DNA of 64,000 nucleotides, taken from positions 621,803-685,802 of the forward strand of contig ML996687.1 of NCBI GenBank assembly GCA_010356995.1, in the 5' to 3' direction. The translations under genes were made by a program, and so were the position numbers. This document shows, one piece after another, positions 1-64,000 of the stretch; position 1 is the first letter of the stretch, and each line of letters opens with the position of its first letter. The notes below the pieces were generated by a model that ran no database searches, had not been told where the DNA came from, and saw nothing but the letters and a program-made list of their open reading frames with translations. This DNA comes from Trichodelitschia bisporula. Lineage: Eukaryota.

Positions 1-537
1 TTCGACGACGCGGCGTTCCGGTCGAGCGGGCGGCATGCGGAGCTACATGGGCAGCGGGACGTGACGGGTGTTGATCCGATGGAGCTTGCAGGCGAGGCAG
101 CGGGGATCGTGTACGTGAAGCTCGACGGGGAGGACCGGAATATCGGGACCGTGGTCAATGGCGCTGGGCTGGCGATGAACACGGTTGACGCGCTAGAGGC
201 GCAAGTTGGTGGTCTTGCGACGAATTTTCTGGACACGGGTGGGAAGGCGACGAGTGAGACTGTCAAACGGAGTTTTGAGCTTGTGCTTGCGGATCCGAGG
301 GTTAAGGTTGTGTTTGTGAATATTTTTGGCGGGTTGACGTTGGGGGATATGATTGCCCGGGGAGTGGTTATGGCGATGAGGGAGTTGGAGGTTCATGTGC
401 CGGTTGTGGTGAGGATTCGGGGGACGAGGGAGGAGGAGGGTCAGGCTGTGATACGGGAGAGTGGGTTGAAGGTTTTTGCGTATGATGGGTTTGAGGAGGC
501 GGCGCGGAAGGTGGTTGAGTTGGCCAATCGGTCCTGA
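1..537 (+). CDS. Succinyl-CoA ligase beta-subunit family protein, 3' part (runs off window start)
   Basis: Frame open from base 1 (FDDAAFR...). Motifs NIGTVVNGAGLAMNT, NFLDTGG, VNIFGG and VVVRIRGT match the SCS-beta C-terminal domain. Confidence 0.9.
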   Translation, partial: FDDAAFRSSGRHAELHGQRDVTGVDPMELAGEAAGIVYVKLDGEDRNIGTVVNGAGLAMNTVDALEAQVGGLATNFLDTGGKATSETVKRSFELVLADPRVKVVFVNIFGGLTLGDMIARGVVMAMRELEVHVPVVVRIRGTREEEGQAVIRESGLKVFAYDGFEEAARKVVELANRS

Positions 538-977
538 ATGGGGGTTGCATAGCGTTCCTGTTGGGGATAGAGCGGTACTGAGGCTTGTATGGCTGCTCTT
601 TGGCCGTGGGGGCCAAATATGAACTTGTATATGATGCATCTCGCGATTCGCGCTGGAGGCAAAAATGTGCTCACTGCAGGAGCCTTAACTGGCCTGATAT
701 ATGCCAGAGTTGATGTTTTGGCTTCCCTATTCCTCACATGTAGTCGCCGGCTCCCGCCCAGTAAAGTGACATATCTTGCAGATGAATCTCAATGTACGCC
801 TCCAAAAGCGCTGCAGCCAAAACTCGCCGTTCATTTTCCGCATCTCAACCTTCCCAGTTGGGTAACCGAGAGTTTGGCCATCACCGGTCACCTGACAACG
901 CGCAAATGCGCGACATGAAATTTGATATCCCCCCCTCATCCCTACCACCAGCCTTCCCCGTCCGCAATTCCCACAAT

Positions 978-2469
978 ATGGACGACTTCACCCACGCAAC
1001 AGAAGCCTACCTCTCCTGGCTCCGCGCCTCCGGCATAACCATAAGCCCCAAAATCCACCTCGCCGACCTACGCTCCCGCAACGCCAGCCGCGGCGTCGTC
1101 GCGCTGTCCAACATCGCGCCCGACGAGGAACTCTTCCGCATCCCCCGCTCCATCATTCTAACCCCGTCCTCCCTCCCTTCCCTCCCCGCCGACGCCGACC
1201 CCTGGACCGGGCTCATCCTCTCGCTAATCGCAGCACACAATGCCGGGCCCGCGAGTCCCTGGGCGCCGTATCTCGCCGTCCTGCCCCCGCTGGAGGCGTT
1301 CAACACGCTGCTGTTCTGGACTGAGGGCGAGCTGGCGGAGCTCCAGGCCAGCCCGGTGCTTGGCAGGATTGGGGCCGCTGAGGCGCGGGAGATGATTGCC
1401 GAGCGTGTGGTCCCGGTGATTGAGGCTGAGCCTGCGAGGTATGGGTACGCAGCTTCGCCGGGGCGGGACGAGATCTTCGCGACTGCGAACCGTTTTGCTA
1501 GCATCATCATGGCGTACGCATTCGACATCGAACGCGACCCGGCGGAGCGGCAGCCCGACGAGGAGGGGTATGTGACGGAGGACGAGGACGCGGAATTGCC
1601 GAAGGGCATGGTGCCGCTGGCGGACGCGCTGAATGCGGATGGCGAGCGGAATAATGTTTCCTTTCCAAACCCCGTTTCGTATTCTCTTTGGCTGATACAG
1701 CTAGGCGCGCTTGTTCTACGAGCCCGATGCCCTGGTGATGAAGGCTATCAAGCCGATCCCCGCGGGGGAAGAGTGTCTAAACGACTACGGCGAGCTGCCA
1801 CGCGCGGAGGTCCTGCGGCGGTACGGTTTCGTCAGCCCGACATATGCGGCGTGGGATGTGGCGGAGGTTGAGCAATCGCTTATCGACAGCGTTCTCCGCG
1901 CCGGTGGCATCGACATTCCTTTCTACACCTTCGCAGCCGAGCGGGTACGTCTCCCGCGCACATCTTACTCACTAACTCAACCGCCGCAGAACGCTTTGAT
2001 AAACGATCTGGAGATCCTAGACGACGCGTACGAAATCACGCGCCTCACACCCGATGTGCATGGTCTAAGTATCTTCGACCACGCCCTACGGCACCAGATC
2101 CTCCTCCGCGTTCTCGAACCGCTGCCCAACCCACCGCCTAAGCCCTCACATACAGCCAAAGACACATACCGCTACCCGCGCGCGTGGTTCGCCGTCCTAG
2201 AACAGGTAATCGAGGCGAAGCTGCGGCAGTACGGGACAACGCTTTTTGAGGACCGGGAGATTCTGGCGAGTTTGGAGCGGGCAGGCGAAGGAGCTGGGCG
2301 GCGCGGCATGGCGGTGCAAGTGCGGATGGCGGAGAAGGAGGTGTTGCATGGGGCGTTACAGGCGCTTGCGCTGGGACGGCGGGAGGCGGCGGAGGTTGAT
2401 ATAGGCGGGGAGAAGAGGAGGAGGGAGGAGGGAGAAGAGGGGGGGAGAAAGGTCAGGCGAGAACGATGA
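978..2469 (+). CDS. RKM4: SET-domain protein-lysine methyltransferase (Rkm4/SETD6-like)
   Basis: Motifs RGVVA..I..DEELFRIP, W.PYL..LP, GMVPLADALN and NDYG. Intron 1656-1704 joins NN|ARLFY; a probable in-frame intron lies at 1945-1989. Confidence 0.85.
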
Positions 2470-2519
2470 GGTATGCTGTGTTGGGGTCTTTAAAGAATGT
2501 AATTGAACATAGAGGCGGC

Positions 2520-3524
2520 CTATGGCCGGGGCAGCGAATCCATCTCGGACCGCTGTCCACGTCGCGCCTCTCCTCGACCTACTTCCTCCCCTACTATCTC
2601 CACAGTCCAAAGCACCGTCTCCCCGCGCACTTCCACCTCCACCTCGTCTTGCACCGCAAAATTACTCGTACTTACCCTGCCCCCCATCCTCGTCTCCCAG
2701 TCTGTCACATCCCATCTCAATCCCCGCGTACTCAACACCGCAGGCCCATAAATCGGCACCAGCCCACAATTCCCACTAAACACGCCCCCCGCCGGGTTCA
2801 CTCCATGAATAACATGGCGTCCGGGGCGCAGCAAAAACGACACGTTCGACTGCCCGATCAGAATGAGGTCATACCCGGGGTTATCGTTCGACTCGCGGAG
2901 CAATTCGTGCAGTAGGCCCAGAGCCTGGTCGACGCGCCCCGAGAGCGAGGCGAGGATGAGGACCGTGTGCCGGGGGGGTGGCACAACGCATTGATATTTA
3001 TAGCTGCTCTCAAGTAGTCTTTTGAGCTCCCCTAGCGCCTTTGCGAAATCGGTGCTCTCCTGATCGTCGTCCCGCGTCACCTTCGTACCCTCCCGTTCGT
3101 AGAAATCTCGCACGTCGTCCCGCACCGAGTCGAGATCGCCGTGGATGAAGTTCGGTAACTAGTCGATCAGCCACCGGTGTCCACAGAGAGAGGCAGGTCA
3201 GCATACCCAGTCATTAGCCTCCGTCCGGCCAAGCGCATCGAACAACCTGTTCGCGCCGCCATCGGCACATGCCCACGGCCACGTCCTTTCCAATATCGTT
3301 TTCAGAACAGAAACGGGCGGAAGAACGGTGTTTAAAATAAGAAGGCTAGCTTCATATCTCGTCTCGTCCTCTGATAATGGCCGGAAAAACGATGCGGGGA
3401 AGTGGTGCTTCACATCGGTGCCGGAGGGCGGCGTGTGATCAGATCCCAAGGGCGCGGGGGCAGAAGCGGATGTAGATGTACCAGATAAGATGTGCGCGGT
3501 TGTCGGGGGGTTAGAAGACGCCAT
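2520..3524 (-). CDS. THI80: Thiamine pyrophosphokinase
   Basis: Motifs CADGGANRLFD, IHGDLDS (formed across intron 3159-3206), DQESTDFAKAL, GRVDQ, TRGLRWD and VSTSN. Confidence 0.92.
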
Positions 3525-3873
3525 TGGGGTCTGAGCGATTGGTGGGGGTGTTAATTGTGCATGTGAGATGGCGCAGGACTCGGGTTGCGGGGCAATGGCG
3601 CAGGACTTGCTGCAGGCATGCATGTACAGCGGGCCGACGCGGCACGGTGCGGGCCGCGAATGGCTGGTTTTTATTCCCTCCTGGTTTGCTCCAAGTTGCA
3701 CGCAATCACAACGGCAAGATTCAGAGTGCACTTTAAGACCGTTGGAACACAAATGGCATTGACATTTCGGGTATCAGCTATGAACACATTACACATTATG
3801 CCTCCTCAACCGCTTGTTGATGCCGAGACAGCGGATCACCTTGACCCTGCCGAACATCGGACAAACAACCATC

Positions 3874-6800
3874 TCACAGTTTCGCTTTCAGCTGTACGTC
3901 CGCCGGAGCTTTGGCTGGAGCTTTGGCTGGAGCGCCAGGTGAGGAGACTTCCCGGATGTAAAACAGTATCTCCAATTTGTTCAACCACTCCTCGGTGAAG
4001 TCCCGTCCCATTGGATCGTCGCTGGGCGGTTCATCGCCGTTGAATAAGGCCTCGTAGACGTGGAAGATCTCTATGGCATACACCTCCCTTACCCCAAAGG
4101 TATCCTTGTGCTGCGTAAGCAGCCATGGAATACCGTGCCCATTGGGAGTCGCGAGCATGGCTTTAAACTCCTCAGGCGTGTCCTCGGGCGTGAGTCGGGC
4201 AGGCGAACCGCCACGATTCCAGTACTGCACGACTTGCTTTGTCTGTTGCATGGCGTACTGGACTGCATCACGAGTTCGCTCATTGATAACATGGTGGCGC
4301 AGCACATACTTCAGGCCTTTGGGGTCTAATGCCTGTTGATCCTTGTCTTTCTTCCACTGGTAATGGACAAAATCAGACCAGCTTTGCCGGAGCGCTGGCG
4401 GTGATCCGGCTGCTTGGGGTAAGGTAGCCGGTGACTGGTTGTTGAGTCCAATGAGCATCCCTTGGTAAATGGCGTTCATAAAATACGCTCTCGTTGGCCA
4501 CGATACGTTTGCCTTTCGCTGAAAGGTTTCACCCGTCACCTTCTTCGCCTTGAGGCCCAGTTTCTGAAGCATCGGTTTAAACCCCGGAAGCTCAAGATTT
4601 ATAGTTGCGGCCATTGTGTTGATTGCCCACCCGATGTCAAGAATTGTCTTCTCGTCAAGATCAGGGTAGTCCGACTCTACGCTGTCTCGACCGCCAACTT
4701 TTGCCGCGGTAGCAAGATCCGGGGCGGCCATCATCGCCATGAACCTGTGCTCGTGTTAGTCCAGTGCATCGTCTGAGAGGGCGCTCCATCATACTTAGCT
4801 CCTTGGCAAACGTAATCAACCCACCAAGGGGGCTCAGGAATGACCTGGACACTCCGCCGTGACCTGACCTGTTGCACAGAATCCCGAGGAGCGACTGGCC
4901 TTATGTGAAACAGAATTTGCAAACTGTTGTCCCAGCGATTCATGTCCATTCCCTCCCGGTCGTAGGGGTCTGGTTCCAGGAAGTCGTACTTCAACGCGTG
5001 GAAGGCTGTGATACCCCAGATCTCCCGCACACCAAAGGTGTCCTTGTGCTGGGTAAGTAGCCATGCCGCGCCACGCCCGTTCGGAGAGGCGAGAAGAGCT
5101 TTGAAAGGCTCCGGCGTATCTGTGAGAGTAAACCAGACCGGAGGCGGTTTTCCAGGCGTCCAGAACTTGATAGCTTGGCCGGTTTGCTGCATGGCATAGA
5201 TGAGACAATCCCGGGTCTGCACGTTCATCACGCCATCCTGTAGGACATAATTCAGGCCTCTCGGATCTAACGCTTGCTGTGTAGCATCGTTCATCCACTG
5301 GTGGTGCACAAAGTCCGCCCATCGTTGCGGTAAGGATGTCGAGGCCAGTTGGGGACCCTTGTTCGAAGGCGATAGGTTAGCCTCTGCGAAGATGGTACCC
5401 TGAGAAACGACGTTCGTGAAATACCCCTTCTCCAAGTCCCCATATATGTACGACACGCCGTAAGCAAATTCTGGCCTGAGGCCGATTGCCTTACACATCG
5501 CTTCATATCCGCTCAATCTGAGGTCTATGTCGGCTCCGAAAGTGTTGATTGTCCAGCCAGAGTTGATGATGGTGGCGTCATCAAGGTTAGGGTAGGCAGA
5601 TGCCACATTGCCATGGCCGCTAGCCGTTCCCGCAGTCGCCAGGTCCGGCGCAGCCATCATCGCAATATACCGGTCTCCCTTGCAGACAAATTCCTGCCAA
5701 AAGGTCGGCTTTTCAACGACCTGCACACTCCGCCGCGACTTGGCCCTCTGAAGACCCAGAGCTCGATCCTCGGAATCCGACTTGAAAGGAAGCGAAGATG
5801 GCGGCTCAGCTGCGGGTGACTGAACTCCAGGCGATCCTGGCTGGGATGGCGGCTCAGCTGCGGGTGACTGAACTCCAGGCGATCGTGGCTGGGATGGCGG
5901 CTCGGCTGCAGGTGGCTCGACTCCAGGCGATCCTGGCTGAGATGGCGGCTCAGCTGCAGGCGACTCGGCTCCAGGCGATCCCGGCTGAGATAGCGGCGTG
6001 CCCTGGACAGGCCGTATGTAAAACAACATCTCCAGCTGGTTGTTGTTGTTCATATCATAACCATTCGGATCTTTTGGATCGCGCTCCACCTTCCACTCGG
6101 AGCCCTCTTCCCCTACCCCTTCCTCCAGGACGTGGAAGACATCAATGGCCCAGATCTCCCGCACTCCAAACGTTTCCTTGTGTTGGGTGAGGAGCCATGC
6201 TACACCGCGCCCGTTGGGACAGGCGATTAAAGCGTGGAAAGCTTCAGGGTTCTGCTCCAGAGTAAATCGAGCGGGCTTGTGTTCTGCGCCCGAGTCCCAA
6301 TATTGGATAATCTGGTCCGTTAACTGGAGAGCGTACTTGATAGTATCCTGGGATTGCCCATTAACAACATCAGATTGTAGTACAGCTTTCAGTCCTTGGG
6401 GGTCCAGAGCCTGCTGCACCGCATCTGCTTGCCACTGGTATGCCATGAAGTCGGACCAACGCGACATTGGTGGTTGTCCCACTGGCACAGTTGCAGCAGC
6501 AGCGGCAGCGGCAGGCGAGAAGTTATTCTCGGCCACAAGCAAGCCTTGATGGATGATATTCACATAGTGTGAGCTATACTCCTGGAGGAATTAATCGGAC
6601 TCAAAGGACCATGCGGGCTTGTGGAACTTGCCTTTGCCCGTTTCCTTCTGTCTTCCGTTTGACGATAGTGGTCGTACGTGAACTCAATACTCCGGGCCTG
6701 GAATGAAGATATACCAAGCGCGGCCAACATTTGAGCATATGTCGGGTGTTTGAAGTCAGGAGCAGACTCATCGTCCGAAACTGTCCACCCCGAAGAAAGG

Positions 6801-7204
6801 ACATCCTGCTCGCTAGGATTGGGCCAGTCCGATGCAGTCTTTTGTGCGCCATTCGCGGCCTGGGCTGCGTTGATGTCGGGAGCCTTCATCATGTTCACGA
6901 GCCGGGCACCCTTGCAGACGAAGTCTATCCAGAACTTCGGCTCGTAGATGATATCCACACCAGGCCGCCATTGCATCGAGCGGATCGTGGGCAACGAGAG
7001 TGTAGTGAGGTTGTCGAGATGCAAAGCTGATTCAGCGGTATCCGGTATTTCGGTAGCAAACGGCGTGAACAGGACGCCGAGATCGAGAGCGTGCGGCACC
7101 AAGCTCGCTGTGTTCCACGTCGCATGATGCAGGAAGAGAGCCAGAAGTGTGGTGATGATGAAGACAGACGCCCCCAGAGGCTTGCAGAAGCGTGACGCCA
7201 GCAT
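3874..7204 (-). CDS. Secreted or membrane-anchored protein of unknown function with three tandem homologous domains (~1076 aa)
   Basis: Exons 7204-6632, 6581-4795 and 4744-3874 join in frame via a GC-AG intron (6582-6631) and a GT-AG intron (4745-4794). Hydrophobic N-terminus. The motif PNGxGxxWLLTQHKxTFGVRE occurs three times. Confidence 0.8.
5799..5990 (-). repeat. Coding minisatellite, 4 x 48 nt (SQPGSPGVQSPAAEPP linker)
   Basis: Four near-identical 16-aa units are visible in both DNA and translation. Confidence 0.95.
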
Positions 7205-7510
7205 TTTGGCGAGAAGCGAATGTGGACTGCCCAGAGGGCGAAGGAATGTGTGAGCTGAGGGTGAAGCAGAGTAAAGATGCGGAGGTATCCACAGTGCTGT
7301 AAAGAGTGACTGAAGATGGAGAGGGGCGGGCGGGTGTAGAGGTTGGAAAGGGAAAGGTTGGCAAAGTGGAAGAAGTTTAGAATTCTCTGCAGTTCTTCAA
7401 TCCTGTATGGGCAGCCGAGGTGTCAATGTGTGAGAGAAAGAGGAAGGAATGACCTCGTAGCCCCTTCCCTCCCCAGTCAGACACCATCGCTCCTCCCCCC
7501 CATCGACCGC

Positions 7511-8581
7511 TTACGACACGCGCACGACATTCAGACGGGGCGCCTCAGGCTCGCGGTGCAAGGCGGTAAACTCTCCGACTTCAATCCGCCTCTGCCACTT
7601 TGCCGATTCGCACCGCCCTGTTACCACCGTCATTCGCAGCACCGGCTCTTCCTGCTGCGTATTTGGAACTTGAGTAACAGTCCACCGTCCAAAGGCCCAG
7701 TTAAGAATGTATCGACCAGGGGAGTCGGCAGTCGTTGGTAAGGCGGATTTGTCTCCATTTGACGACGACGGCGCCTCGAGGCAGTAGAAGACTGCTTTGA
7801 TGCGGTACACCTCATCTTTGGATGCTTCCTGCAGCAGGGTCTTCAGCCTCGGCCAGCTGACACCGTCAGAAGGGTCGGGAGACGACAGCGTGACGGACAG
7901 GACTTCCACTTCGCTGTGGTGGTCATGGTCGTGGGGGTGCTCCTGCTCCTCTTCCGCACTCTTCGCGAGCTTCGCGTCTAGGCCGAGCAGCACATCTTTG
8001 CTGACCCAACCCTTGTCCGATTTCTCCCGCGGCGTTGGGACATCGAGATCGAGGTCGAGAATTCGGTCAATGCACTCTTCAAGTGCCCTTTCGCTAACGT
8101 GCTCCCACTTGTTCAGAACCAGCAGATCGGTATAGTTGGCTTGTAGCTTCGCCGTCACAGATGTGTCGTCGTAGCCCTTCCAGTTCTCCACGTCGATGAC
8201 AGAGATGACACCGTCAAGAACATAGTGCCCGGTCTCGCGTGCAATTCGGTTGATTTCCATGGCCAGAGTGGCGGGGAACGCGCTGCCGCTCGTCTCAATG
8301 ATAAAGCGATCTGGCGACTGCTCCGTCCGTAGCGTCTCGAGCGCGTCGCCCAGAGATCCAACCAGGTTGCAGCATATACAGCCGTTCAAAAGCTCCCGTA
8401 CGCCAGAGATGGCGGATGAGGCGGCCAGCTGGGAGTCCACGGCCACATCTCCAAATTCATTCTTTACCAGCGCTAGGCGGTAATTATCAGGTAGTTGCGG
8501 GATCAAGTTCAGTATCAGAGTGGTCTTGCCAGAGCCCAAGAAGCCGGTAATAATGGTGATGGGTATGGGAGAGGCGGTCAT
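7511..8581 (-). CDS. COG0523/CobW-family (Zng1-like) G3E metal-chaperone GTPase
   Basis: Walker A GFLGSGKTT, NEFG, GCICC, IETSG, NKWE and a His-rich stretch HPHDHDHH. Confidence 0.9.
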   Translation of the reverse strand: MTASPIPITIITGFLGSGKTTLILNLIPQLPDNYRLALVKNEFGDVAVDSQLAASSAISGVRELLNGCICCNLVGSLGDALETLRTEQSPDRFIIETSGSAFPATLAMEINRIARETGHYVLDGVISVIDVENWKGYDDTSVTAKLQANYTDLLVLNKWEHVSERALEECIDRILDLDLDVPTPREKSDKGWVSKDVLLGLDAKLAKSAEEEQEHPHDHDHHSEVEVLSVTLSSPDPSDGVSWPRLKTLLQEASKDEVYRIKAVFYCLEAPSSSNGDKSALPTTADSPGRYILNWAFGRWTVTQVPNTQQEEPVLRMTVVTGRCESAKWQRRIEVGEFTALHREPEAPRLNVVRVS

Positions 8582-8873
8582 GATGGTACGATCCACCCTG
8601 GTGTTGCTAATTCTTGCCTTTTATGGACTAGGTACCAAACGCATAAAAGCTGTTTGATTGAAGAAACTGGCTATATGTAGTCACCATTCTACACGGCGCT
8701 CGTTGGGTGATGCCCTGTGTAAAGGCTTGCACGATGTTTGGTTGCAAACACGGCATAACGTTTCGCCGCGGCCCCCGACGCCTGCGACATCGGATTGCGG
8801 GACAGTCATGGCGTCTCGAACTTCTGCTCTGCAACTTTTTCCCCGCCAAACGTACCCCACACTCCCTTCCTCA

Positions 8874-10563
8874 ATGGCTTCCCACACCCCCTCCCAGCGC
8901 TACCTCAGTACGCGTGGAGGTTCTTATGACTTCTCCTTTGAAGATGTAGTTCTCAAGGGCCTCGCGGCTGATGGCGGCCTTTTCATCCCGGAGGAAATAC
9001 CAGCCTTGCCGCAAGGCTGGCAAACCGAGTGGGCGAACCTCTCCTTCGAGGAGCTTGCGGTCAACATTTTTTCGCTCTACATTTCTCCGTCCGAGATCCC
9101 GCCTGCCGATCTCAAAGAGCTTGTCCGTAAGAGCTATGCCACGTTCCGCGATCCCTCCGTCACTCCCACCGTAACCCTCGACCCCACCCGGAACGTGCAT
9201 CTCCTCGAACTGTTCCACGGTCCGACCTTTGCGTTCAAAGATGTCGCATTGCAGTTCCTAGGCAATCTGTTCGAGTACTTCCTCGTGCGGCGTAACGCCG
9301 ACAAGTCCGCTGCCGATCGCGAGCATTTGGTCGTCATTGGCGCCACGAGTGGCGACACTGGGTCGGCGGCCATCTACGGCCTCCGCGGCAAGAAGGATCT
9401 CTCTGTGTTCATCATGCACCCCAAGGGAAAGATCAGCCCAGTGCAGGAGGCACAGATGACCACGGTGTTGGACGCCAATGTGCACAATTTGGCGGTGGAG
9501 GGTACGTTTGATGATTGCCAGGTATGGTTCCCGCTTGCTCTTGTTTGCATCACACAATCCGACAAAGCGCTCTGGAGTTCATTTGGACGTAAGCTGACCA
9601 CCCCAGGATTTTGTTAAAGCCCTCTTCGCCGACACTGAATTCAACAAGACACACCGCCTTGCAGCCGTCAATTCCATAAACTGGGCGCGCATCCTCGCCC
9701 AGATAACCTACTACTTTGCCTCGTACTTTGCGCTGCGGCGCGCCAACCCCTCCCAGCAGTCTATCCGCTTTGTCGTCCCGACCGGCAACTTCGGCGACAT
9801 CCTCGCAGGCTACTTCGCGAAGCGCATGGGCCTCCCCATCACACAGCTCGTAATCGCAACAAACGAAAACGACATTCTGCACCGCTTCTGGCGCTCCGGG
9901 CGTTACGAGAAGCACGAGGTGCGCGGCCCAGCTGCAGCGGGTGGCCTCCCGCAGGACGGCGTTAAGGCTCACGAGGCTGGCGTCAAGGAGACGCTCTCCC
10001 CTGCCATGGATATTCTGGTCAGCAGTAACTTCGAGCGCCTGCTCTGGTTCCTCGCGCACGACGTCCTAGGCTCCGGCGACGAAGCGTCGCGTCGCAAGAC
10101 TGCGGGCGAGGCTGTTAACGGCTGGCTCCAGGCCCTCAAGACTGAGGGCGGGTTTGCCGTCCCGGAGGAGGTCCTGGCTAAGGCCAGGCAGAACTTTGCC
10201 ACGGAGCGTGTGTCCGATGCGCAGACGCTGGCGACGATAACGGGGGCGTACAAGTGGGCGAAGGGATATGTGCTTGACCCGCATAGCGCGATTGGCATTG
10301 CTGCGGCGGAGCGTGTGGTACAACAGGGCGCAGAGGGGGATGTCGTTGCGCTGGCCACGGCGCATCCGGCGAAGTTTTCGGGTGCGGTGGAGTTGGCGCT
10401 TGCGCAGGAAAAGGCCTTTGATTTCAAGGCCCACGTGCAACCCAAAGAGTTTGCTGGGCTCGAGGATTTGCCGCGGAGGGTCACCACGGTCAGGCGCGAG
10501 GATGGGCTGGAGGGCGTGAGAAAGGTGGTACTGGAAGAGGTTGCTGCTGAGGGGGCGGCTTGA
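8874..10563 (+). CDS. THR4: Threonine synthase
   Basis: Motifs YLSTRG, ELFHGPTFAFKD, GATSGDTG, FDDCQ|DFVK across intron 9522-9606, PTGNFG, DPHSA and TAHPAKF. An alternative in-frame ATG lies at 8808. Confidence 0.97.
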
Positions 10564-10886
10564 TTATTGGATTCGGAGTTTGGGTAGATCGAGTTTCTGG
10601 TACGGAAAAGCTCGTGATGAGTCTACAGAGGCCGCTACAAAAGTGAAGCAATTACCTCTAGAACTAGTTCGTTTCGTGCCTTTTGGTCCTTTTCGGGATG
10701 CCGTTCCCGAACGCTTAACTCCGGGTAGCCGCAGGCCGGACATAGCACGTGCCGCGCAAGCCATAAAGTTTGTCGATGACGTCCGCACATCGCCCAAGGC
10801 CTGCGGGTGAACTTCACCTCACCCCCTCCACAACAATCTCACCCCACTCTCCACCTCCACCCACTCACAACCCCGCGCCACGAACA

Positions 10887-12839
10887 ATGTTCAATGGCGC
10901 CTACGGCATCGCCCGAGCCGCCCGCCATGCCCACCTCCCTCCCGCTCACCGACCGATAACCCCTCGCCTCTCCCCCCTCCCCCGCCGTACCCTCCAAACC
11001 CAACAATTCTCCCCCTTCACACCTCCCGATCCCGCGAAACTCGGCCCACCGCGCATACGCAATCCCCGAAAACCGCGTAAAGGGCTTAGGCGACTGCTCC
11101 TCATTTCCGTCATCGGCCTCCCGACAGCCTACTTCCTCGACACACGGTTCAATGCCTCGGCGCTCACGCGCAGCGCGCGCACCTTCTGGACGGGTATCTT
11201 AATCGGCGTGGATTACAAGATCAATTTCCGCCCCAATCCCCCGCTGGCCGATTCGATTGAGGACCTGCACGCGCGGAATGCGCAGCGCATCTTCGATCTA
11301 CTCCGCGAGAATGGCGGACTGTATCTTAAGATCGGGCAGGCTATCGCTATGCAGAGCGCGATTCTGCCCCCGGCGTTTCAGAAGATGTTTGCAAGAATGT
11401 TCGACGATGCGCCGCAGAACGACTGGGTGGATGTTCAGCGCGTGATTCGCGAGGACTTCGGCGTTACGCCCGAGGAACTCATCGGCGACGTCATTGAGCA
11501 TACGGCGCGGGCGAGTGCGAGTGTGGCGCAGGTGCATTGGGCGCGCTTGCCCGATGGACGGGAAGTCGCGGTCAAGATCCAGAAGCGCGAAATCGCAGCG
11601 CAAGTCGGGTGGGATCTGTGGGCGTTCAAGGTCGTCGCCCGCGTGTACAGCTGGTGGTTCGATCTGCCGATGTACACCCTCGTGCCGTACATCTCGGAGC
11701 GCCTGATGCTGGAGACGGATTTCGAGGTCGAGGCTGATAATGCGGAGGAGATGGCGAGGCTGGTGGCGGGCGAACCGAGGCTGCGCGGCCGCGTTTATAT
11801 CCCGAAGGTTTATCGCGAGTTGAGCTCCCGTCGCGTTATGACGTCGGAGTGGATTGAGGGTGTACGGTTATGGGATAAGGATGGCATCACTGGACAGTGG
11901 CAGGGCGGGTGGCGCGCCGGAAGCCCTGGCGCTGGCGGGACACCGCTCCCTGAAAAGGATCTTCAGGAACGCTCCCCGCACACCGATCTCGAGAAGTCAC
12001 ACCTCAAGCCCGACCGCGGTAGCTGGCAGGGCCGAGACGGAAAAGGCGGACTCGGCGTCTCCCTTAAAGCCGTAATGACCACCATGGTCGACCTCTTCAG
12101 CGCACAAATGTTCCTCTGGGGCGTCGTCCACTGCGACCCACACCCAGGCAACATCTTCATCCGGCGTCTCCCCGGCGGCGCACCCGAACTCGTGCTCATC
12201 GACCACGGGCTGTACATCCGCATGGCCCCTGGATTCCGGCACCAGTACGCGGCGTTTTGGAAGGCGCTGATTGGGTTTGATAACAAGGCTATTGCGGACA
12301 TTGTGCATAGCTGGGGGATTAATAACCCGGATATTTTTGCGAGTGTTACGCTTATGCGGCCGTATACTGGGGGGGCGAATAAGAGGGATCCGGAGGAGGA
12401 GAAGAGGTGGAAGGCGATGAGTGAGAATGAGCGCGCGTATGAGACGCAAGTCGCGATGCGTGCGGGCGTGCGCCAGATTCTGGGCGACGAGGATAAGTGG
12501 CCAAGGGAGCTCATTTTCATCGGGCGGAACTTGCGCATTGTACAGGGGAACAATGCCTTCCTCGGCAGTCCCGTCAATCGGATCAAGATCACGGGGATGT
12601 GGGCTTCGCGCGCTCTGGCGGAGAGTCGCGATTTGAGAGCGTGGGATAGGGTGCGGAACTGGTGGGGGCATTGGGCGTTCCGGCTTGTGTTGCTTGGGAG
12701 CGATGTGGTGTGGTGGTGGGCGCGCGTGAAGCAGGTTTTGGGCCTTGGGGGTGGGATGGAGCAGGAGATTGAGGAGAGGATGAGGGTTATGGCGAAAGGG
12801 TTTGGGGTTGAGCTTAATCATGGGTTGTTTGAGGGGTAG
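10887..12839 (+). CDS. ABC1/UbiB atypical kinase (ADCK1/Mcp2-like), probably mitochondrial
   Basis: Motifs GGLYLKIGQ (KxGQ), ASASVAQVH, VAVKIQ, HCDPHPGN and IDHG. Arg-rich N-terminus. Confidence 0.92.
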   Translation: MFNGAYGIARAARHAHLPPAHRPITPRLSPLPRRTLQTQQFSPFTPPDPAKLGPPRIRNPRKPRKGLRRLLLISVIGLPTAYFLDTRFNASALTRSARTFWTGILIGVDYKINFRPNPPLADSIEDLHARNAQRIFDLLRENGGLYLKIGQAIAMQSAILPPAFQKMFARMFDDAPQNDWVDVQRVIREDFGVTPEELIGDVIEHTARASASVAQVHWARLPDGREVAVKIQKREIAAQVGWDLWAFKVVARVYSWWFDLPMYTLVPYISERLMLETDFEVEADNAEEMARLVAGEPRLRGRVYIPKVYRELSSRRVMTSEWIEGVRLWDKDGITGQWQGGWRAGSPGAGGTPLPEKDLQERSPHTDLEKSHLKPDRGSWQGRDGKGGLGVSLKAVMTTMVDLFSAQMFLWGVVHCDPHPGNIFIRRLPGGAPELVLIDHGLYIRMAPGFRHQYAAFWKALIGFDNKAIADIVHSWGINNPDIFASVTLMRPYTGGANKRDPEEEKRWKAMSENERAYETQVAMRAGVRQILGDEDKWPRELIFIGRNLRIVQGNNAFLGSPVNRIKITGMWASRALAESRDLRAWDRVRNWWGHWAFRLVLLGSDVVWWWARVKQVLGLGGGMEQEIEERMRVMAKGFGVELNHGLFEG

Positions 12840-12988
12840 ATGTACAATACGGCCTGAGAGTATGAAGGGCATACATCACGGCGCAAGGGGCGTATGATTC
12901 ACCTCAACTCTATACATAGACGACTTTTGTACCTAGACACCCTTAAAACTCCAACCATTTTTCTATCCAACCCAGCCCACAGTGCCCC

Positions 12989-14254
12989 TTAAAGCTTCGC
13001 TCTCCCCGACTCCCCCTCCAACCGCCCCTTTACCCACTCCTCAATACTGGCTACAAGCGCCTCGACTTCCTCCCTGCTATTCCCCGCATGCAAACACACC
13101 CTCACCCGCCTCGTCGGCACCGTAGGCGGCACAACCGCCCGCACCACAAACCCGCCCTCCTGACACCATGCCGCCAAACTCCTCGGATGCTCCGTCTGGA
13201 GACTGAAAATCGGTGACGGAGGCGGGTCCGCTGCCACACTGAGGGTACGGGCCAAGTTCGGATACTGCTTATACCGCCCCAACAAGCCCAAAAGTAGGGC
13301 ATGCATATACGCCGTCAGCGCCGTCAAGTGCTTTACCAATGGCTTAGTAGCTCCGGATTCCAGCAGCCCGTACGCAGCGCGCACGCCTGCCAGCGAAGGG
13401 AAGGGCATGAAGGTCGTGTATATCAGCGGCCGCGCGTAGTTTACCAGATACTCACGCACAAGCGGTGAGCACAGCACAGCAGCCCCTCCAGCGGCCAGCG
13501 CCTTGCCGAAGGTGTGCAGGCGTGCGAAGATGCGGTTTTCGAGGCCGAGGGCGCAGACTAACCCCCTGCCCTGTGGGCCGAGGACGCCGGTTCCGTGTGC
13601 TTCGTCGAGGATGATGTGGGCGTTGCGGTGCGGGAAGAGGGTTGACGTTAGGGTGGTTATGGCGGCCAGGGGCGCGATGTCGCCGTCCATGGAGTAGACG
13701 GATTCGAGGGCGATGAACCCATTGGTTTGGCCGGATGCCAGGCCGGGGTGCGAGGCGAGGAGGGAGGTGAGGATGCGTTCTAGGTCGTCGACGTCGTTGT
13801 GCGCGAAGGGTAAGGTCTTGGAGGCGCGGGACAGGCGCATCCCGTCGTGCACGCTGGCGTGGATGAGGGCGTCGTGTACGATTACATCGCCTGGCTGTGG
13901 GACACAGGCGAAGACCCCGGCGTTGGCGTCGAAGCCGGAATTGAAGAGCAGCGCTGCTGGGGCGCGGTGGAAGGTCGCGATGGTTGATTCGAGAGCGAGG
14001 GCGTACGGGCTGTTGCCGTCTAGCAGGCGGGAGCCGCCGCTACCTAGGGGGAAGGTTGGGTGCGCGGCGAGTTCGGAGAGGAAGGTTTCCCGGAGGAGGG
14101 GGGATGTGGAGAGGGAGAGGAAGTCGTTGCTGGAGAAGTCGATGCTGCCGGTTGGGGCGGTGGTTAGGCGTCGGAGGGTGGAGTTTTTGAGGCGTTTCTG
14201 GAGGCGGGCGTGGAGGGCGGTCTCCAGGCCGGGGGCTGGTTTGAAGTCCTCCAT
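12989..14254 (-). CDS. bioF: 8-amino-7-oxononanoate (KAPA) synthase, peroxisomal
   Basis: Motifs FSSNDFL, GSGGSRLL, HASVHDG, SVYSMDGD, DEAH and TFGKA. C-terminal PTS1 -AKL. Confidence 0.95.
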   Translation of the reverse strand: MEDFKPAPGLETALHARLQKRLKNSTLRRLTTAPTGSIDFSSNDFLSLSTSPLLRETFLSELAAHPTFPLGSGGSRLLDGNSPYALALESTIATFHRAPAALLFNSGFDANAGVFACVPQPGDVIVHDALIHASVHDGMRLSRASKTLPFAHNDVDDLERILTSLLASHPGLASGQTNGFIALESVYSMDGDIAPLAAITTLTSTLFPHRNAHIILDEAHGTGVLGPQGRGLVCALGLENRIFARLHTFGKALAAGGAAVLCSPLVREYLVNYARPLIYTTFMPFPSLAGVRAAYGLLESGATKPLVKHLTALTAYMHALLLGLLGRYKQYPNLARTLSVAADPPPSPIFSLQTEHPRSLAAWCQEGGFVVRAVVPPTVPTRRVRVCLHAGNSREEVEALVASIEEWVKGRLEGESGRAKL

Positions 14255-14740
14255 GGCTGGTAGGGATGTGGTGCTGGCAGAGTTGAAGTTGGTGATGGTT
14301 GATGGTTGATACGGACGGAGGTGAGGAAAAAGCCGACTCAACGCGATTGAAGCGGGATCTTTACGGCATCAACTCAACGATCAACCAACAAGCTGCAAGG
14401 GGACGTGAGGCTCACCACGCTCCCTCTCTCGAAGAAGTCAATTTTATATAAAAAGTAAACACGCCGTTCACCATCCCCGATCTCGCATCCGAGCACCCGG
14501 GGTAAGACGCGCGGCTGGCCGCAGCCGACGTGACGTCGCACCGCCGCATTTTTCCGCCCCCGGCGAGATCGGAAAAGCCCAGCCCAGCCCCAGGTCCGGG
14601 GTGCCGTGCCGCGCGATCGGGATCTTCGGTAAAGAGCTTCAGCCACCGCCGAGATATCAGATCTCGACTCTCAGATCTTGTCCGAAGGCGGAGTCACGCG
14701 AGACGGTGGAGGAAGCGAAAAAGGACAGAGAAGCAGCGCA
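14255..14740. promoter_or_regulatory. Bidirectional bioF/bioDA promoter region
   Basis: About 490 bp between divergent ATGs, with an AT box TTTTATATAAAAA near 14442-14454 and eight GATC cores. Confidence 0.6.
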
Positions 14741-17223
14741 ATGCGAGTCGGTCCCGGGCTCTGGCCGCGCCTGCGCGCAGTCCAGGTGTACGGCGCGAAT
14801 ACAAATGTCGGCAAAACGCTCGTCTCGACGCTGCTGGTCAAGGCCGCGCGTGAGCGTCGTAACTGGCGAACTTGGTACTTGAAGCCCGTATCGACGGGGC
14901 CACTGGATGAGGCGGACAATAGGTACACTTCGTATATATACTCCCAACTATTCGGCTAACATCACCAGCCATATCGCCCGCCATGCGCCCACCGTCCCCT
15001 CCCGCACGCTCTTCCAATTCCGCACTCCCGTCTCCCCGCATCTCGCTGTGCGCCTCGAATCCACCTCCCTCGGAGACGCACCTATCCTCTCCGGCGTCCA
15101 CGCCGAACTAACCCGCTACGCCGCCGCAGGGCCCGGTTTCGCCCTCGTCGAAACGGCGGGGGGCGTCCTCTCCCCCGCCCCATCGGGCAGTCTGCAGGCC
15201 GACGTCTACCGCCCCCTGCGCCTCCCCGTGCTGCTCGTCGCTGACCACGCGCTCGGTGGGATAGCGACTAGCATCAGCGCGTTCGAATCGTTGCATGTCC
15301 GCGGCTATGATGTCACCTCCGTGGTCCTGATCCAGGATGAGGAGTATCGTAATGCAGAGTATCTGACCGAGTACTTCGCCGATCGCGGAATCGCGACGAC
15401 AGGGATTCCCCCACCGCCGGCGCGGCTGCCGGACTCGAATTCCGATGCCGAGTCACTGGGGAAGTATTACGAGCAGGTCAGTGCTTCGCCTGCGATCGAC
15501 GGCGTGTTGCAGGGAATTGAAGATGAGCACGAGGCCCGGCTCGCAAGACTAGGGACTATGGCCGAGGAGGCACATAAGAGCATTTGGTACCCGTTTACGC
15601 AGCATCAGGGGCGGAAGGCGGAGGATATCCTCGTCATTGACTCGGCGTATGGAGATGACTTTGCTGCTCTGACGCCTACTGGTTTGCCATCCGCCAGCGG
15701 GGTTACGGAGATGCAGTCGGCCACAACCTCGGAGTCGACCGAGCCGACCGAGCTTGCGAAAGCTGCGCCCTCCCTCCTCCAACCCACCTTCGACGGCTCC
15801 GCCTCCTGGTGGACCCAAGGTCTGGGCCACGGTTCGCCCGCCCTCTCCCTCGCGGCCGCGCACGCCGCTGGCCGCTACGGGCACGTCATGTTCGCGGGCG
15901 CCGTGCACGAGCCCGCCCTCGCCCTCGCACAACTCCTCCTCACGCACCACGCCAACCCGCGCCTATCCCGGGTGTTCTACACCGACAACGGCAGCGCCGG
16001 CATGGAAGTAGCGGTAAAGATGGGTTTACGGGCGGCATGTGCGCGGTACGGGTGGGATCATACTGCGAAAAAGGTGGAGATCTTGGGCTTGAAGGGCGGG
16101 TATCATGGGGATACGATGGGGGTGATGGATGCGGCGGAGCCGAGTACGTATAATGCGCGGGTGGAGTGGTATACGCCGCGCGGGTATTGGTTTGAGTTTC
16201 CACAGGTGAAGATGCGGGATGGGAAGTGGGTTGTTGAGAGCCCGGCTGGTTTGGAGGGGATTTTTGGGCCGCCGAGGGAGTTTGGGAGTCTGGGCGAGGT
16301 GTTTGAACTGCAAACCCGCGATGCGAGTGCGTACGAGAAATACATCACTGCTACGCTGAAGGACTTGCGGGATCAGAGCCGGACCTTCGGTGCCCTGGTG
16401 CTAGAGCCCGTGGTACTCGGCGCGGGGGGGATGTATTTTGCGTGCGTTATCCTTCCCCCTCCCCTCCCTCGCTCTTTCTACATAACTAACCCTACTCCCC
16501 AGCGACCCCCTCTTCCAGCACGCCCTCATAAACACAATTCGGCGCAACCCTACCCTCATCTCCGCCACCGCACCGCCGCCCACCTCGGACCCGGAGGACT
16601 GGACCGGCCTCCCCATCATCTTCGACGAAATCTTCACCGGCTTATACCGGCTGGGCCACTTCAACACCTCAGCCCTTCTCCAGGCGGAGCCGGATATCAT
16701 CGCCAATGCGAAGCTGCTAACAGGTGGTCTGGTCCCGCTGTGTACGACCGCGGCGAGCGAGAGTATATTTGAAGCCTTCCTGAGCGCAGATAAGGCGAGC
16801 GCGCTGCTGCATGGGCATAGTTACACAGCCCATGCGGTGGGATGTGCGGTTGCGGTCGAGAGTGTGAAGATGCTCATGGGGTTGGAGAGGACCTGGGGTG
16901 GATATAGGGAGGATTGGGGCGGTGGGAAGGTGTGGAGTATGTGGTCACGGGGCTTCGTTGAGCAAGTGAGTCGCCTGAAGAGAGTGGACTATGCGGCGGC
17001 TATGGGGAGTGTGTTTGTTGTTGCACTCAAGGATGAGGAGGGGGCAGGTTATAACTCCAATGCGTCGGCGGACGTGCAGCGGAGGTTGATGGAGGGGACG
17101 GGTGGGTATCGGATTCATAACCGCGTCCTCGGGAATGTGCTCTACCTCATGGCGAGCGAGACCAGTACGCCGGACACCCTGGCCGAAGTGCAGAGGTGTC
17201 TACTTGAGGCTTTGGAGGCGTGA
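14741..17223 (+). CDS. bioDA: Bifunctional dethiobiotin synthetase / DAPA aminotransferase
   Basis: BioD motifs GANTNVGKT, LKPVSTG and ETAGG; BioA motifs IWYPFTQH, DGSASWW, YHGDT, FDEIFTG and AKLLTGG. Introns 14923-14968 and 16442-16502 restore the frame. Confidence 0.95.
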
Positions 17224-17406
17224 AGCAAAAGTGGCTTCTTTGAATCGATAGTGGCTATGGAGCAGAACAGACCGAGCCTCAAGGCCCAGCCAGGGTAGAA
17301 GGCACAAAAGTAGGCGGATAGACGAGGATCAGGAACGTCATGAGTACATATCTAGCCCGACCCAATGCCACCTGGTATATGCAACCGAAACGCCAATCGA
17401 CCAAAC

Positions 17407-18945
17407 CTACTGCTCATCCTCGATCGTCATGTCGCCCATATCCTCCAGCAGTTGCTCCATGGGCACCTGCAGTCCCTCATCCTCACTAACATCCGTCTCC
17501 TCCTCAACTTCCATCATATCCTCCTCCACCACCTTCGGCAGCTTCGGCGTCTTATACAGATTCAACCGGCTCCGCAGGTCCTCATCCTCCTCCACATCCC
17601 GCAGGAACAACTCGTAATCCGTCTCCGCCTTCTTCTCGTCTTGCTTGCGCGCCAACATCTCGCTCTCCTCGCGCGCCATGCGCTTAAGCCGCCAGTTGCG
17701 GGACTTGTTCTTCTTCTTGCGTGCGTAGAACTTGCGCACGAGCATCACGTCCGGCACAGTGCTGCCGTACTGCTTGGACGCCTCGAGCGCCTCGAAGCAG
17801 TCGTTATTGTAGTTCGAACCCGTCAGGTTGTAGCCCAGGACTGAGTCGCCGGGGTGCAGCACACCACCTAGATGCGTACGGGCGTAGAACGTGGTGCTCA
17901 TGTCCGAGGCGAGGCTGACGGTCGCTTCGGCGAGGACGAAGTGCCCCTTCTGTGGGCCAAGCGGCTCGACTTCTAGCACGATGAACTCGACGAGATCCTT
18001 GACTTGGGCGAGCGAGGTGAACGGCGAGTGCCAGTACTCGCGCGTCGAGATGCTGCCTGTCTTCAGGCTGACGGGGTCGAGCACGTTGACCTCGGTGCCG
18101 ACGCGGTAGACGAGAACGAGAGGAGGAATGTCGCCGATGCTCTTAGCCAACTTAATAGGCAGCGCAACGAGATCATCCTTGCAGAGGGGCACCAGTTCTG
18201 CGCTGTACGAGAACTTGTACTGCTTGACGCTGGTGTGAACGTCATGGCTGATGAGCTCCTGACTCTTCTTGACCAGAGCGGGGGTCACGGAGGTCAAAAA
18301 GTCGATGAATTTCTCAGCCTGGTTTCGTGCACTGAAGAAGAAATCAATGCCGTCGTGCACCTCCTTAATGTTGATGGTGTCGCGGTGAGCGTTGTGCTTG
18401 AGGATCAACTGCTCGAGGAACAGGAACGTCCGTTTGTGCGGCACCTTTTGCCGGACCTGCACGCACGCTCTCCACGTGTGATGCGTGTACGACTTCTTGC
18501 AGTCCGGGCACTGCTGGTTTGCGAGCACATACTCGACTTCGAAGGTCTGCTGGACGATGGTGCCCTGGAACGCTTCCTGTTGGACCGTGATGCGGACCTT
18601 GATCCGCTTGCTGTGCGGCTCCGTCCACACGAAGCTGGCATCTATGATGCGCACCTTGGTGAGCCCCTTGAGCTTGCGCAGACATATGGCGAGCAGCTCG
18701 CGAGACTCGGGTGCTGCGACCAGCCATGAGGAAGGCGGCGAGAGCCACCGGTCGCAATCGCTGCATGAAAGCAGCACAGCCTCGCGCGGGATGCCATTCG
18801 AGATGTCGACGGAGAGTTTCAGGCACTCGTTACAGAGAGCGCCGGCGGAGGTAGTGCCGTCAATAGGAACGCCGCAGTTGCAGCAGAGGATGGTCGCAGC
18901 AGTTTGCTGCTCGAGGTGGGGAAGAGCGACGCTGTCGACCTCCAT
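17407..18945 (-). CDS. NMD3: 60S export adaptor Nmd3
   Basis: Zn-binding CxxC pairs, WTEPHSKRIK and QVRQKVPHKRT. A possible 5'UTR intron lies at 18970-19040 (GTTAGT...CTGAC...TAG). Confidence 0.97.
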   Translation of the reverse strand: MEVDSVALPHLEQQTAATILCCNCGVPIDGTTSAGALCNECLKLSVDISNGIPREAVLLSCSDCDRWLSPPSSWLVAAPESRELLAICLRKLKGLTKVRIIDASFVWTEPHSKRIKVRITVQQEAFQGTIVQQTFEVEYVLANQQCPDCKKSYTHHTWRACVQVRQKVPHKRTFLFLEQLILKHNAHRDTINIKEVHDGIDFFFSARNQAEKFIDFLTSVTPALVKKSQELISHDVHTSVKQYKFSYSAELVPLCKDDLVALPIKLAKSIGDIPPLVLVYRVGTEVNVLDPVSLKTGSISTREYWHSPFTSLAQVKDLVEFIVLEVEPLGPQKGHFVLAEATVSLASDMSTTFYARTHLGGVLHPGDSVLGYNLTGSNYNNDCFEALEASKQYGSTVPDVMLVRKFYARKKKNKSRNWRLKRMAREESEMLARKQDEKKAETDYELFLRDVEEDEDLRSRLNLYKTPKLPKVVEEDMMEVEEETDVSEDEGLQVPMEQLLEDMGDMTIEDEQ

Positions 18946-19246
18946 TTTGATTTTTGGTGAGAATAAAGCCTAGAGAATGTCAGGAATAGCGACAGCTGTG
19001 TGGAGAGGGACGACAGACTTTTAAGAGTGAGGTTACTAACAGCGGAGACACGACGTGCTCCGATTATCAATTGATCGTAAATTTCGCCCCCCGCCACTTC
19101 TGACTCTTCCGGTTCGCGCGGGGCAGCAAATTGTCAGCCCTGTCGGTTGCGGCGCAACGTTGAGCCGGGCAGGTTTCCGATCTGAGATCGACATCGACAT
19201 TTTGTCTTGCCGCAACGACTGTCAATTCACTTCACCACTTGCTGCA

Positions 19247-20338
19247 ATGGCTCTGCGACCGTTTGTTTCTGCTGCGCTGACGTGTAGCGGCTGCCGCTCC
19301 GCTATTATGGGCTCTTTTGTCTCCCGCGCGGGTGTTGGCGCAACACATCCTTCCTCACACATTCCGAAGCGGCGACAGTTCGCCTCGACAACGCTCAGAT
19401 GCTCCACCGAAGCATTTCACACCTTCGAACATGAGGCTTTCGCCAGTCCCAAATCAGCTGCTGCGGAAGAATCATCAAAAGCTGCCTCAGAGCCGTCAGA
19501 AGCGCCAGAATTCGTATCTGAGCAATCAGGAGAACCGCCTTCCGCCCAGGTCGAGGAGTATGTTCCTTGGTACCTGAAAGTCCAACAGCCCAAGCGCACA
19601 CAAGACCCAGCACACCCTCTTGCCGACAAGCAGCGGTTACCCGACCTCCCAGCCGACCCACCCCCAATCCTCCAACCAGTCCTCGAGCACATGTCCGTCG
19701 AGCTCGGCCTCGATAGTCTCAGCCTCCTCGACCTGCGCGCGCTCGATCCGCCCCCCGGCCTCGGCGCCAATCTTATGATGATCGTCGGAACTGCCCGCAG
19801 TCAAAAGCATCTTCAAGTCTCGGCCGACCGTTTTTGTCGCTGGCTGCGCGCCACGTACCGGCTCCGGCCGTACTCGGACGGCCTTCTCGGCAGGAATGAG
19901 CTGAAGCGCAAGATGCGCCGGAAGAATAAGCGCGCGAGGCTGCTGGCGAATGTTGGCGCTGAGGATAAGGCCAGTTTGGATGATGGGATTAGCACGGGGT
20001 GGGTGTGCGTGCATATGGGGCGGACAGAGCCGGCGGAGAGTGTCACTGCGGACGTGGAACGGTCGGAGCGGGTTGGGTTTGGGTTTGAGGATACGCAGCG
20101 GGTCACGCTTGTGGCACAGATTATGACGGAGGAGAAGAGGGAGGAAATCGATCTGGAAGATCTGTGGACTACGCTGCTGAAGCGGTCGTTGACTAAGAAG
20201 CAGAAGCTTCTTGAGGATATTGAGGCGCTGAAGGCGGAACAGGAGAAGTTAGCTCTGGAGGTTACCGGTCATTCGGATGCCGGCACAGAGACAGTAGGTT
20301 CTGGTTCCAGTAGAGCGCAGGATGTTTTGGTGGCCTAA
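19247..20338 (+). CDS. ATP25: Mitochondrial Atp25-like protein (RsfS-like N-terminal domain only)
   Basis: Motifs VPWYL, LDLRALDPPPGLGANLMMIVGTARS, DGLLGRNELK, GWVCV and LEDLW. Confidence 0.85.
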   Translation: MALRPFVSAALTCSGCRSAIMGSFVSRAGVGATHPSSHIPKRRQFASTTLRCSTEAFHTFEHEAFASPKSAAAEESSKAASEPSEAPEFVSEQSGEPPSAQVEEYVPWYLKVQQPKRTQDPAHPLADKQRLPDLPADPPPILQPVLEHMSVELGLDSLSLLDLRALDPPPGLGANLMMIVGTARSQKHLQVSADRFCRWLRATYRLRPYSDGLLGRNELKRKMRRKNKRARLLANVGAEDKASLDDGISTGWVCVHMGRTEPAESVTADVERSERVGFGFEDTQRVTLVAQIMTEEKREEIDLEDLWTTLLKRSLTKKQKLLEDIEALKAEQEKLALEVTGHSDAGTETVGSGSSRAQDVLVA

Positions 20339-20691
20339 CTGCGCTGAGCAGCCTCTGCAACAGATGAAATGACGAGACGGCCTGCTGTATCATAAGATGG
20401 GGTTCAGCCTTAGAGTTCGAGACAGACAATCGTGGAACATTGTGCGATGTTTCAGGATCACTTTCCGCATTCGAGCTGCATGGGGCCTGTACAGTAATAA
20501 CAAAGCGTTCCAAGACAGAACATCCGAAAAGAGCATGAACGAAGCGAGAAGGCCAGATAGTGATTTCAGCCTTCTGACTGACACCACCTAACGCGCTGTC
20601 ACCTGACCGCGCTTGGCCACATTTGCCGCATCAAGATTTCTCCGCCGGTCTCCGACCTCGAACTTTTGAACCCGACAAATACGCCAACACC

Positions 20692-21666
20692 ATGGCCACC
20701 CAAAAACGCAATGAATGGCTCGAGGCCGACGCCAGCGATGAAGATGACGACCGCGGCTACGACTCCGACCTGCAAGAAGACAGCAGAGGCGCAACGCTGG
20801 GAGGCCGCAGCACAAAACGGCGCAAACTCGAGGACGGATCGACCTCCGAAGCCTCGGAAGTGGACGAGCAATCCGGAGACGAAGCCGATGACGATGTAAA
20901 TGTCGAGGAGGAATCCATTTCCAACGCCGTTATTCGCCGCTCACCCAGCCCAAAACGCGACGCATCCCCCGACACAGAAAAGCCGAAGAAGCTCGCCAAA
21001 AGGCTCGCCAAAGCCGCCGATAAAGCCTCACGCACTGGAGTCGTGTACATCTCGCGCATCCCGCCCTTCATGAAGCCACACACGCTGAAGCACTTCCTCG
21101 CCCCGCATGCGCCGAGCGGGCTGGGGCGGCTGTTCCTGACACCCGAGACCGCAGAGGCCCACAAATCGCGGGTGAAGTCTGGGGGAAACAAGAAGCAGAA
21201 CTACACGGATGGATGGGTGGAGTTCTTGTCGAAGAAAGAGGCCAAGATTGCAGTCGAGACGCTCAACGCATGTGTCATCGGGGGCAAGAAGGGAGGGTAT
21301 TACCACGACGATGTGTGGAACCTCAAGTACCTCACCGGCTTCAAGTGGCGCCATCTGACGGAGCAAATTGCGAACGAGAACGCGGAGCGTTCGGCGAAGT
21401 TGAGGGCTGAGCTTTCACGGGAGAAGAGGGAGCAGCGCGAGTACCTCCGCAACGTGGAGCGGGCGAAGATGCTGGAGGGCATGGAGAGGAAGCAGAAGCA
21501 GCGGAAGCTGGATCAGGCCTTGCCGGCCGAGGGGGCGGATCAGTCGACGTTGCAGAAGACGAGGCGGCAGTTCCGACAGGTTGAGGTCATCAGGGGGAAG
21601 ACTGGATTCAAGGATGAACCCGATGGGGCGGCCGGCGTGGAGCGTGTGCTCGGGAAGATCTTCTAG
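20692..21666 (+). CDS. ESF2: Pre-rRNA processing protein Esf2
   Basis: Motifs GVVYISRIPPFMKP, GWVEF, IGGKKGGYYHDDVWNLKYL.GFKW and LGKIF end. Confidence 0.96.
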   Translation: MATQKRNEWLEADASDEDDDRGYDSDLQEDSRGATLGGRSTKRRKLEDGSTSEASEVDEQSGDEADDDVNVEEESISNAVIRRSPSPKRDASPDTEKPKKLAKRLAKAADKASRTGVVYISRIPPFMKPHTLKHFLAPHAPSGLGRLFLTPETAEAHKSRVKSGGNKKQNYTDGWVEFLSKKEAKIAVETLNACVIGGKKGGYYHDDVWNLKYLTGFKWRHLTEQIANENAERSAKLRAELSREKREQREYLRNVERAKMLEGMERKQKQRKLDQALPAEGADQSTLQKTRRQFRQVEVIRGKTGFKDEPDGAAGVERVLGKIF

Positions 21667-21799
21667 TCTGCAGTCGACACACAATATACTCGAGCATTTA
21701 CCGTCATTCGGCCACGGCATCACAGCTAGATTATCGAAGGATCGCGCTATACAATGACAGCATTACAATGAGGCTATCACCGCATCACTACTAGATCAT

Positions 21800-21843
21800 C
21801 ACAGCATCACAATTTAGCCACCACAGCATCACAATTCGGCCAT
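21800..21843. repeat. Degenerate tandem repeat (about 22-nt unit, CACAGCATCACAATT core)
   Basis: Two adjacent copies, with further CATCAC fragments across about 21715-21870. Confidence 0.6.
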
Positions 21844-21977
21844 TACATTCCAGCCACTGCAATCACATTCAGTCGATGCTCACGTATATAACGGGTTACA
21901 TACGCTCTCTCAATGTTCCCTTCCACCCTCAGACTACCCTCTTCCGATCCATACACACTCTTCACACAGCTTTCAAA

Positions 21978-22805
21978 ATGTCCAACGTATCCGAGAAGTC
22001 GGGCCCTGCGCCCAATGACCAGCCCCTTGACGCGGCTGGACCCCCTTACAAGGATATCTTCCTCTTTCTCGCGCTCCCCCTCGAGCTTCGGTGGATGGTC
22101 TACCGCCAGGCGCTCTTTCCGAAGGGCGAGGTCGCGCAAGAGCCCTGGGACTCGGCTCCAGAGCTCGCGCTTCTGTGGGTTAATCAACAGGTGCAGGATG
22201 AAGCCCGGGACTTGATGTACAAGGAGGCTACATATGTTACCAAAATCCGCGACACGGCATCGCATGTCAGCCCCGCTGAAAAAGTGGCGCTGCGCAACTT
22301 CCGCTCGATCAAAATCAGCTGGGAAATTACACCTGTCATGGACAGTAATAAGGGGTTTCCCTTCTTCGAGGATCTCATTGCCATCCTGGCTAGCCGCGAA
22401 GAGCGGGCCAACGTCGACATCGAGGTCCCAAACTGGCCGGGTCTCCTGTGCAACTGCCAATTTTGTTACATGGTGACCCCAGGGTTGTTCTCTGATTTTG
22501 TTGACGATGCCATACATACCTTGCGGTGCCACCTTGAGGATACCACCTTTCCACGCCCCTCCCTCGCTTGGACCGAGGGCCCTGAACCTCCTCTCAAGTT
22601 GCCCGGTAATCCTTATGACCACCGCCCTGGACCTAACTACCCTTACCATAGGTTACGCATCATTGATGATGACGATAAGGACAAGATAGTGACGGTGCGG
22701 TGGTATCTCGGTCCTTCCGGGCCCCGCAGGACCCTTCCGACCCACAACTCCCCGGAGTTCATGGCGTGGTTGAGTGGACTTCCCACCATGGTTGTTCAGA
22801 CCTAA
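21978..22805 (+). CDS. Hypothetical protein with F-box-like N-terminal motif
   Basis: Long ORF containing FLFLALPLELRWMVYRQAL followed by LALLWVNQQVQDEA, a pattern common in filamentous-ascomycete hypothetical proteins. An alternative ATG lies at 21876. Confidence 0.65.
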   Translation: MSNVSEKSGPAPNDQPLDAAGPPYKDIFLFLALPLELRWMVYRQALFPKGEVAQEPWDSAPELALLWVNQQVQDEARDLMYKEATYVTKIRDTASHVSPAEKVALRNFRSIKISWEITPVMDSNKGFPFFEDLIAILASREERANVDIEVPNWPGLLCNCQFCYMVTPGLFSDFVDDAIHTLRCHLEDTTFPRPSLAWTEGPEPPLKLPGNPYDHRPGPNYPYHRLRIIDDDDKDKIVTVRWYLGPSGPRRTLPTHNSPEFMAWLSGLPTMVVQT

Positions 22806-24510
22806 TTCTCCGTCACTTTGACACCAGAACGACGTTCTCTGTCCTAAGCGCGAGATAGGTGCTGCCTGAACTGCTGCCCTTGCGAAGTTGCGTTTTCTCC
22901 ATATAAAGAAATAAATTCCCCTAATTCCGAAAGTCCTGATATAAGTATTCCGCCTCGCCTAACGTGTTGAGCAGATATCCCAGACTACATTGTGAGTGAC
23001 AATGACAATAGTAGTGATCCAATGATAACTCATAGAACTCAACGTTGAAGTTGAGGTTGTGCGGTGAAGTGACTGAATATTAAAGTTGCCAGATGCAGTA
23101 CCGTCACAGTTGAAGAGATACGGACTCGTTGAGATAGTAGCCGTTCACCAGAAGTAAGCAAGCGCAAGCGATCTTGCCTTGGTAACTCATTATTCACATG
23201 TAACAGGACTACCATTTTTTCATGCACTCGACATCCCAGATCCATCGATTAACGGTCGATGTCCCCGCCGGTGCGCTCGTCGGTAGCCCCTAATATCAAA
23301 CTCTATGCTTCCCAAATTCTTCCATAACCCTCTATCTTGTCAAAGAAGACACACGGAAACACCATGAACCTGCTGAAATACTCTCAATAGGCGAATGGTA
23401 TGTATTCCTAACACCAGACCAAGATCCATCGAAAACGAAACCTCCCCGCAATCAGCCCCGAGCTCCCATCCCCTCTCCCTCTCCCAACAAACCTCTCACC
23501 AAACCATCCCCTCCCACGCAAACCCCTCCATAGCAGTCCCATTCACCAATTCCAACCGCCCCCCCCCCCCCCCCCGGCAGCGGAGCCCCTTGGCCCGCCC
23601 CTCCCCCAAGCCCCAGCGCGCCAACCCCATCCCCAAGCCCTCCGCCTCGCCCAAGTCCGCTCCCTCCCCTACCAAGCTTCCAAGAACCCCCCAAGAACAC
23701 CAAGCCGCTTCGCGCAAAATCTCCAAGCAAAAAAACCCAAGACCTCCGCCCAATCACAGCCAAGGCCCCCCAAGACCCCCGCTCTTGGACGCCGGGCCTG
23801 CATCCAAGATCCCCGCTCTGGGGGGGCCAAGGTGGGCGGTGCAGGGCTTGGCGGGGGCGCAATTTATGTGAGGGGTTTTGAGCCATCGGAATACGTTGAG
23901 TGGAGGAGAAGGTTGAGGGGCGAGATTGCGGAGATGGAGCGGGGGGACGGCGGGGATTGGGATACGTAGAGTTTGGAAAGGCGTGAAGCTTGCAATTGAG
24001 TTGGGGCGTAATGAGGCTGTCTCTGCAGTATCCGCGATTATCATAGAAGGCTACCAGCGAAGAAATGGACTGTTTGAGAGGCGCATGATACCGAAGTGCC
24101 TGCTCATAATCGCCTCCAGCTCACCATAAGCCCCAAGTATCAAAGACGATCCCCCAAAACATAAGTCTCACAGCAGCACTGGCATTATCAACAGCATCGA
24201 AAGCAGGGGAAACAGTAATTGAGATACACTACAAGTTCCATGCAGCCCGGAGCCCGATTCCGGCCGCAGCCCAGTAAATCCTATCAGTTCGGCCGTACAC
24301 GTAGTCTTGCCCACCAGAGTGCTAAACAAGAACGAGCATGCGAAGAAAACCCATTCCGCAACCACAAGTTCAATAACCCATCCGGTACACCGACCGACCG
24401 ACCGATCCATCTCAGAACAATAACAGGAGTAAAACAATGTTAATCAACACAACATTCTTCGAAGGCACACTTTTCAAGTAACCCTATGTGAGAAGGACAA
24501 CGGAACCAGG

Positions 24511-26795
24511 CTAGGCGCCACCCTGCACCTCGCGCAGCACAGGATACAGGCTCTTCGCCTCGGACTCCTCCTCCAGCTGGCGCCGGCGTTCCGCATCCGC
24601 CGCAGCACTCTGCGGAGTAGCGGCGCGCGAGCCATCGCCAGAGTCCATGTCGTTGGCGTACTCTCCACGAGCCATGAGCTCCTTGATGAACTGCCGAAGA
24701 GCCTCGATGATGCGAACATTCTCCACCCACGCCTCTTGCGCACGATCAAGGTCAGGGTTCTCCTCCGAGCCTTCAGACTGCATGCCGGGGGAACGCAGAG
24801 CAGGGTCCACGTTGCGCAGGGAGGGAGAACGAACGCTCATCTTCGCCGTCTTCGCAGTAGTCGTAGCATCGGTGTCACGAGAGGACGGCCGCGAGTCGTC
24901 AAGGTCCATGCGTTCGGCAGGCGCCTCTTTCTGCAGGATTCCACCAGAGTAGCGACGACGAGCATCCGGATCGAAAGAGGTAGCAAGTCCAGAAGGCGGA
25001 GCCGATGAAGTTGAAGCGTATGTGCCAGAGACGTCGGACATGGCACTGACGGCAGGGAGAGTCGGGTACATCGTGCCCATAGGGCGAGGGGGCGATATGG
25101 TGTGAGTCGAATGAACGGAAGAGGGGGAATGACCGGAATGATACGACATGACAGACGATGCTGGGGTAAGGGCAGGGGTCTCGGTATTGCCTTGGGTCGT
25201 GGCAACGGCGGTCGCATGTCCGGAATGAGGGTTCGATGAGGGATGATGATGAGGTGGGGAATGACTGGTGCGGTAGTTCACGCCTGAGTGGACGTAGTGA
25301 GTGCCTGGTTGCGCGACGCCCGCTGCGGCAGCTTGACTCGAGTTTTCGTAGACTGTAGACTGTAGTTGTTCAAGGAACTGATCAATATTGACGAGGTCGC
25401 TCTTAGTTCGAAGATTCGGCAGAGGTAGAGAGTATTGAGGTTGAAGGAGGGGGGCGGGGGCAGACGCTACTGCTGGGCCGGCTGATCCATAGTCTGAAAC
25501 CCCGCCTGCGTAGCCGTTGAGGATAGGTAGCTGGACATTCTGCAACGCCATCAGTCGGTGTCCAACGTCGTAATACGTAGTCGGATCGATGGCTCGTCTC
25601 TTGGCGTCCCCAAAGAATTCGTTAAGGGCATCAAAGGCGGCACGCTTTCGGAGTTCGTACTCAGCATTGGAATTCTGTGGCTGGCTGACAGCGTAGTAGA
25701 CCGGGCCATAGGCAGAGCCTTGCTGCGGTGATGGACCACCGTGATACGCGCTGGGGTTCGAGCCAGGCGGGGGGTAGTACACCGGCTGCCCCTGGATCCC
25801 ATGATGATCGGGATAGTAACCACTTGCTGTGGCAGCCAGCGCTTGCAAGTCAGTGAATACTGCTCGCAGGTCAGGAAAAATCGAAAAGCGAAATTACAAA
25901 ATGGGGGTATGAAAACGCGGACCCAAACGAAAGGGGAACAACGAAAAAGAAGTAAGAGAGCGCGAAGAGATGGGGAGCACATACACTTGCCCTGCTGACC
26001 CGGATACGCCTGAGCGCCGGCAGCACGGTTCGGTTCAGGAGACCGGAGAAGGACCGAGTCGTCGGCATGGGTCTTGACGTGCTTCTTGAGGTCCTGGGGA
26101 CGCTTGAAAGCCTTCCCACAGAAGTCGCATTTGTGTGGCTTCAAGGGAACGTGGACGCGTATATGCGAGGTGATGTGATCCCGCTTGACCGTAGTCGTGC
26201 GACAGTTGCCCCATTGGCACGTGAGATTGAGGTTGTTCGTTGACTTGCGGCCCACGTGACGCTCGCAGACGTGATCCTAGATGACGAACTCATGTCAGCC
26301 TGGATGCCTTGGAGGGATTTGGAGGGGCAAAGTCAGGTAGGTTGCGCAATGGCTACACAATCGGCGACAACCGTAAAAATTTGCAGGGAAAACTTGCAAA
26401 TCTTCCGCGCCAAAAGAGCGCCGAAAACTTGCGATACTTTGTGCACAACACAGTCCTTCGGTTTCTTCGACTCCGGAGAGCTTCGGGCTGCAGGCTGTGG
26501 CCGCTTGGCAGCCGCATCGAGCATGATGCATGGCGCCTTCGCGATTGGAGACGAGATGGAAAAACAGTCAACAACGAAGGGTAAAAATACGTACATAGAG
26601 CTGCTCAGCTGTGGCACAGCGCTCACCACAACCTTGCCACTGGCAGACGAGCTGGTCTCCGGCGACACTGGACTGCGGAACAGACTGCACAGATGGCTGC
26701 GGGGCTTGCGGAGTAGACTGCTGCTGCGGTTGGGGTGCAGCTTGGCCAGGCTGCGCCTGTCCGGCGGAGGCGGCGTTATCGTTCATCGCAGACAT
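24511..26795 (-). CDS. pacC: pH-response C2H2 transcription factor PacC/Rim101
   Basis: Three zinc fingers (CQWQGC...[24 protein letters not shown]...[13 protein letters not shown]), DQFLEQLQ, and YPxL motifs (YPTL, YPVL). Introns 26277-26594 and 25860-25984. Confidence 0.97.
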
Positions 26796-27293
26796 CTCCG
26801 AAGGTGGGAAAATGGCGATAAAACTTGATAGTAGAAGGCCAAGCCTGGGGTCTGAAGTGGTGATGGTTTTCGCAGCGGAGTCTGGGCAACGGTTCGAAGT
26901 CTTGGTGTTGGAAGAGTCTTGGTGTTTTTTTCGTGCGGAGCGGAGGGCAGCAGAAGGCGGTAGCAGTGAGCCCACAAAAGTTTGGGCGGAGCTTGGGCCA
27001 ACGCGTCAAATGACTAAGCCGGAAAAACCAAATGCCGGAAGGTGTCGGTGACTTTTGGAATCCGCAAGACTCGAACCTTCGGTAGCCACGGTTCCCGGGG
27101 AATGGGAGCAACAAATATCCAAATCTCGTTTGACCGCGTCACACGTCCTTGGGTCCACAGGGGTAAGCAAGAGAAAAAGGTACAATGTAAAAAAAGAAGA
27201 GAACGAGGTCTTGGAAGCTTGGGGAGGGTGGGGGAGGAGAGTCGTTAAATCATGAAGGGCGGAAAACTGGGCGACGCCGAATGGGCTGCAGCG

Positions 27294-27325
27294 GCCAAGT
27301 CCGCCAAGCTCTTGGCGGACTTGGC
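27294..27325. promoter_or_regulatory. Palindrome of four PacC binding sites (GCCAAG) upstream of pacC
   Basis: GCCAAGTCCGCCAAG-CT-CTTGGCGGACTTGGC is a perfect 15-bp inverted repeat. GCCARG is the established PacC consensus. Confidence 0.85.
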
Positions 27326-28272
27326 GCCTGCACCATCTCCGCCCATGTCCCTCATATCATCTGGGGCCCTTGATTAGGGGGGGAGTTGAAAGCGATGGCG
27401 AACTTTTTTTGGAAGATGGTAAGGAATGGGAAACTGAGGGTGATTTGCGTACCGCGTCTCTGTTGTGGCCTACGTTGTGCCACCACCTCATTTGATATGG
27501 GCAACTCTTTGGACCTAGGCTCCTCCCTTGAACGAGTCTGGGCGAAGTTGGAGGTCCAGTAGATTTATATGCAACTCTTCTCTCAATCTTATCACTTGGC
27601 TTCGAGTGCTTTTCCTCCTGAGTATACCTCCGTATAAGCCAGCCGTGTGTTCACATGGGCTTGCAGTCCTATCAAAACAGTCGACTTCGTATAATGATTG
27701 CGAAAGTCCTCTACCCTCCTCAAGCCCTCCCTTCCAGCCCTTGGCTTCTCCGCTAAACCATTGGTCTTGGCGACATTCTTGGCGCTGGTCTCGGGCGGGT
27801 TTTACGACAAGGGTCTGGTGCTGAGAGTTTCCGCTTGCCGCCAACAACCGGCGCTCCTCCCTGGGCAGAGCGGGTTTGCTTGTGCCATCCAGCGGGCCAA
27901 GGGCTCCTCCCCCCCACCCCGCCTGACTCCCAGCCCCGGCCCATCAGCTGAGTCTTGGACTCCTCTCGCCTCCGTCCCGCCCAGCTCCATCAATCTCGCG
28001 CGCCGTCCATTTGCTAAAAGGGCCGACACAAGAAACGGCTTGTCGCAACACGTAACCGTGCTCTTTATCGCGAATGCCTTTGGAAAGATGCGCTCATTTA
28101 TGTGTCTTGGAGGCGGTGACGGCCCTGGTTCGGCATATTAGGCTCTGTGACCCCCCGACGGCTGTGTGCGCGGGAACTGGACAGCCTAGTCGATTGCCTT
28201 ATTCACGTGCATCGGATCATGTCCAATTGCTGGTCGTTCACATGGCGGTTAATCCCTCGCATCGCTACATCT

Positions 28273-28307
28273 GGCGGCAACATTAGGCGGCAACATTAGG
28301 CGGCAAC
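28273..28307. repeat. 13-bp tandem repeat GGCGGCAACATTA x ~2.7
   Basis: Directly visible in the sequence. Confidence 0.9.
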
Positions 28308-28883
28308 GGGAGCGTCGACGGGTAGATTGTACACCGCTGCCGACCGAGAAAGGTCAGGCTCCGTTTCTCGGTATCTGGAGACTGAGGGCGAATCCCAGGT
28401 CTTCTTCGTACTGTTAAATGATGGACTTAGTATAAATCCCGCTCATGAATATGTCCTCCAGCTAGTTGTCTGTTCCTCGAAGGATATGAATTAACAATTC
28501 AACCAGTCCATGGTCTCATTTTGAAGGTGATCCTCGAATTATTTCAAACCCTCGTCAATGTTTCCCGATTCAGCAATGTCTACACAGAGGTCGATGTCAT
28601 AGAGCGGCAGCTCAACAATACATTCTTCGCATTTCAACTTCTAGCAAGAACCAGCAATTGAGCATGTCCCCCGATGTCTCCCTTAAATGGGGCCAGTTGA
28701 TCCTGTCGTGCAAAATCGTGGCCCAGGTATTCCTCTCCACTAGTTCGACCTCCTGAGCGATCAGTTCACCATCCCAAGCAATTCCATCAGCTGAACCTCG
28801 CGGACTGCCCTTCGAAATCGCTGTCTGAAGCTCATACGTATGTAGTCCTCGTTGGGCACCAACTCCGGCACCGACTTGTACGA

Positions 28884-29335
28884 TCAGGCCAGGTTCTGGG
28901 TCTGTATCTGCGACTCGGGCACAGAGACAAAGACACAACGCCTAACACAACCAGAGGAAGTGCAGTCCTAGGATGTTAGCGCTCATGGTCTGAAACGTTC
29001 GGAAGAGGTGAACAAACTTATATAGCGCTCTGCTGCGAGCGTTGAAGAGTTGAGGAGTACAGAATATTGAAACTCAGGTACCGGCAACGGTACTGTTGTG
29101 CGTATGGATAACCAGCCCGTGGCGAGGTTGTCTTCGTGTATACGAAATAAGCGTGTTGTGTTCATACTAAGGTGCATTCTTCGTGCCAGCCCTTGGAATG
29201 AGGACCCACGGGCGTATGGGTGGTCGCAGTAACGACCTGGGTGATAGTGATGGTCGTGACGGCTTCGGCGTTGGGGTCGGCGGCGACAGTGATTGCGGCG
29301 ACCGCGGAGAGAGCGAGGATGTTGGAGAGCTTCAT
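28884..29335 (-). CDS. Small secreted Cys-containing protein (83 aa)
   Basis: Exon 1 29335-29168 starts with signal peptide MKLSNILALSAVAAITVAA. Intron 28968-29167 (GTATGA...GCTAAC...TAG). Exon 2 encodes DCTSSGCVRRCVF...QNLA*. Confidence 0.75.
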
Positions 29336-29442
29336 GGCTTCTCGGATGTCGATATCGTGGCCGTTCAGTGGCAGGTGAGGAATAATTAGGCGGTGAAAGT
29401 GTGGCGGTTTCTGGTGCTGGCGTTGAAGAAAGTTGAAGTTGC

Positions 29443-29482
29443 GGGTTGAGGTTGCGGTTGGGGTTGCGGTTGAGGTTGCGGT
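29443..29482. repeat. Hexamer microsatellite (GGTTGA/GGTTGC/GGTTGG)n upstream of the small secreted gene
   Basis: About six imperfect hexamer units are visible. Confidence 0.8.
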
Positions 29483-30017
29483 GGAGGTAGGAGGTAGAGG
29501 TGGAAGTGAACCTCGCCTTTTATTGTCAACAGTACCTTTGAGAAGCTCTTGGCATTGAAGCTGCTTGATATCGACCGTATCTTACCGTGCCGGACTTGAG
29601 ATGAAATCGCTCTTAAGCTTTCGTCTTGACTTCCTAATTGGGATATCTTGGCGCGGGTCTCATATGCAGCAAACTGAAGGACATTCAAACGTTTCTTTCA
29701 TTCAGCAGCTCAACCACTAAGAATGACCGCACTTCCTTTGTCTAGTGTATATAGCAGCTGGTCCGTCGTACTGCTAGCCTTCGATGAGTCGATGATCCCA
29801 GATAATAATGCTGCGGAAAGATGCCGGAAAGCCATGATGTCGACAGTGACCGCCTTAAGGGTCCAATTGCTTCCTCATCGGGAGATTACATGGACCGGCC
29901 GCTAGTCACAATTCAAGGCACAGAACACATTACGAGAATGTTAAGGTTCAATCCCTCCGAGACTCAGAGTTCATTTCGGTAATAACCCACAGAGCGTCAC
30001 AACTGACCCTCCACTTA

Positions 30018-30600
30018 CTACAAATTGACGTAGGTGTGTCGAATGTTTGCCTCCATGTCCTCTTCCGTCAGGTTCATAACCTCAAGAACGTTCTTAAACG
30101 GTCAGCTGTGTTCTAGTCATACGGCTGGTTCCCATTAGGCATACATACCTGAAATGTCTGGTCCGGGTTAACGGCGGCATTAGTGGCATTACGCGAGAAG
30201 AGGAGGGTGGTGGGATTGTCCGAGTGCAGGGCGATGGTGACGTCTTGAAACTAGAGACTAGTTAGCTTTGGAATTACACTTGGACATTCCGCAACGATCA
30301 TTTTGCTGACAGGATTTGCCCTAGTGGCTGATATAATGGCATACGAAAGCTTCATACCTGCGGCTCACGGGCATCAGCGGCCCGATTAATGAACCCCTGT
30401 GCGGACTTGACAACCGCAATGACTCCAGCGACCATGGCGACCATAGTACTGACAAGAATAGGCAGATACATGGTCCTCAGATCCATCGAGGCTTTTGACC
30501 GCACAAGATCTTTTCGACGGGGTTGAGCCGTGGATTGGGGGCTGCGGGGTGGCCGTGACGGTGGTGGAGATGCAGAGGGAGCGTTTGATTCCTTTTTCAT
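30018..30600 (-). CDS. Small secreted or single-pass protein (139 aa from ATG 30600, or 96 aa from ATG 30471)
   Basis: Three phase-0 exons (to 30358, 30250-30149, 30092-30018) with canonical introns 30251-30357 and 30093-30148. Hydrophobic segment YLPILVSTMVAMVAGVIAVV. Confidence 0.65.
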
Positions 30601-31056
30601 GGTAAAATGGAGAAGTTGAAGGACTCCAATTCATGTTGATTGTGAAAATGGTCTCGGCGTCAGTCGTGGCTGTGTATGTCCACCGGCCACAGGAGTTCGA
30701 ATGCTGAGAAGGAACCAAAGCCGCAGCGTGAACCTCTATTGTCGATTTTACCGGGAATGAACGGGGTTGTAGCAGATCCAGAAGACTTCCACCCGGTCAA
30801 GGCTGAGAACGTGACAATGCGTTAAAGTTAGGACTGAGATAGCTGTACAATGTCGATTACATAGAAGGTATATGCATGAAAGCAACCGCCACTACAGCAC
30901 AGCTATTTCCTTCGCCATGACTCCGACCTCTTGCATTTACTCCGCTGCCATTAGCTGGTGATGACCGAAGGCTGCTGCATGTCGTATTTATATAAGAAGC
31001 CGAAATCTACGCTGGTTACTCAACGGAACACCAGTTCAAACATCAATCGAACCTGC

Positions 31057-31412
31057 CTAAAGCCCAGGCTTCGGGCATGCACCACCCGAGCTCCGCCAGC
31101 AAGCATACGCGTGCGCATTCCGGCAATGAACAATCTAGAATGGTTAGTTGAGCTCACGCATACCATATTACCACGTACACTTTGCGAGTCAATGAGTGAT
31201 ACGGGACAGTAGGCCGGAGTGCACTCGCACACCGTCTGGTTCGTGGTTGGCCGTGAGACATCCCAGTGGAAGCGGTTTCGTCTCGCAGGAATAATGATGT
31301 TCAGGTCGGTCTCAAGCTTGGCCTTTTGCACCGCCTTGGCCGCATTCCTAGGCATGGCCACCACAAAGGACAGCATCGACAAGATAAAGATTAGTACTGA
31401 AGAGAAATGCAT
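31057..31412 (-). CDS. Small secreted cysteine-rich protein (103 aa, 6 Cys)
   Basis: Signal peptide MHFSSVLIFILSMLSFVVA. Intron 31135-31178 (GTACGT...CTAAC...TAG) gives CECTPAYCP...IVHCRNAHAYACWRSSGGACPKPGL*. Confidence 0.8.
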
Positions 31413-32289
31413 GATTGAAAGAGTGAAGGTTCAACGAGAGAAAAAGGTTAGCGAGACAAACACCACACGGTGGAGAGGAAGTCAAAGGTTTGAAACTGTT
31501 TGAAAGTCTGGGCCTGACGACGCTTGATCATATAAAGGCCCTTCAATATGCCAGAAGACACTAGCCATCGTCTCAGGACGCCACAAATTCTGGCAGCGCA
31601 TCAGCTTGTGGGAAATAGACATGGGCTCATAAATCCGAGGCGACCGAGGATAGCCCTAGACGAAGACTGATTTGGAAATGCAGAGGGTAGTCGCTTACGC
31701 CTTGACAAAACTGGGGAGAAACACCGAGCGACCTGGCAATTGGTTGGCGATGGTGCATTGACATTGCTATATAGACCTGGTTAGCGGAGAAGGCGTGCTG
31801 TTGGGAGGCTGTGGGGATCATCTCCCCAGATTTCCGGACCAACAATATGAACTACGCTCGTAGCTTGTCAATGTTTGCTGCTTGCTACTGGCCTAGAAGA
31901 ATCTATAGAGATTGAGCACAGTGCACGCGAAAATAGAGCAAAGCCGGAAGGGGAGGATGTCGCACAGCTTCACTGTTGACCAGGTGAAGTTGCCGTGTCC
32001 CCAGTCTTCCCCATGTTGTCCCAAGAGATGTGTGATGTGGCGCCACCGATGCCGTGGCGTCCGTGCAGCCTGAGGCTCAAACAGGGCTGGACCAATCGGC
32101 CCCCTGTTTATTTACCTTTGCTCTCTCCACCAAAAGCTCAACCACAACACCTCGCTGCTGCTCGCAACTCCGCATCCTCTTAGTTACGTCGCGCATCGAT
32201 CCCTTCCCCAACTCTTCATCCTACGACACCATCTCACACCTCATCCACGTTGCTACACACTTATTGCGAACACCTCCAACATCTACACC

Positions 32290-34550
32290 ATGGTTTCTAC
32301 CCGGCGTCAGTCCTCGCGACTGGCCAAGGGCAAGTCTACTGTGAAGGAACAGGTACGTCTCTCATCTTGCGACATCGTCATTGGCTCGCGACACGCGTCT
32401 TAATATCATGCTGGGCTATATGTGCCTCTGATATTCGTATGCGATGAGCTTCATGCCTTCTCTCTTTGCTTTGCTGAATGCGCCGCTCACAATGATAGTC
32501 TCCTCCTAGTCCCAGCGTCGCAGAGGCTGCGCCTGTCGAGCCCGCGTCGCCCTCCGAGCCCGCGTCGCCCTCGAAGGCCTCGCCATCCAAGAAGTTTGCT
32601 TCCCTCGCCAATGACCCCGTCTTAGCTACTCCTCGCGCGAACCCCAAAGGCCCGCTCTCCTTCATTGCCTCGGTCACCCAGCGCACTCCTAAGCATAGAA
32701 CTCCCATCCCGGACGAATCTGAGATGCACCCGCAGCTCCACCACAAGAACACTGCTACCCCATATGACGAGGCGCGCTGGTTGGGCTTCTTCCGCATGGG
32801 CTCGAAGACGGATCCGCGCGATGGGCCTAAGAGCGGGATGGTACCGCCCTCGCCCTCGCCTGCTCGCGCAATGGACAAGCGCAAGAACCTTGCTGAGGTG
32901 CCGAAGCCTGACTTCGAATTCACGTTCTCTAGCCGCGCAAAGTCTGTTGAGCTGAGTGAAGAGGCGAGGAGGATCATGCAGGAGAGCCGCGAAGAGGTGG
33001 CTAAGCGTCGCGCGCAGCTTTCATCGCTGCCGTCTGTCCCCGAGTCGGAACCGTCTTCTGTTGCACCCGAGAGCCCCATTCCTCAGCGCAAAATGGCAAA
33101 GCCCAAGGGCAAGGCGGGACGCTTCAGTGATGTCCACATGGCCGAGTTCAAAAAAATGGATTCCATCGCTAACCATCCTTCACTGTGGCGCGCCGATCCG
33201 AGCCATTCCAAACAGCTCAGCTCTGCGTCTCCGTCCAAGTCTCTGAAGCGGTCGCCTTCCAAAGCTGAACTGGACAATCCTGATAGCCCCAAGCCTCGTC
33301 TCATCTCTGCCTCGCCGACCAAGCCGACCAAGCCGAATCCCAATACCGGGGCAAAGCGCTCGAAGCAGAACAAGGACGACGATGCCAGCATGACCCGCCC
33401 AGCGGATGATACCGATGGCAGCTCCCCTTCCAAGTCGATCGCTCAGCCTCCGGTTCGCGGCCACCTCACCCCCACGAAGGCGTCACTTGGTCGCGTAAAG
33501 AGCCTCCAGTCTCCCCTCACCCGGATTCCCACGCCTGCTCGTCATAAATCTAGCGCGAATCTGCTGCAGCAAACACCAAAGCGCAACCCTGCCGTTGCAG
33601 CGGGTACTCCTAGCCCTGTAAAGGTCGTCAACTTCACGCGCGACTCGCCAATCAAGGCTCCGGGCCTGGCTCTGTCGTCTATCAAGGACACTCCAGCTGC
33701 CACGGCGATGAAATCGATTCTACGTGCTCCCGCCGTGCGCTTCTCCAATGACCCCTTCAAAGTCGCCGCCGGCACGCACTTGCTGGCTTCATCGCCCGTG
33801 CGTCAGCAATCTGGCATCCCCGTCGCAGCCACCCCCTCCACAAAGCGCGTCGACTTCTCCGCCAGCACCAAGACGCGTGAAGCGCAAAAGGAAAAAGCCT
33901 CATCCGTCGAGCCCATGCCGCCCGCGACTCCGCACCCCGCGCATCTCACCCGGCCTTCTGCCCCCACGCCTAGCGCCTACCCTTCCCTCCCGCTCGGCGA
34001 TTCCATGGCTCTGTACCCGCAGCTGCGCGTCGACCCTGGCTCCGACGCCGAGCCGCCCTCGTCTCCGACGCACCGCGACCCGTTCGCTCGAGCCGGCCTG
34101 GAGCTCACGCCCAAGTCTGCCCGCGTGTTTAGTGGTCCGTCGAGCTTCACCTTCCGCGCCGGCACGCCTATTGTCTTTGGCACGCCGAGTCCGACGAAGC
34201 CGACTATCCGCGCTGTTCGCAGCAGTGATGTTGGCGCTGTGAGTGCGCCGGTGACGCTGGCGCCGAGTCAGAAGCGCAAGTTGAATGCTATTGCGGAGAG
34301 TGAGGATAAGGAGGATGTTGAGATGGATGACCGGACGCAGGAAAATGAGACCCCGGAGGCTGAGGAGCGGCCGGCGAAGAAGGCGCGCACGGCGCCGGAA
34401 TCACCGCTTAAGGCAACCCCGGCGCGGAGCGTGAGTGCTACGCCGAAGCCGAAGAGTCGGCTGCCGCGGAAGAGGACGCCGGGTGGGCTTTCGGCTGCGA
34501 GGCTGAATCTGCTTGCGACGCCCAAGAGGCGGGTTGAGCGGGGGAACTAG
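32290..34550 (+). CDS. Basic, Ser/Pro-rich conserved fungal protein; candidate microtubule-associated protein with NuSAP-like motif
   Basis: Exon 1 MVSTRRQSSRL... and intron 32353-32498 join the long ORF in frame. Motifs GRFSDVHMAEFKKMDSIANH, LTPTKAS and RLNLLATPKRR, plus many S/T-P-x-K sites. Confidence 0.8.
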
Positions 34551-35111
34551 GTGGAATGGATCGGTATCTGATTTGGGGCATTTCTTAATGGGCATGGTTA
34601 TGGCGCTTTATTCGGCATCACGCTTGCATTGCCTATCTGCATGCATAGCTTTCCGCTTCGACGGGCGTGATTACATCTTTCGGCGTTGGCTGGGCAAGCT
34701 GGGAGTTAGTTCTTACTTGTTTGAGGTGCGCATACATCAGGCGTTCGGCGATGGGGGATGGACAGTGGCGGTGGGTTCAGTTATGAAGTCACGGTTCGGG
34801 TATGGTCAGTCTAGCGCTGTCTGGATAGGCCGTCTAGGTGAACGGATGAGGAGACGGGTTAGGTCGGTAGTGGTGCTAGACGATGTAACGAAGCCCTTTG
34901 CCTGTTGTAATTCCACATAAAACCCGCCTAATATCCCCGTATCCATCATGAAGTTTCGGCACAAAAAACGCCGCCGCAATCCCCGCGTTCTAGGTTATCC
35001 TACCCCCCACCGTCGCCACCCAGATATATCGCCATGTATGCAGTCTAGTCTATGGCCAGTAAATGACATCAATCCACCCCTAACCGCAGCAACAACCCAA
35101 ACGCTCCCGCC

Positions 35112-36188
35112 TCACGCCTCACCCACCTCATCCAACCGATGCATCATGCCCTGCACCTCGCGCACCAGATCCTTCCGCCGCGTCCGCGCCGCCGCATCAC
35201 CCTCCGTCTCCACGCCATCCAGCTTGAGCAGAATCTGCGTCATGAGCGTCTCGGTAAGGCGCTTGTGGTCGAACGCGCGCTTGGCCTTGTCCTCAGGCGG
35301 GTGCGCCGTGAACTGCACGCACTGCGGCACGAACTTAGTGTGGAAGGTGCTGGCCAGGGCATCGAGGACTTCCATCGCCGACTTCGGTGCCGAGCGCGGG
35401 GCAGCAGGCGCCGCGGGTGGGGGCGGCGCAGCGGCGGGCGCGTAGGTAGCGTCCGGGTTGAGGTTCGGCGAGGTAGTGTACCCCGCGGGACCGTCGGTGG
35501 GGGCCTTCTTCTTGCTCTTCTTGCTCTTGCGCTTGCGCGTCTTTTTCTTCTTCCCGCCCTCCGAGACTTCGATTTCCTCCTCGCCGTCGCTCTCGTCCTC
35601 GTCCTCTGGTCCCTTCTCCCCGACGATGACGAGCACCTCCGCCTCGACGCCGGAGCGGAAACCAACGTCGCGTGCCGGGACACCGTCGTCCTTGAGATTC
35701 TGCCCGCGGAAGAACATTTTGATCCTATCCGCGCCGTCGAGCGGGACGCCGATGCTGCGAGCCGCGGCGCTGCGTATGTCCCCGATCTTGATCACGCCGC
35801 CGTCGATGCTGGCCGCCGGGAAATGAACCGGGTAGCTGACGCGGCGGTGCTTGAGGACGACGACGTCAGACGCCGAGCCCGGGCGCGAAGCCGACGGGGC
35901 CGCATGCTGCCGCGCCAGGTCTTCACTGGTTATGTAGCTGAAGTCGGCGTCGGAGACTTCGCCGGCGCCGGGGCGGGAGAAGGGGGAGAAGCGGCCGCCC
36001 CAGGAGGAGGGGCCGAAGCGCGACCAGGTTGACATTGCGGTGAGGGCGAGGAGGAGGGCGAGGGATGTTCTCAGGGCTGTGGGGGTGAGGAGGGTGGCCG
36101 GGAGGTGGTCGAGGAGGTCAAGGAGGGGTGTTGGAACGAGGGAGGTGAGGGGTGTAGGTAGGGTGGAGGCGGGAGTGGAGTGGGTCAT
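35112..36188 (-). CDS. BAG-domain Hsp70 co-chaperone with N-terminal hydrophobic segment and ubiquitin-like region
   Basis: C-terminal LTETLMTQILLKLDGVETEGD...RTRRKDLVREVQ; Ubl-like KMFFRGQNLKDD; motif DFSYITSEDL. Confidence 0.88.
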   Translation of the reverse strand: MTHSTPASTLPTPLTSLVPTPLLDLLDHLPATLLTPTALRTSLALLLALTAMSTWSRFGPSSWGGRFSPFSRPGAGEVSDADFSYITSEDLARQHAAPSASRPGSASDVVVLKHRRVSYPVHFPAASIDGGVIKIGDIRSAAARSIGVPLDGADRIKMFFRGQNLKDDGVPARDVGFRSGVEAEVLVIVGEKGPEDEDESDGEEEIEVSEGGKKKKTRKRKSKKSKKKAPTDGPAGYTTSPNLNPDATYAPAAAPPPPAAPAAPRSAPKSAMEVLDALASTFHTKFVPQCVQFTAHPPEDKAKRAFDHKRLTETLMTQILLKLDGVETEGDAAARTRRKDLVREVQGMMHRLDEVGEA

Positions 36189-38881
36189 CAATTTGGGCTG
36201 GTTGGGCCTATGGGACCGGAGGGGGCGTTGGTTGGAGTGGTGGAATTGTGGGTGGTGGAAGGGGGGGTGTTAGAGTGCCACGTAGCAGGTCGTGGGAGTT
36301 GAACTGCTGCAGGTCCGGTGACGTTGTGGGGGATTCACTTCGTGAGGTGTCCGGGGAAGAGAAGAGGTAGAATCTTTGTCGATCGGGTTGACGTTCCCGG
36401 CCCGGTGCTGAGACAGAGGGTTGGGCTGCCGAGCCAAGCACACGTGACAGTTGTCTTTCAGCGATTGGCAGGAGCCAGGGAGATCATGAAGCAGTCAGCA
36501 TAACTTGCATCCCCTTGGATATTGTTCACTGCTATTCACAGGCACGCGAACTGGACACGAAGACTACTGCGAAGTATGCATGTGTTCTATCCTCCTTCTT
36601 GTCTAGCTCACACAACGGGAGCAAGCGCTTTCGATGTCAGACGTCGAGGCCAAGCATATCGCATCGTGAATTGATGCAAGGGCTTCGGCCTGGAACGATC
36701 CGAATCTCCTTAAAAGCACAGTTCGGCAAGAGCCGAGGCTGCAATCTGGCATGCGGATCAGATCTTATTCCGTTTCGCCAGGCCCCAGAAAGCTTCCTGG
36801 ATTCCGGAACCCTAACCTGATATGGAGCATGGTGAGAGAAGGTGGGCTTAAGCTGTTGCTTCTTCCTGGGCTTCTCTACCGTATCAGCAGCAGACTGATC
36901 AACCGACAATGGACCCTGTGCTTGGTGAGATGCTGTAGGAAGAAAGCTCAAACCCTTTGATGAAACAGAACTCATCCTTATCGTTGTTCGCCTCCCGCAT
37001 TCCTCATCAGGGCTTCAACGTCGCCATCAAGTCGCGTACGTTGCATGCTTCCTCTACGCGCACGCACGTGATCGGGTTGCCGAAGATTCCGAGGCGCTTC
37101 TCTCAAGGCTGAGACGATCGCTTCCTCTTTTTCCTTTCCACGGCGCCTTCACTCTGCCCGGTCCGTCAGCCGCACCCTCTCATGCAGTTTTTAAATTGGT
37201 GGAACATTCTATGGACGGCGAAGCACGATGTCAATTGGCCAACGGAGTGTGAAAAGCCGTTGCCGTCTGGGAAGGGCCTGGTTAGGCCCCGAGTCGCGTG
37301 TCCTTCCTTGAATTTGGTGCAAAACGTGAAGGCAGAGACATTGTTTACGTTAGACCTTCGAGATTCGAGTCTACATCCGTATTCTGCTGTGGTCAAGCAA
37401 TTTCTTGATGTCGTGTTTGGCTTCGAGTATTTCCAATCGTCAAGTTCCACGCGTCGTCCCTTAGCCTCTTGTCACTCACCCACAGAATCACATCAATCAG
37501 AGCGCTATGTTCCGTGCCAATCTGCGACAGCGGACCGCCGCTTGGACCACCTGGAGTGTGGATCTGCTCCATCAGATACGGCTTTGGGTCGCGTAGGGGA
37601 GAGAGAACAACGAAACAACATCGCGTGCTCTTCTTTTCAACCTCTTCATCGCATCTCGCTGTCCTGTCTGTTGATTTTGAGTTCTTACAGGTGTAGCTCT
37701 CTCAGGAGATGCAGCCATTGGCGATGCAAGATGGAATGTGTCCATTCAGATCGACTTAGCAGGGATCCAACTAGCCTTCATTGGCCGGAGTGAAGATGGG
37801 CTCAGAATGCTGTTCATTATCGCGGGGTAGCTCAAAGCTAAGTATCTCAAACGACGTAGAGGGTGGAGTCGGGTGGGGAGAGTGGGGAGGACCGTTGATA
37901 TAGGATTCTTATGTTGTGAATCCTTCACCACCTGTCCAAGAAGTACGGATGTATCGTCCCTAGATAAAATAAAGGAACGAGTTGGAAAGGATGGGAGCTA
38001 TGGATGGTGGATTTTCTTCAAGGAGTTGGTCGTCTATTTTAGTTGATCGCCCATTTATTCTCCGTGATCTCCTGTCCAGCATCCCTACACCGGTACACCT
38101 AACCCTATTATTTCATCGCGCCTCGACGCTCGTCGACTTGCACTGAGCTCCGCTGCTGCGTCATGTCGTGGCCACGATGCTTGTTGCAGCGGTCTGCAGA
38201 ATAATCTGCATGGAGAGAGGCTCGGTGATATGCAGAGTATAATGGAAGCCCTTCTACGCCCAAATGAAGGCAAGTTTGTTCAAATTGCTGCAGGACATTG
38301 CAGCGGACCGTGAGGATCTGCCTACTGCAAGCCGCCCGCAAATGTTGGCGTCCTCTCTTTCCCTCCCCTCACTGCAACTGGGGAGGGGGGGAAGAGGATT
38401 GGAGACGGGGGAGAGGGAGGGAGGGGGGGTACGAGAGATTGCTTAGTCACTTGGCGGACCGTCCCCTATATTGCATTTGCAAAAGCGACGTGCCTTGCAT
38501 CGCTTGCCCGTGCCCGTGTTGCGAAAACCATCCTCGAGTCAAACAATTTGGTCGAGACCATTTCGTCACCTTTCATTGCATCACCACCTGCATCCTCAAC
38601 TCACTAACTCGTCATCCGCTTTACTATTCGTATACCCCTCCCACGCTATTCTCTCCACCTCAAACCAGCATCTCTACTCGCTGTGGGCCATCCCGTCTTC
38701 TCCACACCAGACGCGGTCATCTCACCCCGGAGAGCCTGTTGCGGCCGTAGCAACGGTACTTGATACCCTCCCCTCCCACACTCCCATTGCCCGTGACGCG
38801 ACTCACTCCATACCATAGATACACGTAGCAGCTCCTCCCCGCCAGTAATGAGCAATTCCTCTTCACATCGGTAGTGCGGCT

Positions 38882-41800
38882 ATGCCTTGGCGACCTCTCC
38901 CCCGGATCGCATTCGGAGTATGCACCTATCCCTTCCAGCCTTCGTCGCCCGCAGACCTTCCCCTCGAGATCGGAGATGAGTTGTACATAATCGAGCAAGG
39001 CGGCCAGGACGGCCAGTGGTACCGCGGGTACCTGGTTGCGCCGCCCTCACTACTTGCAGGCCTCACCTCGGTGAAGGGTCAGACACTCGAGGCACGCGTA
39101 TTCTCTGGCATATTTCCGCGCGTCTGCGTCGAGGTGCGCGAGGTTCTAGGCGATGACCGGTCCCGTGGCGGACGTCAGGATGAACTGCCGGTCCAGGGCG
39201 TCAATGGCCGTAACGGGAGCCACCCCGACGTGCAGCAAACCAACGGCATCCCTACACCAACATCTCCGTCTCCAACAGCTGGCGTCAATGGAACAAACGG
39301 CACCGCCAAAACTGAACTGACAGTCGACCCACCTGCCATTCCCGTGTCTCGGTCTATGAAGCCCGAAAATCTGCGTCTCGGCAGCCGTGTCTCGCGCCAG
39401 ACGGTCCGCTCGGAAGCTTCACAACTCGTCCTCCCATTGTCCCCCATGTCTGTCACCGAGCGAGACCCTAGTGCGCCGCGCCCACCAGCTCCTGTTCCCA
39501 TGCTTAAAATCGGCGACGAGACTCCTACGTCTGCACAGGAGCCACTAGTCGACGAGATCGCATCATGCCTGCGGGAATGGCACTCGACCAAGCTCCACGA
39601 GCTCCTCCTCGCGCGTCGATACACCATCCTCGACAAGATGTCCAATCTCGTACAGCGCCTTGATACCTCTCGCCGACAGCTACTTCACAAAGTCCTTACT
39701 GACCAGGAACTGCGCGGACTGCGGGAACAAACTGTCTGGGACCTCGTCAACGGCAATAAGGTCCTGTCTGGCGAGGTCATTGTGAGGAACCCGGCTCAGC
39801 GGGGCAGGATACTCACCGGCGACGACTCTGCCATTGAAGTCACCAAGCTGCAGTCTATGATGAGCTTGCTTGCCGAGCGGCCTGTCACGCCTCCCGACGA
39901 GCACGTTGCGCACCACCTTCTCGTCTCCATCCCACATGCTTTGGGGGAGCTCTCCGCTCCGAAGACCATTGCCGTCCATCTGTTCAGCAAAATGCCTGGC
40001 CTGCCCATCCAGTCGGTTTCTGAAGTCCACGCCATCAACGTTTCTGCCCAAACCGGCAACGCACCGGAGGGCTCCATGAAGACGCTCTTTGTAGATCTAG
40101 GCGCCACAGACCTGGGCGAGGGAGCAGGAGCGGGCTCACAGCTCTACGTTGCATTCAAGGTCATCGTCAACGAGCCTCTGCGTAGCCCTGTTGTTCACTC
40201 TGTACAATCGCTGCCGCGCGAAAGCACATCAAGCCGTGACGGTGCCAGTTTCAATGTCAACCAGGGCGGCAGCATGAAGGGTGGTAGGCGGAGTCTGATG
40301 TGGGGCAGTCCTCGTGGGCGCAAAGATTCGGAGAATGGTCCGCGTCCCTCGGGGGATCATCTGAGGGAGAATGAGAGCCCTCAGGCTCGTATGGATCAGC
40401 GCAATGCGTCAACTGGCACTCGGCCCCTAACCAGGGATGCGAAGACCGTCAAGCGGACCGTGGCGGCTGGAGTCATGCGTGTAGACCACATCCTCAAACA
40501 GGACCTGGAGGTTGAGCAAGAGATCAGCTTGTGGACCCCAACTTCTATGCCGACGGACGAACGTGCGGACCAAGACAACGCTTGGGATGAGCTGGTAAGT
40601 GAGCTGCTGGCAACCTCGAGTGGCGACTACCGCAAGTACACATTCCCCAAGCCGCTCAAGGTATTCGTCAAAGGCTTCGAAGATCCGGATGCCGAGTCCC
40701 TCATTCGCAAGACTCCGACGCTATTGCAAAACATCCCTCAGACGAGGCGGATAGGCTTCTCGGGCGCTCCGAGCAAGCCCAGGAGCGATATTTACCTTAC
40801 ACTCTCCGAGCCGTGCCTTCCACGCCACGCCTTTATGGCCCATCCAAAATCAGGAACCGTACCACTCGGGACACAGCAGGGTCTCGCCAACCTCCAGCTT
40901 ACACTCGAAGTGCGGAGATCGACAGGGCAGCGTATCGAGAACTGCATCTTCCCGTCGTGTAACAGCCAGGGCCACACGGCTTGGAGAACAACGGCTGTCG
41001 AACGTGGTGAGCCGTGGAATCTTACCATCCGCCTGGCCATCCCCCCTGAAGATGTGCCTGGCTCGCACATTGTCATGAGCATAGCTGATCTCCCTGGTTT
41101 TCCCTTCGGCTTATGCTGGATGCCGCTGTGGAACGATGGAGCCTTTATCCAGGATGGCGAACATGTTCTGACGCTCTACCAGTATGACGAATATACCTCG
41201 AGCGTCATCTCTGGCCGTGGAGCGTATCTGGGTCTGCCTTGGGGCGCCAAAAAGCGCGATGAGCAGTCTGGTGGTCCTATGGCTGCCCTGCATATCCGCA
41301 CATTCCTCTGCAGCACCAAGTACTCGCAAGATCCCGACCTTTTGGGACTTTTGAAATGGCAAGAACAGCCTCCCGGCACGCTGCCCAGTCTGCTTCGGCG
41401 GTTTGTCTTCGTTCCCGAGATTGAGATCGTCAAGCTGCTCAACGAAGTCTTGGATGCGCTGTTCGAGATCCTGGTGGATTGCGCTGGCAGCGCAGAGTAT
41501 GAGAACCTCGTCTTTGCCGACTTGGTCTTTGTACTCAGCATCACCTATGACCGCCGTTTCAAGCTTGCGCCAATCGTGGATACCTATGCCGACACGCGAT
41601 TCAAGTACCCGGCTGCCACAGCCTGCCTCATCCGCAGCTTCGGGCGGCTGCTCTCGAATCCTACGGACCAAGAGACTTCGCGCAAACTGCGTGCGACCTT
41701 CAAAGTCGCGGCACATATTATCAAATTCATCTCCGCCGGTCGCCGGGTCCAGGAGGCACAGAGCACGGACGGAGGTGTGACGAAGCGGAAATCTGCATTT

Positions 41801-44800
41801 CTCAAGGATATCAACGACATTTTCCAAGCTTTGCAGAGCTTGATGCTGAATCCCGCGCCAATTCTGGTCGGTACGAAGACCCTGCTTGTGCAACACTTCC
41901 ACACCTGGTTGTCCGAATTGTCTCCTATCATGAATCCGGAAGACATTCTTCGTGTCACCGTCGATTTTGTGGATTCTTGCGCGAATGCGCAGGGGAAGCT
42001 GATTCTGTACAAACTCGTCTTGATCATTCACCTTGTGGGTATCTCTGCCCTCAAGCTGCCAGAGACAAAGCGCCAGCTTCGCACCAACACTGTGCGGTGG
42101 CTGGCGCCCTACTGGGGCCGGACCGAAAATGTTACCGAGCAGTGGCGGGAGCAAGTTCGGCTTTGCTGTTCTGTTGTCGCCTCTCAGATCAACGAGCTCG
42201 GCCAGGAAGCCTGCGAGTACATTCCCAAGTTGGTTGACTCGTACCGCGCTATTCAGGCAGTGCCACGCCCGCTGAAGAAGTCACTATCACTCCTCTTCCC
42301 GACCTCCTACCCCTTCCACTCTCGTCCCATCGACATTGAAACCACTGAGTTCGACGAACCCCTCATCGAAATCGCTGCTGTGTTAGCCGCTATCACGAGC
42401 TTACCTACCACAATACATCTGGATATGCCACAAGATGATCTCGCGGACTTTCTGTTCAGCGCTCTCCAGGTGTATATTTCCATACTGAATGGCGAGGCTT
42501 TTCCGCATTCCTGGCTTTCAGTCCACATCTTCCACCACAAGTCGACTATGCGGAGTCTTGAGAAGCTGTCAAGCATCCTCATCGACTCCTTCCTTCCGCA
42601 CCCCGACGAAGCCGATCAGTTCAACACCGAGCTTTGGCGTACCTTTTTCGAGGCTTTGCTCAAGCTTGTCGGCAGCAACGCGCTCGCACTTGAGACTTTC
42701 CCGGAACAGAAGCGAAGAGCTGTGTGGAAGATTGCTGGCGACGTGAGGGAGCTTGGGGCAGATCTCCTTCGCCGCAGCTGGGACGCCATCGGCTGGGAAA
42801 CGAGCCCTGAAGACAAGACTCAATACGGTCTAGAAAAGCTGGGCGGCTACCAGGTCCAGTACGTGCCGGCACTTGTCGGGCCGATCGTTGAATTGTGCCT
42901 GAGCGTCCACGAGGGCCTGCGGAGTGTTGCGATCCAAGTGCTTCAGACGATGATCATTAGCGAGTGGACTCTGAGCCAGGATCTCTCCCTCGTGCAAGCT
43001 GAAATCATCGACTGCTTAGATCAGCTGTTCAAGCAAAAGACGCAAAGCGAAAGCATGCTGCAGAAGGTCTTCATTGGGGAGCTAGTCGACCTATTCGAGC
43101 CCCTCGTACGGCAACCCGACGATCCTCTGTTCGTCGCAGTCAAGAATCTCGTCGCGACAATCGAGGAGCTATTGGATCTGCTTGTTGCTGTACACAGCAC
43201 TGATGGCAGCGGAGAAGCCTTCCACATTATGGACACGCTCCATTTGATGGAATTCCTCAAAGACATGCAGAAGGAGGACATCTTCATCCGCTACGTCCAT
43301 CAACTTGCGCAGCTCCAGGCTGATGCGAAGAACTACACTGAAGCTGGTCTTGCCCTCCGCCTGCATGCAGATCTTTATGACTGGGACCCTGCAACCGTCC
43401 TGGAGCCGCTGAGCGAGCCGCACTTCAGCACGCAGACAGCGTTTGAACGCAAAGAGCAGCTCTACTTCCAGATGATAAAGTACTACGAGGATGGCCAGTC
43501 GTGGGACAACGCTCTCGGGAGCTACATGGAGCTGGCAGATCAGTACGAGCACAACGTGTTCGACTTCGCGAAGCTTGCGCGCGCCCAGCGGTCCATGGCA
43601 ACAATTTACGAGTCCATCAGCAGGGGTCAACGCGATAACCCAAGGTATTTTCGGGTAGTCTACAAGGGTTTCGGATTTCCCATCAGCCTACGCGATAAGC
43701 AGTTCATCTTCCAGGGACTGCCGACTGATCGCCTTTCCACCTTTACCGATCGTCTGCAGCAGCAGCATCCCTCAGCCCAGGTCATGACTTCCGGTGCTTC
43801 AGATGAAGATCTGGAAGGGCAATACATCTATGTGTACGCCGTCAGCCCGCAGAAGGACCTCATGCACCCGATCTACCAGCGCTCCAAGGTCTCGCAATCA
43901 GTCCGCGACTACTACCTCCTCTCCCGGCCGAGCAACTTCACCTCTTCCTCCCGCCGCAAGGCCAGCGACGCCGGAATGAAAGAGCAAACCGTCGAAAAGA
44001 CCGTCTACACAACCGCAGAGCCCTTCCCCACTATCCTCCGTCGCAGCGAAATCGTCGCCGTCGGCACCATGACCCTCTCACCCGTGCAAACCGCCATCGA
44101 GCGCACCACCCGCAAGACAGCCGAGCTCCTAGCGCAGGAGAAGAAGATCATCGACGGTGAGGACACGGCCTTCTCCGCCCTCACCGATACCCTGACCCTC
44201 TCCGTCGACCCCGACTCCCCCGCCAGCGTCGCCATCTACCGCGACCTCCTCCGCCACGGCCAACCCACGCGGCCCTCGTCATACGAAGACGAGCCCGTGA
44301 AGGAAGACGACTCTCCGCCCGACCCCCTTGACAACGCGCTCAAGATCGCGCTGCTAGACTACGCCATCGCCGTCCGCCGCTGTCTAACGCACTACTCGCG
44401 CCCCGCGCACCAAGCTACGCGCGTTGATCTCCAGCAGCGTAAGCCTTTCGTTCCCCCATATCTCTCGTATATACTAACTGACCCAGGCTTCGAACTAACC
44501 TTCGCCCCCGAACTCGCCGCCCTAACTGCCGCCACCCAACCCACAACCAACCCCCGCTCCCCCAGCTCCACATCCTGGATGTCGCCCGGCGCAGCGCACA
44601 CGCCCGAGCGCCCCGGCAGTCCGTCCAAGCAGGACAGTCCCGTACAGGCGCTCGATGCGGCGGCGGCGAAGCGGCACAATCACAGGCTTAGCTTTACGAT
44701 CTTTAAGCGTGGGAGTACGCATGAGCGACGGAACGGGGCGGGCGCGTTTGAGAACGGGGGTACGGGGAATGAGCGCGTGAGCACGGAGCATGGGCGCTCG

Positions 44801-45127
44801 GCTTCGCTGGCTCAAGGGAATGGGAAGGATGCGACGGTGGGCGCGCAGTCTGCGAGCGGTGCACCGAGGGTCGAGCTCCAGTACAGCCCGAGCCGGTCGA
44901 GCACGAGCGGGATGAATCTGGATGGCGCGAGCGATATGATCTCTAGGCCGTCGACGCGGAATAGTGAGGGGCAGGGGAGTGGGGGGGATGATGGGATGGG
45001 CGGGAGTATGAGGAGTAAGGTCGGGAGTGTGAGGAAGAGGTTTAGTATGTTGGGGATTGGGAAGAAGCCGAGTAAGAGTAGTGTGCGGAGTCGAGGGGGG
45101 GTTGGGGAGAGTGTGGTTGAGGAGTGA
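38882..45127 (+). CDS. DOCK180-family Rac/Cdc42 GEF (SH3, C2/DHR-1, DHR-2)
   Basis: N-terminal SH3 (DLPLEIGDELYI...WYRGY...GIFP), FLCSTKYSQD, and DHR-2 motifs (YIRY-like FIRYVHQL, EAGLAL.LHA, YFRVVYKG.GFP, FPTILRRSEI). Probable in-frame intron 44439-44486. Confidence 0.93.
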   Translation: MPWRPLPRIAFGVCTYPFQPSSPADLPLEIGDELYIIEQGGQDGQWYRGYLVAPPSLLAGLTSVKGQTLEARVFSGIFPRVCVEVREVLGDDRSRGGRQDELPVQGVNGRNGSHPDVQQTNGIPTPTSPSPTAGVNGTNGTAKTELTVDPPAIPVSRSMKPENLRLGSRVSRQTVRSEASQLVLPLSPMSVTERDPSAPRPPAPVPMLKIGDETPTSAQEPLVDEIASCLREWHSTKLHELLLARRYTILDKMSNLVQRLDTSRRQLLHKVLTDQELRGLREQTVWDLVNGNKVLSGEVIVRNPAQRGRILTGDDSAIEVTKLQSMMSLLAERPVTPPDEHVAHHLLVSIPHALGELSAPKTIAVHLFSKMPGLPIQSVSEVHAINVSAQTGNAPEGSMKTLFVDLGATDLGEGAGAGSQLYVAFKVIVNEPLRSPVVHSVQSLPRESTSSRDGASFNVNQGGSMKGGRRSLMWGSPRGRKDSENGPRPSGDHLRENESPQARMDQRNASTGTRPLTRDAKTVKRTVAAGVMRVDHILKQDLEVEQEISLWTPTSMPTDERADQDNAWDELVSELLATSSGDYRKYTFPKPLKVFVKGFEDPDAESLIRKTPTLLQNIPQTRRIGFSGAPSKPRSDIYLTLSEPCLPRHAFMAHPKSGTVPLGTQQGLANLQLTLEVRRSTGQRIENCIFPSCNSQGHTAWRTTAVERGEPWNLTIRLAIPPEDVPGSHIVMSIADLPGFPFGLCWMPLWNDGAFIQDGEHVLTLYQYDEYTSSVISGRGAYLGLPWGAKKRDEQSGGPMAALHIRTFLCSTKYSQDPDLLGLLKWQEQPPGTLPSLLRRFVFVPEIEIVKLLNEVLDALFEILVDCAGSAEYENLVFADLVFVLSITYDRRFKLAPIVDTYADTRFKYPAATACLIRSFGRLLSNPTDQETSRKLRATFKVAAHIIKFISAGRRVQEAQSTDGGVTKRKSAFLKDINDIFQALQSLMLNPAPILVGTKTLLVQHFHTWLSELSPIMNPEDILRVTVDFVDSCANAQGKLILYKLVLIIHLVGISALKLPETKRQLRTNTVRWLAPYWGRTENVTEQWREQVRLCCSVVASQINELGQEACEYIPKLVDSYRAIQAVPRPLKKSLSLLFPTSYPFHSRPIDIETTEFDEPLIEIAAVLAAITSLPTTIHLDMPQDDLADFLFSALQVYISILNGEAFPHSWLSVHIFHHKSTMRSLEKLSSILIDSFLPHPDEADQFNTELWRTFFEALLKLVGSNALALETFPEQKRRAVWKIAGDVRELGADLLRRSWDAIGWETSPEDKTQYGLEKLGGYQVQYVPALVGPIVELCLSVHEGLRSVAIQVLQTMIISEWTLSQDLSLVQAEIIDCLDQLFKQKTQSESMLQKVFIGELVDLFEPLVRQPDDPLFVAVKNLVATIEELLDLLVAVHSTDGSGEAFHIMDTLHLMEFLKDMQKEDIFIRYVHQLAQLQADAKNYTEAGLALRLHADLYDWDPATVLEPLSEPHFSTQTAFERKEQLYFQMIKYYEDGQSWDNALGSYMELADQYEHNVFDFAKLARAQRSMATIYESISRGQRDNPRYFRVVYKGFGFPISLRDKQFIFQGLPTDRLSTFTDRLQQQHPSAQVMTSGASDEDLEGQYIYVYAVSPQKDLMHPIYQRSKVSQSVRDYYLLSRPSNFTSSSRRKASDAGMKEQTVEKTVYTTAEPFPTILRRSEIVAVGTMTLSPVQTAIERTTRKTAELLAQEKKIIDGEDTAFSALTDTLTLSVDPDSPASVAIYRDLLRHGQPTRPSSYEDEPVKEDDSPPDPLDNALKIALLDYAIAVRRCLTHYSRPAHQATRVDLQQRKPFVPPYLSYILTDPGFELTFAPELAALTAATQPTTNPRSPSSTSWMSPGAAHTPERPGSPSKQDSPVQALDAAAAKRHNHRLSFTIFKRGSTHERRNGAGAFENGGTGNERVSTEHGRSASLAQGNGKDATVGAQSASGAPRVELQYSPSRSSTSGMNLDGASDMISRPSTRNSEGQGSGGDDGMGGSMRSKVGSVRKRFSMLGIGKKPSKSSVRSRGGVGESVVEE

Positions 45128-46260
45128 GGGGGTTTTTACGTTGTGCTTCGTGGAGGAGGGGGTTTTAATGGAGGGCGCAGGGGACTCCTGGTGGGTTGCG
45201 GCGCCCGGTGTATGCTGAGGTGGGGGAGTAGGGAGTTGTGTTCGTGTGTGCGAGGCCGGGGGTGTTTTCGTGGTGCGTCTGCGCGGCTTACGACATGCAG
45301 AAGAGAAAATGCAGTGCAGAGTGTGCCTCGCGGTTTGTATGCCGTGGAACCTATGGACGTGGTGGTACGATACTTGGGGATGGGGTTGCGCTCATTGTTC
45401 TTTATTTTTTCCTTGGTGCTCGTTGAGGAGGGTCTGCTTGATTGATATACCCGGCTTTCATTTTTCTTGTCGCTTTTCTTGGGTGTGTGTTGGAGGCGTG
45501 GTACGTCAGTCTTTTGGGTTGTTAGGGTGTTGGGTGGATTATTATACTAGTTATGGGGCTGTGAGTTGGGCGTGTTTGATATTTATGTTGATGTTGTTGG
45601 GGGCGGTAGAGCGTAATGGATATGGGTGTTGGGTTGAATGCTGCTTCGCGTGGAGTGATCATATGTATGTCGTCGATGATTTTGGTGACCGCTATCATCG
45701 CGGTCATCGTTCTAGCTCGGCCGTCGTGGGAGGTTCCGCTCGCATTGATGGTGGCCCGTCGTTGAGTATGGTGAAATCCAATGTCTTTTGCTATTCAAAG
45801 GCAGAGACTCTACGATATAGATCCCGCTTTGGACGTCGACGACATTGGCACAGAGGAAGGCTGTCGTGAAGATCCCTTGATTCGTTGAGCGAGGTTCAGG
45901 ACGGCAGAGAATGAAGTGACGATAAGAAACCTGCTCAACCCGTCAACCCACCACATAAAATCACCAGCATGAAAGTACAAAGTCCCTAGAACCATGAATT
46001 ATCCTTCCTCGCCACACGTATATACATCCCCACCAGCCATCCATCCATCATCCAGTCTAATCCTTAACCATTGCTATGGTAAGCCTATGTGCATCATCAT
46101 CCACGCCAAAAGCGGCACCATGATCTAAACCCCACAAAAGGTATTAAAGCAAAAAAGCGAAGGGCAGCATCTCGCCCTCTACCCAAAAAACTCCAACCCA
46201 AAAGCCGCATGCATGTACGCTGTTTTCTAACTTTCATCCAAAATACTCACCGGACCTTGC

Positions 46261-48449
46261 TCAAGCACTAACAGCCTGAATATCAACCGCAAGCTCCGTA
46301 ACGCTAAACGTCACATTCTTCGCCGCAGAATACGCCTCAGACCCAAAGGCAATGTAGCCAAGCCACGCCGTGGTCTGCGGCCCACCATTCGCTTGCAGCT
46401 TGTTCACCAATCCCGAGATTTCCCCCACGAAGCGCGTTGTGTTCTGATCGGCCACCCACGTGAAGACCTTCTGGCCGAAGGCATTGGCGCCGGCGTAGAG
46501 GTCGCTGGACGACGCGTCAGCATTGTCTGTCTTGTACGAGATACGATGCAAGAGCCGCATGATGCGGGGAGTGCAATTGAGATGCGAGACAACGGAAGTC
46601 CGATATGCGCAGCTGCTGTGCGCGGCTACGGGCGCAGGGATACGGCGGGTAGGAAAAGTGGGGGAAGGAGTTCTTACAAGGTGGTCCCGTTTACGGTGTG
46701 GTGGTCGACCGCGCCGGCGGGCAGGCCGATAGGCTGGGTGGCCGCGCCAAACGCACCGAACCAGACCATGACTTCGTAGTCCGATTTCGTGGTGTCGTCC
46801 GAGACGGCCTTATCGGCCGCCAAGAACATGTCTATGCAGACGTTGGCGTTCATCTCTGCATTTCCGATCAGCATGCATATTCCCTCAGACACGCACAAAG
46901 GTCACGAGATGTCGGGCACAAAAACTCACCGGCGTCTACCAGCCCCGAAGTATTCGTGGAGGTGGGCTTGTCGTTGCCGGCGCCATAGTTCCACGCCACA
47001 TCGAAGTTCAAGGCGCTGAGATTCGAGAGTCGGATCGGGATGTCGGTGGTGTTGAGCTTGGCGTTCGGGAAGGCGTGCACGGGCTGATCGACTATCCGCG
47101 AAAGAAAAAGAGGAAAGTCAGCACGCGGCGCATTGGGCACCCGCGGGTTTCAGCCTCGCAAAAAAGACGGAACTCCGCAAACCGGGTCGGCACTTACCAG
47201 GTCCCATAGGATACTGCCACGTCGCGGCAAAAGTCGCTGCAGCCTTTGACTTGGAATCCGCATTTGGCTTTGACGTGACCTGCTTTCGTCAGTTTTGCGT
47301 TCTTCTTCAGCCGCCGCAGGGTAAATCGGCTTGCGTCAACATTGACGCAGGTGGGGTTGAGACGCACGTTCATGCACATGGACGAAGCTTCAGAGGCCGA
47401 CAAGCCCCACTGATTGGGGTTAACTGCGGGAAAACGTTAGCGTCAAGACTCGATAAGCGGTGCAGCCAAGATATCGGATATGCAGGAAGAAACAAAACGA
47501 AAAAGCTGGCAGGGCCTAACCGGGGACGGCTCCGGTCTGCAAAGTGAAGGATGGGCCTTGGGAACAGGGCCATCAGTCGTTCGCCGTTCGGCTGAATCGT
47601 GTGGATGCCCGAAGGTTTGTTGGCCGAAACACAGTTTGATGGGGTGGCGCAGCAGTGATCCACCCCGACCCGTCATCCTGTGTCGTCATGCCGAAGTAAT
47701 TTTAACCGTGTGCCGTGTGAAGGCAAATCCGGATTGCCATTCGGCGATGATCGAAAAGAGCTGCGCCGGCAAAGGGAATTGAACAGTCCAGATTCGGGTT
47801 GGTGTGGCCCAAAATCGTGGAGGGGCAATCGAGTCGAACGCTATGCGCGCTGGCATGGGGCTAATGCCACATGAGCGACACACAAGCGTTGTCCACTCCC
47901 ACTCCCACAAGGGCCCCGCCACCCCAACAACCGGGGCTCCCCGGAGCAACCGGATCTTGGCGTTTGTTGACGGTGTCCAAGTGGCATTGGATCCTGGTCG
48001 CTTCAATCCCCGCTTGCCGCGCTTGGCTTGGTGATCTGACTGGCTGGCCCCTGCATGAAACCGTCGAAACAAGGAACCTCAATGTCCGGTGGGGGTGGCC
48101 GCAAAACACGCGTCGTCGACTCGGGATCCGTGATAGAAAATGAGACGAACAAAAAAATAAAAGAGAGCAAGTCGATTGGAGAGGAGAAAAAATGAACATC
48201 CGAGGGAAAATCTGGAAAAGGGAGAATCGCGCCGCGGAGAGACTCACGAACATATCGTCCCGGGTCAGGCGTGATACCGTAGGACTTTTGGCAGTAGGTA
48301 GTGGTTTGCGGTGCGTTCGGCCCGTATCCGCCGGTGTTGGGGAAGCCGCCGTGGAAGATGTGTTGAGACTCGATTCCTAGGTACACGCCGACCGTGAGAG
48401 CGACGGGGAATGCGAGCAAGACGCCGCTGAGAATCGACAGCAGCCACAT
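46261..48449 (-). CDS. Glycoside hydrolase family 12 endoglucanase with N-terminal signal/anchor (~307 aa, 6 exons)
   Basis: Exons 48449-48248, 47423-47368, 47279-47198, 47091-46930, 46855-46678 and 46504-46261 splice in frame. GH12 motifs LNPNQWG, VHAFPNA, NVCIDMF, YEVMVW (nucleophile Glu) and FGSEAY (acid/base Glu). Confidence 0.88.
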
Positions 48450-50741
48450 GGTGCGTATGAAGCAGCGGTTACAGATAACGAGGGACTAGTCGAGTGAAAA
48501 AAGGCCAGCAGACGAGAGGAATGGCGATATAATTGCTGAACGCCAGACGTAAAACGACAAAATCGGACGTCGACGGTCAGGTCCTTCTTGTATCAGGATG
48601 CGGTTTTGCGACTTCAAAAACGAGTGTGTTTGGAGGTGAGAGGGACGTGTTGAGATGGCGGTTGCTGGGGATGCGGAGGCTTGGAGAACAAAGTTGCGTA
48701 TAAGGCGGCAAAGACGGTGCTGATCGGTTGAAATGGTCTCGCAAAAGTTGCAGTGGGAGCGAGACGAACAGCCATCGTCTTTGCACAAAGACGAGTCGGC
48801 GCCTGCTTCCTTGCCGAAAAAGGATATGGCGACGGGGGTAGTGGCAAAAGGCGTTTGTGTCTGGGGGGGTTCGGGTTACCGGTTTCTGTTTTTAAACAAG
48901 ACCACTGGCTTCGCATGCGGCGTGGCTGGCGTGGCTGTGCTTATCATCCGAATCCCCGAGCCTGTCATTGGGGGAGGAGCTCATATTACACAGGATTCGA
49001 CCCTTTAAGCTATTAAACGGTAGAGGGAGGTCCGTAATGCGTGGCATGATGACACAGGCACCTCGCACTGCACAGGATTCTAGCGCCTCAAGGTATGAGA
49101 TGCCTGTGTGAAGGTATCTTGGATGAACAGTCCGATAAGATAGGCGGTGATCAGATCAGAGAGAGCGAGGGAAGCTCGAGTAGGAAGGTGAGAGCGAAGC
49201 CGGCGAGGAGAGGCCGGCAGGCAGGATCAAAGACAGCCTTTCGCCGATGCAGCAGAAAGTCAAGCACACCGCGCCAAAAGCGCCAGAACTACCACCAAGA
49301 GCCAGTGAACTTCTTTTCCTTTGCCAAGGGAAGACGATAACGTTAGAGACAGGCGTCGTAACTGGCGAGCTGGGAAGAGTGACGCAGCGGCGTTGCTTGC
49401 GTGGTTTCCCCCGAGTCTGCTCCGGAGCAACTCGAATAGGGAAAGAGGAATATGCACGACTACAGAAAGTTGCAGTAGCGAACAGCAGTAATCCGTACAG
49501 CAGTACGTATCGAGTGCATTGAGCGACATTGAGCACATGGAGCGTATCAAGCTTCTCGTTACACCTTCCCTCTTTCCTCTCGGCCTATGATCCTTCTTTC
49601 ACTCTTATGAATAGAGACGGCTGACCCCTAATCCCAGTATCAAAATTATCCGTCACCCCGGGACCCACCCCGAGCCTTGTGGATATCCGTTGTCCTCATT
49701 GCCTTCAACTCCACGCAAACGAAGAGGGTCCTCCGCCCATATCCGCCTCGCATCTCCGCCACTCAGTGCCACTGGTGCAACGCGAGATCCCCACAGCGGC
49801 AAATCATTATTTCGCCTACTGTGGGTTATTCTGGAGCTTGATGGTTAGAGAGAGGAGAACGACTTGGTAAAAGTCACTATCAGCGTCGCTAGTGAGAGAA
49901 GCCAAAACACCCGCTACCCACACACGGCCTGCCGTAAACATGGCCCCCAGCCACTCTTTCAGCCTAGCGTGCATGCCACGGCTCTTCCCCAGTCCAACGC
50001 CTTGAACCCAAAAGCCTTGTTCCCGTCCATTTTCCCATGCACCAGCCATAGCACCGCGTCGTCAGTGTCGTGTGCGTTATGCAAGTAGGTAGCACCCTAA
50101 CACCATCTCACTTTCCCAAGTCTCAACCACACAAACAGAACAATGAAGGAAACCACCTACCCACCATCCCCCCAGGCCCCCCCCCCCCCCCCCCCCGATA
50201 GCCAAAGGGCGTCCTTATCCCGCCCCCTTTGAATGGAAGCTTGATTTGATTAGCCCTCTGAGATCCTCCCGTCCTGTAAAATGTGATCGCTTTTTGCCGC
50301 GCCTCTTTTTGCCATAACCCGTTGCGCGCCAGCCCCGTCCAGCCAGCGCAAGCTTCTCTTGGATACCTACCCACCTCCACCATCTCCTGGCTAAACGCCC
50401 TTTTGCACGTCTTTGACCACACGCACTGCATACGTCTTAATTGTGGAGAGACACCCGCTCGCTGCATCCCATCGCAACCGGAAGTCACCGTTCCCACCTA
50501 CTCTCGCTCGGACCGTTGCTTCAGCCCGCTCACTCCCACTTGTAACTCTGAACAGAAGGAAGCTCCGTAAACAACCTGGCACAACAACCGCTCGCTTCCG
50601 TTCAAATCCCCAGCATCTTTCGTTTTATAGCAATGTCGATTTGCTGAATCGGCATCGGTCCCCCATCGACTTTCGTTCAATATAACCACGCGCCTTCACT
50701 ATCCAAGCTTCACCACGACACCCCCCTGAAGCTTGCCAACC

Positions 50742-53212
50742 ATGGACGGCTTCGACCAGATCAACCAAACTCCACGGTCTGGCCAGAACAATACCTACAC
50801 ACCCTACCAAACTCCGCACTCGTCATCAAGGGTCTCGTTCATCGACAAGGACGACAGCATAGATATAACCCAGGAACAGAGAGCTCGAGGTCATCAGATC
50901 TATGGGGAGATATTAACTCCCAATGCTGCACAGCGTCCGCCGTTCAACTTTTCTCGCAGCGGTGGAAGCAGAACGCTCGCCGAATCCCGCTCAGAAAGCC
51001 CTCCTGGAACTCCTTACGCGTCGGCAGGGACTCAATGGTACAACGGGCGACCAGGCAGCGAGGCCACGTTGGTGTCGTATGCCGGAACCCCCTCTCCTCT
51101 GGTGAGCACCTCCGACGTCGTATCGACAATGTTTTGGCTGACACAGACCCAGCGGAGTGCACAAGATCTCCGGGCACTGATTCCGAATGGCAACTACAAT
51201 GCATCGTCAATTAACCTAGATCAGGGATGGGGGCAGGACTGTTCCATCCTCCAGCTCGATGAGCGGGACGACCACGCCCACATGGCACCATGGAAACGTC
51301 GTATCTACTACACCGTCCCGTTTCTAGCCATCGCTTCGATTGGTACGTACTGGGCGTACTTCGTGCTTCGCATCCTGTTCGTCATCTCAGCACAGAGGAA
51401 AAACGGACAGTCATTCCCCATGGCATGGGTGTTTATCGGTGTCGAAGTTGCCGTCGCCATCCCGATCATGCTGCACTCTTTCTGGACCCTCTTTGGCATC
51501 AAGAAGCGCAACCGCCCGCAGTTCCGTCTACAAGGTGAAGACTTGCCGACTGTCGACGTCCTGATCACCTGCTGCAAGGAAGAGGTGGATCTCATTGTGG
51601 ATACAACCCGCGCAGCTTGTGAAGTCGACTACCCGCAGGACCGGTTTCGCGTGGTGGTGCTGGACGACGGCGGCGACGATGTGCTGAGGTTGGCGCTTCA
51701 GGCCCTGCAAAAGGAATACCCCAACCTGGTTTATCGCAGCCGCGAGAAGATCCCTGGCGTTCCGCACCACTTCAAGGCCGGCAATCTCAACTATGGCCTG
51801 GACGAAGTGCACTCCATGGCCGGAGGAGCTTCGCAGTTTGTCGCCGCGCTGGACGCCGATATGATTCCCGAACCGCACTGGCTCCGTGCCATCTTGCCGC
51901 ATCTGCTCATCGATGAGAAGATGGCCCTTGCTTGTCCGCCTCAGGTATGATGCGATAGTGGATTTTCGTAGTTCTCTTACTGACGTCGACAGCTGTTCTA
52001 CAATGTACCACCTGGTGACCCACTTGCCCAAAGTCTGGATTTCTTCGTGCACGTATCGGAACCGGTTAAGGATGCGCTCGGTGTAGCGTGGTGTACAGGG
52101 TCCGGTTATGTGTGTCGCCGCGCAGCGCTCGATCAGATTGGCTGTTTTCCACTCGGCTCATTGGCTGAGGATGTTGCGACTTCCACTCTCATGCTGGGCA
52201 AGGGCTGGAAGACAGCCTACATCCACGAGCCTCTGCAATTTGGCACCGTTCCCGACAGTTTCAGCAGTCACTTGAAGCAGCGGACGCGATGGGTGCGCTC
52301 ATTCTCTCTATTCTCGTATTTTGCTCAACTAACCCTTCGCAGGCAATTGGCACAGTCGACACGACGTTCAAGCTCAACTTCTCGCTGTGGGGCAAGGACG
52401 TCGCGAAGATGGGCTTCTTCCAGCGCTTCTGCGGCTTCGTCTACGGCGTTTCGGCTCTCTTCAACATCTTCCTCGCGCTCTCCGTCTACGCGCTGCCCAT
52501 TGTGCTTATTTCCGGCAAGCCGCTGATCGCTTACGCCAATAATGAGCAGCTCCGCTGGCTAATCCGCGCCTGCTTTATCGCACTAATCACTAATCGCATC
52601 TTCGAGTTCGTCCTCACGCTCCCGTCAGGCTATGCCGTCGGTCAGCGCGGCGCCCGTGCCCATCTCTGGATGGCGCCGTACATCGCCAACTCCGTCTTCC
52701 GCTCGTTCTTCCTGCCAACGTGGCTCGGCGGCAAGCTCGCCAGCTTCAAGCCAACTGGCTCGCTGAAATCGGACATTAACGAGCGCGATCCCTCGACGCG
52801 CGCCCCGCTATTCCGCCGCTTCTTCACCATCGTCTTTAATTACCTGGCGTGGTACCACATCGCATTCGTGTACTTCACCCTCTCGGCTGTTACCTTGTCG
52901 ACTTGCCGGTGCATCGCGGAGCAGCGCACGACAAACGACCGCGGTATGTGTCTTCTGACGCACGCTTTCTGGCCGCCGATTTCTTGGATCATGGTGATCA
53001 GCGCATTCTGGATTCCCATCTCCTACGCGATCAACCCGCCTGACTGCCCGCCGCGTGAGGATCTCCTCGTGCGCGAGAAGAACGGTGTCGCCCATCCGTC
53101 GGAGAAGGCCAAGAAGACGGGCTGGTCCGGACAGACCGCCATCTTCGAGCTCGAGTACACGCTCACCTCGCTTTTCACATGCTTTGTTTTTGCGCTTGCC
53201 TTCCTCTACTAA
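50742..53212 (+). CDS. Processive GT2 glycosyltransferase, cellulose-synthase-like (CelA/Tft1-type beta-glucan synthase candidate, ~775 aa)
   Basis: Full D,D,D,QxxRW signature (VLDDG, KAGNLN, DADM, LAEDV, KQRTRW), two N-terminal and several C-terminal TM helices. Introns 51102-51146, 51945-51992 and 52293-52342. Confidence 0.93.
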
Positions 53213-56200
53213 GGTTCTCTGCGGCCTCGAGCCGGGTCGTCTGCCGCCAACGGGTGCGGTCGCGCCCTTGCTCGGTGCGTTTGTTTTCTACAGCATTGAC
53301 GGAGTTTTTGTCCGGCTGCCACCTTTTCCGCCGCGGAAACCTTGCATTCTTTGAATATACACCTGTGCTAAGGGGAGCGACATATACAGAGCAGCAGCAT
53401 TTGCATATAATTCTTGGGAGATACACCCCCTTTGCATATTTCTCCAGCAAGGGAGCCTGATAGACACGCATGGGGGAACGAACTTTATCATTGTTTCCGG
53501 CCTCTGGGGGGAACTGCGGTTCCGAATTGGTTGTTAGCCGCCATTGTACATACGCAACCGATGTGTACCGTTTGGTTTCTTCGATTGTGGGAGTTCCCTT
53601 TCCCTTGTGGGGGAGGGACAGTGCGGCTTAGCGTAATGTTTTGTGTTGGTTCGTTTCACGCGGAGGATGTTGCGACGATGGATTGTCGGAGATCGGAGGG
53701 AAGGGACGATGGTAGTTGAGGGGGGCCTGAACGCCCGTCAGCCTCCTTTGCTGAGGGCGTTTGTGGCGCGGAACGGCGAAAGTTGGATAGTCAGGCCGCG
53801 TAATAGATGGGCGCTTAGGAGTCAGTCGGCTTGGAAAGGGAATAATGAGAATAGATATCCATTGCACGATTCGTGCCTTGCATCGCTGAGATCGGTGTTT
53901 GATGTTGCGTGTCTAACGGGTTTGGGTGCGCTTGGCGGATTGGCATGCGATTTCAAGGTTCGTCGGTTCCGCTCACCAACGCCGTTCGTCAGCTTCTTCA
54001 TCTCTCAATTTCGCTCGCATACTCCTGTTTCTATGCTGACCTAGCAGTTGTGGTGTCAAGACTTTGAGAACACTTCTAGCTATCGCGCTACAACATTTCC
54101 CCTCCGGTCGTCGACTTCGTCCTCTACTCGTACTCATTAACAGCAGACATACCGAACCCTGACAGCATGTCGCTACGCTCAATCTCCATACGATGATGCG
54201 CCGTGGAAGCGCTTCAAAGGTTCTGCGCCGGTGCCGGAACTTAGGAATCTTGCTTCGGCCCGCAAATGGCACTGAAGCTTGGAAATTCGGTGTCCTTCGC
54301 AAGCACTAGTGCAATCGACTACGAGGTACACCAGCGTCAAGGCTTCTCAAGGAGTCATGAAGGCCCATCTCAAGTTCTCCGACGCCGGCCAAATATCTTG
54401 CCCCAGTCTTCTCGGAGATATCCGCCCTCATCAACATCCTTAATCTCAGCCACTGCCGACGTGTAAAAGCTTAGCCATCACAACATGGGAGGCTTCCACC
54501 TGGTCCATGAAATGGAACAATTCGAGAAGTAATGGCAATGCGGAAGATTGTATGAGGCGCAGCTTCATTGGCAATATTACCCGACGACCATCATCTACAG
54601 TGTGCTGCCAAAGGATCGGGGCGAGAAATGAGCAACGTAATATACTGTTGATCACGGAGGCTGAGTATTCTCTGATCGCCGGGCTATGCAAAAGTTTACA
54701 AGCACCTTGCAACCACGATGCTCTCCTGGGATAGAGCCGTATATCGAGTTTGGATTCGACCTGTCGCTTACCTTTGCATTGCAGCCCATAGCATTTAGTC
54801 TGATTCCCATTGCATAGCGGTTACATCTGCCACGTAAGCCAGAATAGTCACAACGTAGATCGCATCCTCCCGATGACGTTCTGCAAGGCGAGGTATCACG
54901 CCTGGGACCCGCATCCTAAAGGCATAACTCGCCACTCCCAACTTGGCCAACATTCGGCATACTCACATCACACATTTATAGGGATACGATACGAACAAGC
55001 ACGAAACACGCATGTGCCAAGAGATGATTGCTTGTTTGTTTGTTTACTGATGATAAAAACATTTCCGAACACTGTTCAAAGCCAAGCTAAAGCCAAACTT
55101 GCATTATTACTGTAATATTACAATTAATACTTTATGCCAAGCCTAACTTCTGCACTATGGTTGGTCAACCTCTGTCCTGGTGTCTGTAAATGAACGGTAA
55201 TTTAAGTATTCAATCTTAATGCCTTAGGCTGACAGACCTTCAAACACGGGCCATTTTCAGCTAGTGCTTCTTATAACGACTACGTTTGTTGCTTGAAGCC
55301 CGTGTTCATTGTTTTAACCGCATCCCTACACATTCAAGCCTTCCAACCTCAAAACTCATAAACCACCACTTCCAACCTCGCCACCTTCCCCTTTCCCCCA
55401 GTCCCGCACCCGATCTCACCATCCCTGCCCAGTCCCACCATGCAAGGCACGCCCGCCCAGGCGACCAACCAGGAACCCCAGCCGCACCAGCGGGGGCACC
55501 ACAGCAGCCACGCCAAAACGGCGCGACCGGGATGCCATGCCGCGCGCCCCCCCACCCTTGACCCCGTCATCGCCAACCCGAGCGGCGCCGGTCCCACATG
55601 GTGCAACCGCATTCTGGGCCCGACTCAATTAGCCGGCCTGGTTTAAGAGGAGCTAGTTGGTTAGGGAGGTGCTGATCTGGTTCGTTGGCCGCGAGGAAAT
55701 GTTTAGGGGGATAGGGGATCTTGCTAGGGATGGAGTTGGGTATGTGGGAAAAGGGAGGGGGAGAGGATGGAAATTAGGGAAGTGGTGAAGCATTGCACGG
55801 CGGAGATTCGCCGGCTTTTTTGGCGTGTGCTTGCGAGGGTTGGGTTTTGCCTGTCCACGGATACAGTCAGCGCGTCGGGCCTGCGCGGTGCGGGTCGGGT
55901 ACGGGGCGGTACGGTAGCGCGGAGTGAGAGAAGGAGCTCCAAGGGAGGCTCCGTAGGAGACATCTCCGCTGTCCGGGGTTGGTGGAAGGAGAAGGAAAGC
56001 CACCGACGTCGTGCGTGGGGGCAGGGATTGGGATGGTGAGATAGTGGGACTGGTGGGGGTTGGTGCTGGGAGGTGAAACTTGTTGTGCTGTGGTTGCGGC
56101 GGAGAGGGCTCGTTAAGGGTGGGGCTGGGTTGGGGTTGGTGATGGAGGGGAATGGGAATGGGTTGGGGTGCGGGGAGGTTGGAGACGTGGGTTGGGAGTG

Positions 56201-58149
56201 AATTGGCGGTAATCAGATAGCGGGAGTGTATTAGGAGATATCAGGAGCTTTTGGAATGATGCATAATTCTTGGAAGAGTTTGAAGTCATATTTTAAGCTT
56301 CACGTTAGGGCATCCCTTGATCTCTTCGACTCGGGAAGCTTTCTTTGCCGGAACCGCACGGCAAGTATCTCGGGAAGCGTAATGCAGTTGGTGCTCATGG
56401 TCCACTAGCCCACTGCCAACAGCAACTTGAGAACAAGCTATTTGAAAACCACAGCGTGGGGCCGAGACGGCTCGGCTTACTATTCGACATCGTCAAGACT
56501 TGGCTATATATTGACCTCCGCCAGAGTTGGAATTCCAGGGCGTTGTCCTCACCAACCTCCCGTGTATGCTTAACCCAAAAGTCTGCATCCCGAGCCGAAC
56601 CACGCCGTCGAGCGTCAAAAGCGTCAAGACACCTTCCCCCCAAACCGAAGCACCGGAAGCGGTCGGCTGGAAATTGTGCCAAACGGCATGTTGAGAGCAA
56701 TGTGTGATCACCTAAAGAGAACCAGCCGTGTTTTGACCCGTCAGAAAGCTGAAGAGGCTATCAAGGATGTTGTTGATGAGCTCATATCATGGCAGACGGC
56801 CCTGCTGGCGCATATGTTCCAAATCCGGGCGGCTCGGCTGATGTATATTGCTGTTGGGAGGCCGAACACTACAGGTGGTACCGACCCTCACACTTCCAAC
56901 CGCCTCTTCTTCCACGAGGTATGTATAGTGGCATCTTTGCAGATGTGGCCCCAAAGCTCAGTATCGCCGACTTCTCCTCACTCGTGAACATATCAGGGTA
57001 GCCTTTTATTCACTTCTTCACTTCTACCGCAGCTTCCAATCTAAGTCCGATGGGACGTGGCCGAGCATCTGAACATACTTCCATCGTCACGAGGGAACGA
57101 GGTAGCGGTCCTCTGAACGGGATTCGGGGCCCTTTTGATGAAGGTAGCCTTGAGCACCATGACATGAGGGACGACGAGAAGAGGATGCAGCGCGGACACA
57201 ATGTGAGCCCAATCCTGAGCTTACTTGCGACCACTCTGCAGCGGTTCGAGGAACGGTCCAATACGTCTGTCCGGCGGTGATGAAGGTAAACGTAGCATCC
57301 TTTGCTCAATGTGTGTTCGGAAGCCATTTTTGGGAGATATCGTATTCAACTAGAGGGTATGGGTAAGATGTTCAAGCCATCCAGAAAGGAACGGAAGCTT
57401 AATAGCTACGAGTACGCGCTGGAAGACATTAGCCGGCGAAGGGATCGATGCCAACAAAGGAAGCCCGCAATGGCTGGATCCCGGCAATGTTTCGGGATGA
57501 TCCGATGCCAGTGTGGAGACTGGGAGCAGAGTATCATGTCGTCACATTACTGCTGGCTTACGAAACCACCGCGCCGTTTCTTTATTTCCGGCCAAATGCT
57601 GATCGAAGAGTAGAGCGAGCGGGCCAAGCAACCATTTAGTTCAGCAGCTGCAAACGGGAGGAATGTACAGATATCGGGCCAAGGAGGTGGTGACGGCAAT
57701 TTATATGGCAAAACAGCAGTAGGGGACAGTTATTCGAGTCGGTTAGCGGGAATACCGTCGGGCTATGCTGGCACTTCTATGAACGAGCGGGGTGGTGAAG
57801 TCTGAATATATCAGCGGATGCTCGAACTCGAAGAAAACTGCTCACCCTGCTGGCCATAGTCCATCGTAGCGCTCATCATTTTCACAAATCGCATACATCC
57901 ATTTCGAGTAGACTAGAATAGATTTGAGTCCATATCTCGCGGCACGAAAACGGAGGGAATCTAGCATCGCACTGAAGCCAGACCGCGGAGAACTCCCAGA
58001 CGACACACAGTGTAGCATTCCCATTACTCCGTTAACGTGAAACAAACCTCCCCACCACACCAGTGTTGTCATGAAAGCAATTGTGTACACGCCGCCCGGA
58101 TTTTGGTGTCGACATGGTCGTGAAAGGCAGTCGGCAGATGAGTCACGAC

Positions 58150-58548
58150 CTAGCAACCTCCACCGACTTGTTCCTGGTGGACCTCCAGTGTGTCTCCGTC
58201 CTGCATCTCGAGCTGGGCACATAGTGTTAGCGAATGCAGTGGAAAACGTAGCACCAAATAGCCGGAAAGCATCTAAAGCAAAAGGCGGCAACGCGAGCGG
58301 CTTCATCTGTCTCTATAACCTACCGATTCGGGGCTGTCGGTCGGGTTAACGCGCTGGCCGTCGAACAGGAAGCGGACACTCTGCGGAGACTTGCCCTGGC
58401 GATCGCAGAAGGCGTCCATGAGCTTCTTTAAGGCAGTCGTGCGCTTGATCTTGAAGAAGACCTCGTTATTGCTGTCCGTCACTTTGATATTGAGATGCTC
58501 CGGCTGGCTCTCATCCTTTTGCTGGTTGGGAGACCCGTGGTCCGACAT
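58150..58548 (-). CDS. SMT3: SUMO (95-aa precursor ending EQVGG-GC)
   Basis: HLNIKVTD..NEVFFKIKRTT.LKKLMDAFC and VRFLFDG. Intron 58213-58323; exon 2 encodes LEMQDGDTLEVHQEQVGGGC*. Confidence 0.97.
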
Positions 58549-59129
58549 GGTGGAAATGTGCAAGTAGCCTTGATGGGAAGGAGTCTGGTAACTTGTGAGA
58601 TGCTGATGCTATGCGACGTGAAGAAAAGAAAGTCACGAACCGCAGAGGTTGTTGGGTGATGCGGGGTTGTATTGGCGCGGGGGCAACGTTAAGGGCCAAC
58701 TTGCGCGGCCAAGGGCTTTAGTGGGCTTTTGTAGGGTCACAGAGTAGAGAAGCTTCCAGGTGCAAAACACAAGACACGAAGGAGGTCCGACGGGTTGAGA
58801 TGAAAGGTCAAGGGAGGCCGACAGAACGGAGAGTTGCCAACTTAGAGACAGAGTGAAGGCGGACGCGCAAGGACAATCTGCGGGGCCATTCCTTTGTTTC
58901 TGCCCACCGTCGCCGCCTGCTCCTGATGCCTGATAGACAAGGCAGCAATGACGGCCAACTTTGACATCCAATGTGAAAAAGGTATCGGATCTGTCACAAG
59001 CTTCCAAAAACTGGGATGCAACTCGTCGCGACTTTGCATTCAACTATTGAGACTGACTACACGCGTCCACACTCCACCTTTTATCCCTTCTTTGACTCTT
59101 GAGCGCGTTCCTTGCGCCGTCGTTTGACA

Positions 59130-59577
59130 ATGGTATGATCTATCGCGACTTAGATCCGGATTGCGCGTTCTCTGGTATACCTCTGACCTTATCTAGGGTA
59201 CCGAGGAAGACCTCAAGACCAATCCACCGTGTCATCCAAGAGCCTGTGCGATTCAAGGTCAGAGCCTTGAGGTACATAGCACCGTACACATGTACTCAGC
59301 AGTCCCAGATTGCCTCAAGAAGATGAACTACCAAGAAGAAAAGTGCAGAGCCGAGGTATGGGAATGAGATATCAATGAAGGTCCGCATCTCAAAGTGTGT
59401 AGGTTGACGCGCTGTACGAGTGCTGCAACGCCTTTTACGAGCGTAGTGGCGACGGCGCAAGGACAGTGAGCTGCCCAAAGGCATCGCTCTTACGGTATGT
59501 AGACGCACCTCAGGCTTCAGCGTTTTGCTAACAAGCAGCGCAGACTGAAGATGAAGCAACGAGCCCAGGGCATGTAG
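59130..59577 (+). CDS. CMC4: Cx9C-motif mitochondrial intermembrane-space protein Cmc4 (78 aa, 5 exons; absent from ORF track)
   Basis: Exons 59130-59132 (ATG only), 59197-59257, 59309-59355, 59403-59494 and 59544-59577 give PPCHPRACAIQDCLKKMNYQEEKCRAEVDALYECCNAFY...SCPK. Confidence 0.9.
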
Positions 59578-60360
59578 ATCAAAATCACTGGGCAAGTGTC
59601 AGTATGTCACACCTCAATCCTGCCATATCCATTTTCATGCTTCGTGAGAAGTCAAACAGAAGGTCAACAAGGTGTATTCTTCTAAGATGATCGTGAGCGC
59701 GATTACAGACACGGAGTATTCTCTGAAACGAGACTCTAATGATCACCTATGCGTTATGGAAGAAGAAGAGGAAGCAGCGCGAGAAAATCTGTATAAAAAG
59801 AATCTGCGCGCACGGGCCAACGCTAAGAGATCACATGATTATGGCAAGCGATTCCGCATCAGCCCGGCACGTACGGTAGGCACGCCTGGCTCCAGGTTGC
59901 AGAGCCTCATGTCGACTCAACTCTGCACCACCAGTCACAGCCACGAGGTCTGCTTGTATCTGGAACACCATAGGATTGATAGGCACTGCTGCTCCTGTTT
60001 CCCAATCTTCCACAAAGCATGCAGCAGACACCTGAAAGCCCGACACTGAAGCTTATTTGAAATGGGCCCACTGCTGCTTCGAAGACATCCCGTGTTCCTC
60101 TGTAGTATCTGTAGATAGATGCAGAGATCCACTCGTTTCCCAAACGCTGACCTGCACTCTCGCTGAGATGTTACAAGTGCACGTATCGTTGAGACGCAAT
60201 TTTCTGCCTCAGCCTTCAGGCAGTATGGCCAAGCCAAACTCCCTTGTCGGGCACGGTCCCCCAAAGTCTCCGAGCAACGCCAACCAGATCCGCGTCGCGC
60301 TTCATCAACATTCTCAGTTCTCCAAATACGCAAAGGGTCATCCGTGCGAGCACCGACAAC

Positions 60361-63300
60361 ATGGCTGCTCGCAGCCAACCTTTTTCTCTCAGGCGCTCTG
60401 CGAATCCGCGATTTGCTGTAAGAAAGCCGACACCATTGTCTATGTAGCAGCGCTAACCTGCATAGCTTTCAAACGTTCGCGAAGAGAGCTGGGAGAGTGT
60501 TAATGTAGGCTCTTCTCTGCGCACATTTTCCCGTCTAACTGATATCCAGGCGCAAAGCGCCAGCATGGGGCCAGAATCGCCTCTATTCCCTCGCTCTACC
60601 ACCGGCGACGATCCTGTCCGCTCGATCCAGAATGTCGCAGACCGTGTTGTACTTGAGATGGAGGCCTTTTGTGTACTGGTCGACCAGTGGCGGGAACGCC
60701 TGAAGACGCTTCCGAAAGAAGACTCCCAAGACGCGCGCTACGATGCTACGATTCAGCTTCTCGAGGAGCTCCACCAGATTGCTACCGTCAAGGCGTCCGA
60801 CTTGAAGGGCGAGCACCATGCTCGCAGCGGCGCATTCTCGAAGTCGTGGCTGGATCGGATACAACGTGTTGAAGATCGGGCGCTACGTGGATCCAGCGTA
60901 GCTACCAGTACCTGGGGAGATGGTACGGAGGTTGCGTCCTTGGATCCAGATAGCGACTTGGACAAATGGCAGGCGGAGGCAAACACATGGGAGCTTCTGC
61001 GCGCCATTGTCGACCTAGAGTTTCAGAAGCCCGATGAAGAGACCAAGGAGCAATATAGACGTGCCCGGCCTATAAACCAGTTCACTCCGGATGCCGAGCT
61101 CTGGACAACCTTCAATATCTGCGACGACTCTGCTCGTGAGAAGAAGGTCATTCTGGAGTGGCTGGAAAGATGCGCGAGGAACGGACAGACAGATTTCGAA
61201 TCCATCGTGGAGCGGCTGGAGGAGCGTGCTGGTGGCAGCGGAACCTGGTCGCACGGCTGGCTCCATACGCGCGAGAAGATCAAGCACAGCAAGCGGAATC
61301 AGTCCTTCGGCGCCTCTTTTTCCTTCAATACTATCGTGGCGCGGAACGATGCCGCGCAGAATCTCATTACGGAGCTGGACCCGGATGCTCCATCGCGCCA
61401 GGGCAAAAATCTCGACAAGCAAGACGAGCACTATGAGCGGTCCATGTGGCTCGCGCTCTACGAGGCACTACGTCGCGGCATGCCGTGGACAGAGATCCGC
61501 CAGTGGTGCACCGAGCGCAACGAAGGCTGGCGAGCAGCTAGTTTAGGCGTCGCGCAGGAACTGGACCGTGATAGCACGCGGCTCAATCTCTCTGGATCTT
61601 CGACTGGCGCACTTTGGCGGCGCATGTGCTATGCAGCTTCGCAAACCCAGTCCGCCGACAAATACGAGCGCGCCGTGTACGGGCTCCTCGCCGGAGACGT
61701 CAAGTCTGTCGAAGCCGTCGGCCACTCCTTTGATGATGCCTTGTACGCGCACTTCAACGCACTTCTGCTTCAGTCATTCGAGACCTGGTTGGAGGAGGAA
61801 TATCCAGACCGGTTTGAAGCCACAATGCTTCAGCAGTTCCCGCGCCCGATTCTCGTGTCGGATAGAGACGACGGCAAGTCTGACAGCATACGCGTTGTCA
61901 ACATACTTGTCAAGGATCCCAAAACGGCACAGGAGGCTCGGAAACCTCTGAAGGTGGTCCAGTCAAGCTTCCTAACTCACGACTTCGAGCTGCTTGCTGC
62001 ACAGGTTGGCCTGGCTCTTGCCATAAAGGCGCAACGTGAAGGCAAGGGCGCTCTCATTCCTGTTCCCCAGAACCCGGAGTTGCTTGATGACTTCTTTGTG
62101 CCCGTATCCGAAGACTGGGACGCCGTACGTGTGGTCGTACATGCATACATTGTGTACAAGGAGCTTGGCCTGCCGATCAAGCCCAGTCGGCAAGTCTACA
62201 TCGAGAACACGATCGCAGGATACATCGACTTCCTGCGTTCCATTGAGAAGTTTGAATTGATCCCGACGTACGCCACCTTCCTCCCGACCGAGCGGCAAGA
62301 GGAGGTCCTCGGTATTGTGCTTGTTGAGATGAAGGATGAAGCGAAGCAGTTGCAAATGGCTGAGCTTATCGGAGCCGCTGGAATAGAGATCGACTTGATT
62401 TTGTCGAATCAATACATCCACGCTGCGAGGATGCTGGGCATCAATCTAGAGGATGTCGAGTGCATCAAGCGCTTCCCCATCGTCGAGAATTCGGTTGGGC
62501 GGTGGGCGGGTGCCCGCATCTCAAGTACCTTTACGCTGCCTTCCAAGCTGCCTGAAGATGAGGAGCGCTTGGCTCGCAGTTTGGAGTGGTTCTTCAAAAT
62601 TCCCTCTTACTGGGATGCTACGTTCCTTGCCATGACATTCTCTTTGCGCCAACTTCTCTGTAAGTATCACCGTTTGCAAACTTTCTAGGCTAATTTTCCC
62701 AGGCACTGGCCGCTTCGCCGCTGCCCTCGCCGTCACCAAGCGCATCCCCTTCAAACAGCTCTCCAAGGCGAAGTCCGCACCATACCTCGGCCGCGAAATG
62801 GATATCTTCGAAGAAACTGCACCTGCCGAGGACACCCTCCGTCGGTCCACCCGCCATGGTTCGCGACCCACGACACCCTCGGGCGAACCCCCGTCGAAGC
62901 GCGAACGCTTCCTCCTCCGCATGCTCAAGGCGCAGAGCCGCACGTGTCTCGAGCTGCAGCAACTGTGCCTCGCCATCGAGGCGCTGGCCAAGTGGCGCGA
63001 GTTCGAAGACCAGATTGCGCAGCTGAAGGAGGAGGATCTGACGACTAAAGACTTCCGGCGTCGCGTGCAGGAGGAGCTGGAAACCCTGTCTACGGCCATG
63101 GAGCCTCTTCTGCACGACCTCCTGACGCACATCGAAGATGGTTTGTTTTCCATGCCGATGTTTTGGCCCCTCCTAACAACCGCAGAATCCGAAGTCGAGC
63201 TCTACGCCTCTATCCGCCAGGCGTACCTGCCCGACGCTATCCTCGCGTATAATGGCGCCATCACCTTCGCCGCCGACTTCACTGGCCCGGAGACGATGCT

Positions 63301-63586
63301 TAAGTCGCTCGCGCTTACGAACCTGCTCGCGGCGGAGGAAAATGCGCAGCTGACGAATGCGTTCTTGAGCGCGGGTCGGATGACGGATCTCGTGTCCTCG
63401 CTCGCGCTGAGCAGCCAACAGTTGCTCCGTGTCAACCAGCGCATGGCGATGGCGGAGGATATGCTGGAGAAAGAGCGTGTGGCGCAGGGCAAGACGCCGC
63501 GTATACGGCGAAAGAAAAGTGGATTGAAGAAGCGGGGGTGGATGGGGGAGTCGCTGGATATCTGGGATCCGAATAAGGCGAGCTAG
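60361..63586 (+). CDS. NUP84: Nucleoporin Nup84/Nup107
   Basis: Motifs WQAEANTWELL, ILEWLE, GWLHTREKIK, ELDPDAPSRQ, WRAASL, LWRRMC and YERAVYGLLAG. Introns 60418-60465, 60505-60549, 62660-62702 and 63141-63185. Confidence 0.93.
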
Positions 63587-63741
63587 TGTGCCGTACCGGC
63601 TCGAGTGTACTATTAGGCTTGCGGATTGAGAGTTTGTCATGTGCGGAGTACTTAGGCGCAGCACATCAGGCACGGTGTCGGGACAAATGAAAAAGGCGCT
63701 GTCATTAGGCTGAACGCTGAGCAAGATGCGTGACTACTACC

Positions 63742-64000
63742 CTACCGACTCTCCAACTCTACACTCCCCTGCTCCCGTGCATCGATAAGTTGGAAGCCCT
63801 CAGGGCTCGGAAACGGACTCACGTCCCGCGGCGGCCGGCCCTCACCTAACCTCAACCGCCCGTACCCAACCCTCCCCAGCTTCCGCTCCACCCACCCAGC
63901 GATCCGCTTAATGCCCTCCCAGATCCGTCTCTCCCGCTCCTCTTCCTCCGCCACCACCGCCCCGTCGCGCACCCCCTCCATCGCTTCCACCTTAAACTGG
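63742..64000 (-). CDS. Probable 3' end of an unidentified gene running off the window
   Basis: Frame is open to the window edge, with the G-rich coding-strand composition seen at other 3' gene ends here. No recognisable motif. Confidence 0.45.
   Translation of the reverse strand, partial: QFKVEAMEGVRDGAVVAEEEERERRIWEGIKRIAGWVERKLGRVGYGRLRLGEGRPPRDVSPFPSPEGFQLIDAREQGSVELESR

Follow-up and report, generated by a model that had tools for sequence, protein, structure and literature searches.

Kex2-processed repeat precursors are known mainly as fungal peptide factories. Such proteins (KEPs) are defined by at least three internal repeats that make up more than 15% of the protein, by KR, RR or KK between the repeats, and by a signal peptide (Le Marquer 2019, PMC6339444). 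According to that source, most groups of Dikarya have products of 9 to 24 amino acids (aa) more often than products of any other size class; this agrees with the original prediction for the locus described here, according to which such precursors mostly release short peptides, yet motifs of up to 352 aa are reported as well. Tandemly repetitive polyproteins, which carry repeated folded units, are called rare in PMC3079579. Here, we describe a gene from Trichodelitschia bisporula, located in a 64,000-nucleotide (nt) stretch of DNA that was analyzed as a whole (the window), whose products would be enzyme-sized folded domains.

Three minus-strand reading frames, joined through two introns, yielded a 3231-nt coding sequence with one stop codon and a single 1076-aa protein, as had been predicted. 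The gene and its neighbors are arranged as follows:

7511..8581, minus strand: CobW-family GTPase, upstream neighbor (Pfam cobW, E 2.8e-43)
6632..7204, minus strand: exon 1 (aa 1-191), with the start, the hydrophobic segment, the pro-region and the N-terminal third of unit 1 (contigs; absent from annotation P0005; family profile match, probability 96.7)
6582..6631, minus strand: intron 1, 50 nt, GC-AG, phase 0, at the ancestral intron position of the family (contigs; paralogue introns)
4795..6581, minus strand: exon 2, a single open frame with the remainder of unit 1, linker 1, the whole of unit 2, linker 2 and the start of unit 3 (reading frame, contigs)
4745..4794, minus strand: intron 2, 50 nt, GT-AG, with a branch-site-like CTAAC (contigs; also used by P0005)
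3874..4744, minus strand: exon 3, with the remainder of unit 3, a short Ala/Pro/Lys tail and the stop codon (reading frame, contigs)
2520..3524, minus strand: thiamine pyrophosphokinase THI80, downstream neighbor (Pfam TPK domains; 48-nt intron in contigs)

Contigs from two of two sequencing runs of one sample skipped 50 nt at both intron places and contained no differing letters; neither run is recorded as RNA, and we presumed their RNA nature, the contigs being spliced. Alternative introns predicted for the gene were rejected, as the contigs supported only these two. Units 2 and 3 shared one spliced contig and unit 1 lay on a second, the break falling within the 48-nt tandem repeat of linker 1, which short contigs overlapped in one run. 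Splicing and the linkage of units 2 and 3, both parts of the predicted single transcript, were therefore observed directly, but because unit 1 is on a separate contig, its inclusion in one full-length transcript is deduced from the open frame. The public annotation P0005 corresponds to the last 847 aa of our model; the 229 residues before them, with the hydrophobic segment among them, are missing. The loop that holds intron 1 also carries a phase-0 intron in three annotated paralogues of the same genome, and a GT donor was found there in three more. Collectively, these data supported a single spliced three-unit gene.

The neighbors were identified by Pfam as the two expected housekeeping genes, and six flanking frames compared with Pfam matched housekeeping families or nothing. 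A neighboring DUF3328 gene is a mark of KEP-type RiPP precursors (dikaritins). The proposed THI80-CobW adjacency was not recovered in relatives: neither THI80 nor a family member was present within the available flanks of any of 80 CobW loci (49 with at least 3 kb downstream), and an empty ancestral site was thus not recovered. A THR4-CobW pair was kept in two of the 80 loci, one of which has other genes after CobW. Synteny at the CobW locus neither shows nor excludes an insertion.

Within the protein, the following units and candidate processing sites were distinguished:

7130..7174, minus strand: candidate signal peptide or signal anchor, a hydrophobic stretch at aa 11-25 (hydropathy)
6980..6991, minus strand: P-T-I-R (aa 72-75) followed by S, a candidate Kex2 site of non-canonical type that precedes unit 1 (motif scan with the extended motif of PMC8528282; cleavage presumed)
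6962..6970, minus strand: W-R-P (of W-R-P-G-V-D), aligned with the S-R-R of units 2 and 3 (alignment; contigs agree)
6006..6961, minus strand: unit 1, aa 82-383, about 34 kDa, split by intron 1 (unit alignment)
6638..6649, minus strand: R-R-K-R (aa 186-189) in a hairpin loop within unit 1, a possible nick site (protein scan)
5730..6005, minus strand: linker 1 (aa 384-475), rich in Pro, Ser and Glu (pLDDT mostly about 30-40)
5796-5997, minus strand: 48-nt tandem repeat in linker 1, 4.2 copies (repeat scan)
5730..5735, minus strand: RR site 1, aa 474-475, followed by SVQV (pLDDT <50 at the site)
4893..5729, minus strand: unit 2, aa 476-754, about 31 kDa, without an intron (pLDDT 90.2, pTM 0.89)
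4884..4895, minus strand: V-A-P-R (aa 754-757), possibly a second non-canonical site that would trim unit 2 (motif scan)
4854..4859, minus strand: RR site 2, aa 766-767, followed by SVQV (pLDDT <50 at the site)
3946..4853, minus strand: unit 3, aa 768-1053, about 33 kDa, split by intron 2 (unit alignment, 847-aa model)

The N-terminal segment has a mean Kyte-Doolittle value of 2.33, whereas the best 15-residue stretch beyond residue 60 reaches 1.29 and no other long hydrophobic segment exists; the predicted hydrophobic N-terminus is thus present. So are three diverged copies of one domain, but the folded units measure about 280-300 aa instead of the 290-320 aa first given. They are 46%, 45% and 49% identical in pairs and together occupy 867 of the 1076 aa. 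Synonymous sites between units are near saturation (pS 0.73-0.81, dN 0.42-0.52), the core residues are retained in all three, each unit contains one to three cysteines, and no stop, start or signal sequence lies between them. The sequence confirmed both RR codon pairs, each followed by SVQV, as well as the WRPGVD of unit 1 without a dibasic site; as the contigs contained no other letters, a sequencing error does not account for the R-P that precedes unit 1. At P4, the RR sites have Lys and Arg, whereas Kex2 prefers an aliphatic residue there (PMC8528282). KR or RR occurs at four positions of the protein, two of them in the RRKR inside unit 1, which would split this unit in an in-silico digest; KR or RR was found in the same segment in 16 of 172 family units. 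Upstream of unit 1, KR and RR are absent and only P-T-I-R|S fits the extended motif. With this motif upstream and RRKR within the unit, the suggestion that unit 1 stays tethered found no support.

By sequence comparison, the unit is a member of a widespread, uncatalogued ascomycete family that occurs in Fulvia, Venturia and Fusarium, among other fungi. The fungi that carry it range from saprotrophic and lichen-forming species to rock dwellers and plant pathogens, the three named genera being among the last. The family is found at 10 further places in this genome, and three separate family genes form a tandem cluster on contig C19. The idea of a lineage-specific insertion is therefore only partly right, as the triplication is specific to the lineage but the family is not. 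Pfam matched none of four window pieces, assigned the unit to no family in 30 and 7 long relatives, and over 84 members returned four unrelated weak matches, one member each, and no GNAT match. NCBIfam gave one borderline match, PHROGs nothing below E 0.09, and a PDB sequence search best E values of 0.16 and 0.22; ESM Atlas feature scores were <0.9 and its model of P0056 was of low confidence. A word-seeded protein search returned few matches (none with unit 2, seven with an alignment, three longer) and is therefore insensitive here. Among 150 family matches, P0026 was rejected as false on account of its SpaA-type repeats. Searches of titles and abstracts and of family accessions found no paper on the family, and its motifs were not found in published supplements, although the large-motif KEPs of PMC6339444, whose table was partly accessible, could include it.

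Predicted alone, unit 2 folded with the high confidence listed above, and in the 847-aa model units 2 and 3 were folded while both RR sites and linker 1 were of low confidence. This supported the prediction of three paralogous, separately folding domains. In four structure searches with the unit model, most top matches were of the GNAT, or acyl-CoA N-acyltransferase-like, type (AQ1966 2ARH, Rtt109, the ICL2 C-terminal domain, malonyl-CoA decarboxylase and the CurA GNAT-like domain), aligned over model residues of about 48-280. The best reached Z 5.3 with an rmsd of 4.2 Å over 132 residues and 9% identity, below the tool's own bar; the top rows showed rmsd values of 4-5 Å and identities of at most 11%, none reached Z >=8, and the best Foldseek E value was 0.064 (0.012 in the viral library). 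The unit thus weakly resembles GNAT acyltransferases in its predicted fold. It differs from them in an extra N-terminal helix pair and in being predicted to be secreted, whereas GNAT enzymes are cytosolic; to our knowledge, acyl-CoA is not expected outside cells. GNAT motif A, Q/R-x-x-G-x-G/A, opens the helix that follows strand 4. Mapped by element order, this place holds P-x-L-x-x-W-S-D in the unit, and a conserved N-G-x-G stands at a later helix start; several conserved residues at helix starts may be structural. Prediction of a complex of units 2 and 3 with CoA scored 0.00, with a tool that does not score ligands and with alignments unused, and this score speaks neither for nor against CoA binding.

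We then considered whether the processing sites are conserved. Most relatives are single-unit precursors, and 23 of the 149 listed carry two to seven units (the family range extends to 7-8). KR or RR was present in 28 of 36 linkers of these 23 proteins, where core windows predict 7.8 and none of 2000 shuffles reached 28; its density was 2.11 per 100 aa in linkers and 0.43 in domain cores. Under stricter trimming, 27 of 35 linkers contained it (shuffle mean 14.4; 0/5000 shuffles), as did 19 of 24 (mean 9.7; 0/5000) once the Cladosporium-type group was reduced to one protein. Where arrays are related, their linkers count only partly as independent cases. KR outnumbered RK in linkers by 20 to 7. 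Of the eight linkers in 35 that lack KR and RR, five fit the extended motif and three have neither. KR or RR also occurs in 66 of 114 domain cores, so that a dibasic site alone is little proof. The comparison nevertheless supported, at the level of sequence, conservation of dibasic linker sites in multi-unit relatives well beyond chance, as the original prediction required. A scan of metagenome DNA for the large array found none, and the reality of the other arrays' linkers therefore depends on positional orthology.

An N-terminal hydrophobic segment similar to that of our protein was present in 42 of 56 full-length relatives, while 0 of 35 linkers contained a signal-like segment. KR or RR lay upstream of the domain in 28 of 39 single-unit relatives, within 40 aa in 19 (a raw count, without control). 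Since most relatives are single-unit and often carry a basic site ahead of their domain, the RR sites resemble pro-domain cleavage sites that were duplicated, and the linker sites could have been inherited from the pro-domain. In the trees, units 1 to 3 fall into a single clade (FastTree 1.0; IQ-TREE 100/100), whose nearest companions are two single-unit genes from this genome (0.978; 92.5/96), and the trees indicate that arrays arose at least six times independently.

We consider it probable that the gene encodes a tandemly repetitive secretory polyprotein whose units are released by Kex2. The genome contains a kexin gene (S8 plus P domain, 846-aa frame). The ancestor would have been a single-unit gene with a signal sequence, a disordered pro-region, a basic processing site and a single folded domain, alpha/beta in type and about 280-300 aa long, and, judging from the trees and the intron position, two old intragenic duplications would have copied the processing site together with the domain. 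The precursor would enter the endoplasmic reticulum, the units would fold independently, and late-Golgi Kex2 would likely cut after both RR sites, releasing unit 2 of about 33 kDa and unit 3 of about 35 kDa with SVQV N-termini. More tentatively, unit 1 would probably be freed by signal peptidase and the non-canonical site, and might be nicked at RRKR. Three diverged paralogues would thereby be secreted in a coexpressed, equimolar manner. Provided that this is so, we tentatively propose that the units are enzyme-like or ligand-binding, that their core is distantly of GNAT type, that W-S-D / N-x-x-T / P-N-G-x-G / H makes up their conserved site, and that they act outside the producer or on competing microbes. 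A broader picture, of a secreted GNAT-derived enzyme or toxin family that repeatedly becomes Kex2-cleaved cassettes of two to eight diversified paralogues, an operon-like cocktail against microbes or hosts from one transcript, appears unlikely.

Quite improbable, in our view, is that the protein works mostly uncleaved, as beads on a string that, anchored in the membrane or wall, bind with more avidity or reach further, with the RR sites as relics of a duplicated pro-domain. The missing dibasic site before unit 1, an N-terminal segment that could be a signal anchor, the spacer-like expansion of linker 1 by its Pro/Ser-rich repeat and the linkers without KR or RR are in line with this. However, both RR sites survive despite near-saturated synonymous divergence, both lie in predicted-flexible segments, and the linker enrichment persists once related arrays are collapsed.

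Still less probable is that the units are cut apart and then form a hetero-oligomeric toxin like KP6 alpha/beta, which derives from one Kex2-processed precursor, with a shared fold, distinct roles and a stoichiometry fixed by the precursor. In the large Cladosporium-type array, units from different species group according to their place in the array, a sign that every place may have retained a role of its own, and P0140/P0198, a long modular protein rich in Ser, Thr and Cys, ends in one family unit preceded by KR sites, much as toxin payloads are arranged. Moreover, bioRxiv 10.1101/2024.10.14.618152 describes KP6 alpha and beta as sharing a fold and forming a heterodimer. On the other hand, the variable unit number, from 1 to 7-8, and the mostly single-unit relatives are evidence against a fixed complex, the structure searches gave no likeness to any killer-toxin fold, and the units are poor in cysteine.

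Finally, a gene-prediction artefact, that is, neighboring single-unit genes or a decaying fusion, is very improbable, for although a real tandem cluster exists on C19, no single contig spans the gene and the public annotation is shorter, the open frame of exon 2 continues without a break from unit 1 across unit 2 to unit 3, with no stop, start or signal sequence between them, units 2 and 3 share a spliced contig, the repeat is overlapped by short contigs of one run, and all units keep their core residues.

The probable Kex2-released polyprotein can thus be placed among known systems. With KEPs (PMC6339444; Umemura 2020, PMC7329392; PMC9769878) it shares a putative N-terminal secretion-type segment, internal repeats (three units over 867 of 1076 aa) and KR/RR between them (RR at aa 474-475 and 766-767). 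It differs in that its repeats are not the "repeats of short peptides" of PMC9769878 but folded domains of 279-302 aa, about 30 kDa and 45-49% identical, while described KEP products are mostly short, and in that unit 1 has no canonical site and an internal RRKR. Its single-unit relatives resemble the K2PP effectors SnTox3, ToxA and SIX1/4/6 (PMC8528282) in leading from a signal through a disordered pro-region and a basic site to a folded domain, and K2PP proteins likewise have non-canonical sites; those proteins, however, release one mature domain, whereas here site and domain are repeated, and our searches found no sequence or fold match between these effectors and family units. KP6 alpha and beta are same-fold subunits from one secretory precursor, but they are small, disulfide-rich, virus-encoded and of an unrelated fold (bioRxiv 10.1101/2024.10.14.618152). 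The tandemly repetitive polyproteins, nematode ABA-1 allergens and filaggrin (PMC3079579), combine one transcript, repeated folded units and furin-type basic cuts, and their units may diverge, some not being separated. Our gene likewise has repeated, similar units that are predicted to fold separately and a transcript that would run whole across the linker repeat. Those are animal proteins with an unrelated fold and a dozen or so copies of small lipid-binding units, whereas the family described here consists mainly of single-unit genes in which arrays formed several times. Its precursors of 600-2200 aa escape small-protein effector screens, and its at least six apparent moves from single unit to polyprotein provide a natural series in which the reasons for polyprotein evolution can be explored.

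Three minus-strand open frames are located at the gene (6560-7396, 4731-6590 and 3874-4755 in the window), and among the frame-preserving introns enumerated, two candidates, each 50 nt long, had good splice signals: 6631-6582 (GC..AG) and 4794-4745 (GT..AG). The joined frames span 3231 nt and encode 1076 aa, reproducing the length of the protein originally predicted from three reading frames, and assembled contigs confirmed both introns: exactly 50 nt were absent at both places in the contigs of both runs, with no letter differences. Both runs represent one sample, whose RNA status is our guess, and the contigs are spliced. One contig covered units 2 and 3 and a separate one unit 1; the break between units 1 and 2 fell within linker 1, in its 48-nt tandem repeat, and this gap was overlapped by short contigs of one run. 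A single transcript for the whole gene is therefore well supported, although no one contig spans it. The public annotation KAF2405068.1 (P0005) comprises the last 847 aa of our model without the first 229 aa. The donor of intron 1 (6582-6631) is GC, whereas that of the matching paralogue intron is GT, and this GC donor probably led to the loss of exon 1 from the public gene model. One RNA contig (window 5855-8276) runs from the upstream CobW gene across a 306-nt gap into the polyprotein gene, which does not prove one transcript and suggests UTR overlap or read-through.

The sole strongly hydrophobic stretch of the protein comprised residues 11-25, in keeping with the expected hydrophobic N terminus. 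Pairwise identity among the three units was 45-49%; since pS reached 0.73-0.81, near saturation of synonymous sites, and dN was 0.42-0.52, these are constrained units that arose from old duplications. The original prediction had placed an SRR/SVQV junction before units 2 and 3 and found no dibasic site at the aligned position of unit 1. The RR codons lay exactly where proposed, and unit 1 carries W-R-P there.

Units and junctions of the polyprotein
aa 82-383, unit 1
aa 476-754, unit 2
aa 768-1053, unit 3
window 5730-5735, minus strand, RR codons before unit 2, followed by SVQV
window 4854-4859, minus strand, RR codons before unit 3, followed by SVQV

Additional sites absent from that prediction were RRKR inside unit 1 (aa 186-189), adjoining intron 1, and two matches to the extended Kex2 motif, as defined in PMC8528282: P-T-I-R/S (aa 72-75) before unit 1 and V-A-P-R/D (aa 754-757) after unit 2. 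Because three further matches fall inside units, we gave the extended motif little weight. In the loop that holds RRKR, KR/RR occurs in 16/172 family units, including the close paralogue P0011, so a dibasic site seems to be tolerated there. A single kexin-like gene, encoding S8 and P domains, is present in the genome. We propose that the precursor would enter the secretory pathway and that Kex2 would cut after both RR sites, freeing units 2 (~33 kDa) and 3 (~35 kDa); unit 1 would probably be freed too and may be nicked at RRKR. A polyprotein architecture with predicted Kex2 processing is the likely reading.

Unit 2 had no match in Pfam, NCBIfam, PHROGs or PDB sequences. An exhaustive search yielded 398 cluster representatives at E <= 0.001, and the best 150 of these 398 were used for family analyses. 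Among 30 clusters looked up, those named were almost all hypothetical proteins of ascomycetes; the genera included Cladosporium, Fulvia, Pseudocercospora, Zasmidium, Venturia, Recurvomyces, Penicillium and Conoideocrella, plus lichen fungi, and a separate search found a Fusarium member. Because 42/56 full-length relatives carried an N-terminal hydrophobic segment and 28/39 single-unit relatives with a long N terminus had KR/RR upstream of the domain (<=40 aa away in 19/39; counts without a control), the basic family plan appears, from sequence, to be signal, pro-region, basic site and domain. The close single-unit paralogue P0020 (L010:2893-4293) has an annotated acidic, Gly/Ser-rich N terminus without a signal-like segment and is either mis-annotated or non-secreted. 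In P0140/P0198, from a lichen fungus record, the unit lies C-terminally, after two KR sites, in a long Ser/Thr/Cys-rich modular protein that had no Pfam match, a placement resembling that of a payload domain.

Two to seven near-complete units were present in 23/149 other representatives among the best 150 of 398, a set in which multi-unit proteins are over-represented because scores of units add up. KR/RR occurred in 28/36 array linkers, at five times the density of domain cores, and 0/2000 shuffles reached this count. After removal of one 369-aa linker with a degenerate unit, trimming of ends and omission of sites before Pro, 27/35 linkers retained KR/RR (shuffle mean 14.4; 0/5000 reached it), as did 19/24 when eight Cladosporium-type proteins were collapsed to one (shuffle mean 9.7; 0/5000). 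KR outnumbered RK in linkers by 20 to 7. Dibasic sites are thus enriched between units of multi-domain homologues, and the lack of conservation that would have spoken against the original prediction did not appear, although 66/114 domain cores also contained KR/RR and 8/35 linkers had none. A multi-domain protein left uncleaved we consider unlikely. Slightly less probable is a hetero-oligomer like that of KP6, whose subunits are released by processing. That the three-unit gene is an artefact is highly improbable beside the spliced contigs. A large array, with 7-8 units in ~2200 aa, occurs in Cladosporium and relatives (P0007, P0006, P0156, P0170 and related proteins); its units are conserved by position, and several junctions are P-R/A or A-R/A in place of KR/RR. 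P0037 of the tomato pathogen Fulvia fulva (CLAFUR4_14551 / CLAFUR5_14387) is a 1943-aa array with six matches, in some units of which many conserved core residues are changed.

In a FastTree phylogeny of 176 units, units 1-3 formed one clade (1.0), and two single-unit genes from this genome grouped with it (0.978); the corresponding IQ-TREE supports, from a subset of 30 units, were 100/100 and 92.5/96. Since five other array groups (P0034, P0090, P0058/P0132, P0021/P0191 and P0050) also formed their own clades at >= 0.976, arrays would have arisen at least six times, provided gene conversion has not homogenised units. Units of the large Cladosporium-type array clustered by position across species, which points to an old stable order. 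Intron 1 shares its hairpin loop and phase with an intron of three annotated paralogues, and three more have a GT donor there. Because units 2 and 3 lack this intron (~11 residues are lost there in unit 2), unit 1 retains the ancestral layout. All 10 other family places in the genome, one of weak similarity, are single-unit. Three of them, in tandem on contig C19 (L011:221-4708; G000:C19:18700-23200), are distinct genes: every one has an N-terminal hydrophobic stretch and a stop of its own, which makes them an unfused counterpart of the array. Conserved residues are altered in L013:3222-4510 and L015:3677-5298, an acidic repeat replaces the signal sequence in the latter, and L017:3323-4165 is a relic; these divergent or decayed copies suggest birth-and-death evolution. 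THI80 adjoined CobW in 0/80 CobW loci, so the proposed insertion between conserved neighbours is a conjecture, and the divergent threonine synthase-CobW pair (window 8658-10563; L019, L021) was kept in 2/80. A divergent PLP-enzyme-like gene pair at 12989-17223 resembles, by its motifs, fungal biotin synthesis genes (BioF-like, BioD/A-like).

Unit 2 was predicted from an 84-sequence alignment as an alpha/beta domain (pLDDT 90.2, pTM 0.89). In a model of the 847-aa protein (pTM 0.59), units 2 and 3 were folded, and linker 1 and both RR sites had low confidence. Four structure searches returned mostly GNAT-type proteins as weak matches, with best Foldseek E values of 0.064 and 0.012 in two of them. 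AQ1966 (Z 5.2-5.3, a range below 8 that can reflect merely a common arrangement; rmsd 4.2-4.6 A over 132-139 residues) was followed by Rtt109 and the ICL2 C-terminal domain. D139 (171/176), S138 (165/176), H228 (158/171), N169 (154/175), G218 and G220 were conserved across units; this set could be an active site, but several of its residues begin helices. Because of the predicted secretion, the expanded family with its decayed members and the polar residues that are conserved, we tentatively lean towards a putative protein that is enzyme-like or binds a ligand, has a distant GNAT core and would act outside the producing fungus.

Among the titles and abstract openings returned by searches of full-text literature, which largely leaves out subscription journals, we found no paper on this family. 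With three repeats and sites between them, the polyprotein has the sequence features of repeat proteins processed by KEX2 (KEPs) listed in PMC6339444, and since motifs in that survey reach 352 aa, large repeat units are not unprecedented; it falls outside the 'short peptide' wording of PMC9769878. It would behave like a Kex2-processed pro-domain protein precursor (PMC8528282) repeated in tandem, and its working may resemble that of nematode tandemly repetitive polyproteins, described as rare in PMC3079579. According to a preprint (bioRxiv 10.1101/2024.10.14.618152), KP6 is a fungal case of subunits with the same fold. The three-unit polyprotein gene is a real feature and a variant within a known kind.

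Follow-up and report, generated by a model that had tools for sequence, protein, structure and literature searches.

Synthase-glucanase systems are known from both bacteria and plants. Bacterial bcs operons pair the synthase BcsA with a soluble periplasmic GH8 enzyme, BcsZ, and Streptomyces has the CslA-GlxA-CslZ system. In plants, the processive GT2 synthase CesA is accompanied by KORRIGAN, a type II membrane-anchored GH9 endo-beta-1,4-glucanase with a wall-facing catalytic domain. Among fungal synthases, the relevant proteins are Tft1 of A. fumigatus and CelA of A. nidulans. According to the available part of Samar et al., A. fumigatus has a single protein of the Tft1 type, and the accessible portion of a preprint (bioRxiv 10.64898/2026.09.17.752320) reports that AfTFT1 makes mixed-linkage glucan in K. 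phaffii and is sufficient for it on its own. For GH12 enzymes, a second candidate (77284) is given in the accessible portion of a re-annotation of T. reesei, which assigns it and EG3 to different homology clusters.

The locus considered here lies in a 64,000-nucleotide stretch of Trichodelitschia bisporula DNA (GenBank assembly GCA_010356995.1, contig ML996687.1, positions 621,803 to 685,802), referred to below as the window, in which a GT2 gene and a GH12 gene stand head to head. Like BcsA-BcsZ and CslA-GlxA-CslZ, it genetically links a synthase to a candidate dedicated glucanase; like CesA-KORRIGAN, it combines a processive GT2 synthase with a predicted anchored endoglucanase, although the outer placement of the fungal enzyme is a prediction. 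Several features set it apart. First, the glucanase partner belongs to GH12 and not to the GH8 or GH9 of the known systems, which makes the fungal pair an analogue of the bacterial and plant systems and not a member of them: KORRIGAN is an inverting GH9 enzyme with an alpha/alpha-barrel, whereas a GH12 enzyme is retaining with a beta-jelly-roll, so the resemblance is one of analogy and not homology. Second, the fungal genes are divergently transcribed and tightly linked, unlike those of CesA and KORRIGAN, which to our knowledge are not neighbours. Third, BcsZ is soluble, periplasmic and operon-encoded, whereas the fungal partner would be membrane-tethered and has its own divergent transcript; Pfam matches of the GT2 include no PilZ domain or BcsB-type partner. 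The window clade shares its fold, catalytic motifs and PF01670 domain with secreted GH12s (Cel12A/EG3, XEG, XEG1 and 7ee2), but differs from them in an N-terminal helix, a linker, a Cys pair and linkage to a GT2. The GT2 in turn has the clade, Pfam domains and motifs of Tft1/CelA, but celA of A. nidulans (AN8444) is flanked by a DUF3431 gene (AN8443) and the Lap2 aminopeptidase gene (AN8445) and not by a GH12, while the window GT2 and at least 16 other lineages have the anchored GH12 as neighbour. The features of the locus, in window coordinates, are as follows.

46261..48449, minus strand: GH12 gene, six exons, 307 aa, from spliced RNA contigs
48449-48248, 47423-47368, 47279-47198, 47091-46930, 46855-46678 and 46504-46261, minus strand: GH12 exons, the last including the stop codon
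46505-46677, 46856-46929, 47092-47197, 47280-47367 and 47424-48247, minus strand: GH12 introns, with joints in RNA runs X1 and X2
47424..48247, minus strand: GH12 intron 1 (824 nt, RNA joint), between the anchor-and-linker exon and the catalytic part
48366..48449, minus strand: codons 1-28 of GH12, a hydrophobic, uncharged N-terminal segment read as a type II signal anchor
46775-46773, minus strand: codon of Glu195, predicted nucleophile (YEVMVW motif), from alignment to 7ee2 and 4npr
46338-46336, minus strand: codon of Glu283, predicted acid/base (FGSEA motif), from the same alignment
48450..50741, no strand: divergent spacer, 2,292 nt from start codon to start codon
50742..53212, plus strand: GT2 gene, four exons, 773 aa, with three GT..AG joints in RNA contigs
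50742-51101, 51153-51944, 51993-52292 and 52343-53212, plus strand: GT2 exons, the last including the stop codon
51102-51152, 51945-51992 and 52293-52342, plus strand: GT2 introns, from RNA contig joints
52278..52292, plus strand: QRTRW (QxxRW motif), the final five codons of GT2 exon 3

The gene models are based on contigs from two RNA runs (X1 and X2) of one sample. The positions given for both genes in the preliminary description are correct: the interval it delimited ends on the two stop codons, 46261 being the first base of that of GH12 and 53212 the last base of that of GT2. Its six-exon GH12 also agrees with the RNA, in which five intron joints are present and the hydrophobic first exon is joined directly to the catalytic part; the frame is open, and the 225-aa NCBI model (P0001) is a letter-for-letter part of the 307-aa spliced translation. 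The joint across intron 1 (47423 to 48248, ends CT..AC) has a depth of 1140 and 525 in the two runs, against only 21 and 11 for an unspliced contig (47394-48277) in the same runs. An intron in the matching position (57-517 nt long) was found in 14 of the 17 related loci checked, and in intron 1 itself the reading frames tested gave no Pfam match and Rfam gave none either. For GT2 the location stood, and the RNA joints add a correction to the account of the gene: they define three introns, which give a protein of 773 aa with an open spliced translation.

The GT2 protein scores above the Pfam cut-offs for PF00535 (37.8 against 23.3), PF13632 (50.2 against 27) and PF13641 (31.4 and 34.7 against 27), and it carries DDG (291-292), DxD (354-356), ED (443-444) and QRTRW (480-484), with hydrophobic segments flanking the catalytic domain at roughly 179-233, 512-575, 696-714 and 754-772 (by Kyte-Doolittle, a crude method). 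All the motifs and several membrane segments claimed for an intact processive GT2 are thus present. The closest solved relatives by sequence are the BcsA structures 7lby and 4hg6 (E about 1e-25 to 1e-23), and an orthologue, P0345, aligns to E. coli BcsA (7lby) across the motifs, including QriRW at the position of QRTRW. GT2 trees place the window protein in the Tft1/CelA clade together with P0291, a 738-aa A. fumigatus protein to which it is 56% identical across 696 aa (paralogues reach at most 41%). P0291 is presumably Tft1 (XP_748682/Afu3g03620), although XP_748682 does not appear among the accessions listed for its cluster. The product of the window GT2 is therefore probably beta-1,3;1,4-glucan, as judged from clade membership; since the "AfTFT1-like" lineage is described, in the accessible portion of the preprint, as having 70-96% identity (bioRxiv 10.64898/2026.09.17.752320), a protein at 56% could make a different product.

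The GH12 exon pieces match PF01670 (exon 5 alone gives 37.1 bits against a cut-off of 27), the full-length orthologue P0002 matches it at 82 bits over profile positions 2-207 of 207, and the window's own P0001 carries it in precomputed annotation. Glu195 aligns with the E-[LI]-M-[IV]-W motif and Glu283 with the G-T-E motif of the GH12 structures 7ee2 and 4npr, and all 35 clade members have Glu in both columns, bearing out the claim that the two catalytic motifs are kept. The fold comes from an AF2 model of an orthologue, P0020 (pLDDT 82.9 on average over the whole chain, exceeding 90 in the GH12 domain), which is predicted to have an N-terminal helix, a disordered linker and a GH12 jelly roll, the beta-jelly-roll fold of clan GH-C. 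Judged by their titles, the PDB matches that Foldseek listed for this model belong to GH12, the fungal ones with TM-scores by target of 0.83-0.90. They include xyloglucanases and cellulases, with a beta-1,3-1,4-glucanase at rank 26, and these mixed specificities mean that the substrate is not readable from the fold; by sequence, the closest PDB match is 7ee2, a GH12 beta-1,3-1,4-glucanase (E 6.5e-14).

One reading of these matches is that the enzyme is an ordinary plant-cell-wall endoglucanase or xyloglucanase and that its position next to a GT2 has no meaning. Xyloglucanases are among the top Foldseek matches, and UniRef and NCBI names across the clade read "xyloglucan-specific endo-beta-1,4-glucanase". 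These names are automatic, however, and identity to solved GH12s in the Foldseek alignments is 23-28%, against 40-57% inside the clade; by sequence, the window protein is a member of a distinct GH12 clade. The search for this clade returned 87 matches, including Exophiala, Cladophialophora, Rhinocladiella and Sporothrix, which we take not to be plant degraders (the black yeasts among them are presumably animal-associated), and this distribution also argues against a plant-wall enzyme. So does the conserved membrane anchor, which would not be expected of a freely secreted protein. With the linkage data given below, this explanation is very improbable.

The anchor itself is a feature of the whole clade. 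Members have about 85-100 additional N-terminal residues, which contribute a linker as well as a membrane helix and a Cys pair that are both conserved; a hydrophobic N-terminal exon is found in 19 of 19 representative loci (the start Met is visible in 17), and a single N-terminal hydrophobic segment was likewise seen by Kyte-Doolittle in all 16 GH12 homologues tested. In the window protein the 19-residue Kyte-Doolittle window peaks at 2.21 across residues 1-28. The preliminary description had read this segment as a signal anchor and not a cleaved signal, and two observations favour that reading: pairwise conservation is nearly as high in the segment (48.8%) as in the catalytic core (51.6%), and the P0020 model has a 31-residue helix at residues 2-32. 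One Pro in the segment is invariant in the clade alignment. The flank N-terminal to the helix is the more positive one, the Cys pair is conserved and the window protein has seven N-x-S/T sequons; taken with the model, the topology would place the catalytic domain outside the cell.

Between the two start codons no further gene was recognised, as had been claimed for a gap of about 2.3 kb: the spacer measures 2,292 nt, none of the four long reading frames tested in it has a Pfam match, and there is no Rfam match in 48450..50741. It is not silent, however, as RNA contigs cover most of it. From GH12 exon 1 they extend to 48853 (X2) or to 49300 and beyond (X1), and toward GT2 they start at 50256/50264 and enter the gene, leaving a trough at about 49710-49963 where depth is 2.68 and 0. 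The spacer probably consists of extended 5′ leaders and, in this trough, a promoter gap common to both genes. Both mRNAs, each fully spliced, are present in the one sample, in which contig depths cannot rank the expression of the two genes.

This arrangement suggests an explanation that needs no common substrate: the spacer would be a bidirectional promoter serving only simultaneous expression during wall growth, and the substrate of the GH12 would be a polymer other than the GT2 product, whether another beta-glucan of the wall or one from the environment. Head-to-head gene pairs can persist through co-regulation alone, which together with the presence of both mRNAs in one sample and the mixed specificity of the structural neighbours speaks for such an explanation. 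The k-mer search of the spacers, on the other hand, found no shared motif above shuffles, and the pattern of linkage across fungi is harder to account for by co-expression.

That linkage was examined in two ways. In annotated assemblies, GH12 and GT2 were compared through locus tags and accessions at NCBI (covering Colletotrichum, Sporothrix, Niveomyces, Phialemonium, Thermomyces and Penicillium brasilianum), and their numbers are consecutive in 21 of 32 pairs, differ by 2 in five and by 3 in one. The consecutive pairs include VTK73DRAFT_6692/6691 (Phialemonium), VTN31DRAFT_1207/1206 and VTN49DRAFT_5886/5885 (Thermomyces), ERS99624/99623 (Sporothrix schenckii), OAA54359/54360 (Niveomyces), TDZ17908/17907 (Colletotrichum orbiculare) and OOQ86666/86665 (Penicillium brasilianum). 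The remaining five pairs, from C. scovillei (four assemblies) and C. spinosum (one), are at least 17 numbers apart, and wherever contig sizes are given those of GH12 and GT2 are equal. The second approach used 71 metagenome loci retrieved by GT2 patterns alone, blind to GH12. A GH12 was present in 26, in every case upstream and on the opposite strand (26/26 head to head), at a distance of 524-2961 nt from where the GT2 match begins; these loci form 16 clusters at 95% GT2 identity, and so represent at least 16 lineages. The adjacency is thus conserved in other genomes, and its loss, one of three outcomes that the preliminary description had named as refuting the idea, was not observed.

The linkage also follows the GT2 phylogeny. 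Among core-clade loci of the GT2 tree, all those with 1.8 kb or more of upstream sequence carry the GH12, and the nine that lack it have at most 657 nt upstream. No GH12 was found in any of 22 sister-clade loci (six 95% clusters, the longest member of each with 6.4-10 kb upstream) or in eight loci of distant paralogues, nor was any glycoside hydrolase found among the long flank ORFs of paralogue loci. On one contig, a core GT2 accompanied by its GH12 lies roughly 90 kb from a paralogue that has none. Around the pair, by contrast, nothing is kept: Pfam families in 121 flank ORFs from 15 loci include no recurrent neighbour, and in the window the flanking genes encode a DOCK exchange factor and Nup84/107. 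Head-to-head placement in 26 of 26 loci from 16 lineages with unrelated flanks is more than chance would give, which argues against a meaningless adjacency. It bears on co-expression as well: the linkage outlasts the loss of all other synteny, it is confined to one GT2 clade, with paralogues free of GH12 or other flanking glycoside hydrolases, and after a GT2 duplication in Penicillium the GH12 was retained beside one copy. Co-expression as the sole reason for the pairing is for these reasons unlikely.

The reading preferred here, with a probability of roughly 0.65, is that GT2 and GH12 form a conserved two-gene module of filamentous ascomycetes in which the GH12 trims or releases nascent GT2 glucan; the original interpretation of the pair as a glucan synthase/hydrolase module with an anchored GH12 is supported. 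The GT2, a member of the Tft1/CelA clade, would act in the plasma membrane as a processive, BcsA-like synthase of beta-glucan, polymerising UDP-glucose and extruding the glucan through its own membrane pore. The GH12 would be expressed from the divergent promoter region common to both genes as a type II membrane protein, with a short cytosolic N-terminus and one conserved helix followed by a flexible Gly/Ser-rich linker and, outside the cell, an intact retaining GH12 domain. Because it would be tethered where the chain emerges, the enzyme would most likely cleave beta-1,4 bonds in the nascent glucan, and this cleavage may set chain length or free chains for incorporation into the wall, a role like that of BcsZ or KORRIGAN for cellulose synthases. 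Polymerisation would not need the GH12, as AfTFT1 alone is sufficient in K. phaffii. The topology, what the GT2 makes, what the GH12 cuts and whether either protein affects the other are inferences. That the two proteins are functionally coupled is quite likely; that the coupling consists specifically of hydrolytic trimming or release is a more tentative proposal, a little short of even odds.

The same tether and linkage would also suit an enzyme that builds and does not merely trim. Working mainly as a transglycosylase, the GH12 would cut the glucan as the GT2 makes it and pass the cut chain to beta-1,3-glucan or some other acceptor in the wall, so that mixed-linkage glucan would become covalently joined to the wall core. 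The retaining double-displacement mechanism of GH12 enzymes allows such transfer. The invariance of both catalytic Glu residues is compatible with transfer, the membrane tether would put the enzyme between synthase exit and wall, and the linkage evidence fits equally well as for trimming or release. Nothing in the GH12 sequence tells transfer from hydrolysis, however, and the characterised GH12 structures that were matched are hydrolases by title. Moreover, wall-linked mixed-linkage glucan has reportedly been described in A. fumigatus, yet A. nidulans celA has no adjacent GH12, and Aspergillus is absent among the 87 clade matches, which, coming from a shared-word search, is weak evidence of absence. 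Transglycosylation as the main activity is thus a minor possibility, somewhat improbable on present evidence.

No published description of a GT2-GH12 pairing was found in the literature: the term "GH12" is absent from the celA paper, the D. teres paper and the accessible portion of the preprint (bioRxiv 10.64898/2026.09.17.752320), as is "family 12" from the available part of Samar et al. These papers mention no GH12 partner of Tft1 or CelA, whereas the present comparison identifies a head-to-head pair kept in many distant fungi, and the persistence of that pairing suggests that this GH12 acts on the fungus's own glucan.

The GH12 and GT2 genes are functionally coupled with a probability that we put at about three in four, and the case begins with their gene models. 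Trichodelitschia bisporula is a dothideomycete (order Phaeotrichales), and the region is present as spliced contigs in two public runs (X1 and X2) from one sample of one study, which identifies the runs as RNA. Both genes are intact and expressed. Their models and those of the flanking genes are as follows.

Features of the window around the GH12-GT2 pair
38852-45127, plus strand: DOCK-family exchange factor, 2,091 aa, single ORF (DOCK_N, C2, TPR, DHR-2)
48449-48248, 47423-47368, 47279-47198, 47091-46930, 46855-46678, 46504-46261, minus strand: GH12, six exons from contig joints and resolved frame, 307 aa
50742-51101, 51153-51944, 51993-52292, 52343-53212, plus strand: GT2, four exons from three GT..AG contig joints, 773 aa
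60466-63586, plus strand: Nup84/Nup107 nucleoporin, two ORF pieces

The preliminary description had drawn a six-exon GH12 gene, divergent from the GT2 across about 2.3 kb; the RNA contigs yield six exons through five minus-strand joints with CT..AC ends, and the start codons lie 2,292 nt apart. For the GT2 gene, the intact reading frame and the motifs held up, but a 51-nt in-frame intron (51102-51152) had not been foreseen. The 86-aa translation of the last GH12 exon is 100% identical to one database protein, the deposited GH12 (P0001, KAF2405084.1, 225 aa, “concanavalin A-like lectin/glucanase”), which corresponds exactly to the C-terminal 225 aa of the new model. P0001 starts at an internal Met in exon 2; the anchor exon and residues 1-82 are therefore absent from the deposited model. 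The first GH12 intron (824 nt, 47424-48247) is genuine despite its suspicious length: the spliced joint has a depth of 1140 in X1 and 525 in X2, against 21 and 11 for an unspliced contig (47394-48277). Of 17 related loci checked, 14 have an intron at the same site, separating the anchor-and-linker exon from the catalytic part, which begins with a conserved NPNQW (the other three have no exact motif). This intron is often long for a fungus, at 57-517 nt in related metagenome loci (within L001-L055) and 824 nt in the window.

The GT2 has the features of a processive synthase, as had been proposed from its D,D,D,QxxRW signature and multiple membrane spans. Pfam GT2 families match above their cut-offs, the motifs are found (DDG 291-292, DxD 354-356, ED 443-444, QRTRW 480-484 and the FxxTxx loop at 619), and hydrophobic segments flank the catalytic domain on either side. 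The closest solved relatives of an orthologue (P0345) are the bacterial cellulose synthases BcsA (E 2.6e-25 to 3.1e-23), with all motifs aligned. A full HMMER scan with GT2 exon 1 yielded 1,928 relatives at a threshold of E <= 1e-3, of which 197 also pass E <= 1e-30. The window protein is 53-61% identical to ten orthologues over 620-770 aa and 56% identical over 696 aa to a 738-aa Aspergillus fumigatus protein (P0291), compared with at most 41% to paralogues. P0196, a GT2 with a long C-terminal extension, has no extra Pfam domain. Samar et al. state that Tft1 (XP_748682/Afu3g03620) is the only such protein in A. fumigatus. We infer that P0291 is Tft1; XP_748682 is not among the accessions listed for it. 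A 2026 preprint (bioRxiv 10.64898/2026.09.17.752320) reports that AfTFT1 alone gives rise to mixed-linkage glucan in K. phaffii, which agrees with the tie between CelA/Tft1-type GT2s and beta-1,3;1,4-glucan drawn beforehand.

The GH12 carries a hydrolase domain of a retaining family with its catalytic residues in place. PF01670 matches the exon pieces, and in the Venturia orthologue (P0002) the full length of the profile is matched with 82 bits. The catalytic motifs of solved GH12s align with Glu195 and Glu283, and both residues are invariant in a 35-member alignment, so the two catalytic Glu motifs first noticed in the sequence are indeed kept; the other invariant features are a Pro within the hydrophobic stretch, PVHAFPN, and a Cys pair that flanks the point where the catalytic domain begins. 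The best solved sequence match is 7ee2, by title a GH12 beta-1,3-1,4-glucanase (E 6.5e-14), followed by the xyloglucanase 4npr (E 2.4e-13). With MoCel12A/B, which a preprint cites as GH12 enzymes active on mixed-linkage glucan, 7ee2 bears out the earlier statement that the family includes enzymes that cut this polymer. The AF2 model of the Thermomyces orthologue (P0020; mean pLDDT 82.9, pTM 0.74) has a helix at residues 2-32, disorder at 41-59 and a jelly roll modelled with confidence, and the Foldseek PDB matches listed are GH12 by title, the fungal ones at 23-28% identity. Many members of the clade are automatically named “xyloglucan-specific endoglucanase”.

The membrane helix is a property of the whole GH12 clade. 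A search with P0001 found 87 proteins at E <= 1e-3 among 366 candidates; full-length members have about 306-334 aa, and an N-terminal extension like window exon 1 is present in 22 of 22 retrieved. Exactly one Kyte-Doolittle segment, at the N-terminus, was found in the window GH12 and in each of 16 homologues tested, and an uncharged N-terminal run of 18-26 residues is present in all of 35 sequences except a truncated one. Within the helix the Pro is invariant and a Thr and a Gly are near-invariant. At the DNA level, all 19 representative loci carry a first-exon anchor in the stretch that separates the GH12 core from the GT2, and in 17 of them the initiator Met can be seen. In pairwise comparison the anchor is on average 48.8% identical, the catalytic core 51.6% and the linker 37.5%. 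A cleaved signal peptide is not expected to be conserved on a par with the active domain. Since the anchor is conserved like the catalytic core, the N-terminal segment is read as a type II signal anchor, in line with the original suspicion that it was not a cleaved signal; judged from sequence, the window protein, which has 7 sequons, would have a tethered, glycosylated ectodomain.

Adjacency of the two genes extends to other annotated genomes. With the Beauveria orthologue (P0092) as query, 375 proteins were found at E <= 1e-60; the best 120 of them were considered, and locus tags and GenBank accessions of the GH12 and GT2 clusters were matched by hand. Among 32 assembly pairs, 21 have consecutive numbers (which indicate neighbourhood, not orientation), five differ by 2, one by 3, and five are at least 17 apart. 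The consecutive pairs come from eleven assemblies of the Colletotrichum acutatum complex, C. orbiculare, C. trifolii, Niveomyces insectorum, two Sporothrix schenckii, S. brasiliensis, Phialemonium thermophilum, Thermomyces dupontii, T. lanuginosus and Penicillium brasilianum. Those at least 17 apart belong to C. scovillei (four assemblies) and C. spinosum (one), with both genes on equally long contigs where these are given. N. insectorum RCEF 264 (P0346/P0031) stands in Hypocreales in the NCBI taxonomy, and its GT2 and GH12 group tightly with Sporothrix in trees and alignments. P. brasilianum was considered as an exception, its GH12 and one GT2 (P0351) being on different contigs, and was rejected as such: a second GT2 (P0438) adjoins the GH12 (OOQ86665/86666). 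In the tree the GT2 of this species is recently duplicated; the GH12 stays with one copy, and the unlinked P0351 is a recent paralogue.

Aspergillus is a separate case. None of the 87 GH12-clade matches is from this genus, which for a search made via shared words is weak evidence of absence. In A. nidulans, celA (AN8444) has the DUF3431 gene AN8443 on one side and the gene for the Lap2 aminopeptidase (AN8445) on the other, according to sources that include the celA paper (PMC5519750). The same paper reports AN8443, a DUF3431 membrane protein, as 429-fold up in the celA deletion strain. AN8443 may be a different, Aspergillus-specific partner, or its induction may be a marker artefact, as the authors of that paper themselves note. 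DUF3431 had no match among the long flank ORFs of the window or the metagenome loci.

The metagenome loci give orientation as well as adjacency. Using GT2 peptide patterns only (from an alignment of ten GT2 orthologues), 71 loci were retrieved, and tblastn with GH12-clade proteins found a GH12 in 26 of them. In every one of the 26 the GH12 is on the strand opposite to the GT2 and upstream of it, at 524-2961 nt from where the GT2 match starts. The preliminary description had called for a survey of such pairs, with failure of the adjacency elsewhere to count against coupling; across both annotated genomes and metagenome loci the adjacency is conserved. A GT2 tree was built from 62 loci and 15 references, leaving out nine loci with less than 60% of the region covered (L018, L022, L024, L048, L050, L051, L055, L056 and L058). 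All linked references fall into its core clade, together with the window and the A. fumigatus protein, and so do 23 GH12-bearing loci and nine without GH12; the latter are uninformative, as their upstream sequence is no longer than 657 nt. Clustering at 95% GT2 identity sorts the GH12-bearing loci of the tree into 16 groups, and by best matches the lineages appear to include chaetothyrialean-like, leotiomycete-like, eurotialean-like and dothideomycete-like.

Outside the core clade the partner is missing, and the linkage is specific to one GT2 clade. The 22 loci in two sister clades have no GH12; they fall into six clusters at 95%, and in the longest member of each cluster the upstream sequence extends over 6.4-10 kb. 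GH12 is also absent from all eight distant-paralogue loci. One 131-kb contig carries a core GT2 with GH12 (L008) and, about 90 kb away, a sister-clade GT2 without it (L015), so the sister clade is paralogous. Nor did Pfam reveal any other glycoside hydrolase beside the paralogous GT2s (34 flank ORFs of at least 150 aa, eight loci). Among the loci left out of the tree, the three with GH12 (L024, L055 and L058) have 2.0-3.3 kb upstream; of the six without, five have at most 1.5 kb, and L048, unplaced in the tree, has 8.9 kb and an identity of 53-57% that resembles the sister clade. A genome-contig scan for prokaryotic relatives of the GH12 clade, using clade-specific patterns that leave distant prokaryotic GH12s outside their reach, gave one locus (L072). 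It is a 315-kb contig labelled as a Deltaproteobacteria MAG, with a fungal-type, intron-bearing GT2-GH12 head-to-head pair whose GH12 is 64% identical to a Cadophora protein and whose GT2 is 78% identical to a Coleophoma protein. The contig appears to be eukaryotic and to have been placed in a bacterial bin.

The surroundings of the pair are not conserved. In the window it sits between the DOCK-type exchange factor and Nup84/107, and ten long ORFs (124-195 aa) tested in the 7 kb from the GT2 to the nucleoporin had no Pfam match. Across 121 flank ORFs of 15 representative GH12-bearing loci, Pfam detected no recurring third gene; the families found are unrelated from locus to locus (PQ-loop, Hus1, PIG-O, GET4, photolyase, MFS, sulfatase and others). 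Since the flanks differ everywhere, the pair has stayed together while its surroundings were reshuffled, and nothing argues more strongly for selection on the linkage than this retention.

The spacer between the genes is partly transcribed. An X1 contig continuous with GH12 exon 1 (window 48248-49502) reaches about 850 nt upstream of the ATG and skips 52 nt (49301-49352); on the plus strand, opposite in sense to GH12, the ends of the skipped piece read GC..AG. Strand is not readable from the contigs, and two readings are conceivable for this one: a long 5′ leader containing an odd intron, or a transcript that is antisense or divergent. On the other side, a C-rich homopolymer tract (about 50174-50197) lies just upstream of the GT2 RNA contig starts (50256/50264), and a separate high-depth X1 contig (757) falls in bin 49964-50217; taken together, these suggest that the GT2 leader may be about 780 nt long, which would leave only some 250 nt (49710-49963) untranscribed. 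No shared promoter motif emerged from 7- and 8-mers in 17 spacers (the top one, CTCCGTA, occurs in 11 of 17, compared with up to 12 in mononucleotide shuffles), Rfam had no match in 45900-53500 at E <= 0.1, and no Pfam family was found in the four longest spacer ORFs or in two ORFs in GH12 intron 1.

As a mechanism, at the plasma membrane the GT2 would synthesise beta-1,3;1,4-glucan, whose emerging chain would be cut, or cut and transferred, by the tethered GH12. Because AfTFT1 alone suffices for synthesis in yeast, as the preprint reports, GH12 is best regarded as accessory: rather than belonging to the polymerase, it would set chain length or release or attach chains. That the coupling consists specifically of hydrolytic trimming or release is a tentative proposal, to which we give slightly less than even odds; the main alternative is transglycosylation by the GH12. 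A stronger version, in which the anchored GH12 is a physical subunit of the synthase, seems unlikely: there the helix would dock on the GT2 transmembrane domain and the retaining domain would move each chain onto wall beta-1,3-glucan, making the pair a self-contained “make-and-attach” machine for mixed-linkage glucan that would have arisen independently of the bacterial GH8 and plant GH9 partnerships.

For annotation, the findings correct the clade label “xyloglucan-specific endoglucanase” and a deposited T. bisporula model without its anchor exon. Full-text literature, including the Tft1, celA and AfTFT1 papers and the locus tags, yielded no description of a GH12 partner of a fungal synthase (preprint supplements such as Table S3 were outside this coverage). 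The 2026 AfTFT1 preprint raises the possibility that other proteins affect the abundance, localisation or structure of mixed-linkage glucan, and among candidates for this role a glucanase kept beside the synthase gene while other synteny is lost is the obvious one to consider first. Pairing a synthase with its own endoglucanase is a principle familiar from bacteria and plants; what is new is the GH family, the combination of tether and divergent promoter, and the fungal setting. The dedicated endoglucanase is a GH8 enzyme in bacteria and a GH9 enzyme in plants, whereas the fungal pair has a GH12, and if the coupling holds, a processive beta-glucan synthase would have been paired with an endoglucanase of its own for a third time, independently of the other two.
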